Source of the DNA: Scyliorhinus canicula
Lineage: Eukaryota
Direction of reading: 5' to 3'
NCBI RefSeq assembly: GCF_902713615.1
Contig: NC_052158.1
Coordinates: 45,099,159 to 45,163,158 of the forward strand
DNA: 64,000 bases
A model generated the notes under the pieces. That model did not search any database and had not been told where the DNA came from. It saw only the letters and a program-made list of their open reading frames with translations. This document shows, piece by piece, positions 1 to 64,000 of the stretch. The position numbers and the translations under genes are program-made. Numbering within the stretch: the stretch's first letter is position 1; every line of letters starts with the position of its first letter.

Positions 1-70
1 AGGGAATCGAACCTGGGACCCTGGCGCTGTGAAGCCACAGTGCTAGCCACGTGTGCTACCATGCTGCCCT
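1..70 (-). mobile_element. 5' end of tRNA-derived HE1/V-SINE-like SINE (cut by window edge)
   Basis: Reverse complement gggcagcatggtagcac...ggtcccaggttcgattccc, with A/B box-like head matching other copies. Confidence 0.8.
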
Positions 71-166
71 CTAGGGTCTGACTCCTCAGTTAGACACGGC
101 TCCAAAATGGAGTCTAACCAGGAGCAGACGACGTGGTTACACTCTTTCCTCCTCCCAAACCCCACA

Positions 167-352
167 TGAAATGAAATGAAATGAAAATCGCTTATTGTCA
201 CGAGTAGGCTTCAATGAAGTTACTGTGAAAAGCCCCTAGTCACCACATTCCGGCACCTGTCCAGGGAGGCTGGTACGGGAATCGAACCGTGTTGCTGGCC
301 TGCTTGGTCTGCTTTCAAAGCCAGCGATTTAGCCAAGTGAGCTAAACCAGCC
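167..352 (-). mobile_element. Short tRNA-derived SINE with (CATTT)n tail
   Basis: rc gggctggtttagctcac...ggttcgattcccgtacc...gtgacaataagcgattttcatttcatttc; same family at 1963, 2981 and 54780. Confidence 0.85.
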
Positions 353-416
353 CCTTCCCAAGGGCAATGGAAAAGGCAGTTGGGCAAACTTAAAACAAGC
401 TAACTATTGACCATGA

Positions 417-642
417 GGGGGCGGCATGGTAGCAGAGTGGTTAGCACTGCTGCCTCACTGCGCTGAGGACCAGGTTCGATCCCGGCCCAGGTCACTGCCC
501 GTGTGGAGTTTGCACATTCTCCCCGTGTTTGCAGAAATTTCACCCCCACAAGCCAAAGATGTGCAGGGTAGGTGGATTGGCCACGCTAAATTGCCCCTTA
601 ATTGAGAAAAAAAAAGAATGAGCTACTCTAAGTTTATTAGAA
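417..642 (+). mobile_element. V-SINE/HE1-like SINE, short A-rich-tailed form
   Basis: tRNA-like head, gtgtggagtttgcacattctccccgtg body, A-rich tail; flanked by ~15-bp TSD aacta(t/c)tgaccatga. Confidence 0.85.
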
Positions 643-997
643 ACAACTACTGACCATGAACTTGTGTCATGCTCACGAAGACTACTTTTGTGCTCAGACA
701 ACAACTGAAATTTTCCAGCCTTTTGCACCGGTGGTGGTGCACCACCACCGCAAGTTTCCCATGGTAATGGGTGCCATGGAAATTCCCCTTGACAACAGCA
801 GGACCAAAGGATTGCATCACCGCCGGCAATGGCAAGCCACCTTCGTCGTTCTGAAACACACAGCGGTTTGCACGGAAAATCCCCCCCTTATGTGTTTAAT
901 GTAAAAACACTCGGGAGAAAAGATAAAATCAATGGAAATTTTGAAATTTGCACCCTTGTTTTCCAAAATTATTTGAAGAAACACGTTTTGATTGTTT

Positions 998-2530
998 AAT
1001 TTGGATTTGTTTATTGTCACGTGCACCGAGGTACAGTGAAAAGTATCTTTCTGCGAGCAGCTCAACAGATCATTAAGTACATGAAAAGAAAAGAAAATAC
1101 ATAATAGAGCAACACAAGGACACTGGCATCGGGTGAAGCATACAGGGTGTAGTGTTAATGAGGTCAGTCCAAAAGAGGGTCATTTAGGAGTCTCGTAATA
1201 GGAGGGAAGAAGCTGTTTTTGAGTCTGTTCATGCGTGTTCTCAGACTTTTATATCTCCTGCCCAATGGAAGAAGTTGGAGTAGTGAGTAAGCCGAGTGGG
1301 AGGGGTCTTTGATTATGCTGCCCCCCCCCTTCCCCAGGCAGTGGGAGGTGTAGATAGAGGCAATGGATGGGAGACAGGTTTGTATGATGGACTGGACGGT
1401 GTTCACGACTCTGAAGTTTCTTGCTGTCTTGGGCCAATACCAGGCTGTGATGCAGCCAGATAAGATGCTTTCTACGGTGCATCTGTAAAAGCTGATAAGA
1501 GTTAATGCGGAAATGCCGAATTTCCTTAGTTTCCTGAGGAAATATAGGTGCTGTTGTGCTTTCTTGGTGGTAGCGTCGACTTGGATGGACCAGGACAGAT
1601 TTTTGGTGATGTGTACCTCGAGGAATTTGAAACTGCTAACCATCTCCACCTCGGCTCCGTTGATGCTGACAGGGATGTGTACAGTACTTTGCTTCCTGAA
1701 GTCAATGACCAGCTCTTTAGTTTTGCTGGCATTGAGGGATAGATTGGTGCTGCTGCACCACTCCACCAGGATCTCTATCTCCCACCTGTATTCTGACTCG
1801 TCGTTATTTGAGATCCGGCCCGCTCTGGTCGTTTCGTCAGCAAACATGTGGGTGGAGTTGGAACCAAGTTTTGCCACACAGTGGTGTGTGTGTCGGGAGT
1901 ATAGTAGGGGACTAAGTATGCAGCCTTGCGGGGCCCCGGTATTGAGGACTATTGTGGAGGAGGTTTAGCTCAGTGGGCTATACAGCTGGCTTGTAATGCA
2001 GAACAAGGCCAGCCGTGCGGGTTTATTTCCCGTACCGGCCTCCTCGAACAGGCAGCAGAATGTGGCGACTACGGGCTTTTCAAAGTAACCTAATTGAAGC
2101 CTACTTGTGACAATAAGCGATTATTATTATATTATTATGTGTTGTTCTTCTTTCTTACTGATTGTGGTTGGTGGGTCAGAAAGTTGAGGATCCAGTTGCA
2201 GAGTGAGGAGCCAAGTCCTACGTTTCGGAGCTTTGATATGAGCTTGGCTGGGATTATGGTGTTGAAGGCGGATCTGTAGTCAATAAATAGGAGTCCTTGT
2301 TGTCGAGATGCTCTAGGGATGTGTGTAGGGCCAGGGAGATGTTGTCTGCTGTGGAATGGTTGCAGCGGTATGCAAATTGCAGTGGATCAAGGCGTTCGGG
2401 GAGTATGGGGTTGATGCGCTTCATGACCAACCTCTCAAAGCACTTCACTATGACTGATGTCAGGGCCACTGGATGGTGGTCATTGAGGCACGTTGCCTGG
2501 TTCTTCTTTAGCACCAGTATGATGGTGGTC
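998..2530 (-). mobile_element. Rex1/Babar-like (L2-related) LINE, RT C-terminal part and 3' end, degenerate and SINE-interrupted
   Basis: ORFs 1164-1877 (KTKELVIDFRK, FKFLEVHI, LYFLRKLRKFG) and 2254-2514 ([22 protein letters not shown]); 3' tail gtgacaataaacaaatccaaat. Confidence 0.85.
1963..2138 (+). mobile_element. Short tRNA-derived SINE with (ATT)n tail, inserted in the Rex1-like LINE
   Basis: Same body as 167-352; ends gtgacaataagcgattattattatt. Confidence 0.8.
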
Positions 2531-2532
2531 TT

Positions 2533-2880
2533 CTTTGTTTATTGTCACTGTACCAAGGTACAGTGAAAAGTATTTTAACAGATCATTTAGTACATGGAAA
2601 GAGAATAAAATAAAAAGTACATAGTAGGGCAAACCAAGGTACACAATGTAAATACTTAGACACCGCCATTGGCTGGAGAATACAAGAGTGTAGTATTATT
2701 CAGGTCAGTCCATAAGAGGGTCGTTTAGGAGTCTGGTAACAGTGGGGAAGAAGCTATTTTTGAATCTGTTCATGTGTGTTCTCAGACTTTTATATCTCCT
2801 GCCCGATGGAAGAAGTTGGAAGAGTGAGTAAGCCGGGTGGAAGAGGTCTTGATTATGCTGCTCGCTTTCCCCAGGCAGTG
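2533..2880 (-). mobile_element. Second Rex1/Babar-like LINE 3' fragment
   Basis: Near-copy of 1005-1345 (LPSGRRYKSLRT..NRFKNSFFP). Confidence 0.8.
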
Positions 2881-2980
2881 TGACCAGGAAGCTAAGAAAA
2901 ATGCTGTTTAGCTGATTGAAGGGTTTTGGATTATCCTGGGAAATTAGATACACTGCACTTGTGGTGATATGCTGGTTTAG

Positions 2981-3170
2981 GGGCTGGTTTAGCACACTGG
3001 GCTAAATCGCTGGCTTTTAAAGCAGACCAAGGCAGGCCAGCAGCACGGTTCAATTCCCGTACCAGCCTCCCCGAACAGGCGTCGGAATGTGGCGACTAGG
3101 GGCTTTTCACAGTAACTTCATTTGAAGCCTACTTGTGACAATAAGCGATTTTCATTTCATTTTTCATTTC
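2981..3170 (+). mobile_element. Short tRNA-derived SINE inserted in the 5' LTR
   Basis: gggctggtttagcac...gtgacaataagcgattttcatttc; absent from the 3' LTR. Confidence 0.85.
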
Positions 3171-4679
3171 ATGCATCACCGTATATACACAAGGGGTTAA
3201 GGTAAATACACTACAACTAAGTAAACACTAGAGGGAGCATTGGAGAAGTCACGATATGCAAACATGCAGCTATTGAACACTTAGAATAGGACATAACCAA
3301 TGAGCAGTCAAGACACCCAGAGGTGGCATTACCACAAGGGAGCACTTCACAACCCATATAAAAGGATAGGGCACACATGCTCTGCCTCTTTCCACTTACC
3401 CACAACTAGAGAGTACATCAGGGTTGATCAGAAGCATCACACCCAGCACGTGGCTTAGAGCAGACTGGTTTGGTTAGACTGAGTTACTACAGTTAGATTA
3501 GCAGGAGAGTCAAACTAATTTAAGAACTGTGTTAATAGTTCAATAAACATATTGAACTCATTACAAAGTCTGGACCTTCCTTTGTCAAAGCATACATCAA
3601 GGAAGCACCTTATGCTACACGAAGAAGCATAACACAACATGGTACCAGTGGTGCCTGTTCAATCTATTTAGTTTAACACAGCAAGATCCGTGACAACCAG
3701 CAACAGCACCCAGGCAAGGTGATTGAGATTCTGGTTCCTCAGCAACTCAGGTACCATGGCAATTTTAGTGCCAACTGGCGTGCATTCAAGCAGAGATTTC
3801 AGTTTTACCTGGAAGCAGCCGACCTAAATGGCGTGGCCGATGCTAAAACGATAGCTCTTCTACTCACCATTGTGAGTGAGCATGCAACAGAGATCTGCAA
3901 GTCCTTCAAATACTTGAAAGGGTAGGACAAAAAAGACTTCCAGACAGTCCTGGACAAGTTTGAAAACTACTGCGAGGTAAACACAAAAGAAATCGGTAAA
4001 ACTGGCACCTATACTAACTACGAGGCAGAGGTAGGGATGCAACAGAAGCAAACAGCATTTTTGATTGGCAGTCATCTTGCGCGTATCCAGCTGGCCCAGT
4101 CCGCACATCCCCAGAAGACGTGAACCGGCAAAACAGTGTTTTGCACATGCGCGAGAAGCCGCACATGCGCAGTTGTGAAAAGAGCGCACAGTAAAGGAAA
4201 AGCGATTTGCGCATGTGCAATCCATTCCTACGCTTTACGTCACAAGCGTTATGACGTCAGAGGCAACTCCCACTTAAAGGGGAAATGTCCGAAAATAGTG
4301 AAGAAGAGTTTTAAAGCCAGAAAACACAGCTCTTCCACCACGAAAGACAGCACAATGCCTGAACTCCGACCAGTAGATGAAAATAACCTCCGCAGAACCC
4401 TTCAACAAGCTGTTTGCACCGCCGAAAGAGATGATTTGGTCCTTGAAGACTACGACTCAGAAGATGATTTCATCATTGGACGTAGCGAGCACCGTAACAA
4501 ATCTGAACCGCAACGAGATGATTTGTACATTGAAGCATCCTACACAAACATGGATGAGTTCTTCGGATTTGAGGATCCTCAGCTCAGCATAGAAGACATC
4601 CCGACCCATGAGTACAGGATTCTGCTGCAGTTGACACCAAGAGACAGAGAGCGGTAAAAGCCCACAGAGAGCGGCCTGA

Positions 4680-5600
4680 CACCATGGATACCACACCAGT
4701 GGTCCACGCACCGTGAAGAGACCCCAACTCCACACAGAGAGTGGTCCACGCACCACGAAGAGTCCCCGACTCCGCACAGAAAGCGATGAAAGTCTCCACA
4801 GCGAGACCACTGCACGACTCCACACAGAAAGCGATGAAAGACTCCACAGCGAGACCACTACACGACTCCGTTGAGAGCGCACAGATCGACTCCACAGCGA
4901 GACCACGGCACGACTCCACACAGGGAACGATGCCAGACTCCACAGAGAGAGCGATACAAGCCTCCACAGCAAGCTCGTTGACAGACTCCACAATGGGAGC
5001 AACTCAAGACGCCAAAGTGCAGTCCATGCATGAACAAGACCATGAAGGTCTATCCACCTCCTCTGAGCAACCAGCAGCAAATGATGCAAGTCTGTCCCGC
5101 TCACATGAACAACAAAAAGACTATGAAAGTCTACCCAGATTACTTGAGCCACCAGAAGAAGACTCTGACAGTCTACCCAGCTTATCTAACCAACAAGAAG
5201 ACACTGAAGGTCTATCCACTGTATTTGAGGCAAGTGACGAAGGCATCACAATTCCCATACATGATGTGCGACATCACAGTGAGACTGACAGATCTCAGCT
5301 CGTATGCACAGAGGCACTCGACAATCCAAGTGAAACTACTCGTGAGTCCAGTGCGACCACGTCAATTGAAACCTCATCCACTTGAGCCTCTCCACAAGAA
5401 AATGAAATCTTGAACATTTTGACTCCAGACGAGAAGCTTCAAAAAACCAAAGATGATTCAAGTGAACCTGAAATGACTCCGACAGAGGATCATCAAGAAA
5501 CCAAAGATGATTCAGGTGAACCAGAATGGATTCCAGGCGGGGAGCATCAACTAGCCAAAGATGATTCAAGTGAACCGGACATGACTCCAGATGGGGAGGA
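4680..5600 (+). repeat. Degenerate tandem repeat blocks inside the LTR element
   Basis: gactccacagcgagacc-type units (4730-4990), gtctacccag-type units (5030-5220), and three 54-bp ccaaagatgattca(a/g)gtgaacc units at 5447, 5501 and 5555. Confidence 0.8.
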
Positions 5601-6388
5601 CTGAGGAATCAAAGACAAAACGCTCAATGAAACAGCAGATGCCACAAAGGACACTGGCACAAGTAACTTTGTGAAGGACTTGAATTCTGCACTCGGAATG
5701 GTCATTGAATGCAACAAACACAAGAACAAAACCAACAAAAACAACACAGACAACAACAAGAAGCGTACCAAAGGCACCAATGTCAACAACAAGCACGGCA
5801 AAACCAACAACACTGGAACAACGACTGGTACGACATGGTACAACTCTACAAATGCAGGACACTGTGACAGCACAGCTCAAGACAATGGCAAGTGCGCAGA
5901 CATACCATGGCATGATAACGCATCTTACAAATTCACGTTTGCTGCACTACAAACAAGCAGACCAGCTTTCAAGGCAGCTGACAGAAGGCATCAATACCAC
6001 AAACAGACACCAATCCAGGTCAGACAGGAAAGATGACATCAAGAATCGCTACCACAAGCATCGAAAAAAAGAGTCCAAATCAGACAATGAAATGATTTGA
6101 CCATTTGAACACCTCCTGATGACTTCTTGGTTCCTTAAGCACAGGGACGCTGACGGCGTTCACAAGGAAATGACAACATCAACACTTCAATAACAAAACA
6201 AGAAAGCCACTTGACCATATAAATTCATGAACTTTGGACTCATAAATATTACTTGGTATTGTATAATCATCAATGTCATCATAACTTGTACATGTCATCA
6301 CTTATCTACCTGTTTTGTTCAATTTTCTTTAACAAAGTATAGAAAATATGTAACACGAGAAAAGGGGGGGATGTGGTGATATGCATCA

Positions 6389-6756
6389 GTACCTAGAGAG
6401 AAGAAGTTTAAGGGGTGACTTAATTGAGGCATACAAGATGATCAGAGGATTAGATAGGGTGGACATCGAGAGCCTTTTTCCTCGGATGTTGATGTCCAGC
6501 ACGAGGGGACATAGCTTTAAATTGAGGAGAGATAGATATAGGACAGATGTCAGAGGTAAGTTCTTTACTCAGAGAGTAGTAAGGGCGTGGAATGCCCTGC
6601 CACAGTAGTGGACTCGCCAACACTAAACACATTCAAATGGTCATTGGATAGACATATGGACGATAAGGGAATAGTGTAGAGGGACTTTAGAGGGGTTTCA
6701 CAGGATGGCGCAACATCGAGGGCCGAAGGGCCTGTACTGCGCTGTAATGTTCTATG
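6389..6756 (+). mobile_element. CR1/HER1 LINE 3' end inside the 3' LTR
   Basis: LERRSLRGDLIEAYKM...TRGHSFKL; tail gggccgaagggcctgtactgcgctgtaatgttctatgtt. Confidence 0.9.
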
Positions 6757-6857
6757 TTCAATAAACATATTGAACTCATTACAAAGTCTGGACCTTCCTT
6801 TGTCAAAGCATACATCAAGGAAGCACCTTATGCTACACGAAGAAGCATAACACAACA

Positions 6858-7118
6858 GCACTCACTCAAACTGCACATCCCAAATTCAGCTCTTAGACAC
6901 AGCACTGGGCAAAACGATCAAATCCAAGCCCAGGCTTTAGGAAAAAATTTAAAGAAGACATTAAAATAAATGTGCCTCTGCCCCTCCCAGATAATTACAC
7001 CTCACCTTCTCATATTCAGCAATGACTCATCAACAAAACTCAGCCTGTAAATCAGAAGGGAAATGCTTCCAATAAACACCCTCATTATCCAACACGGCCA
7101 ATCAAACAGCTCAGCTCT
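6858..7118 (-). other. Third copy of the ZNF 5' non-coding module with 39-nt micro-exon (7044-7006); continues at 2885-2959 across the LTR insertion
   Basis: Aligns directly to 22963-23243 and in reverse complement to 26150-26510; rc ttctgatttacAG|gctgag...gagaag|GTgagg. Confidence 0.75.
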
Positions 7119-7129
7119 TTGATGGACGG

Positions 7130-7560
7130 ATCATGCAACCAATCGGAGACCAAAGGTACAATAGCCAAGCCCATCGCAGACATGTCAGTCATTGTGCCCA
7201 ACCAAAAACAAGGGAGGCGGGATTCCGTCTTCCACCCAGTTCTGCGCATCCGCTTTCGATTCAGACTTTCACCCGATCACATTACCCATCCTTCATTTGG
7301 CCCCGGAGCCTGCGCAGTGAGGACAGTATCAAATCGGGAGGAAGGCAGCCCGCGATGCCTTATGGGAGTTGTTGTTTTTTGGTGCCCAGCGTTCTGGGGT
7401 TGGAATGTGAGGAAGCGCGAGCCAGAGCAGCTGAATCGAATTGAAAAGCAGAGATTAACCCTTGGGAGGAACCAGAGCGATGGCGGTGGGAAGATTCACC
7501 ATTGCAGCAGATCCTCTGCGCACAGCTGAACTGATTGGTCATCGCAGTGCCACTGACTGG
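7130..7560. promoter_or_regulatory. Putative CpG-containing Pol II promoter
   Basis: CCAAT boxes (~7139, rc ~7534), GC box gggaggcggg (~7212), NRF1-like tgcgca (7243, 7311, 7517), ZNF143/SBS-like rc acaacaactcccataaggca at 7356-7375. Confidence 0.55.
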
Positions 7561-7717
7561 ACAACACAGAAGAGTTGCAGGAGGAGGACACTGTGATCGA
7601 GCATGTCAAAGGCTGCAAAGAGGTTGCTTCTCTCTCCACAAATGTTTCCTGACTTGATGATTTCCAGAATCACCTTTCCAGCATTCACAGTATTTTACCC
7701 CATTGGATTCCAAGAGC

Positions 7718-7883
7718 GAGGCACAGTGCTTTGCATTGCTGTCCCAGTGCCAGGGACCCAGGTTCAATACCAGCCTTGGGTGACTGTGTGGAGTTTGCAC
7801 TTTGTCCCCGTGTCTGCATGGGTTTCCTCCCATAGTTCAAAGATGTGCAGGTTAGGTGGATTGGCCATGCTAAATTGTCCCTT
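7718..7883 (+). mobile_element. Degenerate V-SINE/HE1-like fragment
   Basis: ggcacagtg...ccaggttcaat...gtgtggagtttgcac...gctaaattgtccc. Confidence 0.75.
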
Positions 7884-7899
7884 CTGCTCTGTAGAAATT

Positions 7900-8450
7900 C
7901 TAGACCTACTAATTCATCAATCATTAAATATAACAAGGCATCTCAACAAGGGTATTTTACTAAAAAATCAAACACTGTGGTCCAATTTTGGAGGAATTGA
8001 ATTGAAAAGCAGAGAAATGACTTTGAACTTGTCGAAAACCTTTGTTTTGGACAGCACAGTTCAGATCAACATGTCGATAAAGGACAGAAAGAAACTCTAC
8101 AAGGGGGGAAAAAAGGATGAATTATAACATTAAGAATTTGGGGGTCATGTGTGGGGGAGTCTGAAACTGGAGTCCAAAAATATAAGATGGTCAATAATAA
8201 ATTCATGTAGGTATTCAGGAGAATCTTCTATCCCAAGGGAATGATTAGAATGTGGAACTTGATCCCACAGGGAATGATTGTGTCAAATAGTTTTGATGTG
8301 TTTGATAGGAAACCAGGTAAACAAATGAGGGAGAAAGAAACACAAGGATCTGCTAATTGTGAGATAAAATAGGTTGGGATAAAGCTCGTGGAGCATAAAC
8401 TCTGGGAGAAAGCAGATGGGCTAAACGGTCTGTCTCTGTGCTGATGGGGT
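7900..8450 (+). mobile_element. Old CR1-like LINE 3' remnant
   Basis: Degenerate GIELKSREM.LNL.KT.V and a 3' UTR-like gatgggctaaacggtctgtctctgtgctg. Confidence 0.55.
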
Positions 8451-8699
8451 GAGATAATAGGCACGTTTGTCGCCAACACAGTTTCCATGTTCTATTCCAT
8501 TACCACATTGCAAGAGGCAGATTAGGCAGAGGCCAGGAACAAGCGGAGCCACAGTCAAACTCTGACCTTGGGCAGTGAGTTTGGTCTGAGTGGGAGTCAG
8601 GTATTTGTTTATCAAATGTGGGATTTGTAGATGAGAGAGAGAGATTGTTCCGCACAAAAGATTTATACTGATTCATGTTCCAAACTGAAAACTCTTAAG

Positions 8700-8900
8700 T
8701 TTCATTTTTGACGAATTAAAGGCAATTTATCATGGCCAATCCACCTACCCTGCACATCTTTGAATTGTGGGGGCGAAACCCACGCAAACACGGGGAGAAC
8801 GTGCAAACTCCAAACTGACAAGTGACCCCGGGCCGGGATTGAACCTGGCTCCTCAATGCAGTGAGTAGCAGTGCTAACCACTGCACCACCGTGCTGCCCC
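8700..8900 (-). mobile_element. V-SINE/HE1-like SINE, short form
   Basis: rc ggggcagcacggtggtgcagtggttagcactgct...; flanked by similar aaaac(t/c)ct(t)aagttt sequences. Confidence 0.8.
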
Positions 8901-9579
8901 TTAAAACCCTAAGTTTCTAACCTGTGCCCTGGCTACAACTTCACTGTGACAAGAATTGTGGCAGAATAATTCAAATATCGACATTCCATTGCTGCTTCTT
9001 TCAGTCTGAAGTGTTTGTTGTAAGCAGTTCTCACTGCACTCAGCTTGTCTGCCTCCAGCAGTTCCAGAATCTATTACTCAGAATACTATTCATGTCCTGT
9101 CAAATGTTCACTTCTTTCTTCAGATTGTTTACAATCAAATCAACCCCAGATTCTGTAATTCAGGCTTTCTTTTTGGCATTTTGTCTTGACTGCGCGCAGC
9201 AAAAGGGCAGTTTCTAGAAGTAGAGGATGCTTCCTGTGAAATGGAAATTGCCACCTCTATAGGTGTTTAGTTATTTGTTTCCCCTCACCTTGTGATGCCG
9301 AAGGAAAACTTTCATCTGTTACCAAAGCAAGGTTTGTCCTGGAATAGGTCCTTGTCACCAGATGCTTATAGCTTGAGGGGCACCACTCCACACTAAGCAT
9401 GTCTGACCAGGATTCTCTTCCGCTTTTACTGCCAGCTATTAGCGAGTTGGAAGGATTTTGCAAGCTGACACTCAACCTGTTCAGCCATCAAGTCCTGGGA
9501 TGGGGCTCAAACCCAGAGCTTCTGGCTCAGAGGCAGGGATGCAACTCAATGCACCATAAAAACACCTCAAACCTTCTGT

Positions 9580-11950
9580 CAGTAGAAAGGGAAGAGAGTT
9601 GCTAAAGTGAATGTCGGTGTCTTGGAGGATGAGTCCAAGTGGGGAACAAAGAAATGGGTAATAGTTGGGAAACATAGAAATGGCAGAGCGCTAAATCAAT
9701 ATTTTGCCTCAGATTTTACAGTGAAGGACACTAATAATAATAATCTCTATTGTCACAAGTAGGCTTACACTACAATGAAGTTATCATCTTGGTTGTAACA
9801 GGTAATGCAGGGGTAATAGAAAGGGAGGAACTGAGAACAATCATCAATAGACAAAAAATACCAAACAAGCTATTAGGATTGAAGACAGACAACACCCCAG
9901 GGACTGACGGCCTATCTCCTAGGGAAAGGTTCCAGTGGATCAGAAAAAAGCGAAATGAACTTACTTATTCAAAAAGGGAGGCAGAAAGTAGGGAACTATA
10001 AACCAGTTAGTTTAACATCTGTCATTGGGAAATTATTAGAATCCATTATTAAGGAAGTAATGAGAGGTCATTTCGAAAGTCAAGACGCAGTCTATCAGAA
10101 TCAACATGGTTTAATAAAGGTAAATAGTGTTTGACTAATTTGCTTGACTTCTTAGAAGATGTAACAAGCCAAGCAGATAGATGTAGTATGTCTGGACTTC
10201 CAAACGTCATTTGATAAGGTGCCCCACAAAAGATTACGGTCACATTGGATTAGGGGTAATTTATCATCTTGGATAGAAGACTAGTTAACTGATAGAAGGT
10301 AAAGAATTGGGGTAAATGGGTCTTTTTCTGGTTGGCAAGATGTAACTAGTGGGGTGCCACTAGTTCGGTCCTCGCACCCCAATTATTTACAATATATATT
10401 AATGACTTGGATGCGGGGATAAAGGATACTGCAGCCAATTTTGCAGATGTCATTAAAATAGGTGAGATAGTAAGTTGCAATGAGAAAATAGGAAATTTAC
10501 AAATAGAACATAGAACATTACAGCGCAGTACAGGCCCTTCGGCCCTCGATGTTGCGCCGACCTGTGAAACCACTCCAAAGCCCATCTACACTATTCCCTT
10601 ATCGTCCATATGTCTATCCAATGACCACTTGAATGCCCTTAGTGTTGGTCAGTCCACTACTGTTGCAGGCAGGGCATTCCACGCCTTACTACTCTCTGCG
10701 TAAAGAACCTACCTCTGACATCTGTCCTATATCTATCTCCCCTCAATTTAAAGCTATGTCCCCTCGTGCTGGACATCACCATCCGAGGAAAAAGGCTCTC
10801 AATGTCCACCCTATCTAATCCTCTGATCATCTTGTATGCCTCAATTAAGTCACCTCTTAACCTTCTTCTCTCTAACGAAAACAGCCTCAAGTCCCTCAGC
10901 CTTCCCTCATAAGATCTTCCCTCCATACCAGGCAACATTCTGCTAAATCTCCTCTGCACCCTTTCCAATGCTTCCACATCCTTCCTATAATGCGGCGACC
11001 AGAATTGCACGCAATACTCCAAATGCAGCCGCACCAGAGTTTTGTACAGCTGCAACATGACCTCATGGCTCAAACTCAATCCCTCTATCAATAAAAGCTA
11101 ACACACCGTACAAGGGTTAGGTGAATGGTTAGATGAATGGGCCAAAATTTGTCAGATTGTATTTAACGTGGATAAGTGCGAGGTTATCTGTTTTGGTCGG
11201 ATAAATGGAAAGGCAACTTATTATCTAAATGATGAGAACTTCAGAATGCTTTGTTGCAGAGGGATCTGGGTGTCCTCATGCATGAATCGCAGAAAACTAG
11301 TATGTAGATACTGCAGGTAATAAGGAAGGCAAATGGAATTTTGACCTTCATAGCTAAAGGAACAGAGTATAAAAGTAGGGAAGTAGCTGCAACTGTACAG
11401 GGTATTGGTGAGAACGCACCTGGAGTACTGTGTCCAGTTTTGGTCCCCATATTTGAAGATGTAGTTGCATTTGAGGCAGATCAGAAGAGGTTCACTAGAT
11501 TGATTCCAGAGATGAGTGGTTTGTCTAATGAAGAGAGATGGAGTGCTTTAGGCCTATCCTCTCTCTTAGAAGAATGAAATAGATCTAATTGAGGTATTTA
11601 AGATGATAAAAGGTATTGACAAAGTAGACAGAGTGAATTCTTCCTCTTTTGGGACAATCTAGATCGAGAGGTCATAGTTTTAGGATGAGGGTCAGCACAT
11701 TTAAAACAGATAAGGAGAAATTACTTCTTCCAAAGGGTTGTGAATCTGGAATTCACTACCCCAGATTGTGGTGGATGCCGGGACTTTGAGTAAATTTAAG
11801 GAGATTTTAATTAGTAATGGATTGAAGGGTTATGGAGAACGGGCAGGAAAGTTGAGTTGAGGCCGAAAGGAGATTAACCATGATCATATTGAATTGCGGA
11901 GCGGGCTCGAGGGACTGAATTGCCTAATCCTGCTCCTAGTTCTTATGTTT
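9580..11950 (+). mobile_element. Degenerate CR1 LINE ORF2 (RT) with 3' end, host to a nested antisense CR1
   Basis: PGTDG, NYKPVSLTS, QHG...CLTNL, GVP..SVL, FAD-like motifs with many frameshifts; tail cctgctcctagttcttatgtt. Confidence 0.8.
10503..11112 (-). mobile_element. Young 5'-truncated CR1/HER1 LINE
   Basis: ORF 10657-11091 (LYKTLVR.HLEYCVQFWSP); (TTCTATG)n tail at ~10503-10518. Confidence 0.9.
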
Positions 11951-12669
11951 TCCTTATGTTTAATCAGTGCTTGGATGCTAATCAGTCAGATGGACCTGTC
12001 ATTGATGACTTTACAATGCCCCAGAATTAGCTCTCACTTTCCCCTGTTTCATTTTAAAAGCAGTAAATGTCATACCGTCAAACCATTACAACAAACTATA
12101 ATGAATATGTTTATTAATATGTAAGATTTCAGACAGAAGCATAAAAAACACTGCCAGAAACTAATGAGACTAAATAAACATTCTAGAGTATTTACAATGC
12201 AGAATCAGGAAGATGGTGTATGTCCGCGGTGATGTCATTGACACATGTGCAGAGGGTACCAGCAGGCTGGGAGCAGCGCAGTGACATTGAGTAATCGCAA
12301 ACTTGTGCAGCCGGGTAAAGGTGACCATCTTGTATTGACAAAAGATGCAGTGTGAGAGAAAATAGGAGGCCGAATGCTCAGGTGGAGAAGAAACAAAGTA
12401 GAAAGAAGATGGGCCGAATGGTCTGTTTGTGCTTTAAAAACTAGAATCAAATCGCGAAATGCGGAAATATTCAAGTCAGGTGATAGCCTGCCTCCTCCCC
12501 CACCAGTTGGCAGCCCCCCCGCCGCTATCCCCGTCACCCTGCGGCTCCACACTCACCGTCCCTGCCAAGATCCCACAATCAAATACCCTTATTTTATTTC
12601 CTCAGAGTTGGTCACTTTGGAGTCAATCTCTGTGTCAAGCAAGAGAAAATCCCCAAGCACAGTTTGGCC

Positions 12670-12939
12670 CTGGCCACTCCCTGAGTCAAAGTGTCACTCC
12701 TCGAGTCACAGTGTCACTCCCCGAGTCACAGTGTTACCCAAGTATTACTCCGAGTCAATGTTTCTCACTAAATCAGTGTTACTCAAAGCGTGTTGCTTCC
12801 CAAGTCACAGCGTTGCCTGAGTGTTACGCGCCAAGTCAGCACTTCTCAGCAAGTCCGTGTAACTCCATGAGTGCTGCTCCCCGAGTCACCGTGTTACTCC
12901 CTGGTGCATCGTGACTCCACATGTCGCTGAGTTACTCCT
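12670..12939 (+). repeat. Degenerate ~20-bp tandem repeat (cccgagtcacagtgttact), continuing at 14766-14815
   Basis: Repeated gagtca(c) cores; a single related unit at rc 23930-23965 in the paralogous module. Confidence 0.7.
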
Positions 12940-14765
12940 TTTTTTTGAATAATATTTTATTAAGGTATTTGAAAATTTTTCTAACAGTAACATAAATGAT
13001 GACATCAACTTGGTAAAATAAACATTTCACCCCCCCCCCCCCCCCCCCAGCCCAATCTTCACACACCTCAACCATACAACAACAATCACCCCCCCATCCC
13101 ACCACCACCACACAACAACAATCCCGCCTCCCCCCATGAATACTGCATCTGTTGACATTTTAATTTTCCCCGAGAAAGTCGACGAACGGCTGCCATCTCT
13201 GGGAGAACCCTAACATTGACCCTCTTATGGTGAACTTTATTTGCTCGAGACTGAGACACTCAACCATGTCACTAACCCAGGTCTCTACACTCGGGGGCTT
13301 CGAGTCCCCCCACATTAACAAGATCCGTCTCCGGGCTACCAGGGAGGCAAAGGCCAAGACGGCGGCCACTTTCGCCCCCTGAACTCCCGGATCTTCCGAC
13401 ACTCCAAAGATCGCGACCTCTGGACTCGGCGCCACCCAGGTTTTTAGCACCGTGGACACTGCCTTAGCAAAATCCTGCCAAAACCCTCCAAGCTTCGGGC
13501 ATGCCCAAAACATGTGGCCATGATTTGCTGTGCTTCCCGCGCACCTCAACACCTATCCTCAACCCCGAAGAACTTACTCATCCAGCCACTGTCACGTGTG
13601 CCCAGTGGACAACCTTAAATTATACCAGGCTAAGCCTGGCGCATGATGAGGAGGTATTAACCCTGCTTAGGGCATCCGCCCATAGAGCCGCCTCTATCTC
13701 TCCTCCTAGCCCCTCATCCCACTTGTCCTTAAGCTCCTCCACCAGAGATTCCTCCGCCTCCGAAAGCTCCTGGTAAATATCCGATACCTTCCCCTCTCCC
13801 ACCAAGGTACTGGAAACCAGTCTGTCCTGTACCCCAGTGGCGGCAGCAGCGGAAGGGCCGGCACCTGTTTTCTCAAGAAGTCTTGCACCTACAAATACCC
13901 AAAACCATTCCCTGCTGGCAGTTTAAGTTTATCCTCCAATGCTTTCAAGAGGGATGCTCCCACCCTTCCAATTCCTGCCCTCTGCCAACTCCGGAACCCG
14001 CCATCTAGCCTGTGGTTATTATAAACCGGGGTCCACATCGATGCTCCCTCCACTCTCTTATACCTCCTCCATTGCCCCCAGATCTTCAGAGCCACCACTA
14101 CCACAGGACTTGTATCGGCCGGCGAGAATGGCAGAGGTGCTCCCACTGAACGCCCCAGCCCCCATCAACTTCTCCAACACCTCACTTCCGATCCCTCACT
14201 GCCTTCAGGGAGACCAACAATTCTCAGATTCTGCCTCCTGGACCTATTCTCCAGGTCCTCCAGCTTCTCCTGCATTCTTTTCTGGCGGTCGTTCATCATC
14301 CCCACTTTGCTTTCCAGCACGGTTATGTACTCCTCGTGCTCGGACAACTTTTGTTCCACCTCCTGGATCGCAGTCCCGTAGGTTTCCTGATTCTGAACCA
14401 CTTGATCATCCGAAGCCTTAATCGGGTCCAGCTTGTCCTTCTTCAGCTTGGCGAAGCAGTCCTCGATAAACCTCACCAGCTGATCCGTCGACCACTGTGT
14501 CGGCTCCCCACGGCCCTGCTGCCCTGCCATGCTATCCCGTGTTACCAGCTCTGCTTGCGTCTCCCTTATAGAACTTTGGTCTTCTCACATGGCCACTTCT
14601 GGTCCAATTCTCCATACACCGGAGGGGGATTTCTCCTTACTGTCTCACTCTACACTGATTTATACCAAAAAATCCGGGGAAAAAAACGAGGGGAAAAGGT
14701 CCAAACGCGTTACAGGAAGGAGCTATCAGATGTGCGACCTACTCTTCCGTGGCCGACACCGGAAG
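12940..14765 (-). mobile_element. Internally deleted L1-clade LINE retaining both ends
   Basis: 5' (ga)cttccggtgtcggcc; ORF1 N-terminus (LEDLENRSRRQNLRIVGLPEG) joined at ~14150 to ORF2 C-terminus (C.RC..HMFWACP); AATAAA plus polyA; ~17-bp TSD gtcgc(t/c)gagt(t/c)actcct at 12923 and 14766. Confidence 0.88.
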
Positions 14766-14789
14766 TCGCCGAGTCACTCCTTGAGTAAC

Positions 14790-15485
14790 AGTCGCTCCCC
14801 AAGAACTGAGTCATTCGGCCCCTCAATCTCTTCTCCTTCCACCCTCTTTCCTGTGCATCTGCTGATCCCACCTTGAATGCTCTGGTTTATCTTCTGAATC
14901 TGCTGTCAAATACATCCGAGGCCACACATCCCACACTGATATTGTCAGTTTGAAAGCTTATGAGGGTAAAGAATGCTGTTCCCACACTAGTAATCTTCAT
15001 CAATAAGGAGGCACGGTGGTGCAGTGGTTAGCACTGCTCCCTCACGGCACCGAGGACCCACGTTCGATCCAGGTCACTGTGAGTGTGGTTTGCACATTCT
15101 CCCTGTATTTGCATGGGTCTCACCCCCACAACCCAAAAGATATGAAGGGTAGGTGGATTGGCCACGCTAAATTGCCCCTTAATTGGAAAAAAAAAAAGAA
15201 TTGGGTAATCTAAAATGTTTAAAAAGAAATCTTTGTCAAACCTTTACCAGAGAAGAAGTTTTTTAGAGATGGCATCCTGTAATATCCACACTCGTTCAGG
15301 AATGAATATTCAGTGAGTGATTGATTCCGATTCCGATGAAGTTCATCCCATAATATCCACACTAATGTTCAGGCAGTCTGACTATCCTGTGGGCAATCAG
15401 GTGTGGAAATGCCCCTTATGCTGTGTGAGAAGATCCAGCTCAGAGACCTGTTTACTCGGTGCTTTGTGCTGAGCTGTTTGATTGG
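14790..15485 (+). other. Upstream half of a third ZNF 5' module (paralog of rc 23230-23910), lacking the ATG|GT exon
   Basis: cacatcccacactgat..., aatatccacactaatgttcaggcagtctgactatcc...gctgagctgtttgattgg match 25635-25725 and 26035-26167. Confidence 0.75.
15007..15227 (+). mobile_element. V-SINE/HE1-like SINE, short A-tailed form
   Basis: ggcacggtggtgcagtggttagcac...aattggaaaaaa...ttgggtaatctaaaatgtttaaaaa. Confidence 0.85.
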
Positions 15486-15505
15486 AGGAAACCCAACCCG
15501 GGATA

Positions 15506-16834
15506 AGATGCCTGGGGACCATATCCTCTACAAAAGGGTAACCTGTATCCAAACAATCCACGGAGTTCAGACCCAATCCTCCTGGATCTGATCTGCACAA
15601 ATTGGGTTTCAGACACCTCTTACCCAAAACCACACAAATGGAGGCAGCTGCTGATTTTGCCTCCGCAAATCCTGACCTGGCCAATTCCTGGAAGGTGGGA
15701 CATTTGTTCCAGGGTGGTGGAGTACCCTGGGAGTCGGGCTGGATGACCCTGGAATGAGTGTGGAGGATGCTGGGTGAGGGAATGAGCTGGTTGGAAGGCC
15801 CATCTGGGAGAACTGGTACCCCTCACATACACCCCACATCCAAACCATGTGACCAATGTCCCAGCAACCCCCCCCCCCCCACCACACACACAGCATAGCC
15901 CCTCTGTATGTCGCTCTGACAATGACCCCTCCATACTTTACGTGCCAACTTATGTATCCAACCACTCCCATGGTTCCTTATACCCTCCATGGCCAACCTC
16001 TGTCACCCATCCAGTCCACATGGCCCTTTATAGCCTCTGTGCCAATTTTGTGCTAATTCAAACCAGCCCGTGCTGCCCACCCACCAACCATTGCCCATAC
16101 ACCATTCAAACCAACTCACCCAGTATCCACAATGGCCTGACCTCAGGACCCACGCTGATGTTAAATAAACTGAAATTCCAAGTGCCTGTTGCGGACTTTA
16201 TTTTTAGAAACCATTCATTTATTAAAAGAACCCAATGAATACATTTACATTCCTTATAACCAACGTATCATTCAATTGCGTCATCCTGTCTAAAAAAACA
16301 AATATTGAAATTCATAGTCCCATTCGTGTACATAACCACTTGGAGCTGTCCATCAATGATATGGCAGGCACCCAACTGTATCATTCAACACTACCCTTTC
16401 AATCCCTGAGGCTTATCTCAACATACAGAGTGAAAAACAATCATTTTGAGCACTCTGGTTTTTTCAGACTAAAACGTAGGAGTTTTAAATATCTGGTTAG
16501 CTTAACAGCTCCATTTGACAGTTCACCTCGACACTTTTGACAATTGTTTTTGACAGTTCCTTGAGCTCTCGGTTCCAATGTGTTCATTCACTTTTCAAGC
16601 ACATTCATTTCTACTTTCAGTAATGTCAAACGGGAGCTTATCTCCCACAAAGATGCCTGGGGACCATACCCTCCACAAAAGGGTAACCTGTATCCAAACA
16701 ATCCACGGAGTTCAGACCTAATCCTCCTGGATCTGATCTGCACAAATTGGGTTTCAGACATTTCTCACCCAAAACCACACAAATGGAGGCAGCTGCTGAT
16801 TTTGCCTCCGCAAATCCTGACCTGGCCAATTCCT
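15506..16834 (-). repeat. ~185-bp direct duplication (15506-15689 and 16650-16834), each copy starting at a minus-strand AG; possible 3' exons/UTR of the upstream ORF
   Basis: Near-identical copies; rc ...ccttccAG|gaattggccagg and ...gggatcAG|gaattggccagg; donor-like atct|GTGAGT near 16898; minus-strand AATAAA at ~16200-16223. Confidence 0.65.
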
Positions 16835-16945
16835 GATCCCATGAAAATAGGAGGTGCTATAATTTGGGGGAGGGGGGAGGGGGCGGAAAGGACTCACAGA
16901 TTCAGGCCTCTTCTGCCATTGTCCTCACAAGGGACAGGCTCTCTG

Positions 16946-18115
16946 TCATGGCAAAAATCCAGACAGAATATTACCCGCCAGGAGTGGGAGATAATGGCAT
17001 CGAGGAGGCAGTGTTGGAGGGATGGACCCTACTGCCTTTCCTGTCCCTGATGTGACCTCTCCTGTACCAGGGGGATGTCCAGCAGCAGATGTCTCTGCAC
17101 TGGGCTGTTGGTGGTCAGAAGGTGCAGGCTCTGTAATCTGAGGCAGACTCGGTCTCATTTTATTTAAAGTTCCATTGCTTCTTTGTCGAAGCTGGCAAAG
17201 AACCTCATTTTGCTGCTGAAGAATCTCATTCTTTCTTTGTAGATGCTGCTGAAGAATTTCATTGTTTCTTTGTCGATGGTTCTGAAAAATCTCATTGTTT
17301 CTTTGGAGATGCTCAAGAAGAATCTCATTGTTTCTTTGCAGATGATGCTGAAGAATTTCATTGTTTCTTTGCAGATTGTGGTTAACATATATCTTAAATT
17401 CAGTCAAAGATTGTTCAAGCAAGTCAGAAGTGGCCTGATAACTCTCTGTACTTTGAACCTGTTCCTGATGTAAGCTCTCAAGCGCTTTTGGATCATTTTC
17501 ATTTTCTTCACCAGCAGCATGGGCCTGATGTTGTCCGTGTGCTCGTGGAGACGACGGAGCTCCTGCTCCAAAAGCCGCAGGTTCCTCATCTGCGGAAGGT
17601 TCTGAGTGCTCTTGCTCCACCACGGCAGCCAGATCATCACAGGCTTCCTCCTTCACACAAGTCACAATATTTAACTTGAACTCATCAACACTACCCTCCA
17701 AATCAGACATCTTACCCTCCTGATACTCCTCTCCCTCCTCCACTGCAACTGCCATGCCACATTGCTGTGAGGTATTCACCTCTGTCCCTTCCTCATCAGC
17801 CCTTTCAGGAATCTCGGTCGCTGCTGCCAACTCCCCTCCATCACCATCTGATGTGTCCATGGACACCCGTGTATCTGTCAAAGGAAGAAAATCACAATTA
17901 TTATCTTTTGTCGCATAAATTAACTCTCCTCCTGATGGTTTAAACACTCCGCTGCTGACATCACCTTCACTCATTCCCATATCTGATTCACCATTGGTTA
18001 TTGTGGGGTTGGAGAGATCAAACAGCTTGCTCATGAACCCCTCCAGTTCCGTCAGCTCCTTGCTATAAGGAAACCGCCCTCCAGTCGACGAGCACTCCTG
18101 GGCATCCTGGGCCAG
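16946..18115 (-). CDS. Intact ~390-codon coding exon: Harbinger Myb/SANT-protein-like C-terminal region (acidic tract plus 11-aa-repeat coiled coil), Myb domain absent
   Basis: Open 16946-18124; begins KLAQDAQECSSTGGRFPYSKELTELE (resembles the post-Myb KLA..RE..TGGG.P...LT..E block); preceded by polypyrimidine tract and AG; contains VKEE and (LQRNNEILQHH)x5. Confidence 0.6.
   Translation of the reverse strand: MAQDAQECSSTGGRFPYSKELTELEGFMSKLFDLSNPTITNGESDMGMSEGDVSSGVFKPSGGELIYATKDNNCDFLPLTDTRVSMDTSDGDGGELAAATEIPERADEEGTEVNTSQQCGMAVAVEEGEEYQEGKMSDLEGSVDEFKLNIVTCVKEEACDDLAAVVEQEHSEPSADEEPAAFGAGAPSSPRAHGQHQAHAAGEENENDPKALESLHQEQVQSTESYQATSDLLEQSLTEFKIYVNHNLQRNNEILQHHLQRNNEILLEHLQRNNEIFQNHRQRNNEILQQHLQRKNEILQQQNEVLCQLRQRSNGTLNKMRPSLPQITEPAPSDHQQPSAETSAAGHPPGTGEVTSGTGKAVGSIPPTLPPRCHYLPLLAGNILSGFLP
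17222..17380 (-). repeat. 33-bp in-frame coding tandem repeat, about 5 units
   Basis: gaat(c/t)tcattgtttctttgcagatgctgctgaa units encoding LQRNNEILxxH. Confidence 0.9.
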
Positions 18116-18799
18116 CTTTACCAAAAGAAAGAAATTAAAATTAAAAATGAATCATGGTCCAGTCTTGTGACACATTTTCCGACAGTTTTCAGCCTGCACT
18201 CAGGGGGACCTCTGAGTAGAGGTCAATCTTATGACAAAGTCCGGGGTATGGACAAAACAACTGTAGTTTACAAACCCTCAAAATTAGGAAAATAAATCTT
18301 GTGATCTTTTGAACTCAAAAATTATGATTAAAGTTTCAAAAACTAACAGAAATTAAAATTCAGATATTTCCCTCTTCTCCATCATAGGGAAATTTGTGCA
18401 TAAACAACAGTGATTCATGTCTTTTAGTGATGTTTGGCGATCTGGTCAACGGTTAAATTGATCTCTTGAAATGATTGGACTGATAGTGGGACAGGTTGGA
18501 GATAGACATTGCTGAGACAGACAGCGTTTTGGAAGGACAGCTCCCCTGTGTGAGCACTGGAGGGTAAACAGCACAGACAACTTTCAGTGTAAGGGAAGCA
18601 AGTGAGGCACAGTGTGAATGTGCTGGTATCTAGAGGTCGGATGACTGTGAGAATGATTTGTTGCACACCTCGTTTTTGACTGGTTTCTCCCCAGTGTGTG
18701 CAGAGGGCTGATTAGTCTGAGAATGATTTGTTACATACCATACATGAGAATGGTTTGTCCCCTGTGTGAATGTGTTGCTGTGCGCAGAGGGAAAGTGAC

Positions 18800-19408
18800 T
18801 CAGGGAAACATACTGTACATGTGAATATTACAGTGTATACAAGAAGCCAGTGATTCCAAAAATAATTTGTCACATACCTGGCATGGGAAGAGTTGCTCCC
18901 CTGTGTCAACACGTTGATGTCCGTTGAGGTGCGATAACTGCGAGAATGAGTTGTCAAACACCTCGTATGTGAATCGTTTCACCCTTGTGTGAATACGTTG
19001 GTGTCTACGGAGGGTAGATGAATCCGAGAATGATTCGTTACACACCTCACACGTGTAGGGTTTCTCCCCTGTGTGAACCCTTTGATGTGATTGAAGGTTG
19101 GCTTTTCGGTTGAAAGTCTTCTCACAAACATCACACCTGAAGGGTTTCTCCCCTGCATGAAGACGTTTGTGTTCAATGAGGCTTGATGATTGTGTGAATG
19201 ATTTGTCACACAGCTCACATGTGAAGGGTTTCTCACCTGTGTGAATCCTGTGATGTGACTGAAGATGGGAGGATTGGCTGAAAGCTTTCTCACAAACATC
19301 ACACCTGAATGATTTCTCCCCCGTGTGAATCACCTGGTGCCTCAGCAGCATCGTAGAATTCACAAAACGTTTTTCACAAACATCACACTTGAATCGTTTA
19401 TTTTCCAT
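18800..19408 (-). CDS. C2H2 zinc-finger protein (ZNF-minus): 5 intact fingers, then degenerate/frameshifted fingers extending to ~18610
   Basis: MENKRFKCDVC...H.3H with TGEKP-type linkers; finger 6 lost its Cys/His residues; frameshift in finger 7; exon acceptor cctgttttacAG at 19850-19849. Confidence 0.85.
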   Translation of the reverse strand: MENKRFKCDVCEKRFVNSTMLLRHQVIHTGEKSFRCDVCEKAFSQSSHLQSHHRIHTGEKPFTCELCDKSFTQSSSLIEHKRLHAGEKPFRCDVCEKTFNRKANLQSHQRVHTGEKPYTCEVCNESFSDSSTLRRHQRIHTRVKRFTYEVFDNSFSQLSHLNGHQRVDTGEQLFPCQVCDKLFLESLASCIHCNIHMYSMFP

Positions 19409-20143
19409 GTGGCTGCACTTACGGTAACAGTAGTTGTAACAAGTGCACCTTAGAAGACCTTAAGAACCTGTGAAGCCTCCCTCACACTTGAACAGCCACC
19501 CACTGTAGGAATGAGTCAGTGGTTCATGAGGCTTGACGAATGATTGAAGCTCTCACCACACTTGGAGCCCACTCACCACATCTTCCCAGCCTCACCCTGA
19601 CCGATCACCCACAGCTGAACCTTCGGAAAGGTTGGTTCTGATGGAAGGTTCCACACCACTGGCCAGTTTCAGATCTGATGATATGTCAAAGCACCCCTGA
19701 CTCGACTGATTTCACTTCTCGGTGTTGAGCAATGCTGCAAAGAGACTGGATGTCTTCCCACAGTTGTGCAGTTGTTCCCTGGGTGATGGTCAGGATCTAT
19801 CTGTGGTGTCTATCCTTTCTGTATTCTCTGTAGTACGGTGCAAACCTTCTGTAAAACAGGAAAAGGAAACATGATTTTCTCCAACTCCCTCTCCTTTCCT
19901 GAAGGGACTGACTCTCAGTTAGAGACTGTTCCACAGTGAATATCACAGTCTGCTATTCCTCCGAGTCGGGATGAGATAAAAGTCCTTTCTTTTTCCTCAC
20001 TTGACTATCACATATTGTTCATTCCTGTTGATTCCCTTTGTTCCTATTTTTAAAAATTTTGTCTTTATCATTATTGGTTCATTGATTGTTAACTTAAGTC
20101 CAGCAGAGGAAATAAGAAACTCAAAAGTGTCAAAACAGGATGC

Positions 20144-20818
20144 TGTGGAATAACGTTTTGTAGTTTGGGCAGAAGGACCCAGACTTTATTGGCATAGAAG
20201 GGATTGGAGGGGGTTGTATCAATTGGTTGGCTGGTGGCCAATGGATTGGCCAGGGACATCTCAGCCTGGCAACAGATGGTGATTGGTTCTGTCAGGTGGG
20301 GTTTTTTGGAGAGAACCCGGGAGAAGCCACTGGACCCTTAAGGTGGGAGCAGCGCTCTCTCTCTCTCTGCTGCCGACTGTCAGAAGGCAGAAACATCTAG
20401 ACCCTGAAAGAAGCTGTCGCTCTCTCTCTAAAAACCTGGCTGCCTGCTCTTTCTGAGTGTCCAGTGAAAACTATGACAAGCTGAAAGAAAGGATAACATC
20501 CATCTGAAAGTCTAGACTGAAGCAATGAAACTAACTGGAAGACATCCATCTGAAACAAAGAATCTTATTCTTTTAATTTCATCATTATTTTACATCCCTT
20601 TTTTGCCTCTTTGTGTATGTGTGGAGGGTGGGGCGAGTTAAAGGTCGGGGGGGGGGGGTTCAGAGATGAGATTGCAGTTCATCAGTTATATTTGTGGCCT
20701 AATTATAGTTTCTGTTAATAATAAAAAGTTAATTGTGTTTAATCTGGTGACTAATTATTGGACAACAGTTATTAGGCAACCGAAGACCTCGGGTATTTTA
20801 AAATAAAAGTTAATTTCA
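20144..20818 (+). mobile_element. Probable solo LTR in the ZNF-minus intron
   Basis: TG...CA-like ends, clustered CCAAT/ATTGG boxes, (CT)n runs, AATAAA; no TSD confirmed. Confidence 0.4.
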
Positions 20819-20821
20819 ACC

Positions 20822-22065
20822 ATAGAACATAGAACGATACAGCGCAGTACAGGCCCTTCGGCCCTCGATGTTGCACCGACATGGAAAAAAACTAAAGGCC
20901 ATCTAACCTACACTATGCCCTTATCATCCATATGCTTATCCAATAAACTTTTAAATGCCCTCAATGTTGGCGAGTTCACTACTGTTGCAGGTAGGGCATT
21001 CCACGGCCTCACCACTCTTTGCGAAAAAACCCACCTCTGACCTCTGTCCTATATCTATTACCCCTCAATTTAAGGCTATGTCCCCTCGTGCTAGCCACCT
21101 CCATCCGCGGGAGAAGGCTCTCGCTGTCCACCCTATCTAACCCTCTGATCATTTTGTATGCCTCAATTAAGTCACCTCTTAACATTCTCTCTAACGAAAA
21201 CAACCTCAAGTCCATCAGCCTTTCCTCATAAGATTTTCCCTCCATACCAGGCAACATCCTGGTAAATCTCCTCTGCACCCGTTCCAAAGCTTCCACGTCC
21301 TTCCTATAGTGAGGCGACCAGAACTGTACGCAATACTCCAAATGCGGCCGTACTAGAGTTTTGTACAACTGCAACATGACCTCATGGCTCCGGAACTCAA
21401 TCCCTCTACCAATAAAGGCCAACACACCATAGGCCTTCTTCACAACCCTATCAACCTGGGTGGCAACTTTCAGGGATCTATGTACATGGACACCGAGATC
21501 CCTCTGCTCATCCACACTACCAAGAATTTTACCATTAGCCAAATATTCCGCATTCCTGTTATTCTTTCCAAAGTGAATCACCTCACACTTCTCCACATTA
21601 AACTCCATTTGCCACCTCTCAGCCCAGCTCTGCAGCTTATCTATGTCCCTCTGTAACCTGCAACATCCTTCCGCACTGTCTACAACTCCACCGACTTTAG
21701 TGTTGTCTGCAAATTTACTCACCCATCCTTCTGCGCCCTCCTCTAGGTCATTTATAAAAATGACAAACAGCAACGGCCCCAGAACAGATCCTTGTGGTAC
21801 GCCACTCGTAACTGAACTCCATTCTGAACATTTCCCATCGACTACCATTCTCTGTCTTCTTTCAACTAGCCAATTTCTGATCCACATCTCTAAATCACCC
21901 TCAATCCCCAGCCTCCGTATTTTCTGCAATAGCCGACCGTGGGGAACCTTATCAAACGCTTTACTGAAATTCATATACACCACATCAACTGCTCTACCCT
22001 CGTCTACCTGTTCAGTCACCTTCTCAAAGAACTCGATAAGGTTTGTGAGGCATGACCTACCATGT
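20822..22065 (-). mobile_element. Young 5'-truncated CR1/HER1 LINE (RT C-terminal half)
   Basis: ORF with FSKAFDKVPH, GVPQGSVLGP, FADNTK; (TTCTATG)n tail at 20822. Confidence 0.92.
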
Positions 22066-22169
22066 TGCGACTCCGGATCAAGTGGGTCTGGAATTGACTG
22101 CACACTGGCCCAGGGTGTCGTAACAAGGGACACTGGATAGTGACCAAGACTCTGCCCAGTCCCCATCTT

Positions 22170-22960
22170 CCCAGGCGTGATTCTCCGGTCTCGGTGCGCT
22201 GTCGCTCGAGTGAAACAAGGCCGTTGAATAGCAGGAGAGGCCGAATATGAGAACTGCGCCAGGTGCCAAACAGTTTCTGATGCAATTGGCCAGCTCCCGT
22301 AGGCGAAATCGGGATCTAGCTGTAGGGTGGCGAGAAATCGATTATCACCACTTAAGCCCAATTTCCATACAATTAACGAGAGCGACCTTGTATCCAATGG
22401 CCTCCCTTCATTCATCAGCCTCCCCAGCAAATGGTCACGCCGGCGCCGATTAGTACTCTTTTAAAAAACATGAACCTGGCGGAAGGGGATCTTGGGAAGC
22501 TGAGTAGACATCTTTGATTGGCACCCGGCTGCAGCCTCCCTGGGGAAGCCGGTGAGTTGAGGGAGGCCGGTGTATCTCGGACGAGTAGGTCTTAAGTTGG
22601 TTTAAGTCCTACTTCAGGGAGTGCTGTGCCCCTTTTGGGCGGAGTTCCGACTCCTGAAACCTTGGGTGAATCCCGTGAGGCATTGAGGCTGCCAGGAGGC
22701 CCGCGAGAGGGCTCGCCTGAGATTCTCTGGCCACTTTGTGCTCTCGCTCGAGCGCAATGTAGCCGGAGCATTGTGCCCTATTTCTTCAGTGCAGCTAACT
22801 GAAGGGTTTATCCTGGGAAATTCCAGGGAGCCACCCTGCACTGATCTTAACTACCCAGGGGTCTCCGATGGCCCAAGAACCCCCCCCCCCCCCCCCCCCA
22901 AAGTGCCGTTTCGCCTGGTCCACGTTTGTGGAGACCAGCATTGATCGGCACCCGGCTGCA
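22170..22960 (+). mobile_element. Rearranged fragments of GC-rich MITE-like DNA elements (possibly Harbinger-type)
   Basis: ggcgtgattctcc terminus resembling those at 43753 and 54684; ggcacccggctgcagcctc repeated at ~22521 and ~22947. Confidence 0.4.
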
Positions 22961-22962
22961 GC

Positions 22963-23910
22963 CTCACTCAGACTGCACATCCCAAATTCAGCTCTCACAC
23001 ACAGCACTGGAAAAAAAACTATCAAATCCAAGCCCAGGCTTTTGGGAAAGGCCGAGACCTTCAGGTAAAATCTTCAAAGAAGACATTTCAGTAAATGTGC
23101 CTCTGCTCCTCCCAGATAATTACACCTCACCTTCTCATCTTCAGCAATGACCCATCAACATAACTCAGCCTGTAAATCAGAAGGGAAATGTTTCCAATAA
23201 ACACCCTGAATATCCAACACACAGCAAATCAAACAGCTCAGCACAAAGCACCGAGTAAACAGATCTCTGAGCTGGATCTTCTGACACAGCATAAGGGGCA
23301 TTTCCACAGCTGATTGCCCACAGGATAGTCAGACTGCCTGAACATTAGTGTGGATATTGTGCAATGTAATGATTGTAAATTCTGCTCCTTCACTCACCAT
23401 CTCCTGACTTGGTTTAGAGTCCCTACAGGAAGTGAAGCAGCTGTGGTAGAGGAAGAGGAGACAATGGGCAGAGTGGGTGGGCTCTCTGATTGACGTCTCT
23501 CACAGACAATCCAAATATTTCTGCAGTAACAGGACTTTCCTGAAGTTTGGGAAACTGACCGGGGAAACGGAGGAGACTTTGAGCAGCAGATCAGGTGGGG
23601 ATTTAAACTTGTCATTGTCCCATCTGAATAAAACCTCACTTATTGCAGCTGCTGTCTCAGTTCTTCAGGTAAACGTGTGACAGAGATTTCTAGTGTGGGA
23701 ATAGCATTCTTCATCCTCGGAGGCTTCCAAACTGACAACATCAGTGTAGAATGTGCTTGACAGCAGACAGATGAGGAAGCCTAGCATCTAAGGCAGCGAT
23801 GACTTGCAGTAAAGGGATCAGCACATCATGCACAGGAAGGGGGGGGGGGGGGGGGGGGGGGAGCGTGGGGAGACACAGAATGGTCCTGAGAGGAGAATGA
23901 CCCAGTATTC
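22963..23910 (-). other. 5' non-coding exons of ZNF-minus: ATG|GTGAGT-ended exon (23440-23398 or longer) and 39-nt micro-exon (23169-23131)
   Basis: Canonical AG/GT sites conserved in the inverted paralog 25645-26428. Confidence 0.7.
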
Positions 23911-24131
23911 GGGGTTTGTCTCTATTGCTGGGAGAGTGACTTGGTGACTCAGGGAGTGTGCTGGTCCTAATTGTGTGAGTAAATGCCCCAGGTTTTGATA
24001 TCTTACAGCCCTGACCTGTTCAGGGGTCACCTACTATGGAGGTTCAGCTTCCCTCAGGTCCAAATTCTGAGACTCAGTCACACCTTCCTATTATTCTCCT
24101 GGGGTATCCTGATACATTCATCACTCCCAGT

Positions 24132-24782
24132 CAGGGCCGGCACAAGGCACCGGCAACTCGGGCAGTCGCCCGGGGCGCCATGTGCTAGGGGGCGCCAGAG
24201 ACTCGGGTCCCGCGCATGCGCAGTTGGGCCGGTGCCAACCAGCGCATGCGCGGTGGCCACACTCCCCCAGGGTGGCCGCACTCCCCCAGGGCGGCCCCCT
24301 CCCCTCTGTCCGCCCCCCCCCTCGGGTCCGCCCCCCCCGCCCCGCCCCGCCCTCCTTGCCTCGGGTCCGCCCCCCCCTCAGGTCCGCCCCCCCTCGGGTC
24401 CGCCCCGCCCCCCTCGGGTCCGTCCCCCCCTCGGGTCCGCCCCGCCCCCCCTCGGGTCCTCGCCCCCTCCGCCTCGGTCCGCTCCCCCACCTCGGGTCCG
24501 CTCGCCCCCCCCCCTCGGGTCCTCTCGCCCCCGACCCACTCTTGGCCCCACCCCCTCCCTCGCGGCCCCGCCCCCTCCCTCTCGGCCCCGCCCACCTCCC
24601 TCTCGGCCCCGCCCCCTCCCTCTCAGCCCTGCCCCCTCCCTCTCGGCCCCGCCCCCTCTCGGCCCCGCCCCCCTCTCGGCCCCGCCCCCCTCTCAGCCCC
24701 GCCCCCCTCTCAGCCCCGCCCCTCTCCAAGGGCGCCGAAGTTCAACTTGCCCGGGGCGCCAGCAACCCTAGGGCCGGCGCTG
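24132..24782. mobile_element. hAT-type non-autonomous DNA transposon (MITE) with internal GC-rich minisatellites
   Basis: TIRs CAGGGCCGGC / GCCGGCGCTG; perfect 8-bp TSD CTCCCAGT at 24124-24131 and 24783-24790. Confidence 0.92.
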
Positions 24783-24831
24783 CTCCCAGTGTGTCCCGGT
24801 CCATTGTCTGCCAGATGAACTGGTTGATTAT

Positions 24832-25139
24832 ATAATAATAATCTTTATTGTCGCAAGTAGACTTACATTAACACTGCAATTAAGTTACTGTGAATAGCCC
24901 CTAGTCGCTACATTCTGACGCCTGTTCGGGTACACAGAGGGATAATTCATAATGTCCAATTCACCTATCAAGCACGTCTTTCGGGACTTGTGGGAGGAAA
25001 CCGCAACACCCAGAGGAAACCTACTCAGAGATGGGGAGAACATGCAGACTCCTCACAGCAGTGACCCAAGCCAGGAATTGAACCTGGGACCCGAGCGCTG
25101 TGAAGCAACAGTGCTAACACTGTGCTACCGTGCCGCCCA
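24832..25139 (-). mobile_element. V-SINE-bodied SINE with Rex1-like (ATT)n tail
   Basis: rc ggcggcacggtagcac...ttcctcccacaagtccc...ccgaacaggcg...gcgacaataaagattattat. Confidence 0.8.
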
Positions 25140-25217
25140 AGAAGAGGCCATCCAGCCTTGTTTGAAATATATCACTGCTGTATTGCCTCTAACTTGATTG
25201 CTTTTCTGTGTAATGCT

Positions 25218-25540
25218 GTCCCTCTCTCTCCTGTGACCCTCCTCTCTCGTGTCCCTCCACTCTCTCTCTCCTTTGACCCCCTCTCTCTGCTGTATTCTTC
25301 TCCCTCTGCTGCAACCCCCCCCCCCCCCCCCTCTTTCTCTCTTCTGGTCCCTTCTCTCTCCTGTATTCCCTCTCTGTCCAGTATCCTTTCTCCCTTCTGT
25401 GCCCCTCTCCGTCTTCTGTATCCCACTCTCTCCTGTGGGCCCCCTATCCTTTCCCTCCCTCCCTCTTCACTGTTCCCCCTCTCTTCAGTGCCCACCCTCT
25501 CTCCTGTGCCCAACTCTCTCTCACGGTGTTCCCCTCTCCT
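25218..25540 (+). repeat. CT-rich low-complexity tract
   Basis: Almost purely pyrimidine on the + strand. Confidence 0.8.
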
Positions 25541-25644
25541 GTGCATGTGTGGATCGTACCATTCCATGTGATTGATATCTTGGAACTGGAAGCTGTAGGT
25601 CTTCATCTTCTGATGTTTTCAAACACATTCGAGGCTACACATCC

Positions 25645-26510
25645 CACACTGATGTTGTCAGTCTGGAAGCCTCCGGGGATGAAGAATGCTGTTCCCACAG
25701 GGGAAATCTCTGTCACACGTTTACCAGGGGAACTGAGACAACAGCTGCAATAAGTGAGGTTTTATTCAGATGAGACAATGACAAGTTTAAATCCCCACCT
25801 GAGCTGCTGCTCAAAGTCTCCTCCGTTTCCCCGGCCAGTTTCCCAAACTTCAGGAAACTCCTGTTACTGCAGAAATATTTGGATTGTCTGTGAGAGACGT
25901 CAATCAGAGAGCCCACCCACTCTGCCCATTCTCTCCTCTTCCTCTACCACAGCTGCTTCACTTCCTGTAGGGACTCAAAACCAAGTCAGGAGATGGTGAG
26001 TGAAGGAGCAGAATTTACAATCATTACGTTGCACAATATCCACACTAATGTTCAGGCAGTCTGACTATCCTGTGGGCAATCAGCTGTGGAAATGCCCCTT
26101 ATGCTGTGTCAGAAGATCCAACTCACAGACCTGTTTACTCGGTGCTTTGTGCTGAGCTGTTTGATTTGCTGTGTGTTGGATATTGAGGGTGTTTATTGGA
26201 AACATTTCCCTTCTGATTTACAGGCTGAGTTTTGTTGATGGATCATTGCTGAATATATGAAGGTGAGGTGTAATTATCTGGGAGGGCAGAGACACATTTA
26301 CTGAAACGTCCTCTTTAAAGATTTTACCTGAATGTCTCGGTTTTTCCCAGAAGCCTGGGCTTGGATTTGATAGTTTAGCCCAGTGCTGTGTCTGAGAGCT
26401 GAATTTGGGATGTGCAGTCTGAGTGAGTGCAGTGTTTAATTTCCCAGGATAAACCAGAATCCTTCAATCAGTTACACTGAAGCAATATTTTCCTTAGCTT
26501 CCAGCAGTTC
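25645..26510 (+). other. 5' non-coding exons of ZNF-plus: ATG|GTGAGT-ended exon (25953-25995 or longer) and 39-nt micro-exon (26224-26262)
   Basis: ctctcctcttcctctaccacAG|...gagatg|GTGAGT and ttctgatttacAG|...gaag|GTgagg; inverted paralog of 22963-23745. Confidence 0.7.
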
Positions 26511-26542
26511 CTGCGCAGTTTTTTTTTGTATATGAAGTAATC

Positions 26543-26710
26543 GATCCCGGCTTGGGTCACTGTCTTGTGTGGACTTTGCATATTTTGTCTGCATGGATCT
26601 CACCCCACAACTCAAAAATGTGCCTGGTAGGTGAATTGGCCATGCTAATATGCCATTTAATTTGGGGGAAAAAAAGAATTGAGTACTCTAAATTTATAGA
26701 AAAAAAAATG
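26543..26710 (+). mobile_element. 5'-truncated short V-SINE
   Basis: tcgatcccggcttgggtcactgtc...ttgagtactctaaatttatagaaaaaaaa; atgaagtaatc repeated on both sides. Confidence 0.75.
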
Positions 26711-26739
26711 AAGTAATCACCAAGCCAGCCAATATTTTT

Positions 26740-27500
26740 GGCAATGGTTAATTGGAGCTCTCCGAGCTCTGCTGGGTTTTTCTCGTGGCTGTCTTCAATG
26801 ATGTGCATCATCGATTGGGGTGCGGCACAGATCCCTGCAAGGCCTCACTTTTGCTGATTGCCCAAAGGCCTTGGCCAAGTGGAAACGGTTGAAGAGTTCT
26901 CAATGTTGGTACGACAGGCAGGCAGGCTGTGTGATCTGTAATGTGGTTTTTAATGTTGACGTGTTGGTTCCAATATTGCTGCCATTGGGCCTTCGATGTT
27001 ACTCCTTGGCACAATGGTCTTAACCATACAGGCTGATGTGATGAGAGGCGAGCAGCAAGTGGATTGGGAAAGTGCTTGTGTAACGACAGGCTTGGATTGA
27101 CCTTCTCCAGGAGTTTTCTTGGTGCACTCTCCCTCTTTATAGGAGAGAGTGGGGTGTTGCTCAGAACTGGGAGTCAGGAGAGTTGAGTTGTTTAGAAGGT
27201 ACCTGAGATGGTACACATTGTTGGGTTGAGGACTGGTATGGGATGAGTTATGCCATTCTGTTGCTCAGTATTCTGCAGTCGAGTAGGCAGTGGCAAGAGC
27301 TGAAGTCCTTAAGGTTTGAGCATCTTGCACCCAAAGTTTACCGAGGAGGCTGTTTCACCTTTTGATCTTTGATGCTGTCTTGCTCAGATGTTTTTGTAGG
27401 TCAAGGGAATACCAAGATAAACGGGATGTTGTTTGTGCATCAGTCTATTGCCATTCATGGAGATGTTGAATTCTCTCTTAGCGCTGGCATTGTGGAGGTG
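26740..27500 (-). mobile_element. Old Vingi/Ingi- or RTEX-like LINE 3' remnant
   Basis: Frameshifted rc reading resembles (L)NRF..GQG...K(W)GL....APQSMMHIIED, a C-terminal CCHC-type block. Confidence 0.45.
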
Positions 27501-28429
27501 GAATATACTTCATACTGTTTTGTTACTGATGTTCCTGTCCCGTTTGTTTTCTGCAAATAATATCAGAAAAGGGGAGAAATTTCAAAATCCCCAGTGAATA
27601 AACCTTTCTCCAGAGTCTTTTTTATATTCAACACACTCTCAAGTGTAAAACTGGCCTTCACCAGAACTACTCGAGCTCATAGTGAATTGATAGCCTGTTT
27701 TACATTCCGCCCGAGTCTTTTTCATTGTCCTCACGGTGCCTGGGAAATATGGGTAGCCACGTTGTCTGTTCCTGGTCAATATCCAGTATCCCTGCTGGAA
27801 ACAGAGGCTGTGTGACAGTCAAGTGAGTACCTGATCCCCATACAGGGAAATAGCAGATAAAAATTCACTGTGGAACAGTCTCTAACTGAGGAGTCAGTCC
27901 CTTCAGCAAAGGAGGAGAGGGAGTTGGAAGAAATCATTTTTCCTTTTCCTGTTTTACAGAAGGATCACATAACTACACCAGAGATTACAGAGAGGATAGA
28001 CACTGCAGATAGATCCTGACCATCACCCAAGGAACAACTGCACAACTGTGGGAAGACATCTAGTCCCTTCACAGCATTACTCAACACAGAGAAGGTTGTG
28101 TAGTGAAAGCATCATCTGGAAATCGGCCGGGTCAGGGAGCTTTGACACATCGTTAGATTTGAAGCTAGTCAGTGGTGTGGAATATTCTATCAGAACAAAC
28201 CTTTCCGAAGGTTCAGCTGTGGGTGATCAGTCAGGATGAGGTTGGGAAGAAATGTGATTGGGCTCCAAGTGTGGTGAAAGCTTCAATCATTCATCGAGCC
28301 TCATGAACCACTGACTCATTCCGACAGGTGAGAGGCTGTTCAAGTGTGAGGTGACTGAGGAGGGCTCCATATAATCTCCTAATACTCAAGGTGCTACTGT
28401 TGTACCACCTATATTTGAAGGACAGCCAC

Positions 28430-29293
28430 ATGGCAGAGAAAGCATTCAAGTGTGAGGTGTGTGACCGAGCCTTCGCTCAATCATCGACACTCGTGATTCA
28501 CCGGCACGTTCACACTGGGGAGAAACCATTTACTTGTGAGGTGTGTAACAGAGGATTTGCACAATCTTCAGCCCTAGTGAAACACCGACGCATTCACACA
28601 GGAGAGAAACCATTCACGTGTGAATTATGCAACAAATCATTTTCAGTGTCATCGAACCTCCGCACACACCAACGCATTCACACGGGGGAGAGGGCATTCA
28701 AGTGTGGGGTTTGCAATAAGGCGTTTGTGAAGTCTACGAGCCTCCTGATACACCAGAGAATTCACACAGGAGAAAAACCCTTCAAGTGTGAGGTATGTGA
28801 GAAAGCCTTTACCTGCTCCTCTGATCTGCTGATCCACCAGAGGATTCACACAGGGGAGAAACCCTTTAAATGTGAGGTGTGTGATCGAGCCTTCGCACAG
28901 TCATCAACACTCCTGAAGCACCAACGCATCCACACTGGGGAGAAGCCGTTCAAGTGTGATGTGTGTGAGCAGGCCTTCCTGAAGTCCGGGAACCTCCGCG
29001 TACACCAACGGATGCACACTGGGGAGAAACCGTTCAAGTGTGAGGTTTGTAACAGGGGCTTTGCTCAATCATCGACTCTGGTGAGCCACTGGCGCATTCA
29101 CACAGGGGAGAAACCATTCACTTGTGAGGTGTGCAACAAATCGTTCTCGAGGTCATCGACGTTTCGTGTACATCAACGCATTCACACCGGGGAGAAACCA
29201 TTCAGATGCGACGTGTGCAACAAATCCTTTTTGAGCTCGTCAAAGCTTCTGCTGCATCAGAGGATTCACACAGGAGAAACTATTCAAATGTGA
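28430..29293 (+). CDS. C2H2 zinc-finger protein (ZNF-plus): 287 aa, 10 intact tandem fingers, no effector domain seen
   Basis: ATG at 28430 (cacATGg); ten F.C..C...F.....L..H...H units with TGEKP-type linkers; exon acceptor tttcctgttttacAG at 27958-27959. Confidence 0.93.
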   Translation: MAEKAFKCEVCDRAFAQSSTLVIHRHVHTGEKPFTCEVCNRGFAQSSALVKHRRIHTGEKPFTCELCNKSFSVSSNLRTHQRIHTGERAFKCGVCNKAFVKSTSLLIHQRIHTGEKPFKCEVCEKAFTCSSDLLIHQRIHTGEKPFKCEVCDRAFAQSSTLLKHQRIHTGEKPFKCDVCEQAFLKSGNLRVHQRMHTGEKPFKCEVCNRGFAQSSTLVSHWRIHTGEKPFTCEVCNKSFSRSSTFRVHQRIHTGEKPFRCDVCNKSFLSSSKLLLHQRIHTGETIQM

Positions 29294-30414
29294 GGTGTAT
29301 GACAAGATGTTCACACAGTCAGTGTCTATCCAGGTCCATCAACACACTCACAGAAGGAGGAGCTAAGAAATCTTTGTGATGGAGAGGGTGTGGGGTTTGG
29401 AATCACAACTGGAGGTTGAGTAGAACAATTATCGTTGGAGATGTGAGTGGAGGAGGAAAGCGCGAGGAGTTCCGCACTGAAACTGTGGGAGATAAACCTG
29501 CTCCGACTCCACACTGAGAAAATGAACAACGGGGAAAAAATCCCTTTGCTAAAAGCCACCACAGGGCTGAGCAAAGATCATTAGACCAGGTAATTTGGAA
29601 GTGAACATAATCGAGCTACCCTTAGGAACCGGCTGAAGTTTCTTTGTCAGTGGAGGACTTGAATAGTTACTTACTTTACCCATTTTCACACGTTTTCACA
29701 CGCGGATCTTTTGGCAGCACCAGGGATGGAAACGCTGGCCAGCACTCACCAGTGAAGAGGCTCCCCGGTAAAGGCAATCTTTTCTCTGGTAGAGTTTGAC
29801 TCTCTTCCTTGTTTCCGTGCACTTAGATCAATCAGTTTCACCAGATGGATGTTGGGGCCGACTCTGGATTATTCTTATGCTTTTATTCAGTGTATCTGCC
29901 AATCAGTTTCACAGGATGTGTGAGGCTCGGCCCCCAGGCCAAGCAGCTGCTCTCCTTCTAGTCCCTGCTTGCCCACCCTCCGCTGCCCTTCAGTTTTTAC
30001 AGCTACATTAACTGGGAGAACCTGCAAGAGGCGGCGGCAGGAAGGGCATCAGGCCACAAGTGGCACACAAAAGTATCTTGATCCCTGTAGCCACCTATGA
30101 GCTGTCAGATCAACATAGACATCCAAGTATTGCGCTCATCAAAACATTCCCACAGCAGGCCGTGCCACACCACTTGAAAACCACTCCTCTAATAAGACCA
30201 CAAACTTAGGGTGCGTGGAATTGTTTGTGTCATTGAAATGTGCCATGTTACTGAAGGTGGATACGAGGGAGTTTGTTAAACCAGATTGACGGCTACAGAA
30301 GCATTGTGGGGAATGGAGGGTCAAAGGGCAGTGGGTTGGGAATCAGAAAGCCCTGCCCAACTCACCTGGGGGAAGAGTGTCTTCCAGGAAAGCCAACTCG
30401 TCCATGTACCCACA

Positions 30415-30631
30415 TTAAAAAATTTTTTTTAGAGTACCCAATTATTTTTTTTTCCATTAGGGGACAATTTAGCGTGGCCAATGCACCTAATCTGTACATC
30501 TTTGGGTTGAGGAGGTGAAACGCACACAGACATGGGGAGAATGTGCAAACTCCACGCGGACAGTGACCCAAGAACGGGTTTGAATCCGGGTCCTCACCAC
30601 CGTAGGCAGCAATGCTAACCATGCTGCCCCC
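30415..30631 (-). mobile_element. V-SINE/HE1-like SINE, short A-tailed form
   Basis: rc ggggcagcatggttagcattgctgcc...ttgggtactctaaaaaaaa. Confidence 0.85.
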
Positions 30632-31856
30632 TTTCCATGTATCCACATGACCACTGGATCTCTGTAGCCATTGGTGTGTTTGTATGATGGAAACGAGTTC
30701 CATCCTGTGTCACCAAAGTTATGTATCTTTCTGACCATCAGATTTTAAACAAACATCAATCTGGTATTCTAAGAGAGATTCCTCTGATTGTGGGTGTGTT
30801 AGTGAATTGGGCCAGCTCTCAGGAGTGGGTATTAGGAAAATCGGACATCAGTTGGTGATGTGAATTAAGGACAGATCCTCTTCAGGTGACGGGTGTTTGA
30901 CTAATACCATGGGTAATGTTTGTACTCTGCTGTCTGGGAGGACTACCATACTGAGTATGATGAGGGAGTAGGAGTGAGTCTCTACAAACCTGAGTTCCCC
31001 CAGCCCATCATACCTCAATGTAATAACGGTGTGACATGTTGACCTTACACTCTTTCAGGATTAATTTCATGTTCTGGGCAAGACCTTGAGTCATTTTCAA
31101 ATGCTTTGTTATTTCGGTTGAGTTGTAAGCTGAATATTGTTTTGTTTGTCTGCTTTTAAATCTTCTAAATAAATTTATAACTCACAACAAATTCATGTTT
31201 TTTTATCTTAACCCAAACTATCTGGTTTATCAACATGGTGTGTTCCTACTCATGGAAACACTCAGGAGCCTACAGTAAGAGTCCTGTACACAATATATTG
31301 GTCAATGTCAATGTGGCTGGTATACTTTCTCCATCAATGGGTTCATAATTTACAGTTACCAGGAAGTATAATATTTCCCGAAGAATAAAAATACTTAAAT
31401 ATACATGTCAACCTTTATGAACACAAGGTATAGGAAAACAATTTGCAACTAATGAAATTATTTTTGAAGTATAATTTTTATTGCAACATAAAAACATGGC
31501 AGCCAATCAGTGCACAGTGTGATAATCCTTTTAGGGACCATGAACGGTTGAAGAGAAATGTGAAAATCCTGTGATTAACCAACAGATTTCACATTTTTAA
31601 ATCAAAACAAACTTTATGGTACACAAAAGAATTAAACAAAACTAGCACTATAAACATAACACTTTTTAATTATTTTTAGAATAAATGCTATGAACTCAGT
31701 TCTATTTCTTACTCCCACCAACAATTCTCTTATACATCGTAAGTATTGAAGGATCGTTCCCTTCTTTTGGGACCGAGCCAAAGGTGTGCCACAAAAACTC
31801 TCTTGGTCGGTCGTCCCAAGGTTTCTCTTAGTTTTCCAGTTCATCCCCATCTTCAA

Positions 31857-33820
31857 GCGGATTAATAAGATTATTGTGGGCTTCGTGTGGGGGAGGGGGG
31901 CAAGCCCCTGCGGGTGAAGAGGGCAATGCTGGAACGGAGCCGTGGAGAATGGTGGGCTGGCGCTGCTGAATTTCAGTAATTACTATTGGGTGGCCAACAT
32001 AGCCATGGTGGGACGGTGGCTGGTGAGGGGGGAGCCGGCGTGGGTGCGCATGGAGGCGGCCTCGTGTAAGGGCACAAGTTTAGGGGCACTGGTGACGGCG
32101 CCCCTGCCGTTCCTGCCGGTGCGTTACTCCACCAGTCCGGTGGTGATGGTGACCCTGAGAATCTGGGGACAGTGGAGGAGACGTGGGGCAGAGGGGGCAT
32201 TAGTGTGGTCCCCGATCTGCAATAACCATAGTTTTGTCCCGGGGAGGATACATGGGGGGTTCCGTATTTGGCAGAGAGCGGGAATAGAGAGGATGGGGGA
32301 CTTGCTCTTGGAAGGAGGATCCAGCGGAGGATCCGCTGGAGGATAAGTTTGCGTTAGCTGGAGGGAATGATCTCCGATATTTACAGGTACAGGACTTTTT
32401 GCAGAGGCAGGTACCAACCTTCCCACTCCTGCAGTTAAGGGGAATTCAGGATAGGATGGTTTCTGGAGGATGGTAGGGGAGGGGAGTGTCTTGGACATAT
32501 ATAAAGAGCTTATGGGGTCGGAGGATACGCAGACCGAGGAGCTGAAGCTTAAGTGGGAGGAGGAGCTGGAGCTGAAGCTTAAGTGGGAGGAGGAGCNNNN
32601 NNNNNNNNNNNNNNNNNNNNNNNNNNNNNNNNNNNNNNNNNNNNNNNNNNNNNNNNNNNNNNNNNNNNNNNNNNNNNNNNNNNNNNNNNNNNNNNNNNNN
32701 NNNNNNNNNNNNNNNNNNNNNNNNNNNNNNNNNNNNNNNNNNNNNNNNNNNNNNNNNNNNNNNNNNNNNNNNNNNNNNNNNNNNNNNNNNNNNNNNNNNN
32801 NNNNNNNNNNNNNNNNNNNNNNNNNNNNNNNNNNNNNNNNNNNNNNNNNNNNNNNNNNNNNNNNNNNNNNNNNNNNNNNNNNNNNNNNNNNNNNNNNNNN
32901 NNNNNNNNNNNNNNNNNNNNNNNNNNNNNNNNNNNNNNNNNNNNNNNNNNNNNNNNNNNNNNNNNNNNNNNNNNNNNNNNNNNNNNNNNNNNNNNNNNNN
33001 NNNNNNNNNNNNNNNNNNNNNNNNNNNNNNNNNNNNNNNNNNNNNNNNNNNNNNNNNNNNNNNNNNNNNNTGGGAGGTGAGATGGAGGATGGTTTGTGGC
33101 GGACGCGCTAGGAAGGGTCAGTGCCACCGCAACATGTGCCAGACTCAGCCTGATGCAGTTTACGGTTGTTCACCGAACTCGCATTCCAGTGGCCCGGATG
33201 AGCAGATTCTTTGGGGTGGAGGACAGGTGTGTGAAGTGTGCGGGGGAGGGGGGGGGGGGGGGGGGGCGGCAGCGAACTATGTCCATATATTTCGGGCATA
33301 TCTGAAACTGAGGGGATTTTGGCAGGGGTTTGCCGACACCATGTCCACGGTATTAAATACGAGGGTGGCAATGAGTCCGGAGGTGGCGATTTTTGGGGTA
33401 TCGCAGGACCCGGGAATCCAGGAGGATAAAGAGGCAGATGTTCTGGCCTTTTGCTTCCCTGGTAGGCCGGAGGCGTATATTGCTGGCATGGAGGGACCCT
33501 GAAATCGAAGACCTGGCTTTCAGACATGGCAGTCTTCCTTTGTCTGGAAAAAATTAAGTTCGCCATGAGAGGGTCTCTAGTAGGGTTCGCCCAGAGGTGG
33601 CAGCCATTCGTCGACTTCCTCGCAGAGAATTAAACGTCAGCAGAAGGGGAGGGGGGTTAGGTTACTGTAGCGTAGGGGGGTAAGCAATGGCAGGACCTGT
33701 CGGAGAGAGTTGCGGAATTTGCACTATGTATATATTTTTTTCTTGTTATTTATATTGTTGATTTTGTTTCTGTTAAACTGCCAAAGAAAATACCTCAATA
33801 AAACGTTTACTAAAAAAAAA
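31857..33820 (+). mobile_element. 5'-truncated degenerate L1-clade LINE (ORF2 C-terminus) spanning the assembly gap
   Basis: GGLALLNF..YYW, TLRIWGQWRR, CARLSLMQF, C.KC; AATAAA plus polyA at 33797-33821. Confidence 0.88.
32597..33070. other. Assembly gap (N run)
   Basis: 474 N bases. Confidence 1.
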
Positions 33821-34892
33821 ATTCTCTTAGTGTTTCAGCTAATCTCCCTCCATTAGCTTGTTGACTGAGCAATCCTACAACTTTTCTTTGATACCTCATA
33901 ACTGTGAGTGCCTCAAGTCGTGTTTAGGTTTCTGGCAAAAACCCAACTGCCTGTGCACAGCTTCCAAGCTAACTGCTGATTGCTTTCTGCCACAAGGCTC
34001 TGTGAGGACCACTACAGATTTTTCCACTGGCTTCAAAGCAAAGCCCTCCTTCAGGTAGGCGCCAGCAACCAGGCTCCCAATGTCCTAAACCTGTAACACA
34101 ACAGCTATGGTCAATCCAGTAGCAACCAAAACGGAGATCTGTATGATCCTGTCGGGGTCAAATCCCATTTGGGAGTGTAGCCACCGAAGTTGGCCATTTC
34201 CGCAATACAAAATGGAGGAACGCAAAGCTTGCAGGTTAAAATGGACAAAGTTTGCAGCACAAGCAGGCTGCAATAAGCCAATGTGTATTCTGTCTGCTAA
34301 GAGAGCAGACAGCACCGAAACAAACATTCCGCATACTAATGAGACAATCTCCAGGACAGTTAACATGGTAATGGAACGATCCCAGGGACAATGGACACAA
34401 ATAGGGAAGTGATTGCAACATTGTATAGGATACCAGACACCCCGGCACCAGCGGGATTTGAAGACAAAGCACCTGAAGGCCCGCCCAGTAGCCGAGGGAC
34501 AGCCTCAGTATTGGGGGGATTCAAACAAATCGATTGGGAAGAGACCCAATCGATCCCCAGAAGATAGAGGGTCCGCCCAAAAGGGCGCAAAGCCCTAGGA
34601 CCTATAAAAGACTTAGTTTGTTCTTCTTGACCAGCCCTCCTCTCTTGACCAGCCCTCTCGACCAGCTTTTACCGAAGAAGACCTTGACCGAGAGAGAGGA
34701 GAGGTTTGGGACAGCAGCCACCAGCAAGTAAGTGTCTCACAACGATCGCTACCAGAGATAGACACTCCTGGCCCCTTTTTAACCTGTACCAACCTGAAGT
34801 CTGCGGACTCAGTGCAGAGCAAGAGGCCTTGTCCCCTGATCCGGCAGTTCCTTTTAAGATAAGTATTGGTTTATCTAGTGGTAGGAATAGTT

Positions 34893-35126
34893 GTTTTTTT
34901 TATTTTTATAAATTTAGAGTACCCAATTCATTTTTCCAATTAAGGGGCAATTTAGTGTGGCCAATCAACCTAGCCTACACATCTTTGGGTTGTGGGGGCG
35001 AAACCCACGCAAACACGGGGAGAATGTGCAAACTCCACACTGACAGTGTCCCAGAGCTGGGATTGAACCTGGGACCTCAGTGTCATGAGACAGCAGGGCT
35101 AACCCACTGCGCCACCGTGCTGCCCG
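34893..35126 (-). mobile_element. V-SINE short A-tailed form nested in the LTR
   Basis: rc gggcagcacggtggcgcagtggg...ttgggtactctaaatttataaaaat. Confidence 0.88.
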
Positions 35127-35137
35127 GAGTCATCTTT

Positions 35138-35483
35138 GGGCAGCACGGTGGCATGGTGGTTAGCATCAATGCTTCACAGCTCCAGGGTCCCAGGTTCGAT
35201 TCCCGGCTGGGTCACTGTCTGTGCGGAGTCTGCACGTCCTCCCCGTGTGTGCGTGGGTTTCCTCCGGGTGCTCCGGTTTCCTCCCACAGTCCAAAGATGT
35301 GCGGGTTAGGTGGATTGGCCAGGCTAAATTGCCCTTAGTGTCCTAAAAAATAAGGTTAATGGGGGTTGTTGGGTTACTGGTATAGGGTGGATACGTGGGC
35401 TTGAGTAGGGTGATCATTGCTCGGCACAACATCAAGGGCCGAAGGGCCTGTTCTGTGCTGTACTGTTCTAATTCTAATTCTAA
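35138..35483 (+). mobile_element. HE1-like long SINE with CR1-derived 3' tail, nested in the LTR
   Basis: tRNA-like head and V-like body; ends gggccgaagggcctgttctgtgctgtactgttcta. Confidence 0.9.
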
Positions 35484-35810
35484 AATCTTAGCATGTGCAT
35501 GAGTAGATTATAATTGTATTATAATACACTCATTTGTTTGAACTTACTAATTGGTGTATGGTTTTATTGCTTTGAACTTGACCTTGAAACTTGTGGCGGT
35601 ATCTTAATGATACCTGGCGACTCCAGAGCTAAGTAACGAAACAGAGCCAAATCGAGTGTTAAGCACACTCACCCAGAACGAGCAACAGGACCCAACCTAA
35701 TCGCTCTACGAAGCTCAGGTGTAAGTGAATTGAGTGGACTTCAAACCTTCCACTGTGCTCATAGAAACAATATGGCTCAAGCGTTCCTGCACCATCAAAA
35801 GGGCACCTTT

Positions 35811-36135
35811 CATAGAACATAACAGCACAGAACAGGCCCTTCGGCCCTCGATGTTGTGCCGAGCAATGATCACCCTACTTAAACCCACGTAACCCGTATA
35901 CCCGTATCCCAACAATCCCCCCATTAACCTTACACTACGGGCAATTTAGCATGGCCAATCTACCTAACCCGCACATCTTTGGACTGTGGGAGGAAACCGG
36001 AGCACCCGGAGGAAACCCACGCACACACGGGGAGGACGTGCAGACTCCACACAGACAGTGACCCAGCCGGGAATCGAACCTGGGACCCTGGAGCTGTGAA
36101 GCATTGATGCTAACCACCATGCTACCGTGAGGCCC
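35811..36135 (-). mobile_element. HE1-like long SINE with CR1-derived tail
   Basis: Inverted near-copy of 35138-35483. Confidence 0.9.
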
Positions 36136-37337
36136 CTGTTCATTCATACTCAACATGATCCTGAACCACGTTTTTCTAATTCCCTCTGGGAAAGAAGAGG
36201 CATGCAGAGATAGCCAAGTCTTAATATGAATGTTGTATTTCCCTTTATAGCAATTGGGGCATAAGTGTCCCATGGTACATTGCATCCCTTCGTGACAACA
36301 CCTTTTGTCGCATTGTCGCAGTCAGCAATATTACTTCGAACCCAACACTGGTCCGGCTCCATGTAGACCTCCACTATCACCTGTTGCTAAATATCATCCC
36401 ATAAGAATCAGTTTCCATCTCTTGCATTCCTCCAAACTTAAATGTAAAATTTCCTCCCTCAACAAGGAGAAAGTGAGTGAGGTCATGATCATTTTGAACA
36501 AAATCATTTTAACGATGCTTTTCACGTTTTGATGTGAGACCTTTGTATGAAGCCGTACAAGTATAACAGCACAACATCCTGAAATGAATATTAAGGATGG
36601 GAGTGGCGCATATTTCCTTGCACCCTCACAGAAAAATACCAACAAACGTAGATAACAATTGAAAAATTGTAAGTATCATGGGGATCCTACAGTCCAGATT
36701 TTCAAAAGCAATCCCATGGAAGATAGAAAAAGATTTGATTCCTTTAATACAGAAAACTTAATAGAGACCATATCGTTTTCCGATACCCACATTTTGTCCC
36801 GAAAAATCCCCCATCATATTACAATCAATAAAACACGTACCCCACATTCCTCATTCAGCAATAGTTATCCACTTCATCCGTCATTAAGCTGCTATTGTTG
36901 AAATTTAAAGCCATTGTCATTAAGGGTCAGTCGCCGCTATCCACCGAGACCCCTAATAAATCAACTGCCTAGTATGTGCCTCATGGAGACCGCAGATCAT
37001 CCATCCATTGATGTCAAGGGCGCATGTCTAGTCAGGGATGTGTGACCAGATGTCTCATTTTTCGGTGCCAACGATACTGTCTCCCCCTCTTTCAAACTCT
37101 TGTTTTGATTCTTGTTACTCTCCAACTGTCCTTCATAGGGTCCCATTGAGTCCCATTATTATGAGCTTGGTACACATCAAAGATCACCCTTCTATCTTCC
37201 AACTCCACTTTGAAGCCTAAACTATTCGTTAGTGCCCCCACATACGAGAAAACATATTATTGCTGCTGCTTCTATTACCCGCTATTCGGGTTTCGTTCAG
37301 CCCAATGACCTGTATTCCATTAAACGTCCATGACTGA

Positions 37338-37564
37338 GGGCAGCACGGTGGCCTAGTGGTTAGCACAACCGCATCACGGCGCTGAGGTCCCGGGTTCGAT
37401 CCTGGCTCTGGGTCACTGTCCGTGTGGAGTTTGCACATTCTCCCCGTGTCTGCGTGGGTTTTGCCCCCACAACCCAAAAATGTGCAGAGTAGGTGGATTG
37501 GCCACGCTAAATTGCCCCTTAATTGGAAAAAATAATTGGGTAGTCTAAATTTATAAAAAAAAAA
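37338..37564 (+). mobile_element. V-SINE short A-tailed form
   Basis: Intact head, polyA, TSD gtccatgactg. Confidence 0.9.
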
Positions 37565-39248
37565 GTCCATGACTGTTCAGTGGAGGTGTTATACACATGG
37601 ATCTTCACTGTTTTTCTCTGTTCTAATGTTGTCCTATTGGTATCTGCTTCTTGTATTCCCCAAATTGGTGCTGAGTTTCCTGTAGTCAACAGAAATACCA
37701 GAGTACCTATACTACAAATCATATCCCCCATTGTTAACTGTAGCCCTCGTTATAACCAATCAATTCTACTTGTATTCTGGATCCGAAGCTTCCTTATTTT
37801 TAGGCATATTCCCATCCTTTCCTGTGCCGATTTTCTTCCACATATCTATCTTCCGAGTATTTTCTCTATCTACAAAATTATAATTAACAATTTGGATCAG
37901 GTCCCTACCATTTTCCATTCAACGTATATTTCTTGGAGGTTCTAGAAGTACCCTCTCCAGAACTTCCAGACCTCCTTGTATTAATATTACTGTCTTTCCT
38001 CCCATTGTTTTTGCACGTACTATTTCGAAGGCCCCCTCTTGCTCCTCATCTGATCTTTCCTGTCCTGCCCAAGCAGTTTGTCACGTTCCATCTGTATCAT
38101 CTGTCGACTCTCACCATCATCTTCTTTTCCTAGTATCTTGTTTTTCTGTAACTGTCTTTTATATTCTGTAATTGCTTTGTTGCTTGTTTTATGAGGATGT
38201 TTTACTACTTGGACTATTTCTTGCTCAGTATCTCGGTCTATCTATAATTTTTATTACTCCGGAATAGACTGTTCCTGCTGCTGCTGCCGCCTCGACATGC
38301 CTCTTTCCAGTGACTATCATTGTGTTTGCTTAGACTTTATCTGTCCATTTACATAATGCCTTCACTGAACCTATTGTGTCTGTAGTTTGGGTTTTTCTGG
38401 CTACCCTGACAAAGAAACGGTCTGCCCCATCAGGTGCAGTTTCCCTGACCCAACTTAATCTTTCTTGTTTTAAAGTTTTCCACAATCCTTGGATTTCTCC
38501 ATCTCTCTTCCCCCTTATTCCAGGAGAGCAGAGTTACCGTGGTAGTCATTACTTCGAGATTTTAAATTTTCTATTTTAATCTGCTCCTAATTCGTCCTTC
38601 TCTGCTGCAGCACTGAGATTAAAGCTCGGCTCTCCTTTCTGGATTACCTCCAAGGTACTGAAGTACTCTGAGCTGTTTTAATAAACCAATATTTCAGGTT
38701 TAAATCAGATAAGGGTGGGAAGGCGACTTTGCCTAGTGAGAAAGGGCGTCCCCGATCTTCTAAGTTCCTTTGTCACTTATCCGACCTTACTTAGAGCTCT
38801 TGGGTTTCCTTCTTAACTGTTAATGGACCCGACTATTACCAGGTTGGCGTATTCCAGTTTAATGTTGCTTACTAACTCTTCTGGGTTATGAGTACAGTGT
38901 CAATCGACTACTGGCACTTCCGCCCCTGTTCTCTGGCCCCACAATCCACAGATTGGTCCTGAAATAAGCTTAAAATAGCAATCGCTATTAAGCATAACGC
39001 GATGGATATGGTTTGACTATAAAAACCACATATTGGCTTGAAACTTCTATCTCCTGTAAAATTGAAGTTATGGGGGACGACTCTCCTTTGAAAATTCCTA
39101 TTATTTCGAAAAGTGTAGCAGATCTATCCACAACCAGAAGAGGGAGCCAGACTCCACCAGATGTCTCTAGTGAATATATAATCGGTGATCTTACGAATTC
39201 TATCTGTCATCATTTTAATTTGCAAAAAGCAATTGCGGAGATTGAGTT

Positions 39249-39783
39249 CTCTGTATCTAACCCCGTGCTGTACCTGTCCTGGGAGTGTTTGATGGGGCAG
39301 TGTAGAGAGAGCTTTACTCTATCTAACCCCGTGCTGTATCTGTCCTGGGAGTGTTTGATGGGGACAGTGTAGAGGGAGCTTTACTCTGTATCTAACCCCG
39401 TGCTGCACCTGTCCTGGGAGTGTTTGATGGGAACAGTGTAGAGGGAGCTTTACTCTGTATCTAACCCTGTGCTGTACCTGTCCTGGGAGTGTTTGATGGG
39501 AACAGTGTAGAGGGAGCTTTACTCTGTATCTAACCCCGTGCTGTACCTGTCCTGGGAGTGTTTGATGGGGACAGTGTAGAGAGAGCTTTACTCTGTATCT
39601 AACCCCGTGCTGTACCTGTCCTGGGAGTGTTTGATGGGGACAGTGCAGAGGGAGCTTTACTCTGTATCTAACCCCGTGCTGTACCTGTCCTGGGAGTATT
39701 TGATGGGGACAGTGTCGAGGGAGCTTTACTCTGTATCTAACCCCGTGCTGTACCTGTCCTGGGAGTGTTTGATGGGGACAGTG
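39249..39783 (+). repeat. 69-bp tandem satellite, about 7.7 copies
   Basis: Unit ctctgtatctaaccccgtgctgtacctgtcctgggagtgtttgatggggacagtgtagagggagcttta. Confidence 0.95.
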
Positions 39784-39829
39784 AGATGGTTTTTGTTGCT
39801 CCCACACTCTGAGGGAGTGCTGTATGTGA

Positions 39830-42800
39830 ATACTGAGGGAATGGGAGATACGTTCGTTTGTGGCTATTTGCTCTGTTAATATTAAAGGAAATTGTAAACG
39901 CTGAAAAAAAAAAATACAACATTACTCAAGGCCAATGGTTCTTCGAAGATGTTAAAATAGTTTGGGGAAAGATCACCCGTTTAAGAAAAATTGACCGCAT
40001 TAAATGGTCACTTGTGGTTCCGTCAGCAAAGGTCAGCAGCTCAACAAAAAGACTATGAGGACGCTATTAAATCTGCCAGGGAGGAACTCCAAATAACCTC
40101 TGCGCTTTTACAAGACTCAAATTACAAGCTCAAGAGGTCTGACCAATGTAGATCCTTTTTACACTATCAAAACTGTGAACTCCAAAAACAAATTGCAGAC
40201 CTTAAACGGAAAACTACCGAGCTTCAGGCCACTATTGCCAACTTCAAAGTACAGTCTCTGATCTTCAGAGCATTAATGCAGAAGTTCAGACTAAAAATAT
40301 CAAACCCCAAACCATTAATGCTGAAATTCAAACTCAAAATATTGAACTTCAGACCATTTCTACTGAAGTTCACATGGAAAATACTGAGCTCCAGAACATT
40401 ATTAGAGGCGAGATCATTTTTGGGACTTTGCAATTTTAACAGAAATTGGATTGATTCCTTTACTCAGCTGGCTCAACCATTAAATGATCTCCTAAAAGGC
40501 AACCGGAAATCAAAAGACTCAGTTAACCTCACATTGGAACAGAAAGAGTCATTCTTGAACCTGAAACATGCATTCTGCACAGCACCTGCACTTGGCATTC
40601 CACACAATGGAAGACCTTTCACTATGTTTGCTCATGAGAAGGACGGCTACATGACAGCAGTACTAGCCCAAGAACATGGTGACCAGTTAAGACCTGTAGG
40701 ATACTACTCTGCCAAATTCAACAATGTTGCACTGGCATATGGCAGCTGCCTCAGAGCCAGGTGGAAGCCACAAGTCGAGTTTTGATGCATACAGCAGGCC
40801 TTATCTTGGAACAGCAGTTGACTATTAAATGCCCCCACGCAGTCCATTCTCTACTTTCCATGAACAGAGCATCACAAGTCACGTCAACCAGATGGACCAG
40901 ATGGACAGCAGTGTTGGAAGCGCCTAATCTTTACTTCCACCGAGCCAGTCCAGTAAATCCTTCAACTTTGCACCCGCTTCCCGAAGAGCAACGGGGGGAG
41001 AAATAGAAGAACATGACTGTGTGGAAGTAAGAAAATAAATGGAAGAGGCACGCCTGATAGAAGAAGAACCACTGCAGAACCCAGATTTGATTCTATTTAC
41101 AGATGGTTCCCCCTTTATTGATAAAGGTGTCAGCAAAGCTGGATGGGCAGTCACCAGCCTGTATGAAATAGTGGCGGAAGGAAGTTTGTCCCAAGGAACA
41201 TCAGCTCAACAGGCCGAATTAAGGGCTTTAACAGAAGCATGTCATGTGGCAAAAGATCAAACAGCCAACATATATACGGACTCCAGATATGGTTTTGGAG
41301 TAGCCCGTGATTTTGGTCATTTATGGAAGAAAAGAGGATACCTTATCACACCTATACGGAATGGGAAAGAAGTACAGGACCTCCTAGAAGCCATGGCTTT
41401 ACCAAAAGAAGTCTCTATTCTCAAATGTAAGGCTCATACTCAAGAAGACACTGGAAACTAAAGGAAATGCCTTTGCAGACCGAGCAGCAAAGAAAGCTAC
41501 TTCCAAGGAACATCCTTCAGCAGCTCCAAGGCACATCTACCATTTGGGAGTGCCTTCTACCATCTATGTGAAATGCAACATAACTGAACATCACTGACAT
41601 TGACACAAGAAAGATGGCCATAGCTAGATTCAGGTATTGAGGAGTATAATGATGATATTTGGAGAGAAGTTAAGACTGATAAACCAGTGGCACCACAGTC
41701 ACTGATGCCATTCCTGGTACAACAGATCCATTCATGGGGACATCTGCCCCCTCAAAAGATGATGGATCGATTCCACAGGAGTTGGTGTGGCAAAGGATTC
41801 AAAAACATGCACAATCGCTGTGTTACATGTCAAAAGAACAACTTAGGACCTGTCACAAAGATGCCTCAGCTAAGAGCTCCTGCCCCTCCAGGACCATTTC
41901 AGCACATTGTTGCTCGTTCTGGTGAGTGTGCTTTACGCTCAATTGGCTCTGTTTTATTCCCTTGCTCTGGAGTCGCCAGGTATCTTTATGATACCACCAC
42001 GAGGTTCAAGTTCAAGTGCTGATCAATAACTCAATACACCAGTTAGTAAGGTTCAAATCAAAACGCATTTATTATATACACAGTCAATCGCTACTCATGC
42101 ATAAATACTACAAAACTAGACTACTTCTTCCACTAAAGGCCAATATTTATCTTCTGGAAAAGGAACCCACTGGGTCAGGGAACAGTGGCCTCTTGTTTAA
42201 TCCTGAAACTGCAGGCTTCCAGCTGGTACGGACTAAGGGTCAGGAGCGCCTATCTCATAGCGTGCGTTGACTGGACACTTACTTGTTGGTGCAGCTGCAA
42301 GGCAGTTCAGGGTCAAGTGTTGTTTCGGTCTGCTGCGTGACCCTGCCGAGAAGTCTATCGAGAGAAACTGCCAAGAGAGCGAATTGAACTTGGAACCTGT
42401 CTTTTATAGGCCCCAAGGGCTTCGCGCCCTTTTGGGCGGATCTCCGTACCCGACTCCAATCGATTGGATCACGTACCAATCGATCGGTTTGAATTCCCCA
42501 ATACTGGGGCTGTTTCCTGATCGCTGGGCGGTCCTTGGATGCTCGTTAGCCTCTTTTGTCTTGGACTCCTGCTGGCGCCGAGAAGTCTGGTTTTACCTCG
42601 ATTATCCAAACTGTTGCTGTTGTGCCTGGGAATCGCTCATTAATATTCAGTTTGCTGGTTTCAATGCTGTCTGCTTTCTGCAACTCGAATATACAGAAGA
42701 ACTCTGCAAACTGCTTGTTTTCTCATACTGTCCAATTTTCCCTGCGTTCTTTGCGAATCTCCATTTTAAGTCGGGGAGTGGCCAACCCAGGTGGCTACAA

Positions 42801-43560
42801 CATACAGGTCGATTACATCTTTCTCCGTGCCAAAGATACACTGAGGTCCTGGTGATAGTAGATACATTTTCAAGATGGGTAGAAGCTGCCCCAGCCAGAA
42901 TGGCTGTATTAGTGGCAGTAGCCAAAGTACTATGCAAAGACTATCTTCCCAGATGGGAAGCATCAGCTAGCATTGATTCAGACAACGGAACCGACTTTAC
43001 GGGTGCTGTATGCCAGGAGGTGTGCAGATTACTGAACATTGATTGGAATTTACATTGTCCCTATCATCCAGAAGCATCAGGACTAGTGGAACGCATGAAC
43101 CGAACCTTAAAAGACTGTCCAAATATAGCCAAGAAGGCATGAACTGGATTCAAGCTTTTCCCCTCGTACTGTGCAGTATCAGAGCAACCCCAAACAGAAC
43201 AACAGTGCCCATTTGAGATCATCACTGGCAGACCCATGTCCCTGCCAGGAACTACTGACTTACAAAAGGCAGACTGTCATTTAATGAGTAATGCATTACT
43301 TAGTTATTGTCAAAATCTAACATGCTGTTAGTTCTGTTTCTCAACAAGTTTCCGCAGCCTGGGGCGATCCACAGGAGGGTGGCTACGATATTGTCCCTGG
43401 CGAAGCGGTGTACTTGAAAAAGCTGCAAAGGGACCCTCTCGGGGCCAAGTGGGAGGGCCACTACCAGGTTCTTCTGACTACACAATCCGCCGTGAAACTC
43501 CAAGGAAAGAAAACTGGATTTACGTGTCGTATGTGAAGCACGCGCATCAGAATAATAATA
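39830..43560 (+). mobile_element. pol: Class I (gamma/epsilon-like) endogenous retrovirus remnant: short gag-like coiled coil fused by deletion to RT connection, RNase H and integrase
   Basis: RSFLGLCNFNRNWI; LFTDGS...SAQQAELRAL...IYTDSRY; H..C..C; QVDY, VDTFSRWVEA, IDSDNG, YHPEASGLVERMNRTLK; WEGHYQVLLTT; several stops and frameshifts. Confidence 0.88.
41908..42799 (-). mobile_element. Solo LTR inserted in the ERV integrase
   Basis: TG...CA ends; 4-bp TSD ACAT; removing it restores PFQHIQVDY; related to 34176-35687. Confidence 0.92.
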
Positions 43561-43752
43561 ATCCATAAAAACATTTGCCACATTATTGATTTTCAGTTGT
43601 ATGGTCTGCTTAGTAGGCTTTACTAAACGGTTACATGACAATTCTTTCTATTGTGTATTTTAACTTGAAGAAAACATGAAGAGCTGTAATTTATATTGAA
43701 TTTAACTCAGTCATCTGTACTTGCTTGGACAAAATGAACTTTAAAAAACTCT

Positions 43753-44275
43753 GGGTGGGATTCTCCGACCATCGACGGGGGGGCGGGGGGGGGGGGGGGG
43801 GGCGTGAATCCCGGCCCGACGCTGGCTGCTGAATTCTCTGGCGCCGGATTTTGGGCGGGGATCACGTTGTGCCGGTCGGGGGCCATTGGCAGTGGCCCCC
43901 CGCTCCCCCCCCCCGACAATATTCCGGGCCCCGATGGGCAGAACGGCCGCGCGATCCTGGCCAGCCCCGCCGGCGTGAAATGGACACGGTCCATCCCGGC
44001 GGGACATGGCTTGTCGGCCATCTGGCGGGGTCCTCGGGGGGGGGAAATCTGGCCCTGGGGGGGGGGGGGGGGGCACCACGGTGGCCTGGCCTGCGATCGG
44101 GGCCCACCGATCTGCGGGTGGGCCTGTGCCGTGGGGGCACTCTTTCCCTCCGCACCGGCCTCTGTAAGGCTCCACGATTGCCGGCGCAGAGAAGAAACCC
44201 CCCTGCGCATCCGCAGGAAACACGCTGGCAGTTCTGCGCATGCGCCAACTCGCGCCGGCCCCTTCAGCGCCAGTT
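43753..44275 (+). mobile_element. GC-rich MITE-like element, one end truncated (possibly Harbinger-type)
   Basis: Starts gggtgggattctcc; CpG-rich with poly-G runs and short internal palindromes. Confidence 0.55.
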
Positions 44276-44808
44276 TCTCTAGAAGCTGCTATTTCACTCG
44301 GGCTGCTGCCACCGACAGTCACAATCCTTTCTCTTTATAAGACAGTCAGTTATTGCCCTGACTGGGTCCTGAATCCACATGGCAGTGTCACCTGATGGTC
44401 AGAGGACATTTTGTGGATACAGTGATTCTCTCTAACCCAATATTTGAACAGCTTCTTTGTCCAATGTCCGTATTGAATAAGATCCATATTTGAAATGATG
44501 AGTGTACCATCCCTTACATAACAGTATTCTCCGTAACTGGCATCACACTAGCACTGAGACTCACACCCCCAGAGTGATGACTCACTGATGGAGCGTAACC
44601 AGGGGCTGAAACCTGTTTCCAGCTGACATCACAAAGGAGCCAGCAGCCAATCACACAGCGGCCAGCAATGATGTCACAAAGCAGCTGCAATGGCCAGTGT
44701 GAATGGACAGGGAGTTTGTTTCCGGTTCCAGCTCCAGGCACTGGACTATTCAACCTGGACTGTCCTCACAGCAATAACTCTGTAACTGAACCAGATATTT
44801 ACATATAG
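44274..44808 (-). repeat. Left arm of ~520-bp inverted duplication, promoter-like
   Basis: Reverse complement of 52111-52621; contains TGACATCA, CCAAT and TGATGTCA. Confidence 0.9.
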
Positions 44809-44829
44809 GACTACATCATGCATTTGGGG

Positions 44830-45180
44830 TGCATGAGCTGCTCTCTGCCGCAACTCCAGGCAGGAAGACCAGCTATTTAAAAAGAAAATCTCCTGGGTCA
44901 GCGCTCTACATCAAGAGGAGGCAGTCTGCCTCGCTGGACTCTGTGCCTGTGTACTGCTGAGGGGGCACGCATGCCTGGAAAGGCCGGCATTCTGACAACA
45001 AGTCACGCTGTTGGGCACGACTTCCCGCGGTCAGGAATGCCGTGATGCAAGGCCCCACGATCGGGAATGCCACGAAGAATGGCCCCGTGATCGGGGATGT
45101 CACGGCACATGCCCCACAACCCTCTCGACACCCCCTCACGATCCACCCACGGGTCGCGACCCTGTGTTTGAAGATGACTG
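44830..45180 (-). mobile_element. hAT/Charlie-like MITE fragment inserted at the end of the L1 remnant
   Basis: rc terminus cagtcatcttcaaacacagggtcgcgaccc. Confidence 0.45.
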
Positions 45181-46760
45181 CCCTAAACCAGCCCAGCACT
45201 TTTTCAATATTGGCTTCCCAATAATAGAACAGCAAATTAGGTAAGGCTAAGCCCACTGGTTGTCTTTCTCTCTGCAGAAACATTCTGCGAATCTTTGGGG
45301 TCCTTCCTGCCCAAATGAAAGAGGTAATCAATTCATTGATTTTAACAAAGAATGTTTCTATGACATTGGAAAAGAAACAAAAACCTCGGAAGGACGTTAA
45401 TTTTAACTGTCTGAATCCTGCCCGCCAAGGACAGGGGGATGTTATCCCACCTTTGTAAAACTGCTTTGACCTCATTCACCAGCTGAGCAAAATTAAGTTT
45501 GTGAAGAGAGGCCCAGCTGTGGGCCACCCAGATTCCCAAATAACAGAAGCTAGATCTGGCAAGGCGAAAAGGTAGCAACCCTAGATCAGTTCCCCTTCCT
45601 GGGGTGCTCACCGGAAAATATTTGTCTTGTCCAGATTTACCCTGTACCCTGAAAAGGAGCCGAAACTCCTCAGTAGCTTCATTATCCCATCCATCATGGA
45701 GACTGGGCCCGTGATATAAAGAAGCAGATCAGCTGCATACAGGGACAACCTATGCTCTTTCCCACCCCTCTCTATCCCCTTCCATCTCCTGGAACATTTT
45801 AACAACACACAAACAAACGCAACCCCAATCCTTGACCTTGTTAAATGCCACCCTTTTCTTTTTATAGCCATGCTTCCATATCCTGATAGAGGCTAATGGC
45901 ATGGTCCTCCCATTTGTAGTTATGGTGCCCAAAGTGACTCTCCTAGCAAGGCTTCTGACAGCAAGTAATGAATAGCCTGATCAGGAAGGGACAACACCCT
46001 CGCCCACCATCTTCCCAAACATCTTCGACATATATTTCAGTCAAGTGTAGGACCTCAGTGGGCAGCACGGTGGCTCAGTGGATAGCACTGCTGCCTCACG
46101 GCGCCGAGGTCCCTGGTTCGATCCCGGCTCTGGGTCACTGTCCGTGTGGAGTTTGCACATTCTCCTCGCGTTTGCGTGGGTTTCGCCCCCACAACCCAAA
46201 GATGTGCAGAGTAGTTTGGCCACACTAAATTGCCCCTTAATTGGAAAAAAATGAATTGGGCACTCTAAATTTAAAAAAAAGTGTAGGACCTCTATTCCCT
46301 CCAGCAGCCCCAAGACGATAAGATTTTGCCTCTTGGAACGATTTTCTAAGTCATCTACTCTGTCATGCAGAAATTTGTTATTATCAGCCAGCATTACCAT
46401 CTCAGCCTCGAAAGAGACAATCTGTTCACTCTGCATCAAAAGAGCCACCTCCATGCCCTGCACAACTCTGGTATGCATCGTTACCATTTTGTCTGGTTTT
46501 GCCAGCATCGATCTAATGGGAGCAAACCAGGGTCTCCTCAATTTATTTATGGAGGTCCTCAAAGACAGTCTGCCATTGTTTTGAATTCCTCCGCTAAGAT
46601 GCTCGTAAGCATCTCAATTGATAATGAGGTAACTCTAGACTTGGCAGCAGCCACCACCATTACTTTTTCTGATGAGCATCGAGAGGAATTTTATTTGGAT
46701 GACGATTCTGTGCTTGCAACACAATGCAAACCTGATTGAGTTGGACTGCATTCACACGCG
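45181..46760 (-). mobile_element. Old, internally deleted L1-clade LINE (ORF1 coiled coil plus RT C-terminal pieces)
   Basis: VDDLENRSKRQNLIVLGLLEGIE; SLYAADLLLY; SLAGRIQTVKINVLPRFLFLFQ; GLALPNLLFYYW. Confidence 0.8.
46060..46280 (+). mobile_element. V-SINE short A-tailed form
   Basis: 13-bp TSD agtgtaggacctc. Confidence 0.9.
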
Positions 46761-47582
46761 CCACATATTCTGGTTAAAAACATCAACAATTATTTCTGGC
46801 TAATTAGCTGCTGCTCCTTCACCATAAACTGCACTTTTTATCTTTCAGATGTTGATGTAATTCCATGTTGAAAATGGGAATCGTGCTTGGTGCCAATTTC
46901 TGCCTGTTTAATGCTCTTGTTGACGACCTTCGAATATTTTCCTACATGAATGTGCTATTTAAGTGTCAGTAACTGGTAGCTCCAACGAGCTTAAATAGAG
47001 AGCAGCCATGATCTAACTGAATAGTCTGGAGGGACTCCTCCTGTTTGTATTGTCACACGGTAGATTGGACATAAGAGTCTCATATTGGAGCAAAACCTCA
47101 GTGTAGAACTGACCCCAGTCTGCAAATTCTAGGGAGGGAAAGAGCAGTAATCAGTGAGACTCAACTCAGCCAAAGTCAGGACCTTCAGGTGATGGCGAAA
47201 AGTTCACCGAAAGGAAATATTTTGGAGATGCTACAATATGTTTCTCTTTCAGCAGAGGTGAAAGTGTGAGGGATGAAGATTTAAAGCATGGAGCGAACAT
47301 GAGAGGAAAGAATGTTCCAGAAAAACAACTAGAATTGTCTGTTTTGAGCTTCTGTCCTGTACTTAATATAAAAATTATTTTGATGCTTAGTTTGTGACCC
47401 AGTTATGTGTAATAATCAAGTAATCAAATTATATTAATCGGTTAACTTAATATTATATTCAACTTAATTATAATCAATGCCTCACACTGTTCCCATGTGA
47501 CTGCATCTTTTTCTGTGAAGATGTGGACATATTGCTTTCTGACAGGTGAAACAGACCGCATGGTTTAGTTCTATTATGTAAA

Positions 47583-50500
47583 TGTGGTGAATCACAGTAG
47601 TGTAATTCACACTGTATTACTATGTCTCTGTAAGCTCAGCACACGAGCAGTTACACTGCTCTGCCACTAGGGGGAGATGCACTGGGAGTGTACGGGAGTT
47701 TGTACTGGGCTCCACCCATGGCTCCACCCATGGCTCCTCCCCCCTAACCGGAAGTATAAAGGTTGATGCTGAGAGCCTGCCTGTAGTTCATCTGGAGTTC
47801 ATCGTGTCACAGGCAGGCTCTGTTGTAAGACGATTAAAACCACTGTTCACTTCTAACCACGTGTCGCGTGAATTGATGGTCTCATCAATTTAATCGTCTG
47901 AAGAAACAGTAAGGAAGGACCATGGAATCAGCCCTCAAGCCTAACCGACTGGAACTCGACCCGCAGGATGCAGAGGCAAAAGAAATCTTTTCGCATTGGC
48001 TCCGATGTTTTAAGGCCTACCTGGCTGAAGCAAGCACCACAGAAACGACTGAGGAACAGAAACTCAGTCTACTGCACGCGAGGATGAGCCATCGTATATC
48101 TACTCAGCTAAACTGTACCGGCTCATATACAGAGGCCCAGGCCCTATTCGATAGAATGTACGTGAGGCCTATGAATGAGGTCTACGCGCGCCACATTTTT
48201 ACTACTCGCCGCCAGAGCCCTACAGAATCGCTAGAAGAATTCCTCAGAGACTTAAAAGCCATATCCCGGGACTGTAATTATCAGGCTGTAACTGCTACAG
48301 AGCATAGGGAACTTGCTGTGCGTGATGTCTTTGTTGCAGGCCTTAGATCGAATTATGTGCGGCAGCGACTGCTGAAGAAGGAGGCCCTAAATTTAGAAGA
48401 TACTGTTGAACTCGCTACAACTATGGAGGTCTCATTTTGTAGCCTCATCTCGTTTCCTGCCGACTGCGCGACCCTGTCATGGGCCCCCGACCAGCGACTC
48501 CCCCAGGCCTGCGCCGCGCGGCCACCCAGCCACCATGCTGCCCCAGCCTGCCACTTTTGTGGCCAGCCCCAGCACCCGTGGCAGCACTGCCCGGCCCGCA
48601 ACACGACCTGCAGCAGCTGCGGGCGAAAAGGCCACTACGCCTGAGTGTGCCTGGCAAGAAAGGCCCCAGCCCCTAAAACTCCAGCGGCACAAAGTAATCG
48701 CTCTCCGCACTCGCAGGCCCGCAGGCCCCGGAATGCAGCGGCCTATGCCCCGACTCTGCCCCCACCTGCCACGTGCGATCTATGGGGGCCGCCATCTTGG
48801 CGGACCCCCACCACGCGGTCCACCACGGGTGACTCATGGGGGCCGCCATCTTGGACGCCATCTTACTCGCCGCCCGCCACGTTCGATCCACGGGGGCGGC
48901 CATCTTGGGCTCCACACTCAGAAAACCCAATTGAAGACTGCGACCTCAGCGGGCACTCATCGCGGGGCCATCCCAGTGCAGCCGACCGAGCCGCCGACTA
49001 CCCGCAACTCAACGCAGTCACACTGGACCAATCACGCCCAAAGCATCTCAACAACTCTATGACGACGGTCCAAATCAACGGGTACAGTACACCGTGCCTT
49101 TTCGACTCCGGGAGCACTGAAATCTTCGTACATCCAGATCTGGTAAGACGCTGTTCGCTCCCCGTTTTCCCTGCACGGCAAACTATCTGCTACGCACCGT
49201 CGCAACGCTAACAATCCAAGGCACTAGCTATTCTAAATTCCAACTATACATCCTGCCCGAACTCTGCGCCCCACTCTTATTTGGACTCGACTTTCAATGC
49301 AATCTCAAGAGTCTCACCCTCAGCTTCGGCGGACCCCTATCCTCACTCACTATCTTCAGCCTAGCCAAGCTGCGAATCTCCCCCCCTCCTCTTTTTGCCA
49401 ACCTCACTCTGGACTGTAAACCCATAGCCACTCGCAGCAGGCGGTACAGCCTACAGGACAGGGTGTTTATTCGATCCGAGGTTCGGAGGCTTTTACGTGA
49501 GGGGATCATAGAGGCCAGTAACAGTCCCTGGAGAGCTCAGGTGGTGGTCGTCAAGACCGGGGGAAAATTCCGCATGGTCATAGACTATAGTCAGACTATT
49601 AATCGGTTTACGCTCCTCGACGCGTACCCCCTCCCCAGGATTGCAGACATGGTGAATCAGATCGGCCAGTATCGGATTCTTTCCACGGTGGATCTGAAGT
49701 CTGCATACCACCAACTCCCAATCCGCCCGGAGGACCGCCACTTCAAGGCATTTGAGGCCGATGGCCGTCTCTTCCACTTCCTCCTGGTCCCCTTTGGCGT
49801 CACAAATGGGGTTTCGGTGTTCCAACGAGCAATGGACCGAATGGTGGACCAGTAAGGGCTGCGGGCCACGTTTCCGTACTTGGATAATGTCACCATCTGC
49901 GGCTATGACCAGCAGGACCACAATGCCAACCTCAACCGATTTCTCCAGATGGCCCAGAAGCTTAACCTCACATACAAAAAGGAGAAATGCGTTTTCCACA
50001 CAACCAGACTAGCCATCCTCTCCCTCATTGTCCCAGGGCCCTCAAACGATGCTTGGGATTTTTTTCGTATTATGCCCAGTGGGTCCCTCAATATGCGGAC
50101 AAAGCCCGCCCACTCTTTAAGGCCACACTTTTTCCCCTGTCAGCCGAGGCATGCCAGGCCTTCGACTGCATCAAGGAAGACATTGCCAAAGCGGCCATGC
50201 GGGCGGTGGATGAATCCGTCCCTTTCCAGGTTGAGAGCGATGCCTCAGAGGTAGCTCTTGCAGCCACACTAAATCAGGCAGGGAGACCAGTCGCATTTTG
50301 GTCCCGAACCCTCTCCGCTTCGGAACTCCGACACTCCTCAGTCGAAAAGGAAGCACAAGCCATTGTGGAGGCTATTCGTCACTGGAGGCACTACCTCACA
50401 GGTAGAAGGTTCACCCTTATCACCGACCAAAGATCGGTTGCCTTCATGTTTGACAACTCGCAAAGGGGCAAAATTAAAAATGACAAAATTCTGAGGTGCG

Positions 50501-52110
50501 GGATCGAACTCTCCACCTACAATTACGATATTATGTATCGATCGGGGAAGCTCAACGAGCCCCCAGATCCCCTGTCCCACGGGACGTGTGCCAGAGCACA
50601 GAGCGACCGCTTAAGAACCATCCACAATGACTTCTGCCACCCGGGGGTCACCCGGCTCGCCCACTACATTAAAGCCCGAAATCTGCCTTTCTCCACCGAG
50701 GAGGTAAAAGCCATCACCAGGGATTGCCCAATCTGCGCGGAGTGCAAACCGCACTTCTACAGACCAGACAGGGCCCACCTGGTCAAGGCTTCTAGGCCCT
50801 TTGAACGCCTCGCTATCGATTTCAAAGGGCCACTCACCTCGACGAACAGGATTGTGTACTTCCTGAACGTCAAAGACGAGTTCTCCCGTTTTCCCTTTGC
50901 TATCCCGTGCCCCGATATGACCTCCCACACAGTCATTAGGGCCCTGCATAGTATCGTCACCCTGTTTGGTTTCCCCAGCTATGTACACAGCGACCGGGGT
51001 TCATCCTTAATGAGCGACGAGCTGCATCAGTACCTGCTCGGCAAGGGCATCGCCTCGAGCAGGACTACCAGCTTTCACCCCAGGGGGAACGGGCAGGTGG
51101 AGAGGGAGAATGCGACGGTCTGGAAGACCGTCCTACTGACCCTCCGGTCCAGGAATCTCCCGATCTCCCATTGGCAAGAAGTCCTCCCCGACGCGCTCCA
51201 CGCTATTAGGTCCCTCTTATGTACCGCTACCAACCAGACCCCTCACGAGCGGCTCTTTATTTTTTCCAGGGGCACGACCATGGGGGTTTTGCTCCCGGCC
51301 TGGTTGAAGACACCGGGCCCAGTACTCCTCCGGAAGCACGTCAGGGCGCACAAAACTGACCCACTCGTAGAGAAAGTGCTCCTACTGCATTCGAACCCCC
51401 AGTACGCCTTCGTAGAGTTCCCTGACGGCCGTCAGGACACTGTATCCGTCCGGAACCTAACACCTGCAGGATCCAATCCCCCCACTACCACCGCCGAGGT
51501 ACCCCTCACACTTCATCCCACCAACTCGCCCCCCACGCCCCCGCACCTACCAGTTCGCTACATTTTTTCGCGCACCTGCGCCAGCTAGCTCCCAGCGCCC
51601 CCAGTCGAACCAGATGGGTACGAAGCTCGGGTGGAGTCGCCCCCGGAGTCCGCCATCGTACCTCAACCGACGGTGCTCATCCAGCCACCAGAAGGGGCTG
51701 CAACCCCGGCGCTCTGCTGATCACAGCGGACAACTCGGACACCGGACACACTCAATCTGTAAGCCACCACCCCCGCCGGAGTTGATTTTTTTTACAGGGG
51801 GTGAATGTGGTGAATCACAGTAGCGTAATTCACACTGTATTACTATGTCTCTGTAAGCTCTGCACACGAGCAGTTGCACTGCTCTGCCACTAGGGGGAGA
51901 TGCACTGAGAGTGTACAGGAGTTTGTACTGGGCTCCACCCTTGGCTCCACCGACGGCTCCTGCCCCCTAACCGGAAGTATAAAGGTTGATGCTGAGAGCC
52001 TGCCTGCTGTTCATCTGGAATTCATCGTGTCACAGGCAGGCTCTGTCGTAAGACGATTAAAACCACTGTTCACTTCTAACCACGTGTCGTGTGAATTGAT
52101 GGTCTCATCA
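47583..52110 (+). mobile_element. Near full-length Ty3/Gypsy LTR retrotransposon (gag-PR-RT-RH-IN), inactivated
   Basis: 305-bp LTRs 47583-47887 and 51806-52110 (about 14 differences); 5-bp TSD GTAAA; gag at 47922 with two zinc knuckles; LFDSGS; YLDNV; ESDAS; IN AIDF..HSDRG..GNGQVER; stops at 48642 and 49853 plus deletions. Confidence 0.95.
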
Positions 52111-52621
52111 GTAAATATCTGGTTCAATTGCAGAGTTATTGCTGTGAGGACAGTCCAGGTTGAATAGTCCAGTGCCTGGAGCTGGAACCGGAAACAAACT
52201 CCCTGTCCATTCACACTGGCATTGCGGCTGCTTTGTGACATCATTGCTGGCCGCTGTGTGATTGGCTGCTGGCTCCTTTGTGATGTCAGCTGGAAACAGG
52301 TTTCAGCCCCTGGTTACGCTCCATCAGTGAGACATCACTCTGGGGGTGTGAGTCTCAGTGCTGGTGTGATGCCAGGTACGGAGGATGCTGTTATGTAAGG
52401 GATGGTACACTCATCATTTCAAATATGGATCTTATTCAATACGGACATTGGACAAAGAAGCTGTTCAAATATTGGGTTAGAGAGAATCACTGTATCCACA
52501 AAATGTCCTCTGACCATCAGGTGACACTGTCAGTCAGGGCAATAACTGATTGTCTTATAAAGAGAAAGGATTGTGACTGTCGGTGGCAGCAGCCCGAGTG
52601 AAATAGCAGCTTCTAGAGAAA
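52111..52621 (+). repeat. Right arm of ~520-bp inverted duplication, promoter-like
   Basis: rc match to 44274-44801; homology continues about 10 bp on the other side of the Gypsy insertion (47572-47582). Confidence 0.9.
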
Positions 52622-52757
52622 CCTGAGCACAGCCACTTGTGTTTTGAGGTGAGGTATTGGTTTAAGTAAAAACAATTAAGCTGCCATTCTGACCACAGTC
52701 AGAGAAGAGATCAGGACACTACAAGAAGGAGCTACACATCATGCTGAATGGTTTGAT

Positions 52758-54390
52758 CTCCCTTCCCTCCTCCCCATTCCCCTTCCCCCTTCTGATTTCC
52801 CCTTCCCCCTCCTAATTCCCTCTTCCCCACTCCCCATTCCCCTTCCCCATTCCCCCTCCCGATTCCCCCTTCCGCCTCCTGATTCCCTCTTCCCCCTCCT
52901 GATTCCCTCTTCCCCCTCCTGATTCCCTCTTCCCCCTCCTGATTCCCTCTTCCCCCTCCCGAGTCCCCTTCCCCCTCCTCATTCCCCCTTCCCCCTCCTC
53001 ATTCCGCCTTCCCCTCCTCATTCCCCCTTGCCCCTCCTGATTCCTCCTTGCCCCTCCTGATTCCCCCTTGCCCCTCCTGATTCCTCCTTCCCCCTCCTCA
53101 TTCCCCCTCATCATACCCCTTCCCCCTCCCCATTCCCCTTCCTCATTCCCCCCTCCTCATTCCCCTTCCCCCATTCCCCTCCTGATTCCCTCTTCCCACT
53201 CCTGATTCCTCTTCCCCCTCCTGATTCCTCTTCACCCTCCTGATTCCCCTTCCCCCTCCTGATTCCCCTTCCCCCTCCTGATTCCCTCTTCCCCCTCCTG
53301 ATTCCCCCTCCCCCTCATTCCCCCTTCCCACTCCTGAGTCCCCTTCCCCCTCCTCATTCCCCCATCCCCCTCATTCCCATTCCTCCTTATTCCCCCTTCC
53401 CCTTCCTCATTCCCCCTTCCCCCTCCTTTCCTCCTTCCCACTCCTCATTCCCCTTACCCCTCCTGATTCACCCTTCCCCCTCCTCATTCCCCCTTCACCC
53501 TCCTCATTCCCCTTCCCCCTCCCCCTCCTCATTCCCCCTCCCCCTCCTCATTCCACCTTACCCCTCCTCATTCCCCTTCCCCCTCCTCATTCCCCTTCCC
53601 CCTCCTCATTCGCCCTTCCCCCCTCCCCCTCCTGATTTCCCCTTGCCCGTCCTCATTCCCCCTTCAACAACCTGACCACCCCCTCATGATTTCCTCCTCC
53701 TGATTCCCCTTCCCCCTCCTGATTCCCTCTTCCCCCTCCTGATTCCCTCTTCCCCCTCCTGATTCCCCCTCCCCCTCATTCCCCCTTCCCACTCCTGAGT
53801 CCCCTTCCCCCTCCTCATTCCCATTCCCCCTTATTCCCCTTCCCCTTCGTTATTCCCCCGTCCCCCTCCTGCTCCTCATTCCCCCTTGCCCCTCCTGATT
53901 CCTCCTTCCCCCTCCTCATTCCCCTTCCCCCTCCTGATTCCTCCTTCCCCCTCCTCATTCCCCCTTCACCCTCCTCATTCCCCTTCCCCCTCCTCATTCC
54001 CCCTCCCCCTCCTCATTCCACCTTACCCCTCCTCATTCCCCCTTCCCCTCCTCGTTCCCCCTTCCCCCTCCTCATTCCCCCTTCCCCTCCTCATTCGCCC
54101 TTCCCCCTCCTCATTCCCCCTTCCCCCTCCTCATTCCCCTTCCCCCTCCCCATTCCCCCTTGCCCCTCCTCATTCCCCCTTCAACAACCTGATCACCCCC
54201 TCATGATTTCCTCCTCCTGATTCCACCGTTCCCCCATCTTAATTCCATCCCTCCCTCCTCTTGATTCCACCGTCTCCCCTCCTGATCCTCCTCCCCTTTC
54301 TCCATCACATTTCTTCCCTGTCCCCCTCCTGATTTCCCACCCCACCTTCCTGATCCCCCTGTCCCCCCTCCCCACCCTTCTGATTCCCTC
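52758..54390 (+). repeat. 1.6-kb polypyrimidine minisatellite (TTCCCCCTCCT(C/G)A-like units)
   Basis: Repeated ttccccctcctcattcccc / cctgattccc units; cttcaacaacctga marker repeated at ~53662 and ~54179. Confidence 0.95.
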
Positions 54391-54394
54391 CAGA

Positions 54395-54682
54395 CAGATT
54401 CCTGGGATGGATGTGTCGGAGAGATTGAGTCGGTTAGGATTATATTCGCTGGAGTTCAGAAGAATGAGCGGGAATCTCACAGATCAATAAAATTCTGACC
54501 GGACTAGACGGTAAATGCAGGAGGGATGTTGCTGATGGTGGTGTTGTTCAGAACCAGTGGTCACAGTCTGAGGAGATGGAGTAGACCATTTAGGACAGAG
54601 ATGAGGGAAAGTTTCTTCACCCAGAGGGTGGTGAGCCTGTGGAATTCATTACCACAGTAAGGAGTTGAAGCCAAAACACTGT
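54395..54682 (+). mobile_element. Degenerate CR1 3' ORF fragment
   Basis: RLSRLGLYSLEFRRMSG.L; TSGHSL; FFTQRVVSLWNSLP. Confidence 0.7.
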
Positions 54683-54775
54683 GGACTGGATTCTCCTTTT
54701 GGGTGACTATGTTCTCCCGCCAGAGCTGAATCACACCAGTTTTAAGATCTCATGGAGTCGCAAAGCTGGGTGCAA

Positions 54776-54947
54776 TTCACTGGGCTAAATCGCTGGCTTT
54801 GAAAGCAGACCAAGGCAGGCCAGTAGCATGGTTCGATTCCCGTAACAGCCTCCCCGAACAGGCGCCAGAATGTGGCGACTAGGGGCTTTTCACAGTAACC
54901 TCATTGAAGCCTACTCGTGACAATAAGCGATTTTTATTTCATTTCAT
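54776..54947 (+). mobile_element. Short tRNA-derived SINE with (CATTT)n tail, within a MITE-like fragment starting at ~54684
   Basis: Same family as 167-352. Confidence 0.8.
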
Positions 54948-55413
54948 GTAAATTTATGCATGGCGTGGAATATGAGGGATTCCCAGGGAATCCCATTATC
55001 GGGCTTCCATCTTGAGAGGTAAGTGCTGTGAAATCACAGGCTTGAATTACTGGAATGGACTTAGTGCTCGGAATGCACTTATACCCCTTTAATCTTGGGG
55101 AATAAGGACGGGCAGATGACGGAAGTATTAGTGAGGGATCACTTTGGGACCATTGAGCATAATTCCATTAGTTTTAAGATAGCTATGGAGAATGATAGTT
55201 CTGGCTCAAAAGTTAAAATTGGGGCAAGGCCAATTTCAGTGGTATTAGGCGGGAACTTTTGAAAGCTGATTGGGGAGCCTGTTTACAGGCAAGGGAACAG
55301 CTGATAAGTGGGAGCCTTTCAAAAGGGTGCAGAGTGCGCACATTCCTCTTAGAGTGAAGTATAAGGCTGGTAGAAGTAGGGAATCCTGGATGACTCGTGA
55401 CATTGAGACCATG

Positions 55414-57362
55414 CCTGCTGGTATATGTGGCGGACCCAGAGGGGGGAATGCCGGGGGTGATGGAGCTGTTAGCGGAATTTGGGGGCTTCTCGGGCTATAA
55501 GCTGAACTTAGGAAAGAGCGAGGTATTTGTAGTGCACCCGGGAGATCAGGAGGAGGGAATTGGGAGGCTCCCCTTCAGGAGGGCAGTGAAGAGTTTCAGG
55601 TACCTGGGGGTGCAGGTGGCCAGGAGTTGGGGGGCTCTTCATAAGCTTAACTTCACCAGACTAGTGGAACAGATGGAGGAGGAATTTAAAAGGTTGGACA
55701 TGGTGCCACTATCGCTGGCGGGCAGAGTGCAATCCGTCAAAATGACGGTTCTCCCGAGGTTCTTGTTCCTCTTCCAGTGCTTGCCCATCTTTATCCCTAG
55801 GGCCTTTTTTAAAAGGGTGACCAGCAGCATCATGGGATTTGTTTGGGCGCATGGCACCCCGAGGGTGAAGAAGGCCTTCTTGGAGCGGAGTAGAGATGGG
55901 GGGGAGCTGGCGTTGCCCAACCTCTCGGGGTACTACGTGTCGATGGTGCGTAAGTGGGTGATGGAGGGGGAGGGGGCAGCATGGAAACGGATGGAGAGAG
56001 CGTCCTGTGGGGATACCAGCCTGGGGGCCCTGGTAACGGCGCCGTGGCCGCTCCCTCCCAAGAGGTATACCACGAGTCTGGTGGTGGCGGCTATCCTCAA
56101 GATTTGGGGGCAGTGGAGGCGACATAGGGGAGAAGTGGGGGGCTCGATGGAGGCTCCGTTAAGGGGGAACCATAGGTTCGTCCCGGGGAACATGGATGGG
56201 GGATTTCGGGGATGGTATAGAGCGGGCATTAGACAGCTGAGGGACCTGTTTATCGACGGAAGGTTTGCGAGCCTGGGGGAGTTGGAGGAGAAATTTGGGC
56301 TCCCGCCGGGAAACATGTTTAGATATCTGCAGGTAAAGGCATTTGCTAGACGGCAGGTGGAGGGATTCCCTGCGCTCCCCGCGAGGGGGTGAGTGACAGG
56401 GTGCTCTCGGGGGTCTGGGTCGGGGAGGGGAAGATATCCGATATCTACAAGCTTATGCAGGAGGTGGAAGAGGCGTCAGTAGAGGAGCTGAAAACGAAGT
56501 GGGAGGGGGAACTGGGGGAACAGATCGAAGACGGGACATGGGCTGATGCCCTGGAGAGGGTAAATTCTTCCTCCTCGTGTGCGCGGCTTAGCTTCATCCA
56601 ATTCAAGGTGCTGCATAGGGCCCACATGACTGGGACGAGGATGAGTAGGTTCTTTGGGGGTGAAGATAGGTGTGTCAGGTGCTCGGGGAGTCCAGCGAAC
56701 CATGCCCATATGTTCTGGCCATGCCCGGCATTGGAGGAGTTCTGGAAGGGGGTGGCGAGGACGGTGTCAAGGGTGGTTGGATCCAGGGTCAAGCCAGGAT
56801 GGGGACTCGCGATCTTTGGGGTTGGGGTAGAGCCGGGAGTGCAGGAGGCGAAAGAGGCCGGTGTGCTGGCCTTTGCGTCCCTAGTAGCCCGGCGAAGGAT
56901 TTTGCTACAGTGGAAGGACGCGAGGCCCCCAAGCGTGGAGACCTGGATCAATGACATGGCGGGCTTCATTAAGCTTGAGAAGGTTAAATTCGCCCTGAGA
57001 GGATCGGTGCAAGGGTTCTTTAAACGGTGGCAACCTTTCCTCGACTTTCTGGCTCAACGATAGGGTACTGAGACAGTAGCAGCAGCAACCCAGGGGGATG
57101 GGGGGGGGGGGGGGGGGGGGGACGTTGATTATGTTGGTTTATTTTATTTAAATTTGATTTATTTAATTTTAATTTATGGTTAAGTTCTCTTGTTGGGGGG
57201 GGGGGGGCGGTGGGGGGAGTGTGATACATGTGATGTTACGGTATGGGGGGAATTGTGGGTGTTATGGGGCTGTTAGTTGCATATTACTGCTTGTTGCTAT
57301 ACTTGTTGTTATATTTTTATATTTTCTGTAAAAAATTCCAATAAAAATTATTTTTAAAAAAA
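55414..57362 (+). mobile_element. Young 5'-truncated L1-clade LINE
   Basis: ORF2 C-terminus in two long frames (55397-56392, 56389-57063); AATAAA plus polyA; perfect 15-bp TSD gacattgagaccatg (55399-55413, 57363-57377). Confidence 0.95.
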
Positions 57363-58014
57363 GACATTGAGACCATGGTCAAAAGGAAGAAGGAAGCATA
57401 TGACATGCATAGGCAGCTGGGATCAAGTGGATCCCTTGAAGAATATAGGGCTGGTCGGGGTAGAGTTAAGAGAGAAATCAGGAGGGCAAAAAGGGGACAT
57501 GAGATTGTCTTGGCAGATAAGGCAAAGGAACTCCACAGAGCTTTTACAGACACATAAAGGGCAGAAGAGTGACTAGGGATAGGGTAGGCAAGGATAAAAA
57601 GGTCATCCATGTGTGGATCCACAAGAGATGGGAGAGGTCCAAAATGAATCTGTCTCGTCGGTACTGTAGGGAAAGGCCCGAATGTTAGGGAAATCGGGGA
57701 AATAAAAAGTGATATGTTGAGGAATGTACAAATTACAGAGAAGGAGGTGCTGGAGGTATTAAAGCTATCAAGATAGATAAATCCCTGGGACCTGATGAAA
57801 TGTGTCCCAGGATGTTGTGGGAGGCTAGGAAGGAAATTGCCGGCCCCCTAGCTGAGATATTTGAATCATCGACAGCCACAGGAGAGGTGCCTGAAGAATA
57901 GAGGGGAGCAAATGTTGTGTCCTTGTTTAAGAAGGGATCCAGGGATAAGCCGGGGAACTACAGACGGGTGAGCCTAAAGTCTGTCGTGGGTAAGTTGTCA
58001 GAAGGTATTCTGAG

Positions 58015-58215
58015 GTTAGTATTGCTGCCACATGGCACCGAGGTCCCAAGTTTGATCCCAGCTCTGGGTCACTGTCCTTGTGGAGTTTCACATTCTCCCT
58101 GTGTTTGCGTGGGTTTCGCCCCCACAACCCAAAGATGTGCAGGGTCGATGGACTGGCCACGCTAAATTGCCCCTTAATTGGAAAAAATGAATTGGGTACT
58201 CCAAATTTTAAAAAA
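58015..58215 (+). mobile_element. V-SINE short A-tailed form, slightly 5'-truncated
   Basis: 14-bp TSD aaggtattctgagg. Confidence 0.88.
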
Positions 58216-58600
58216 AGGTATTCTGAGGGACAGGATCTACAGGCATTTCGACAGACAAGAGCTAATTAGGGAAAGTCAGCATGGCTTTGTAAGGGGAAAG
58301 TCATGTCTCAGGAATTTGATTGAGTTTTTTGAAGGGGTGACCAAGAAGGTAGATGAGGACAGTGCGGTCGACGTTGTCTACATGGACTTTAGCAAGGCCT
58401 TTGACAAGATACCGCATGGTAGGTTGTTGCAAAAGGTTAAATCTCATGGAATCTAGGGTGAGGTAGCCAATTGGATACAAAATTGGCTTGGCGACTGAAG
58501 CCAAAGGGTGGATGTGGAGGGTTGTTTTTCAAACTGGAGGCCTGTGACCTGCAGTGTGCTTCAGGGGTCGGTGTTGGGTCCACTGTTATTTGTTATATAT

Positions 58601-59294
58601 TGTTGTGGGCCAGGGAAAACTCCAATATATATTATGGAGTTCACCCGGCCTATAACTGTTTGTTGAATTTGGCTGGGATGAGCACAAGAGCCTGTCTTTC
58701 AGGTGTTATTCAACGGACTTCTTAGGCGCTTTTGATTGAAAGAAACAAGCTTTATTCTAAGAATTTAGTTAACATTTGTATAAACACACACAGCAAGAAC
58801 TTTTATGAATTACAAACACAAAGACCCCACACAGCGACAGTAATCTGTGTACAACACTGAATGAATTCCCCCTTCACTGTTCCAATTCAATAACAAAATC
58901 CAAGTAAAACCAGAAAACCCTTTACAAATGTGTGGCCCACCACACGTCATTCTCACTGGTATAAGACTTGCTATTGATACTCTTTGCCCTTTTCAAACAG
59001 CAGAGTTGAGTTCCTTCCAGAAAACAATTATCTATTTTAAGTTACCAAGCAGTCCAGAAACAGCTTTTAAAATGAAGACCATCTCTTCTCTGCCTGACAG
59101 GGACATATATATCAAGATGAAGATAGAGACACTTCTTTCAACCTGTGCAGTTCAAACCAGTCGAAACTCAAAGTGAAAGTAAAAACTCACAGAGCCACAG
59201 CCCAGCTCCACATCCCAGCTCCACCCACACAAATGACATCACTGAAGCCAAGTGATAAGACAAAAACCTTTCTTAAAGGGACACTCTCATGACA
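58601..59294 (-). mobile_element. Solo LTR inserted at an ATAT site
   Basis: TGTTG...TGACA ends; ATATAT on both sides; rc AATAAA at ~58751; CR1 frame resumes after it. Confidence 0.85.
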
Positions 59295-59427
59295 ATATAT
59301 AAACGATTTAGATGAGAATGTAGGAGGCATTGTTTGTAAGCTTGCAAATGACACCAAGATTGGTGGCATAGTGGATAGTGAAGAAGGTCATATAAAATTG
59401 CAACAGGCTGTTGACCAATCGTGCCAG

Positions 59428-59895
59428 TTGGTAACACCTCGGGTGTTCTCTCCCCGGATGGTGTCACGATCACCTTTAGCATGGGCCTGATGTTCGATGT
59501 AAGCTGTCTGCCTTTGACAAAGCCCGTCTGGTCTTCTGCTACCACCTCTGGTACGCATTCGTCCAGCCTTTCGGCTAGGATCTTGGCCAGTATTTTCACG
59601 TCCATGTTTAGTAGCGAGATGGGTCTGTAGGAACTGCATTCTGTTGGGTCTTTTGTATTTTTTAGCTATCAGCGAGATTGAAGCTTGTGCTAGTCTAGGC
59701 GGCTGGGTACCCCTCACCAGTGAGTGATGAACATGTCCCACATTTGTAGAGCCAGTGCGGTCGCAGATCCTGATGCCTTCCCCGCCTGCATGGAGCTAAT
59801 ACTCTCCGTGACTTCTCCCAGTTCTAACGGTGCTTCCAGGTCCCGTCTCCTATCCTCCCCTATGAATGGCATGTCCAGTTCATTGAGGAACTGCA
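59428..59895 (-). mobile_element. L1-clade RT fragment
   Basis: DVKILAKILAERL...DQTGFVKGRQ...NIR. Confidence 0.8.
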
Positions 59896-59941
59896 GAATT
59901 TAGCCACTCGGCCCATTGAATCTGCTCCGCCATTCAATCAT

Positions 59942-62900
59942 GTGACTTTCACTTTAGTAATGGAGAGGAATAGGTGCGTGCAACAGGGCAAGATTTACAA
60001 TTGGGGGAAGGGTAAATACAATGCTGTCAGACAAGAATTGAAGTGCATAAGTTGGGAACATAGGCTGTCAGGGAAGGACACAAGTGAAATGTGGAACTTG
60101 TTCAAGGAACAGGTACTACATGTCCTTGATACGTATGTCCCTGTCAGGCAGGGAAGAGATGGTCGAGTGAGGGAACCATGGTTGACAAGAGAGGTTGAAT
60201 GTCATGTTAAGAGGAAGAAGGAGACTTATGTAAGGCTGAGGAAACAAGGTTCAGACAGGGCGCTGGAGGGATACAAGATAGCCAGGAGGGAACTGAAGAA
60301 AAGGATTAGGAGAACTAAGAGAGGGCATGAAAAATCTTTGGCGGGTAGGATGAAGGAAAACCCCAAGGTCTTTTACACATATGTGAGAAATATGAGAATG
60401 ACTAGAGTGAGGGTAGGTCCGATCAAGGACAATAGCGGGAGATTGTGTATTGAGATAGGAGAGGTCCTGAATGAGTACTTTTCTTCAGTATTTACAAATG
60501 AGAGGGGCCATATTGTTGGAGAGGACAGTGTGAAACAGACTGGTACACTTGAGGAGATACTTGTTAGGAAGGAAGATGTGTTGGGCATTTTGGAAAACTT
60601 GAGGATAGACTAGTCCCCCGGGCCTGACGGGATATATCCAAGGATTCTATGGGAAGCAAGAGATGAAATTGCAGAGCCGTTGGCAACGATCTTTTCGTCC
60701 TCACTGTCAACAGGGGTGGTACCAGGGGATTGGAGAGTGGCGAATGTTGTGCGCCTGTTCAAAAAAGGGAATAGGGATAACCCTGGGAATTACAGGCCAG
60801 TTAGTCCTACTTCGGTGGCAGGCAAAGTAATGGAAAGGGTACTGAGGGATAGGATTTCTGAGCATCTGGAAAGACACAGCTTGATTAGGGATAGTCAGCA
60901 CGGATTTGTGAAGGGTAGGTCTTGCCTTACAAGTCTTATTGAATTCTTTGAGGAGGTGACCAAGCATGTGGATGAAGGTAAAGCAGTGGATGTAGTGTAC
61001 ATGAATTTTAGTAAGGCATTTGATAAGGTTGCCTATGCAGAAAGTAAGCCGTACTGAAACCATACGGCAATTTACTCAAAATGCTTATCTCTCCGAGAAA
61101 ATCACATTTTTTCCAAAATGAATGTTTGCGCAAAATTAGTACATTTTCATTCAAGCTGCTCTGAGCTAACCAATAGAAGTCAGAGAGTGGTGGTGGTTGG
61201 AAAATATTCAGCCTGGAGCCCAGTTACCAGTGGCGTACCGCAGGTATCAGTTCTGGGTCCTCTGCTGTTTGTGATTTTCATTAATCACTTGGATGAGGGA
61301 GTTGAAGGGTGGGTTAGTAAATTTGCAGACGATACGAAGATTGGTGGAGTTGTGGAAAGTGAGGAGGGCTGTTGTCGGCTGTAAAGAGACATAGATAGGA
61401 TGCAGAGCTGGGCTGAGAAGTGGCAGATGGAGTTTAACCCTGAAAAGTGTGAGGTTGTCCATTTTGGAAGGGCAAATATGAATGTGGAATACAGGGTTAA
61501 CGGTAGGGTTATTGGCAATGTGGAGGAGCAGAGAGATCTTGGGGTCTATGTTCATAGATTTTTGAAAGTTGTCACTCAAGTGGATAGAGCTGTGAAGAAG
61601 GCCTATGGTGTGCTAGCGTTCATTAGCAGAGGGATTGAATTTAAGAGCCTTGAGGTGATGATGCAGCTGTACAAAACTTTGGTAAGGCCACATCTGGAGT
61701 ACTGTGTGCAATTCTGGTCGCCTCATTTTAGGAAGGATGTAGAAGCTTTAGAAAAGGTGCAAAGAAGATTTAGCAGGATGTTGCCTGGAATGGAGAGAAT
61801 GGTTGAGGGTGCTAGGCCTTTTCTCATTGGAACGGAGAAGGATGAGGGCGACTTGATAGAGGCTTATAAGGTGATCAGGGGAATAGATAGAGTAGACAGC
61901 CAGAGACTTTTCCCCCAGGTGGAACAAACCATGACAAGGGGACATAAATTTAAGGTGAATGGCGGAAGATATAGGGGGGATAAAGAACAAAGAACAAAGA
62001 AAATTACAGCACAGGAACAGGCCCTTCGGCCCTCCCAGCCTGCGCCGATCCAGATCCTTTATCTAAACCTATCTCCTATTTTCCAAGGTCTACTTCCCTC
62101 TGTTCCCACCCGTTCATATACCTGTCCAGATGCATCTTAAATGATGCTATCGTGCCCGCCTCTACCACCTCCGCTGGTAAAGCGTTCCAGGCACCCACCA
62201 CCCTCTGCGTAAAAAACCTTCCACGCACATCTCCCTTAAACTTTCCCCCTCTCACCCTGAAATCGTGACCCCTTGTAACTGACACCCCCACTCTTGGGAA
62301 AAGCTTGTTGCTATCCACCCTGTCCATACCTCTCATAATTTTGTAGACCTCAATCAGGTCCCCCCTCAATCTCCGTCTTTCCAACGAAAACAATCCTAAT
62401 CTACTCAACCTTTCTTCATAGCTAGCACCCTCCATACCAGGCAACATCCTGGTGAACCTCCTCTGCACCCTCTCTAAAGCATCCACATCCTTCTGGTAAT
62501 GTGGCGACCAGAACTGCACGCAGTATTCCAAATGTGGCCAAACCAAAGTCCTATACAACTGTAACATGACCTGCCAACTCTTGTACTCAATACCCCTTCC
62601 GATGAAGGCAAGCATGCTGTACACCTTCTTGACCACTCTATCCACCTGCGTTGCCACCTTCAGGGTACAATGGACCTGAACTCCCAGATCTCTCTGTACA
62701 TCAATTTTCCCCAAGACCCTTCCGTTGACCATGTAGTCCGCTCTTGAATTTGATCTTCCAAAATGCATCACCTCGCATTTGCCTGGATTGAACTCCATCT
62801 GCCATTTCTCTGCCCAACTCTCCAATCTATCTATATTTTGTTGTATTCTCTGACAGTCCTCCTCGCTATCTGCAACTCCACCATTCTTAGTATCATCTGC

Positions 62901-63665
62901 AAACTTGGTAATCACACTACCTATACCTTCCTCCAGGTCATTTATGTATATCACAAACAACAGTGGTCCGAGCACGGATCCCTGTGGAGCACCACTAGTC
63001 ACCCTTCTGCATTTTGAGACACTCCCTTCCACCACTACTCTCTGTCTCCTGTTGCCCAGCCAGTTCTTTATCCATCTAGCTAGTACACCCTGAACCCCAT
63101 ACGACTTCACTTTTTCTATCAACCTGCCATGGGAAACTTTATCAAACGCCTTACTAAAGTCCATGTATATAACATCTACAGCCCTTCCCTCATCAATTAA
63201 CTTTGTCACTTCCTCAAAGAATTCTATTAGGTTTGTAAGACATGACCTTCCCTGCACAAAACCATGCTGCCTATCACTGATAAGTCTATTTTCTTCCAGA
63301 TGTGAATAGATCCTATCCCTCAGTATCTTCTCCAACAGTTTGCCTACCACTGACGTCAAGCTCACAGGTCTATAATTCCCTGGATTATCCCTGCTACCCT
63401 TCTTAAACAAAGGGACAACATTAGCAATTCTCCAGTCCTCCGGGACCTCACCCATGCTCAAGGATGCTGCAAAGATATCTGTTAAAGCCCCAGCTATTTC
63501 GACCCTCAGATGTCAGAGGTAGGTTCTTTACCCAGAGAGTAGTGGGGGCATGGAATGCACTGCCTGTGGAAGTAGTTGAGTCGGAAACATTAGGGACCTT
63601 CAAGCGGCTATTGGATTGGTACATGGATTACGGTAGAATGATGGAGTGTAGATTAATTTGTTCTT
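59942..63665 (+). mobile_element. CR1/HER1 LINE ORF2, split by a nested antisense CR1; resumes at ~63509
   Basis: ORFs 59942-60613, 60680-61057 and 61400-61980; RYRGD|VRGRFFTQRVV continuity across the insertion. Confidence 0.9.
61982..63505 (-). mobile_element. Young 5'-truncated CR1 LINE with uninterrupted RT domain
   Basis: 461-aa ORF 62076-63461 (NYRPVSLTS, GAPQGSVLGP, FADD); (TTCTTTG)n tail. Confidence 0.95.
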
Positions 63666-63667
63666 AA

Positions 63668-64000
63668 GGGCAGCACGGTAGCATTGTGGATAGCATAATT
63701 GCTTCACAGCTCCAGGGTCCCAGGTTCGATTCCAGCATGGGTCACTGTCTGTGCGGAGTCTGCACATCCTCCCCACGTGTGCGTGGGTTTCCTCCGGGTG
63801 CTCCAGTTTCCTTCCACAGTCCAATGATGTGCAGATTAGGTGGATTGGCCATGATAAATTGCCCTTAGTGTCCAAAATTGCCCTTAGTATTGAGTAGGGT
63901 TACTGGTTTATAGGGATAGGGTGGAGGTGTTGACCTTGGGTAGGGTGCTCCTTCCAAGAGCCGGTGCAGACTCGATGGGCCAAATGGCCTCCTTCTGCAT
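63668..64000 (+). mobile_element. HE1-like long SINE with CR1-type tail (cut by window edge)
   Basis: gggcagcacggtagc head, V-like body, gatgggccaaatggcctccttctg tail. Confidence 0.88.

What the first reader, a model, noticed from the sequence alone, without database searches (positions are those of the whole stretch)
16946..19408. Candidate ZNF-Harbinger chimeric gene: zinc fingers replacing the Myb DNA-binding domain of a transposon protein
Seen: a stop-free 1170-nt minus-strand exon (18115-16946) with a polypyrimidine tract and two phase-0 acceptors (AAG ending at 18116, CAG ending at 18107) lies about 0.76 kb downstream of the ZNF-minus fingers. A phase-0 donor CAG|GTATGT at 18878/18877 sits just before the finger array frameshifts. 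Joining them gives an in-frame ~566-aa protein: 5 intact fingers, FPCQ|LAQDAQECSSTGG, an acidic region, a VKEE SUMO-consensus motif and a coiled coil. Knowledge: KLA..E...TGG..P...LT..E resembles the block following the Myb_DNA-bind_5 domain of Harbinger/NAIF1-type proteins, whose C-terminal part binds the partner transposase. Inference: the Myb exon is gone and C2H2 fingers now supply DNA binding, giving a KRAB-independent effector module in a shark ZNF cluster. Caveat: donor-like sequences arise easily from C-x-V-C codons, and an identical GTATGT is present in ZNF-plus at ~28793.
Basis: partly seen in the sequence, partly recalled or inferred. Interest (0 to 1): 0.85.

Follow-up and report, generated by a model that had tools for sequence, protein, structure and literature searches.

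The report
Shark zinc-finger gene with Myb-gene tail
This is a real, already annotated catshark gene in which five DNA-binding zinc fingers are spliced onto the acidic, coiled-coil back end of a Myb/SANT-like (transposon-partner type) gene that has lost its own DNA-binding part; it is one of dozens of such shark genes, apparently a shark-specific way of equipping zinc-finger proteins with a partner module.

Summary
Joining 19408-18878 to 18115 on the minus strand gives an in-frame product. With one more small intron removed (17964-17875), the window translates exactly to RefSeq XP_038673243.1 (Scyliorhinus canicula "zinc finger protein 93-like X1", 536 aa). An alternative donor at 17992 gives isoform X2 (527 aa).

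The tail has no Pfam domain. It is clearly homologous to the part after the Myb_DNA-bind_5 domain in elasmobranch Myb/SANT-like genes, such as the basking-shark 404-aa protein.

This is not a one-off chimera. About 60 relatives in Scyliorhinus and Mustelus carry fingers plus this tail, with the same junction. They form one clade, sister to lamniform genes that still carry the Myb domain.

Fingers, post-Myb block and coiled coil are strongly conserved against the S. torazame orthologue; the acidic linker is not.

A direct Harbinger origin, transposase binding and effector activity remain untested. I found no paper on the family. This scan met the same family twice before on other DNA of this genome (s1-216876, s1-249160).

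The parts
18878..19408 (-). First coding exon. ATG at 19408. Five intact C2H2 fingers with TGEKP-type linkers, a sixth degenerate finger, and the first Cys+1 of a seventh. Ends at donor CAG|GTATGT (18878|18877), which lies inside a C-x-V-C motif.
   Evidence: Pfam zf-C2H2 1.9e-34 and zf-H2C2_2 3e-44. Identical to P0062 residues 1-177. Recognition helices are identical in the S. torazame orthologue.
18116..18877 (-). Intron of 762 nt. Its 5' part (about 18877-18500) holds three or four decayed, frameshifted fingers with stops, including further C-x-V-C donor-like sites. Its 3' end holds a polypyrimidine tract and the acceptor AAG (18118-18116). 18235-18167 is a weak in-frame resemblance to Myb helix 3.
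   Evidence: Three-frame translation and tblastn. The Myb-like relic is not significant (E 0.33 locally; not recovered by a profile search of the whole window).
17965..18115 (-). Second coding exon. It encodes the last residues of the ancestral Myb helix 3 (LAQDAQE) and the conserved post-Myb block (STGG.FPY.KELTELEGFMSKLF, predicted short helix at 18055-18014). Isoform X2 uses an alternative donor at 17992.
   Evidence: Exact match to P0062 and P0001. The motif is conserved in distant PF13873 proteins. AF2 helix at residues 198-211, pLDDT about 72. No substitutions against S. torazame, apart from a 3-aa indel.
17875..17964 (-). Small phase-1 intron of 90 nt, in frame and stop-free.
   Evidence: GT...AG boundaries. 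Absent from P0062, P0001 and most family members, present as coding in P0004.
16946..17874 (-). Last coding exon: acidic, predicted disordered region; psiKxE motif VKEE (17656-17645); long helix (17491-17156); a divergent C-terminal tail; stop TGA 16948-16946.
   Evidence: AF2: residues 356-467 form a helix at pLDDT 93-98 and the rest is under 60. 100 of 104 family-conserved positions are retained. psiKxE is present in all ZNF-linked tails that cover that column.
17211..17376 (-). 33-nt tandem repeat, 5 copies, encoding the 11-residue units LQRNNEILQxH of the coiled coil.
   Evidence: Tandem Repeats Finder: period 33, 5.0 copies, 84% matches. One substitution in 74 residues against S. torazame.
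16197..16223 (-). Two AATAAA signals (16223-16218 and 16202-16197) about 0.72 kb downstream of the stop. Candidate polyadenylation signals.
   Evidence: Pattern search. No transcript data were available.

Best explanation
The locus is a working protein-coding gene of the small-spotted catshark (RefSeq 'zinc finger protein 93-like/107-like'). It belongs to a multigene family found in carcharhiniform sharks.

In this family a C2H2 finger exon is spliced to the back end of a Myb_DNA-bind_5 (NAIF1/MSANTD/Harbinger-Myb-like class) gene. The donor lies inside a finger, right after the first Cys+1 of a C-x-V-C motif.

Shown:
- the exon structure and its identity with the annotated protein;
- homology of the tail to the post-Myb part of elasmobranch Myb genes;
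- monophyly of the finger-linked tails, sister to lamniform genes that keep the Myb domain;
- the same donor position in lamniform isoforms that join two fingers to the Myb exon;
- region-specific conservation of fingers, post-Myb block and coiled coil.

Inferred:
- A fingers+Myb+tail gene existed before lamniforms and carcharhiniforms split. In carcharhiniforms the acceptor moved to the end of Myb helix 3, which dropped the Myb domain, and the gene then multiplied with diversified fingers.
- The fingers now choose the DNA site. Contact positions -1, 3 and 6 are the most variable positions in the family.
- The roughly 110-residue hendecad coiled coil makes homo- or hetero-oligomers.
- The acidic region, with its clade-specific psiKxE (SUMO-consensus) site and the post-Myb helix, recruits partners.
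- The tail thus plays the role that SCAN, BTB or KRAB play in other zinc-finger families.

In this copy the splice donor has moved up the finger array, leaving three or four dead fingers in the intron. The S. torazame orthologue has the same junction, so the move predates the split of the two species.
For: - Exact translation to XP_038673243.1 and XP_038673247.1. The annotated CDS span is 2463 bp, equal to the finding.
- 61 relatives at E below 1e-20. Most carry C2H2 Pfam domains plus this tail, with the junction ...PF.C[KEQ]|(V)KLA.N.QE.
- P0063 (Cetorhinus, 404 aa) has PF13873 at residues 11-88 (49.8 bits against a cutoff of 21.7), followed by the same tail. An exhaustive phmmer search gave 209 relatives, all PF13873-type where checked. 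The Atlas places P0063 in PF13873 and NAIF1 clusters at 0.91-0.94.
- Tree: 57 carcharhiniform tails form one clade (SH-aLRT 96), the lamniform Myb-bearing clade has 97, and the Myb-only paralogues are the outgroup.
- Lamniform isoforms P0039, P0065 and P0073 join ...KPFKCE|KMAVQEIV..., the same donor position.
- Orthologue P0003: fingers 97.2% identical with all five recognition helices identical; post-Myb block plus coiled coil 1 difference in 111; acidic region 33 in 170 (Fisher p = 3e-7).
- The window copy keeps 100 of 104 positions that are at least 90% conserved in the family.
- AF2: long helix at pLDDT 93-98. 33-nt x5 repeat. psiKxE is present in all finger-linked tails covering that column and absent from Myb-type relatives.
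- No TIRs around the tail.
Against: - No transcript or protein evidence could be read here. The junctions rest on RefSeq (Gnomon) models, whose RNA support I could not inspect.
- No codon-level dN/dS was possible, because DNA of the other sharks could not be fetched.
- The tail is mostly predicted disordered and matches no solved or Swiss-Prot fold, so its activity is inferred from composition and conservation only.
- This copy has a degenerate sixth finger, dead fingers in its intron, a shifted acceptor (AAG at 18116 instead of the family's position six bases upstream) and a replaced C-terminus that lacks the basic RGRGRRRKN-type end of most paralogues. It could therefore be a decaying member.
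- The proposed order of events (Myb lost after fusion) rests on one tree with a weakly supported base (66) and on annotated lamniform isoforms whose finger exon lies about 40 kb upstream.
Confidence: 0.75

Rival explanations
1. The tail still does what a Harbinger Myb-like protein or NAIF1 does. It binds a HARBI1-like or transposase partner and brings it into the nucleus, so the fingers direct a nuclease-like partner to chosen DNA sites.
For: The tail descends from a PF13873 gene. Harbinger Myb-like proteins and NAIF1 bind their transposase or HARBI1 (cited in PMC9710019, read). HARBI1 and NAIF1 are reported from cartilaginous fishes onward (PMC9392472). The post-Myb block is conserved from sharks to teleost PF13873 proteins.
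Against: I could not find which part of the Myb-like protein binds the transposase; the primary paper was not held. No transposase gene lies beside any relative examined, and none of the relatives scanned against Pfam has a transposase domain. The long coiled coil and the psiKxE site are not general PF13873 features.
Confidence: 0.12
2. This particular copy is a decaying or non-functional family member. The RefSeq model would then be a read-through or opportunistic splice of a dying finger gene onto a neighbouring tail exon.
For: The sixth finger is degenerate and there are three or four dead fingers in the intron. The ancestral acceptor is lost and a nearby AAG is used instead. The C-terminus is replaced. 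The tail is 88% identical to its orthologue, against 97% for the fingers.
Against: The S. torazame orthologue has the same junction, the same degenerate finger and the same new C-terminus, so the state is old and the frame has stayed open in both species. Differences are strongly non-uniform (1/111 against 33/170, p = 3e-7). 100 of 104 family-conserved positions are kept. The five recognition helices are identical between the two species.
Confidence: 0.1
3. The tail ORF is a copy of a young, mobile Harbinger-type element (its Myb-like ORF) that happens to lie downstream of a finger array.
For: PF13873-type proteins are encoded by Harbinger elements (PMC9392472, PMC9710019). There are many copies in the genome.
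Against: No TIRs flank the ORF and there is only one tail copy in the 64-kb window. The Myb domain is missing. The copies are consistently preceded by finger exons with a conserved ME.K.F.C start and the same junction. There is a conserved internal intron. S. canicula and S. torazame copies pair off one to one in the tree.
Confidence: 0.03

Closest known systems
Myb_DNA-bind_5 (PF13873) proteins: NAIF1, MSANTD3/4, MYPOP-like proteins and Harbinger Myb-like ORFs
   Same: The tail is homologous to the region just after the PF13873 domain of elasmobranch members (P0063, P0212). It shares the post-Myb motif K.A.N...TGG.P...LT..E with distant members. [quoted passage not shown] The Atlas places the Myb-bearing relative near NAIF1.
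   Different: This gene has no Myb domain. Only the last few residues of helix 3 remain. It has C2H2 fingers instead, and it belongs to a multi-copy clade rather than a single-copy conserved gene.
SCAN-ZNF and KRAB-ZNF families of tetrapods, and FiNZ-ZNF of cyprinid fish (lineage-specific zinc-finger families with an associated non-finger domain)
   Same: One conserved non-finger module is joined to variable finger arrays. There are dozens of clustered paralogues, and the finger contact residues are the most variable positions. From my own knowledge, SCAN is likewise a mobile-element-derived oligomerisation module.
   Different: The module is C-terminal to the fingers and is reached by a donor inside a finger. 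It is an acidic region plus a hendecad coiled coil with no Pfam model. None of the 61 relatives carries KRAB, SCAN or BTB in the precomputed Pfam lists. Its activity is unknown.
Host-transposase fusion genes (for example KRAB or SCAN fused to a transposase DNA-binding domain; from my knowledge of Cosby et al. 2021, not read here)
   Same: A new transcription-factor-like gene was built by splicing host exons to mobile-element-family exons.
   Different: The polarity is reversed. Here the host fingers supply DNA binding, and the non-DNA-binding part of the transposon-family protein is what was kept.

Membership tests
Poly-C2H2 zinc-finger proteins | Tandem C-x2-C-x12-H-x3-H fingers joined by TGEKP-type linkers | tested here: met
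   Five intact fingers; Pfam zf-C2H2 1.9e-34 and zf-H2C2_2 3.1e-44; regex extraction.
Myb_DNA-bind_5 / NAIF1 / MSANTD / Harbinger Myb-like proteins | A trihelix Myb/SANT-like DNA-binding domain (PF13873) | tested here: not met
   No PF13873 hit in the tail or in the whole protein. The exon starts at the position aligned with residue 86 of P0063, whose PF13873 match spans residues 11-88. A profile search of the window found no Myb domain.
Myb_DNA-bind_5 / NAIF1 / MSANTD / Harbinger Myb-like proteins | Descent from a PF13873 gene (homology of the remaining sequence) | tested here: met
   The tail is 67% identical to Cetorhinus P0063 (family range 47-76%), and P0063 carries PF13873. phmmer gives E 1e-100 or lower for the nearest finger-linked representatives. 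The post-Myb motif is shared with distant PF13873 proteins.
Myb_DNA-bind_5 / NAIF1 / MSANTD / Harbinger Myb-like proteins | Physical interaction with a PIF/Harbinger transposase or HARBI1 | not testable with these tools
   Needs co-IP or two-hybrid experiments. Known only from the literature on Harbinger3_DR and NAIF1 (PMC9710019).
Mobile PIF/Harbinger element | Terminal inverted repeats, a 3-bp target-site duplication and a DDE transposase ORF next to the Myb-like ORF | tested here: not met
   No inverted repeats bound the tail or the gene. There is only one tail copy in the window. No transposase domain in the fetched relatives scanned against Pfam, and none among annotated neighbours where listed.
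Lineage-specific ZNF family with an associated domain (KRAB/SCAN/FiNZ type) | One conserved non-finger module shared by many paralogues that have divergent finger arrays | tested here: met
   61 relatives; 57 tails in one clade; tails 63-76% identical to P0063 across shark orders; finger positions -1, 3 and 6 have the highest entropy, 3.0-3.1 bits.
Lineage-specific ZNF family with an associated domain (KRAB/SCAN/FiNZ type) | The module has a demonstrated effector or oligomerisation activity | not testable with these tools
   Only predicted: a long helix at pLDDT 93-98 and a psiKxE site. Needs tethering and biophysical assays.

The most novel reading that the evidence does not exclude
Carcharhiniform sharks would have built their own large family of sequence-specific regulators by recycling the non-DNA-binding half of a transposon-family Myb gene as a universal C-terminal module. 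That module would combine coiled-coil oligomerisation with a SUMO-dependent acidic effector. On this reading the family plays the transposon-policing role that KRAB zinc-finger proteins play in tetrapods and FiNZ proteins may play in cyprinids. The lamniform finger+Myb+tail isoforms would preserve the intermediate step.
Probability: 0.3. Interest if true: 0.75.

Novelty: new variant of a known kind. Interest (0 to 1): 0.6.

Why it matters
Zinc-finger families with a lineage-specific partner domain (KRAB, SCAN, ZAD, FiNZ) are a major route by which animals evolve new gene and transposon control. None has been described for sharks in the papers I could search.

This family shows a clean, traceable route. 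A finger exon was spliced to a Myb-type gene, the Myb domain was then dropped, and the gene was then amplified. Living sharks seem to keep the intermediate form.

It also shows a simple mechanism for rebuilding such genes. Every C-x-V-C finger carries a latent splice donor in the right phase, so the array can be shortened or re-joined without breaking the frame.

If the tail proves to be a repressor or an oligomerisation module, it gives a new compact effector domain and a test case for convergent evolution of KRAB-like systems.

Tried and rejected
- Pfam on the tail gave only sub-threshold coiled-coil noise (Macoilin 15.8 bits, cutoff 32).
- The PDB sequence search gave only a chance-level leucine-zipper hit, USF2 at E 0.17.
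- Foldseek against Swiss-Prot models gave nothing, with TM no higher than 0.11 by query. The model is mostly disordered.
- DNA of relatives could not be fetched: 'sample's file too large' for S. canicula, S. torazame and Cetorhinus, and P0001 is not on record. There is therefore no codon-level dN/dS and no DNA comparison of introns.
- Myb relic in the intron. tblastn extended a P0039 alignment to 18235. On its own the 23-residue match scores E 0.33, and an elasmobranch Myb profile did not find it in a six-frame scan of the window. I keep it only as a hint.
- Two teleost PF13873 loci (L001, L002) were checked for a neighbouring transposase-sized ORF. None was seen, and I did not follow this further.
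- The Sinzelle et al. 2008 paper on the Harbinger Myb-like/transposase interaction was not held.
- Literature searches for shark zinc finger/Harbinger/Myb, Myb_DNA-bind_5 plus zinc finger, cartilaginous-fish ZNF effector domains, and Scyliorhinus zinc-finger expansion found no description of this family.
- The first exhaustive search job was lost on the remote machine and was rerun.
Full report
**1. What is in the sequence**

On the minus strand an ORF runs from 18124 to 16946 (392 codons from TTG). It lies 0.76 kb downstream of a C2H2 finger ORF (19408-18800).

The finger ORF has five intact fingers (Pfam zf-C2H2 1.9e-34, zf-H2C2_2 3e-44). A sixth unit has lost two cysteines.

The donor CAG|GTATGT sits at 18878|18877, inside a C-Q-V-C motif. 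The acceptor TTTCTTTTGGTAAAG|CTG sits at 18116|18115.

Joining them is in frame and gives 566 aa.

**2. It is an annotated gene**

A search with the tail found [quoted passage not shown] (P0001, XP_038673247.1). Its cluster mate is "zinc finger protein 93-like isoform X1" (P0062, XP_038673243.1/245/246).

Splicing the window as 19408-18878 + 18115-17965 + 17874-16946 reproduces P0062 exactly (536 aa). Using the alternative donor at 17992 reproduces P0001 exactly (527 aa).

The annotated CDS span of 2463 bp equals the finding's span. The window is therefore from the S. canicula assembly GCA_902713615.2.

The one correction concerns the "1170-nt exon". It contains a further phase-1 intron (17964-17875, 90 nt) that is in frame and stop-free.

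I could not inspect the RNA evidence behind the RefSeq models.

**3. What the tail is**

The tail has no Pfam domain. It has about 60 strong relatives (E 1e-20 to 1e-219) in S. canicula, S. torazame, Mustelus asterias, Cetorhinus and Carcharodon.

In the two lamniform sharks the homologous gene encodes a 404-aa protein (P0063). It has a full Myb_DNA-bind_5 domain (PF13873, residues 11-88, 49.8 bits against a cutoff of 21.7), followed directly by ...AKLAHNAQERLLIGGHVPYIKDLTDQEEFTRKLF... and the same acidic and coiled-coil regions.

The catshark exon begins at the position aligned with residue 86 of P0063. In the AlphaFold model this lies in the last turns of Myb helix 3 (helix 62-95).

An exhaustive phmmer search with P0063 gave 209 relatives:
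- Myb-bearing full-length homologues in S. canicula itself (LOC119952172, P0212, 389 aa, on another chromosome), S. torazame, Mustelus, Heterodontus, Pristiophorus, Pristis and Narcine;

The Atlas places P0063 among PF13873 clusters (0.94) and the NAIF1 cluster (0.91).

The Myb domain is gone and what follows it has been kept.

**4. It is a family, not a single chimera**

Almost every carcharhiniform relative has the same architecture. It starts ME.K.F.CDVC, carries one to eight fingers, and then has the junction ...PF.C[K/E/Q]|(V)KLA.N.QE.

In a tree rooted on the Myb-only paralogues:
- the 57 finger-linked carcharhiniform tails form one clade (SH-aLRT 96);
- this clade is sister to the lamniform Myb-bearing clade (97);
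- the bamboo-shark Myb gene lies at the base (base weakly supported, 66).

S. canicula and S. torazame copies pair off as orthologues. The window's partner is P0003.

Lamniform RefSeq isoforms (P0039, P0065, P0073) join two fingers to the Myb exon as ...KPFKCE|KMAVQEIV.... The donor is again right after Cys+1 of a finger. In Cetorhinus that finger exon lies about 40 kb upstream.

The simplest history is as follows:
1. A finger exon became an alternative 5' exon of the Myb gene before lamniforms and carcharhiniforms split.
2. In carcharhiniforms the acceptor moved to the end of helix 3, dropping the Myb domain.
3. The unit then amplified.

This order of events is an inference.

A stretch just upstream of the acceptor, in the tail's frame (18235-18167), resembles Myb helix 3 (7 of 23 residues). 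It is not significant (E 0.33; not found by a profile scan).

**5. Is it under constraint?**

I could not obtain DNA from other sharks. I therefore used the protein orthologue P0003:

| Region | Conservation against P0003 |
|---|---|
| Fingers | 97.2% identical |
| Post-Myb block (178-213) | no substitutions |
| Coiled coil (384-457) | one substitution |
| Acidic region (214-383) | 33 of 170 differ |

All five recognition helices are identical.

The contrast between block plus coiled coil and the acidic region gives Fisher p = 3e-7. This is what purifying selection on specific parts would produce, and not what neutral decay would.

The window copy also keeps 100 of the 104 positions that are at least 90% conserved across 50 family members.

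Across 109 fingers of the family, positions -1, +3 and +6 have the highest entropy (3.0-3.1 bits). This is the usual signature of paralogues with different DNA targets.

**6. Anatomy of the tail and likely mechanism**

AlphaFold with the family alignment predicts (the same pattern appears in P0063):
- a short helix at residues 198-211 (pLDDT about 72);
- a disordered acidic stretch;
- one long helix at residues 356-467 (pLDDT 93-98).

The long helix is encoded partly by a 33-nt x5 tandem repeat (17211-17376). This gives 11-residue units LQRNNEILQxH, a hendecad pattern typical of coiled coils.

A psiKxE site (VKEE at 17656-17645) is present in every finger-linked tail that covers the column. 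It is absent from the Myb-type relatives, so it arose with the finger-linked clade.

My best reading:
- the fingers select the DNA;
- the coiled coil makes homo- or hetero-oligomers within the family;
- the acidic region with its SUMO-consensus site and the post-Myb helix recruit partners.

Only the sequence features are shown. The activities are inferred.

**7. Peculiarities of this copy**

- The intron begins inside the finger array. It contains three or four further fingers that are now frameshifted and carry stops (about 18877-18500). Two of them still carry C-x-V-C donor-like sites. Because each such finger offers a donor in the same phase, the splice can hop up the array when downstream fingers die. 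The S. torazame orthologue has the same junction, so the hop predates the split of the two species.
- The family's usual acceptor (giving |VKLA) is TG here, and an AAG six bases downstream is used.
- The C-terminus (...GKAVGSIPPTLPPRCHYLPLLAGNILSGFLP) replaces the basic RGRGRRRKN-type end of most paralogues. It is shared with S. torazame.

These features make "decaying member" a fair rival. The conservation pattern argues against it.

**8. Not a mobile element**

- No inverted repeats bound the tail or the gene.
- There is one tail copy in the window.
- The tail has a conserved internal intron.
- No transposase domain was found in the fetched relatives scanned against Pfam, and none among annotated neighbours where these were listed.

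The Harbinger connection therefore rests on membership of the PF13873 group. The literature derives this group (NAIF1, MSANTD3/4) from Harbinger Myb-like genes (PMC9392472; PMC9710019).

**9. Novelty**

The gene is in RefSeq under a generic name. I found no paper describing a shark zinc-finger family with this tail. The catshark genome paper does not mention zinc fingers at all.

This scan has met the same family twice before on other DNA of this genome (s1-216876, s1-249160). Those follow-ups reached the same general reading.

- the exact identity with the RefSeq isoforms;
- the rooted tree with the lamniform Myb-bearing sister group;
- the shared donor position;
- the region-specific conservation test;
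- the clade-specific psiKxE site;
- the hendecad repeat;
- the donor-hopping explanation for the dead fingers in the intron.

I class it as a new variant of a known kind: a lineage-specific zinc-finger family with a mobile-element-family accessory module.

Noticed in passing
window 28391-29293 (+), with 27974-28250 against 19581-19835: A second finger gene lies head to head with this one. It is a 10-finger ORF starting MAEKAFKCEVC and ending right after the array. Its 5' flank and fingers are inverted copies (71-89%) of those of the studied gene. No tail exon follows it anywhere in the window (tblastn). An assembly gap lies at 32597-33070.
   Followed up: partly
P0039, P0065 and P0073 (Cetorhinus and Carcharodon RefSeq isoforms): Lamniform sharks have isoforms with two fingers + Myb_DNA-bind_5 + tail, alongside a Myb+tail isoform without fingers (P0063). 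This is a possible living intermediate of the fusion. In Cetorhinus the finger exon lies about 40 kb upstream.
   Followed up: partly
P0171, P0087 and P0097 (hits; Pfam): Other proteins combine Myb_DNA-bind_5 with KRAB (P0171, source species not looked up), or with C2H2 fingers (P0087 from Pleurodeles waltl; P0097). Fusions between this Myb class and zinc-finger or KRAB modules therefore seem recurrent.
   Followed up: no
window 15505-15690 and 16650-16835; also 15344-15483, 23227-23366, 26032-26166: Direct repeats that are 97% identical lie 1145 bp apart, just downstream of the gene's stop within its likely 3' UTR. Related pieces occur elsewhere in the window. This is an unidentified interspersed repeat.
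   Followed up: no
window 15021-15100, 37353-37432, 46075-46154, 58009-58088: Four copies of a tRNA-like head (…GGTTCGATCC…), probably a tRNA-derived SINE family.
   Followed up: no
window 23108-23755 and 25638-26285: A pair of 648-nt inverted repeats, 96% complementary and 1.9 kb apart. This is either a large TIR-bounded element or a local inverted duplication.
   Followed up: no
window 52728-54200; 39248-39868; 4719-5030: Three tandem arrays: a satellite of about 20-nt period spanning about 1.5 kb, a 69-nt x9 array, and a 24/48-nt repeat.
   Followed up: no
First finger of family members (for example P0062 residues 6-28, and P0004, P0019, P0035): The first finger (F.CDVC.K.FVNST.LLRH..IH) is conserved across paralogues whose other fingers differ. 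It may have a shared, non-specific role.
   Followed up: no
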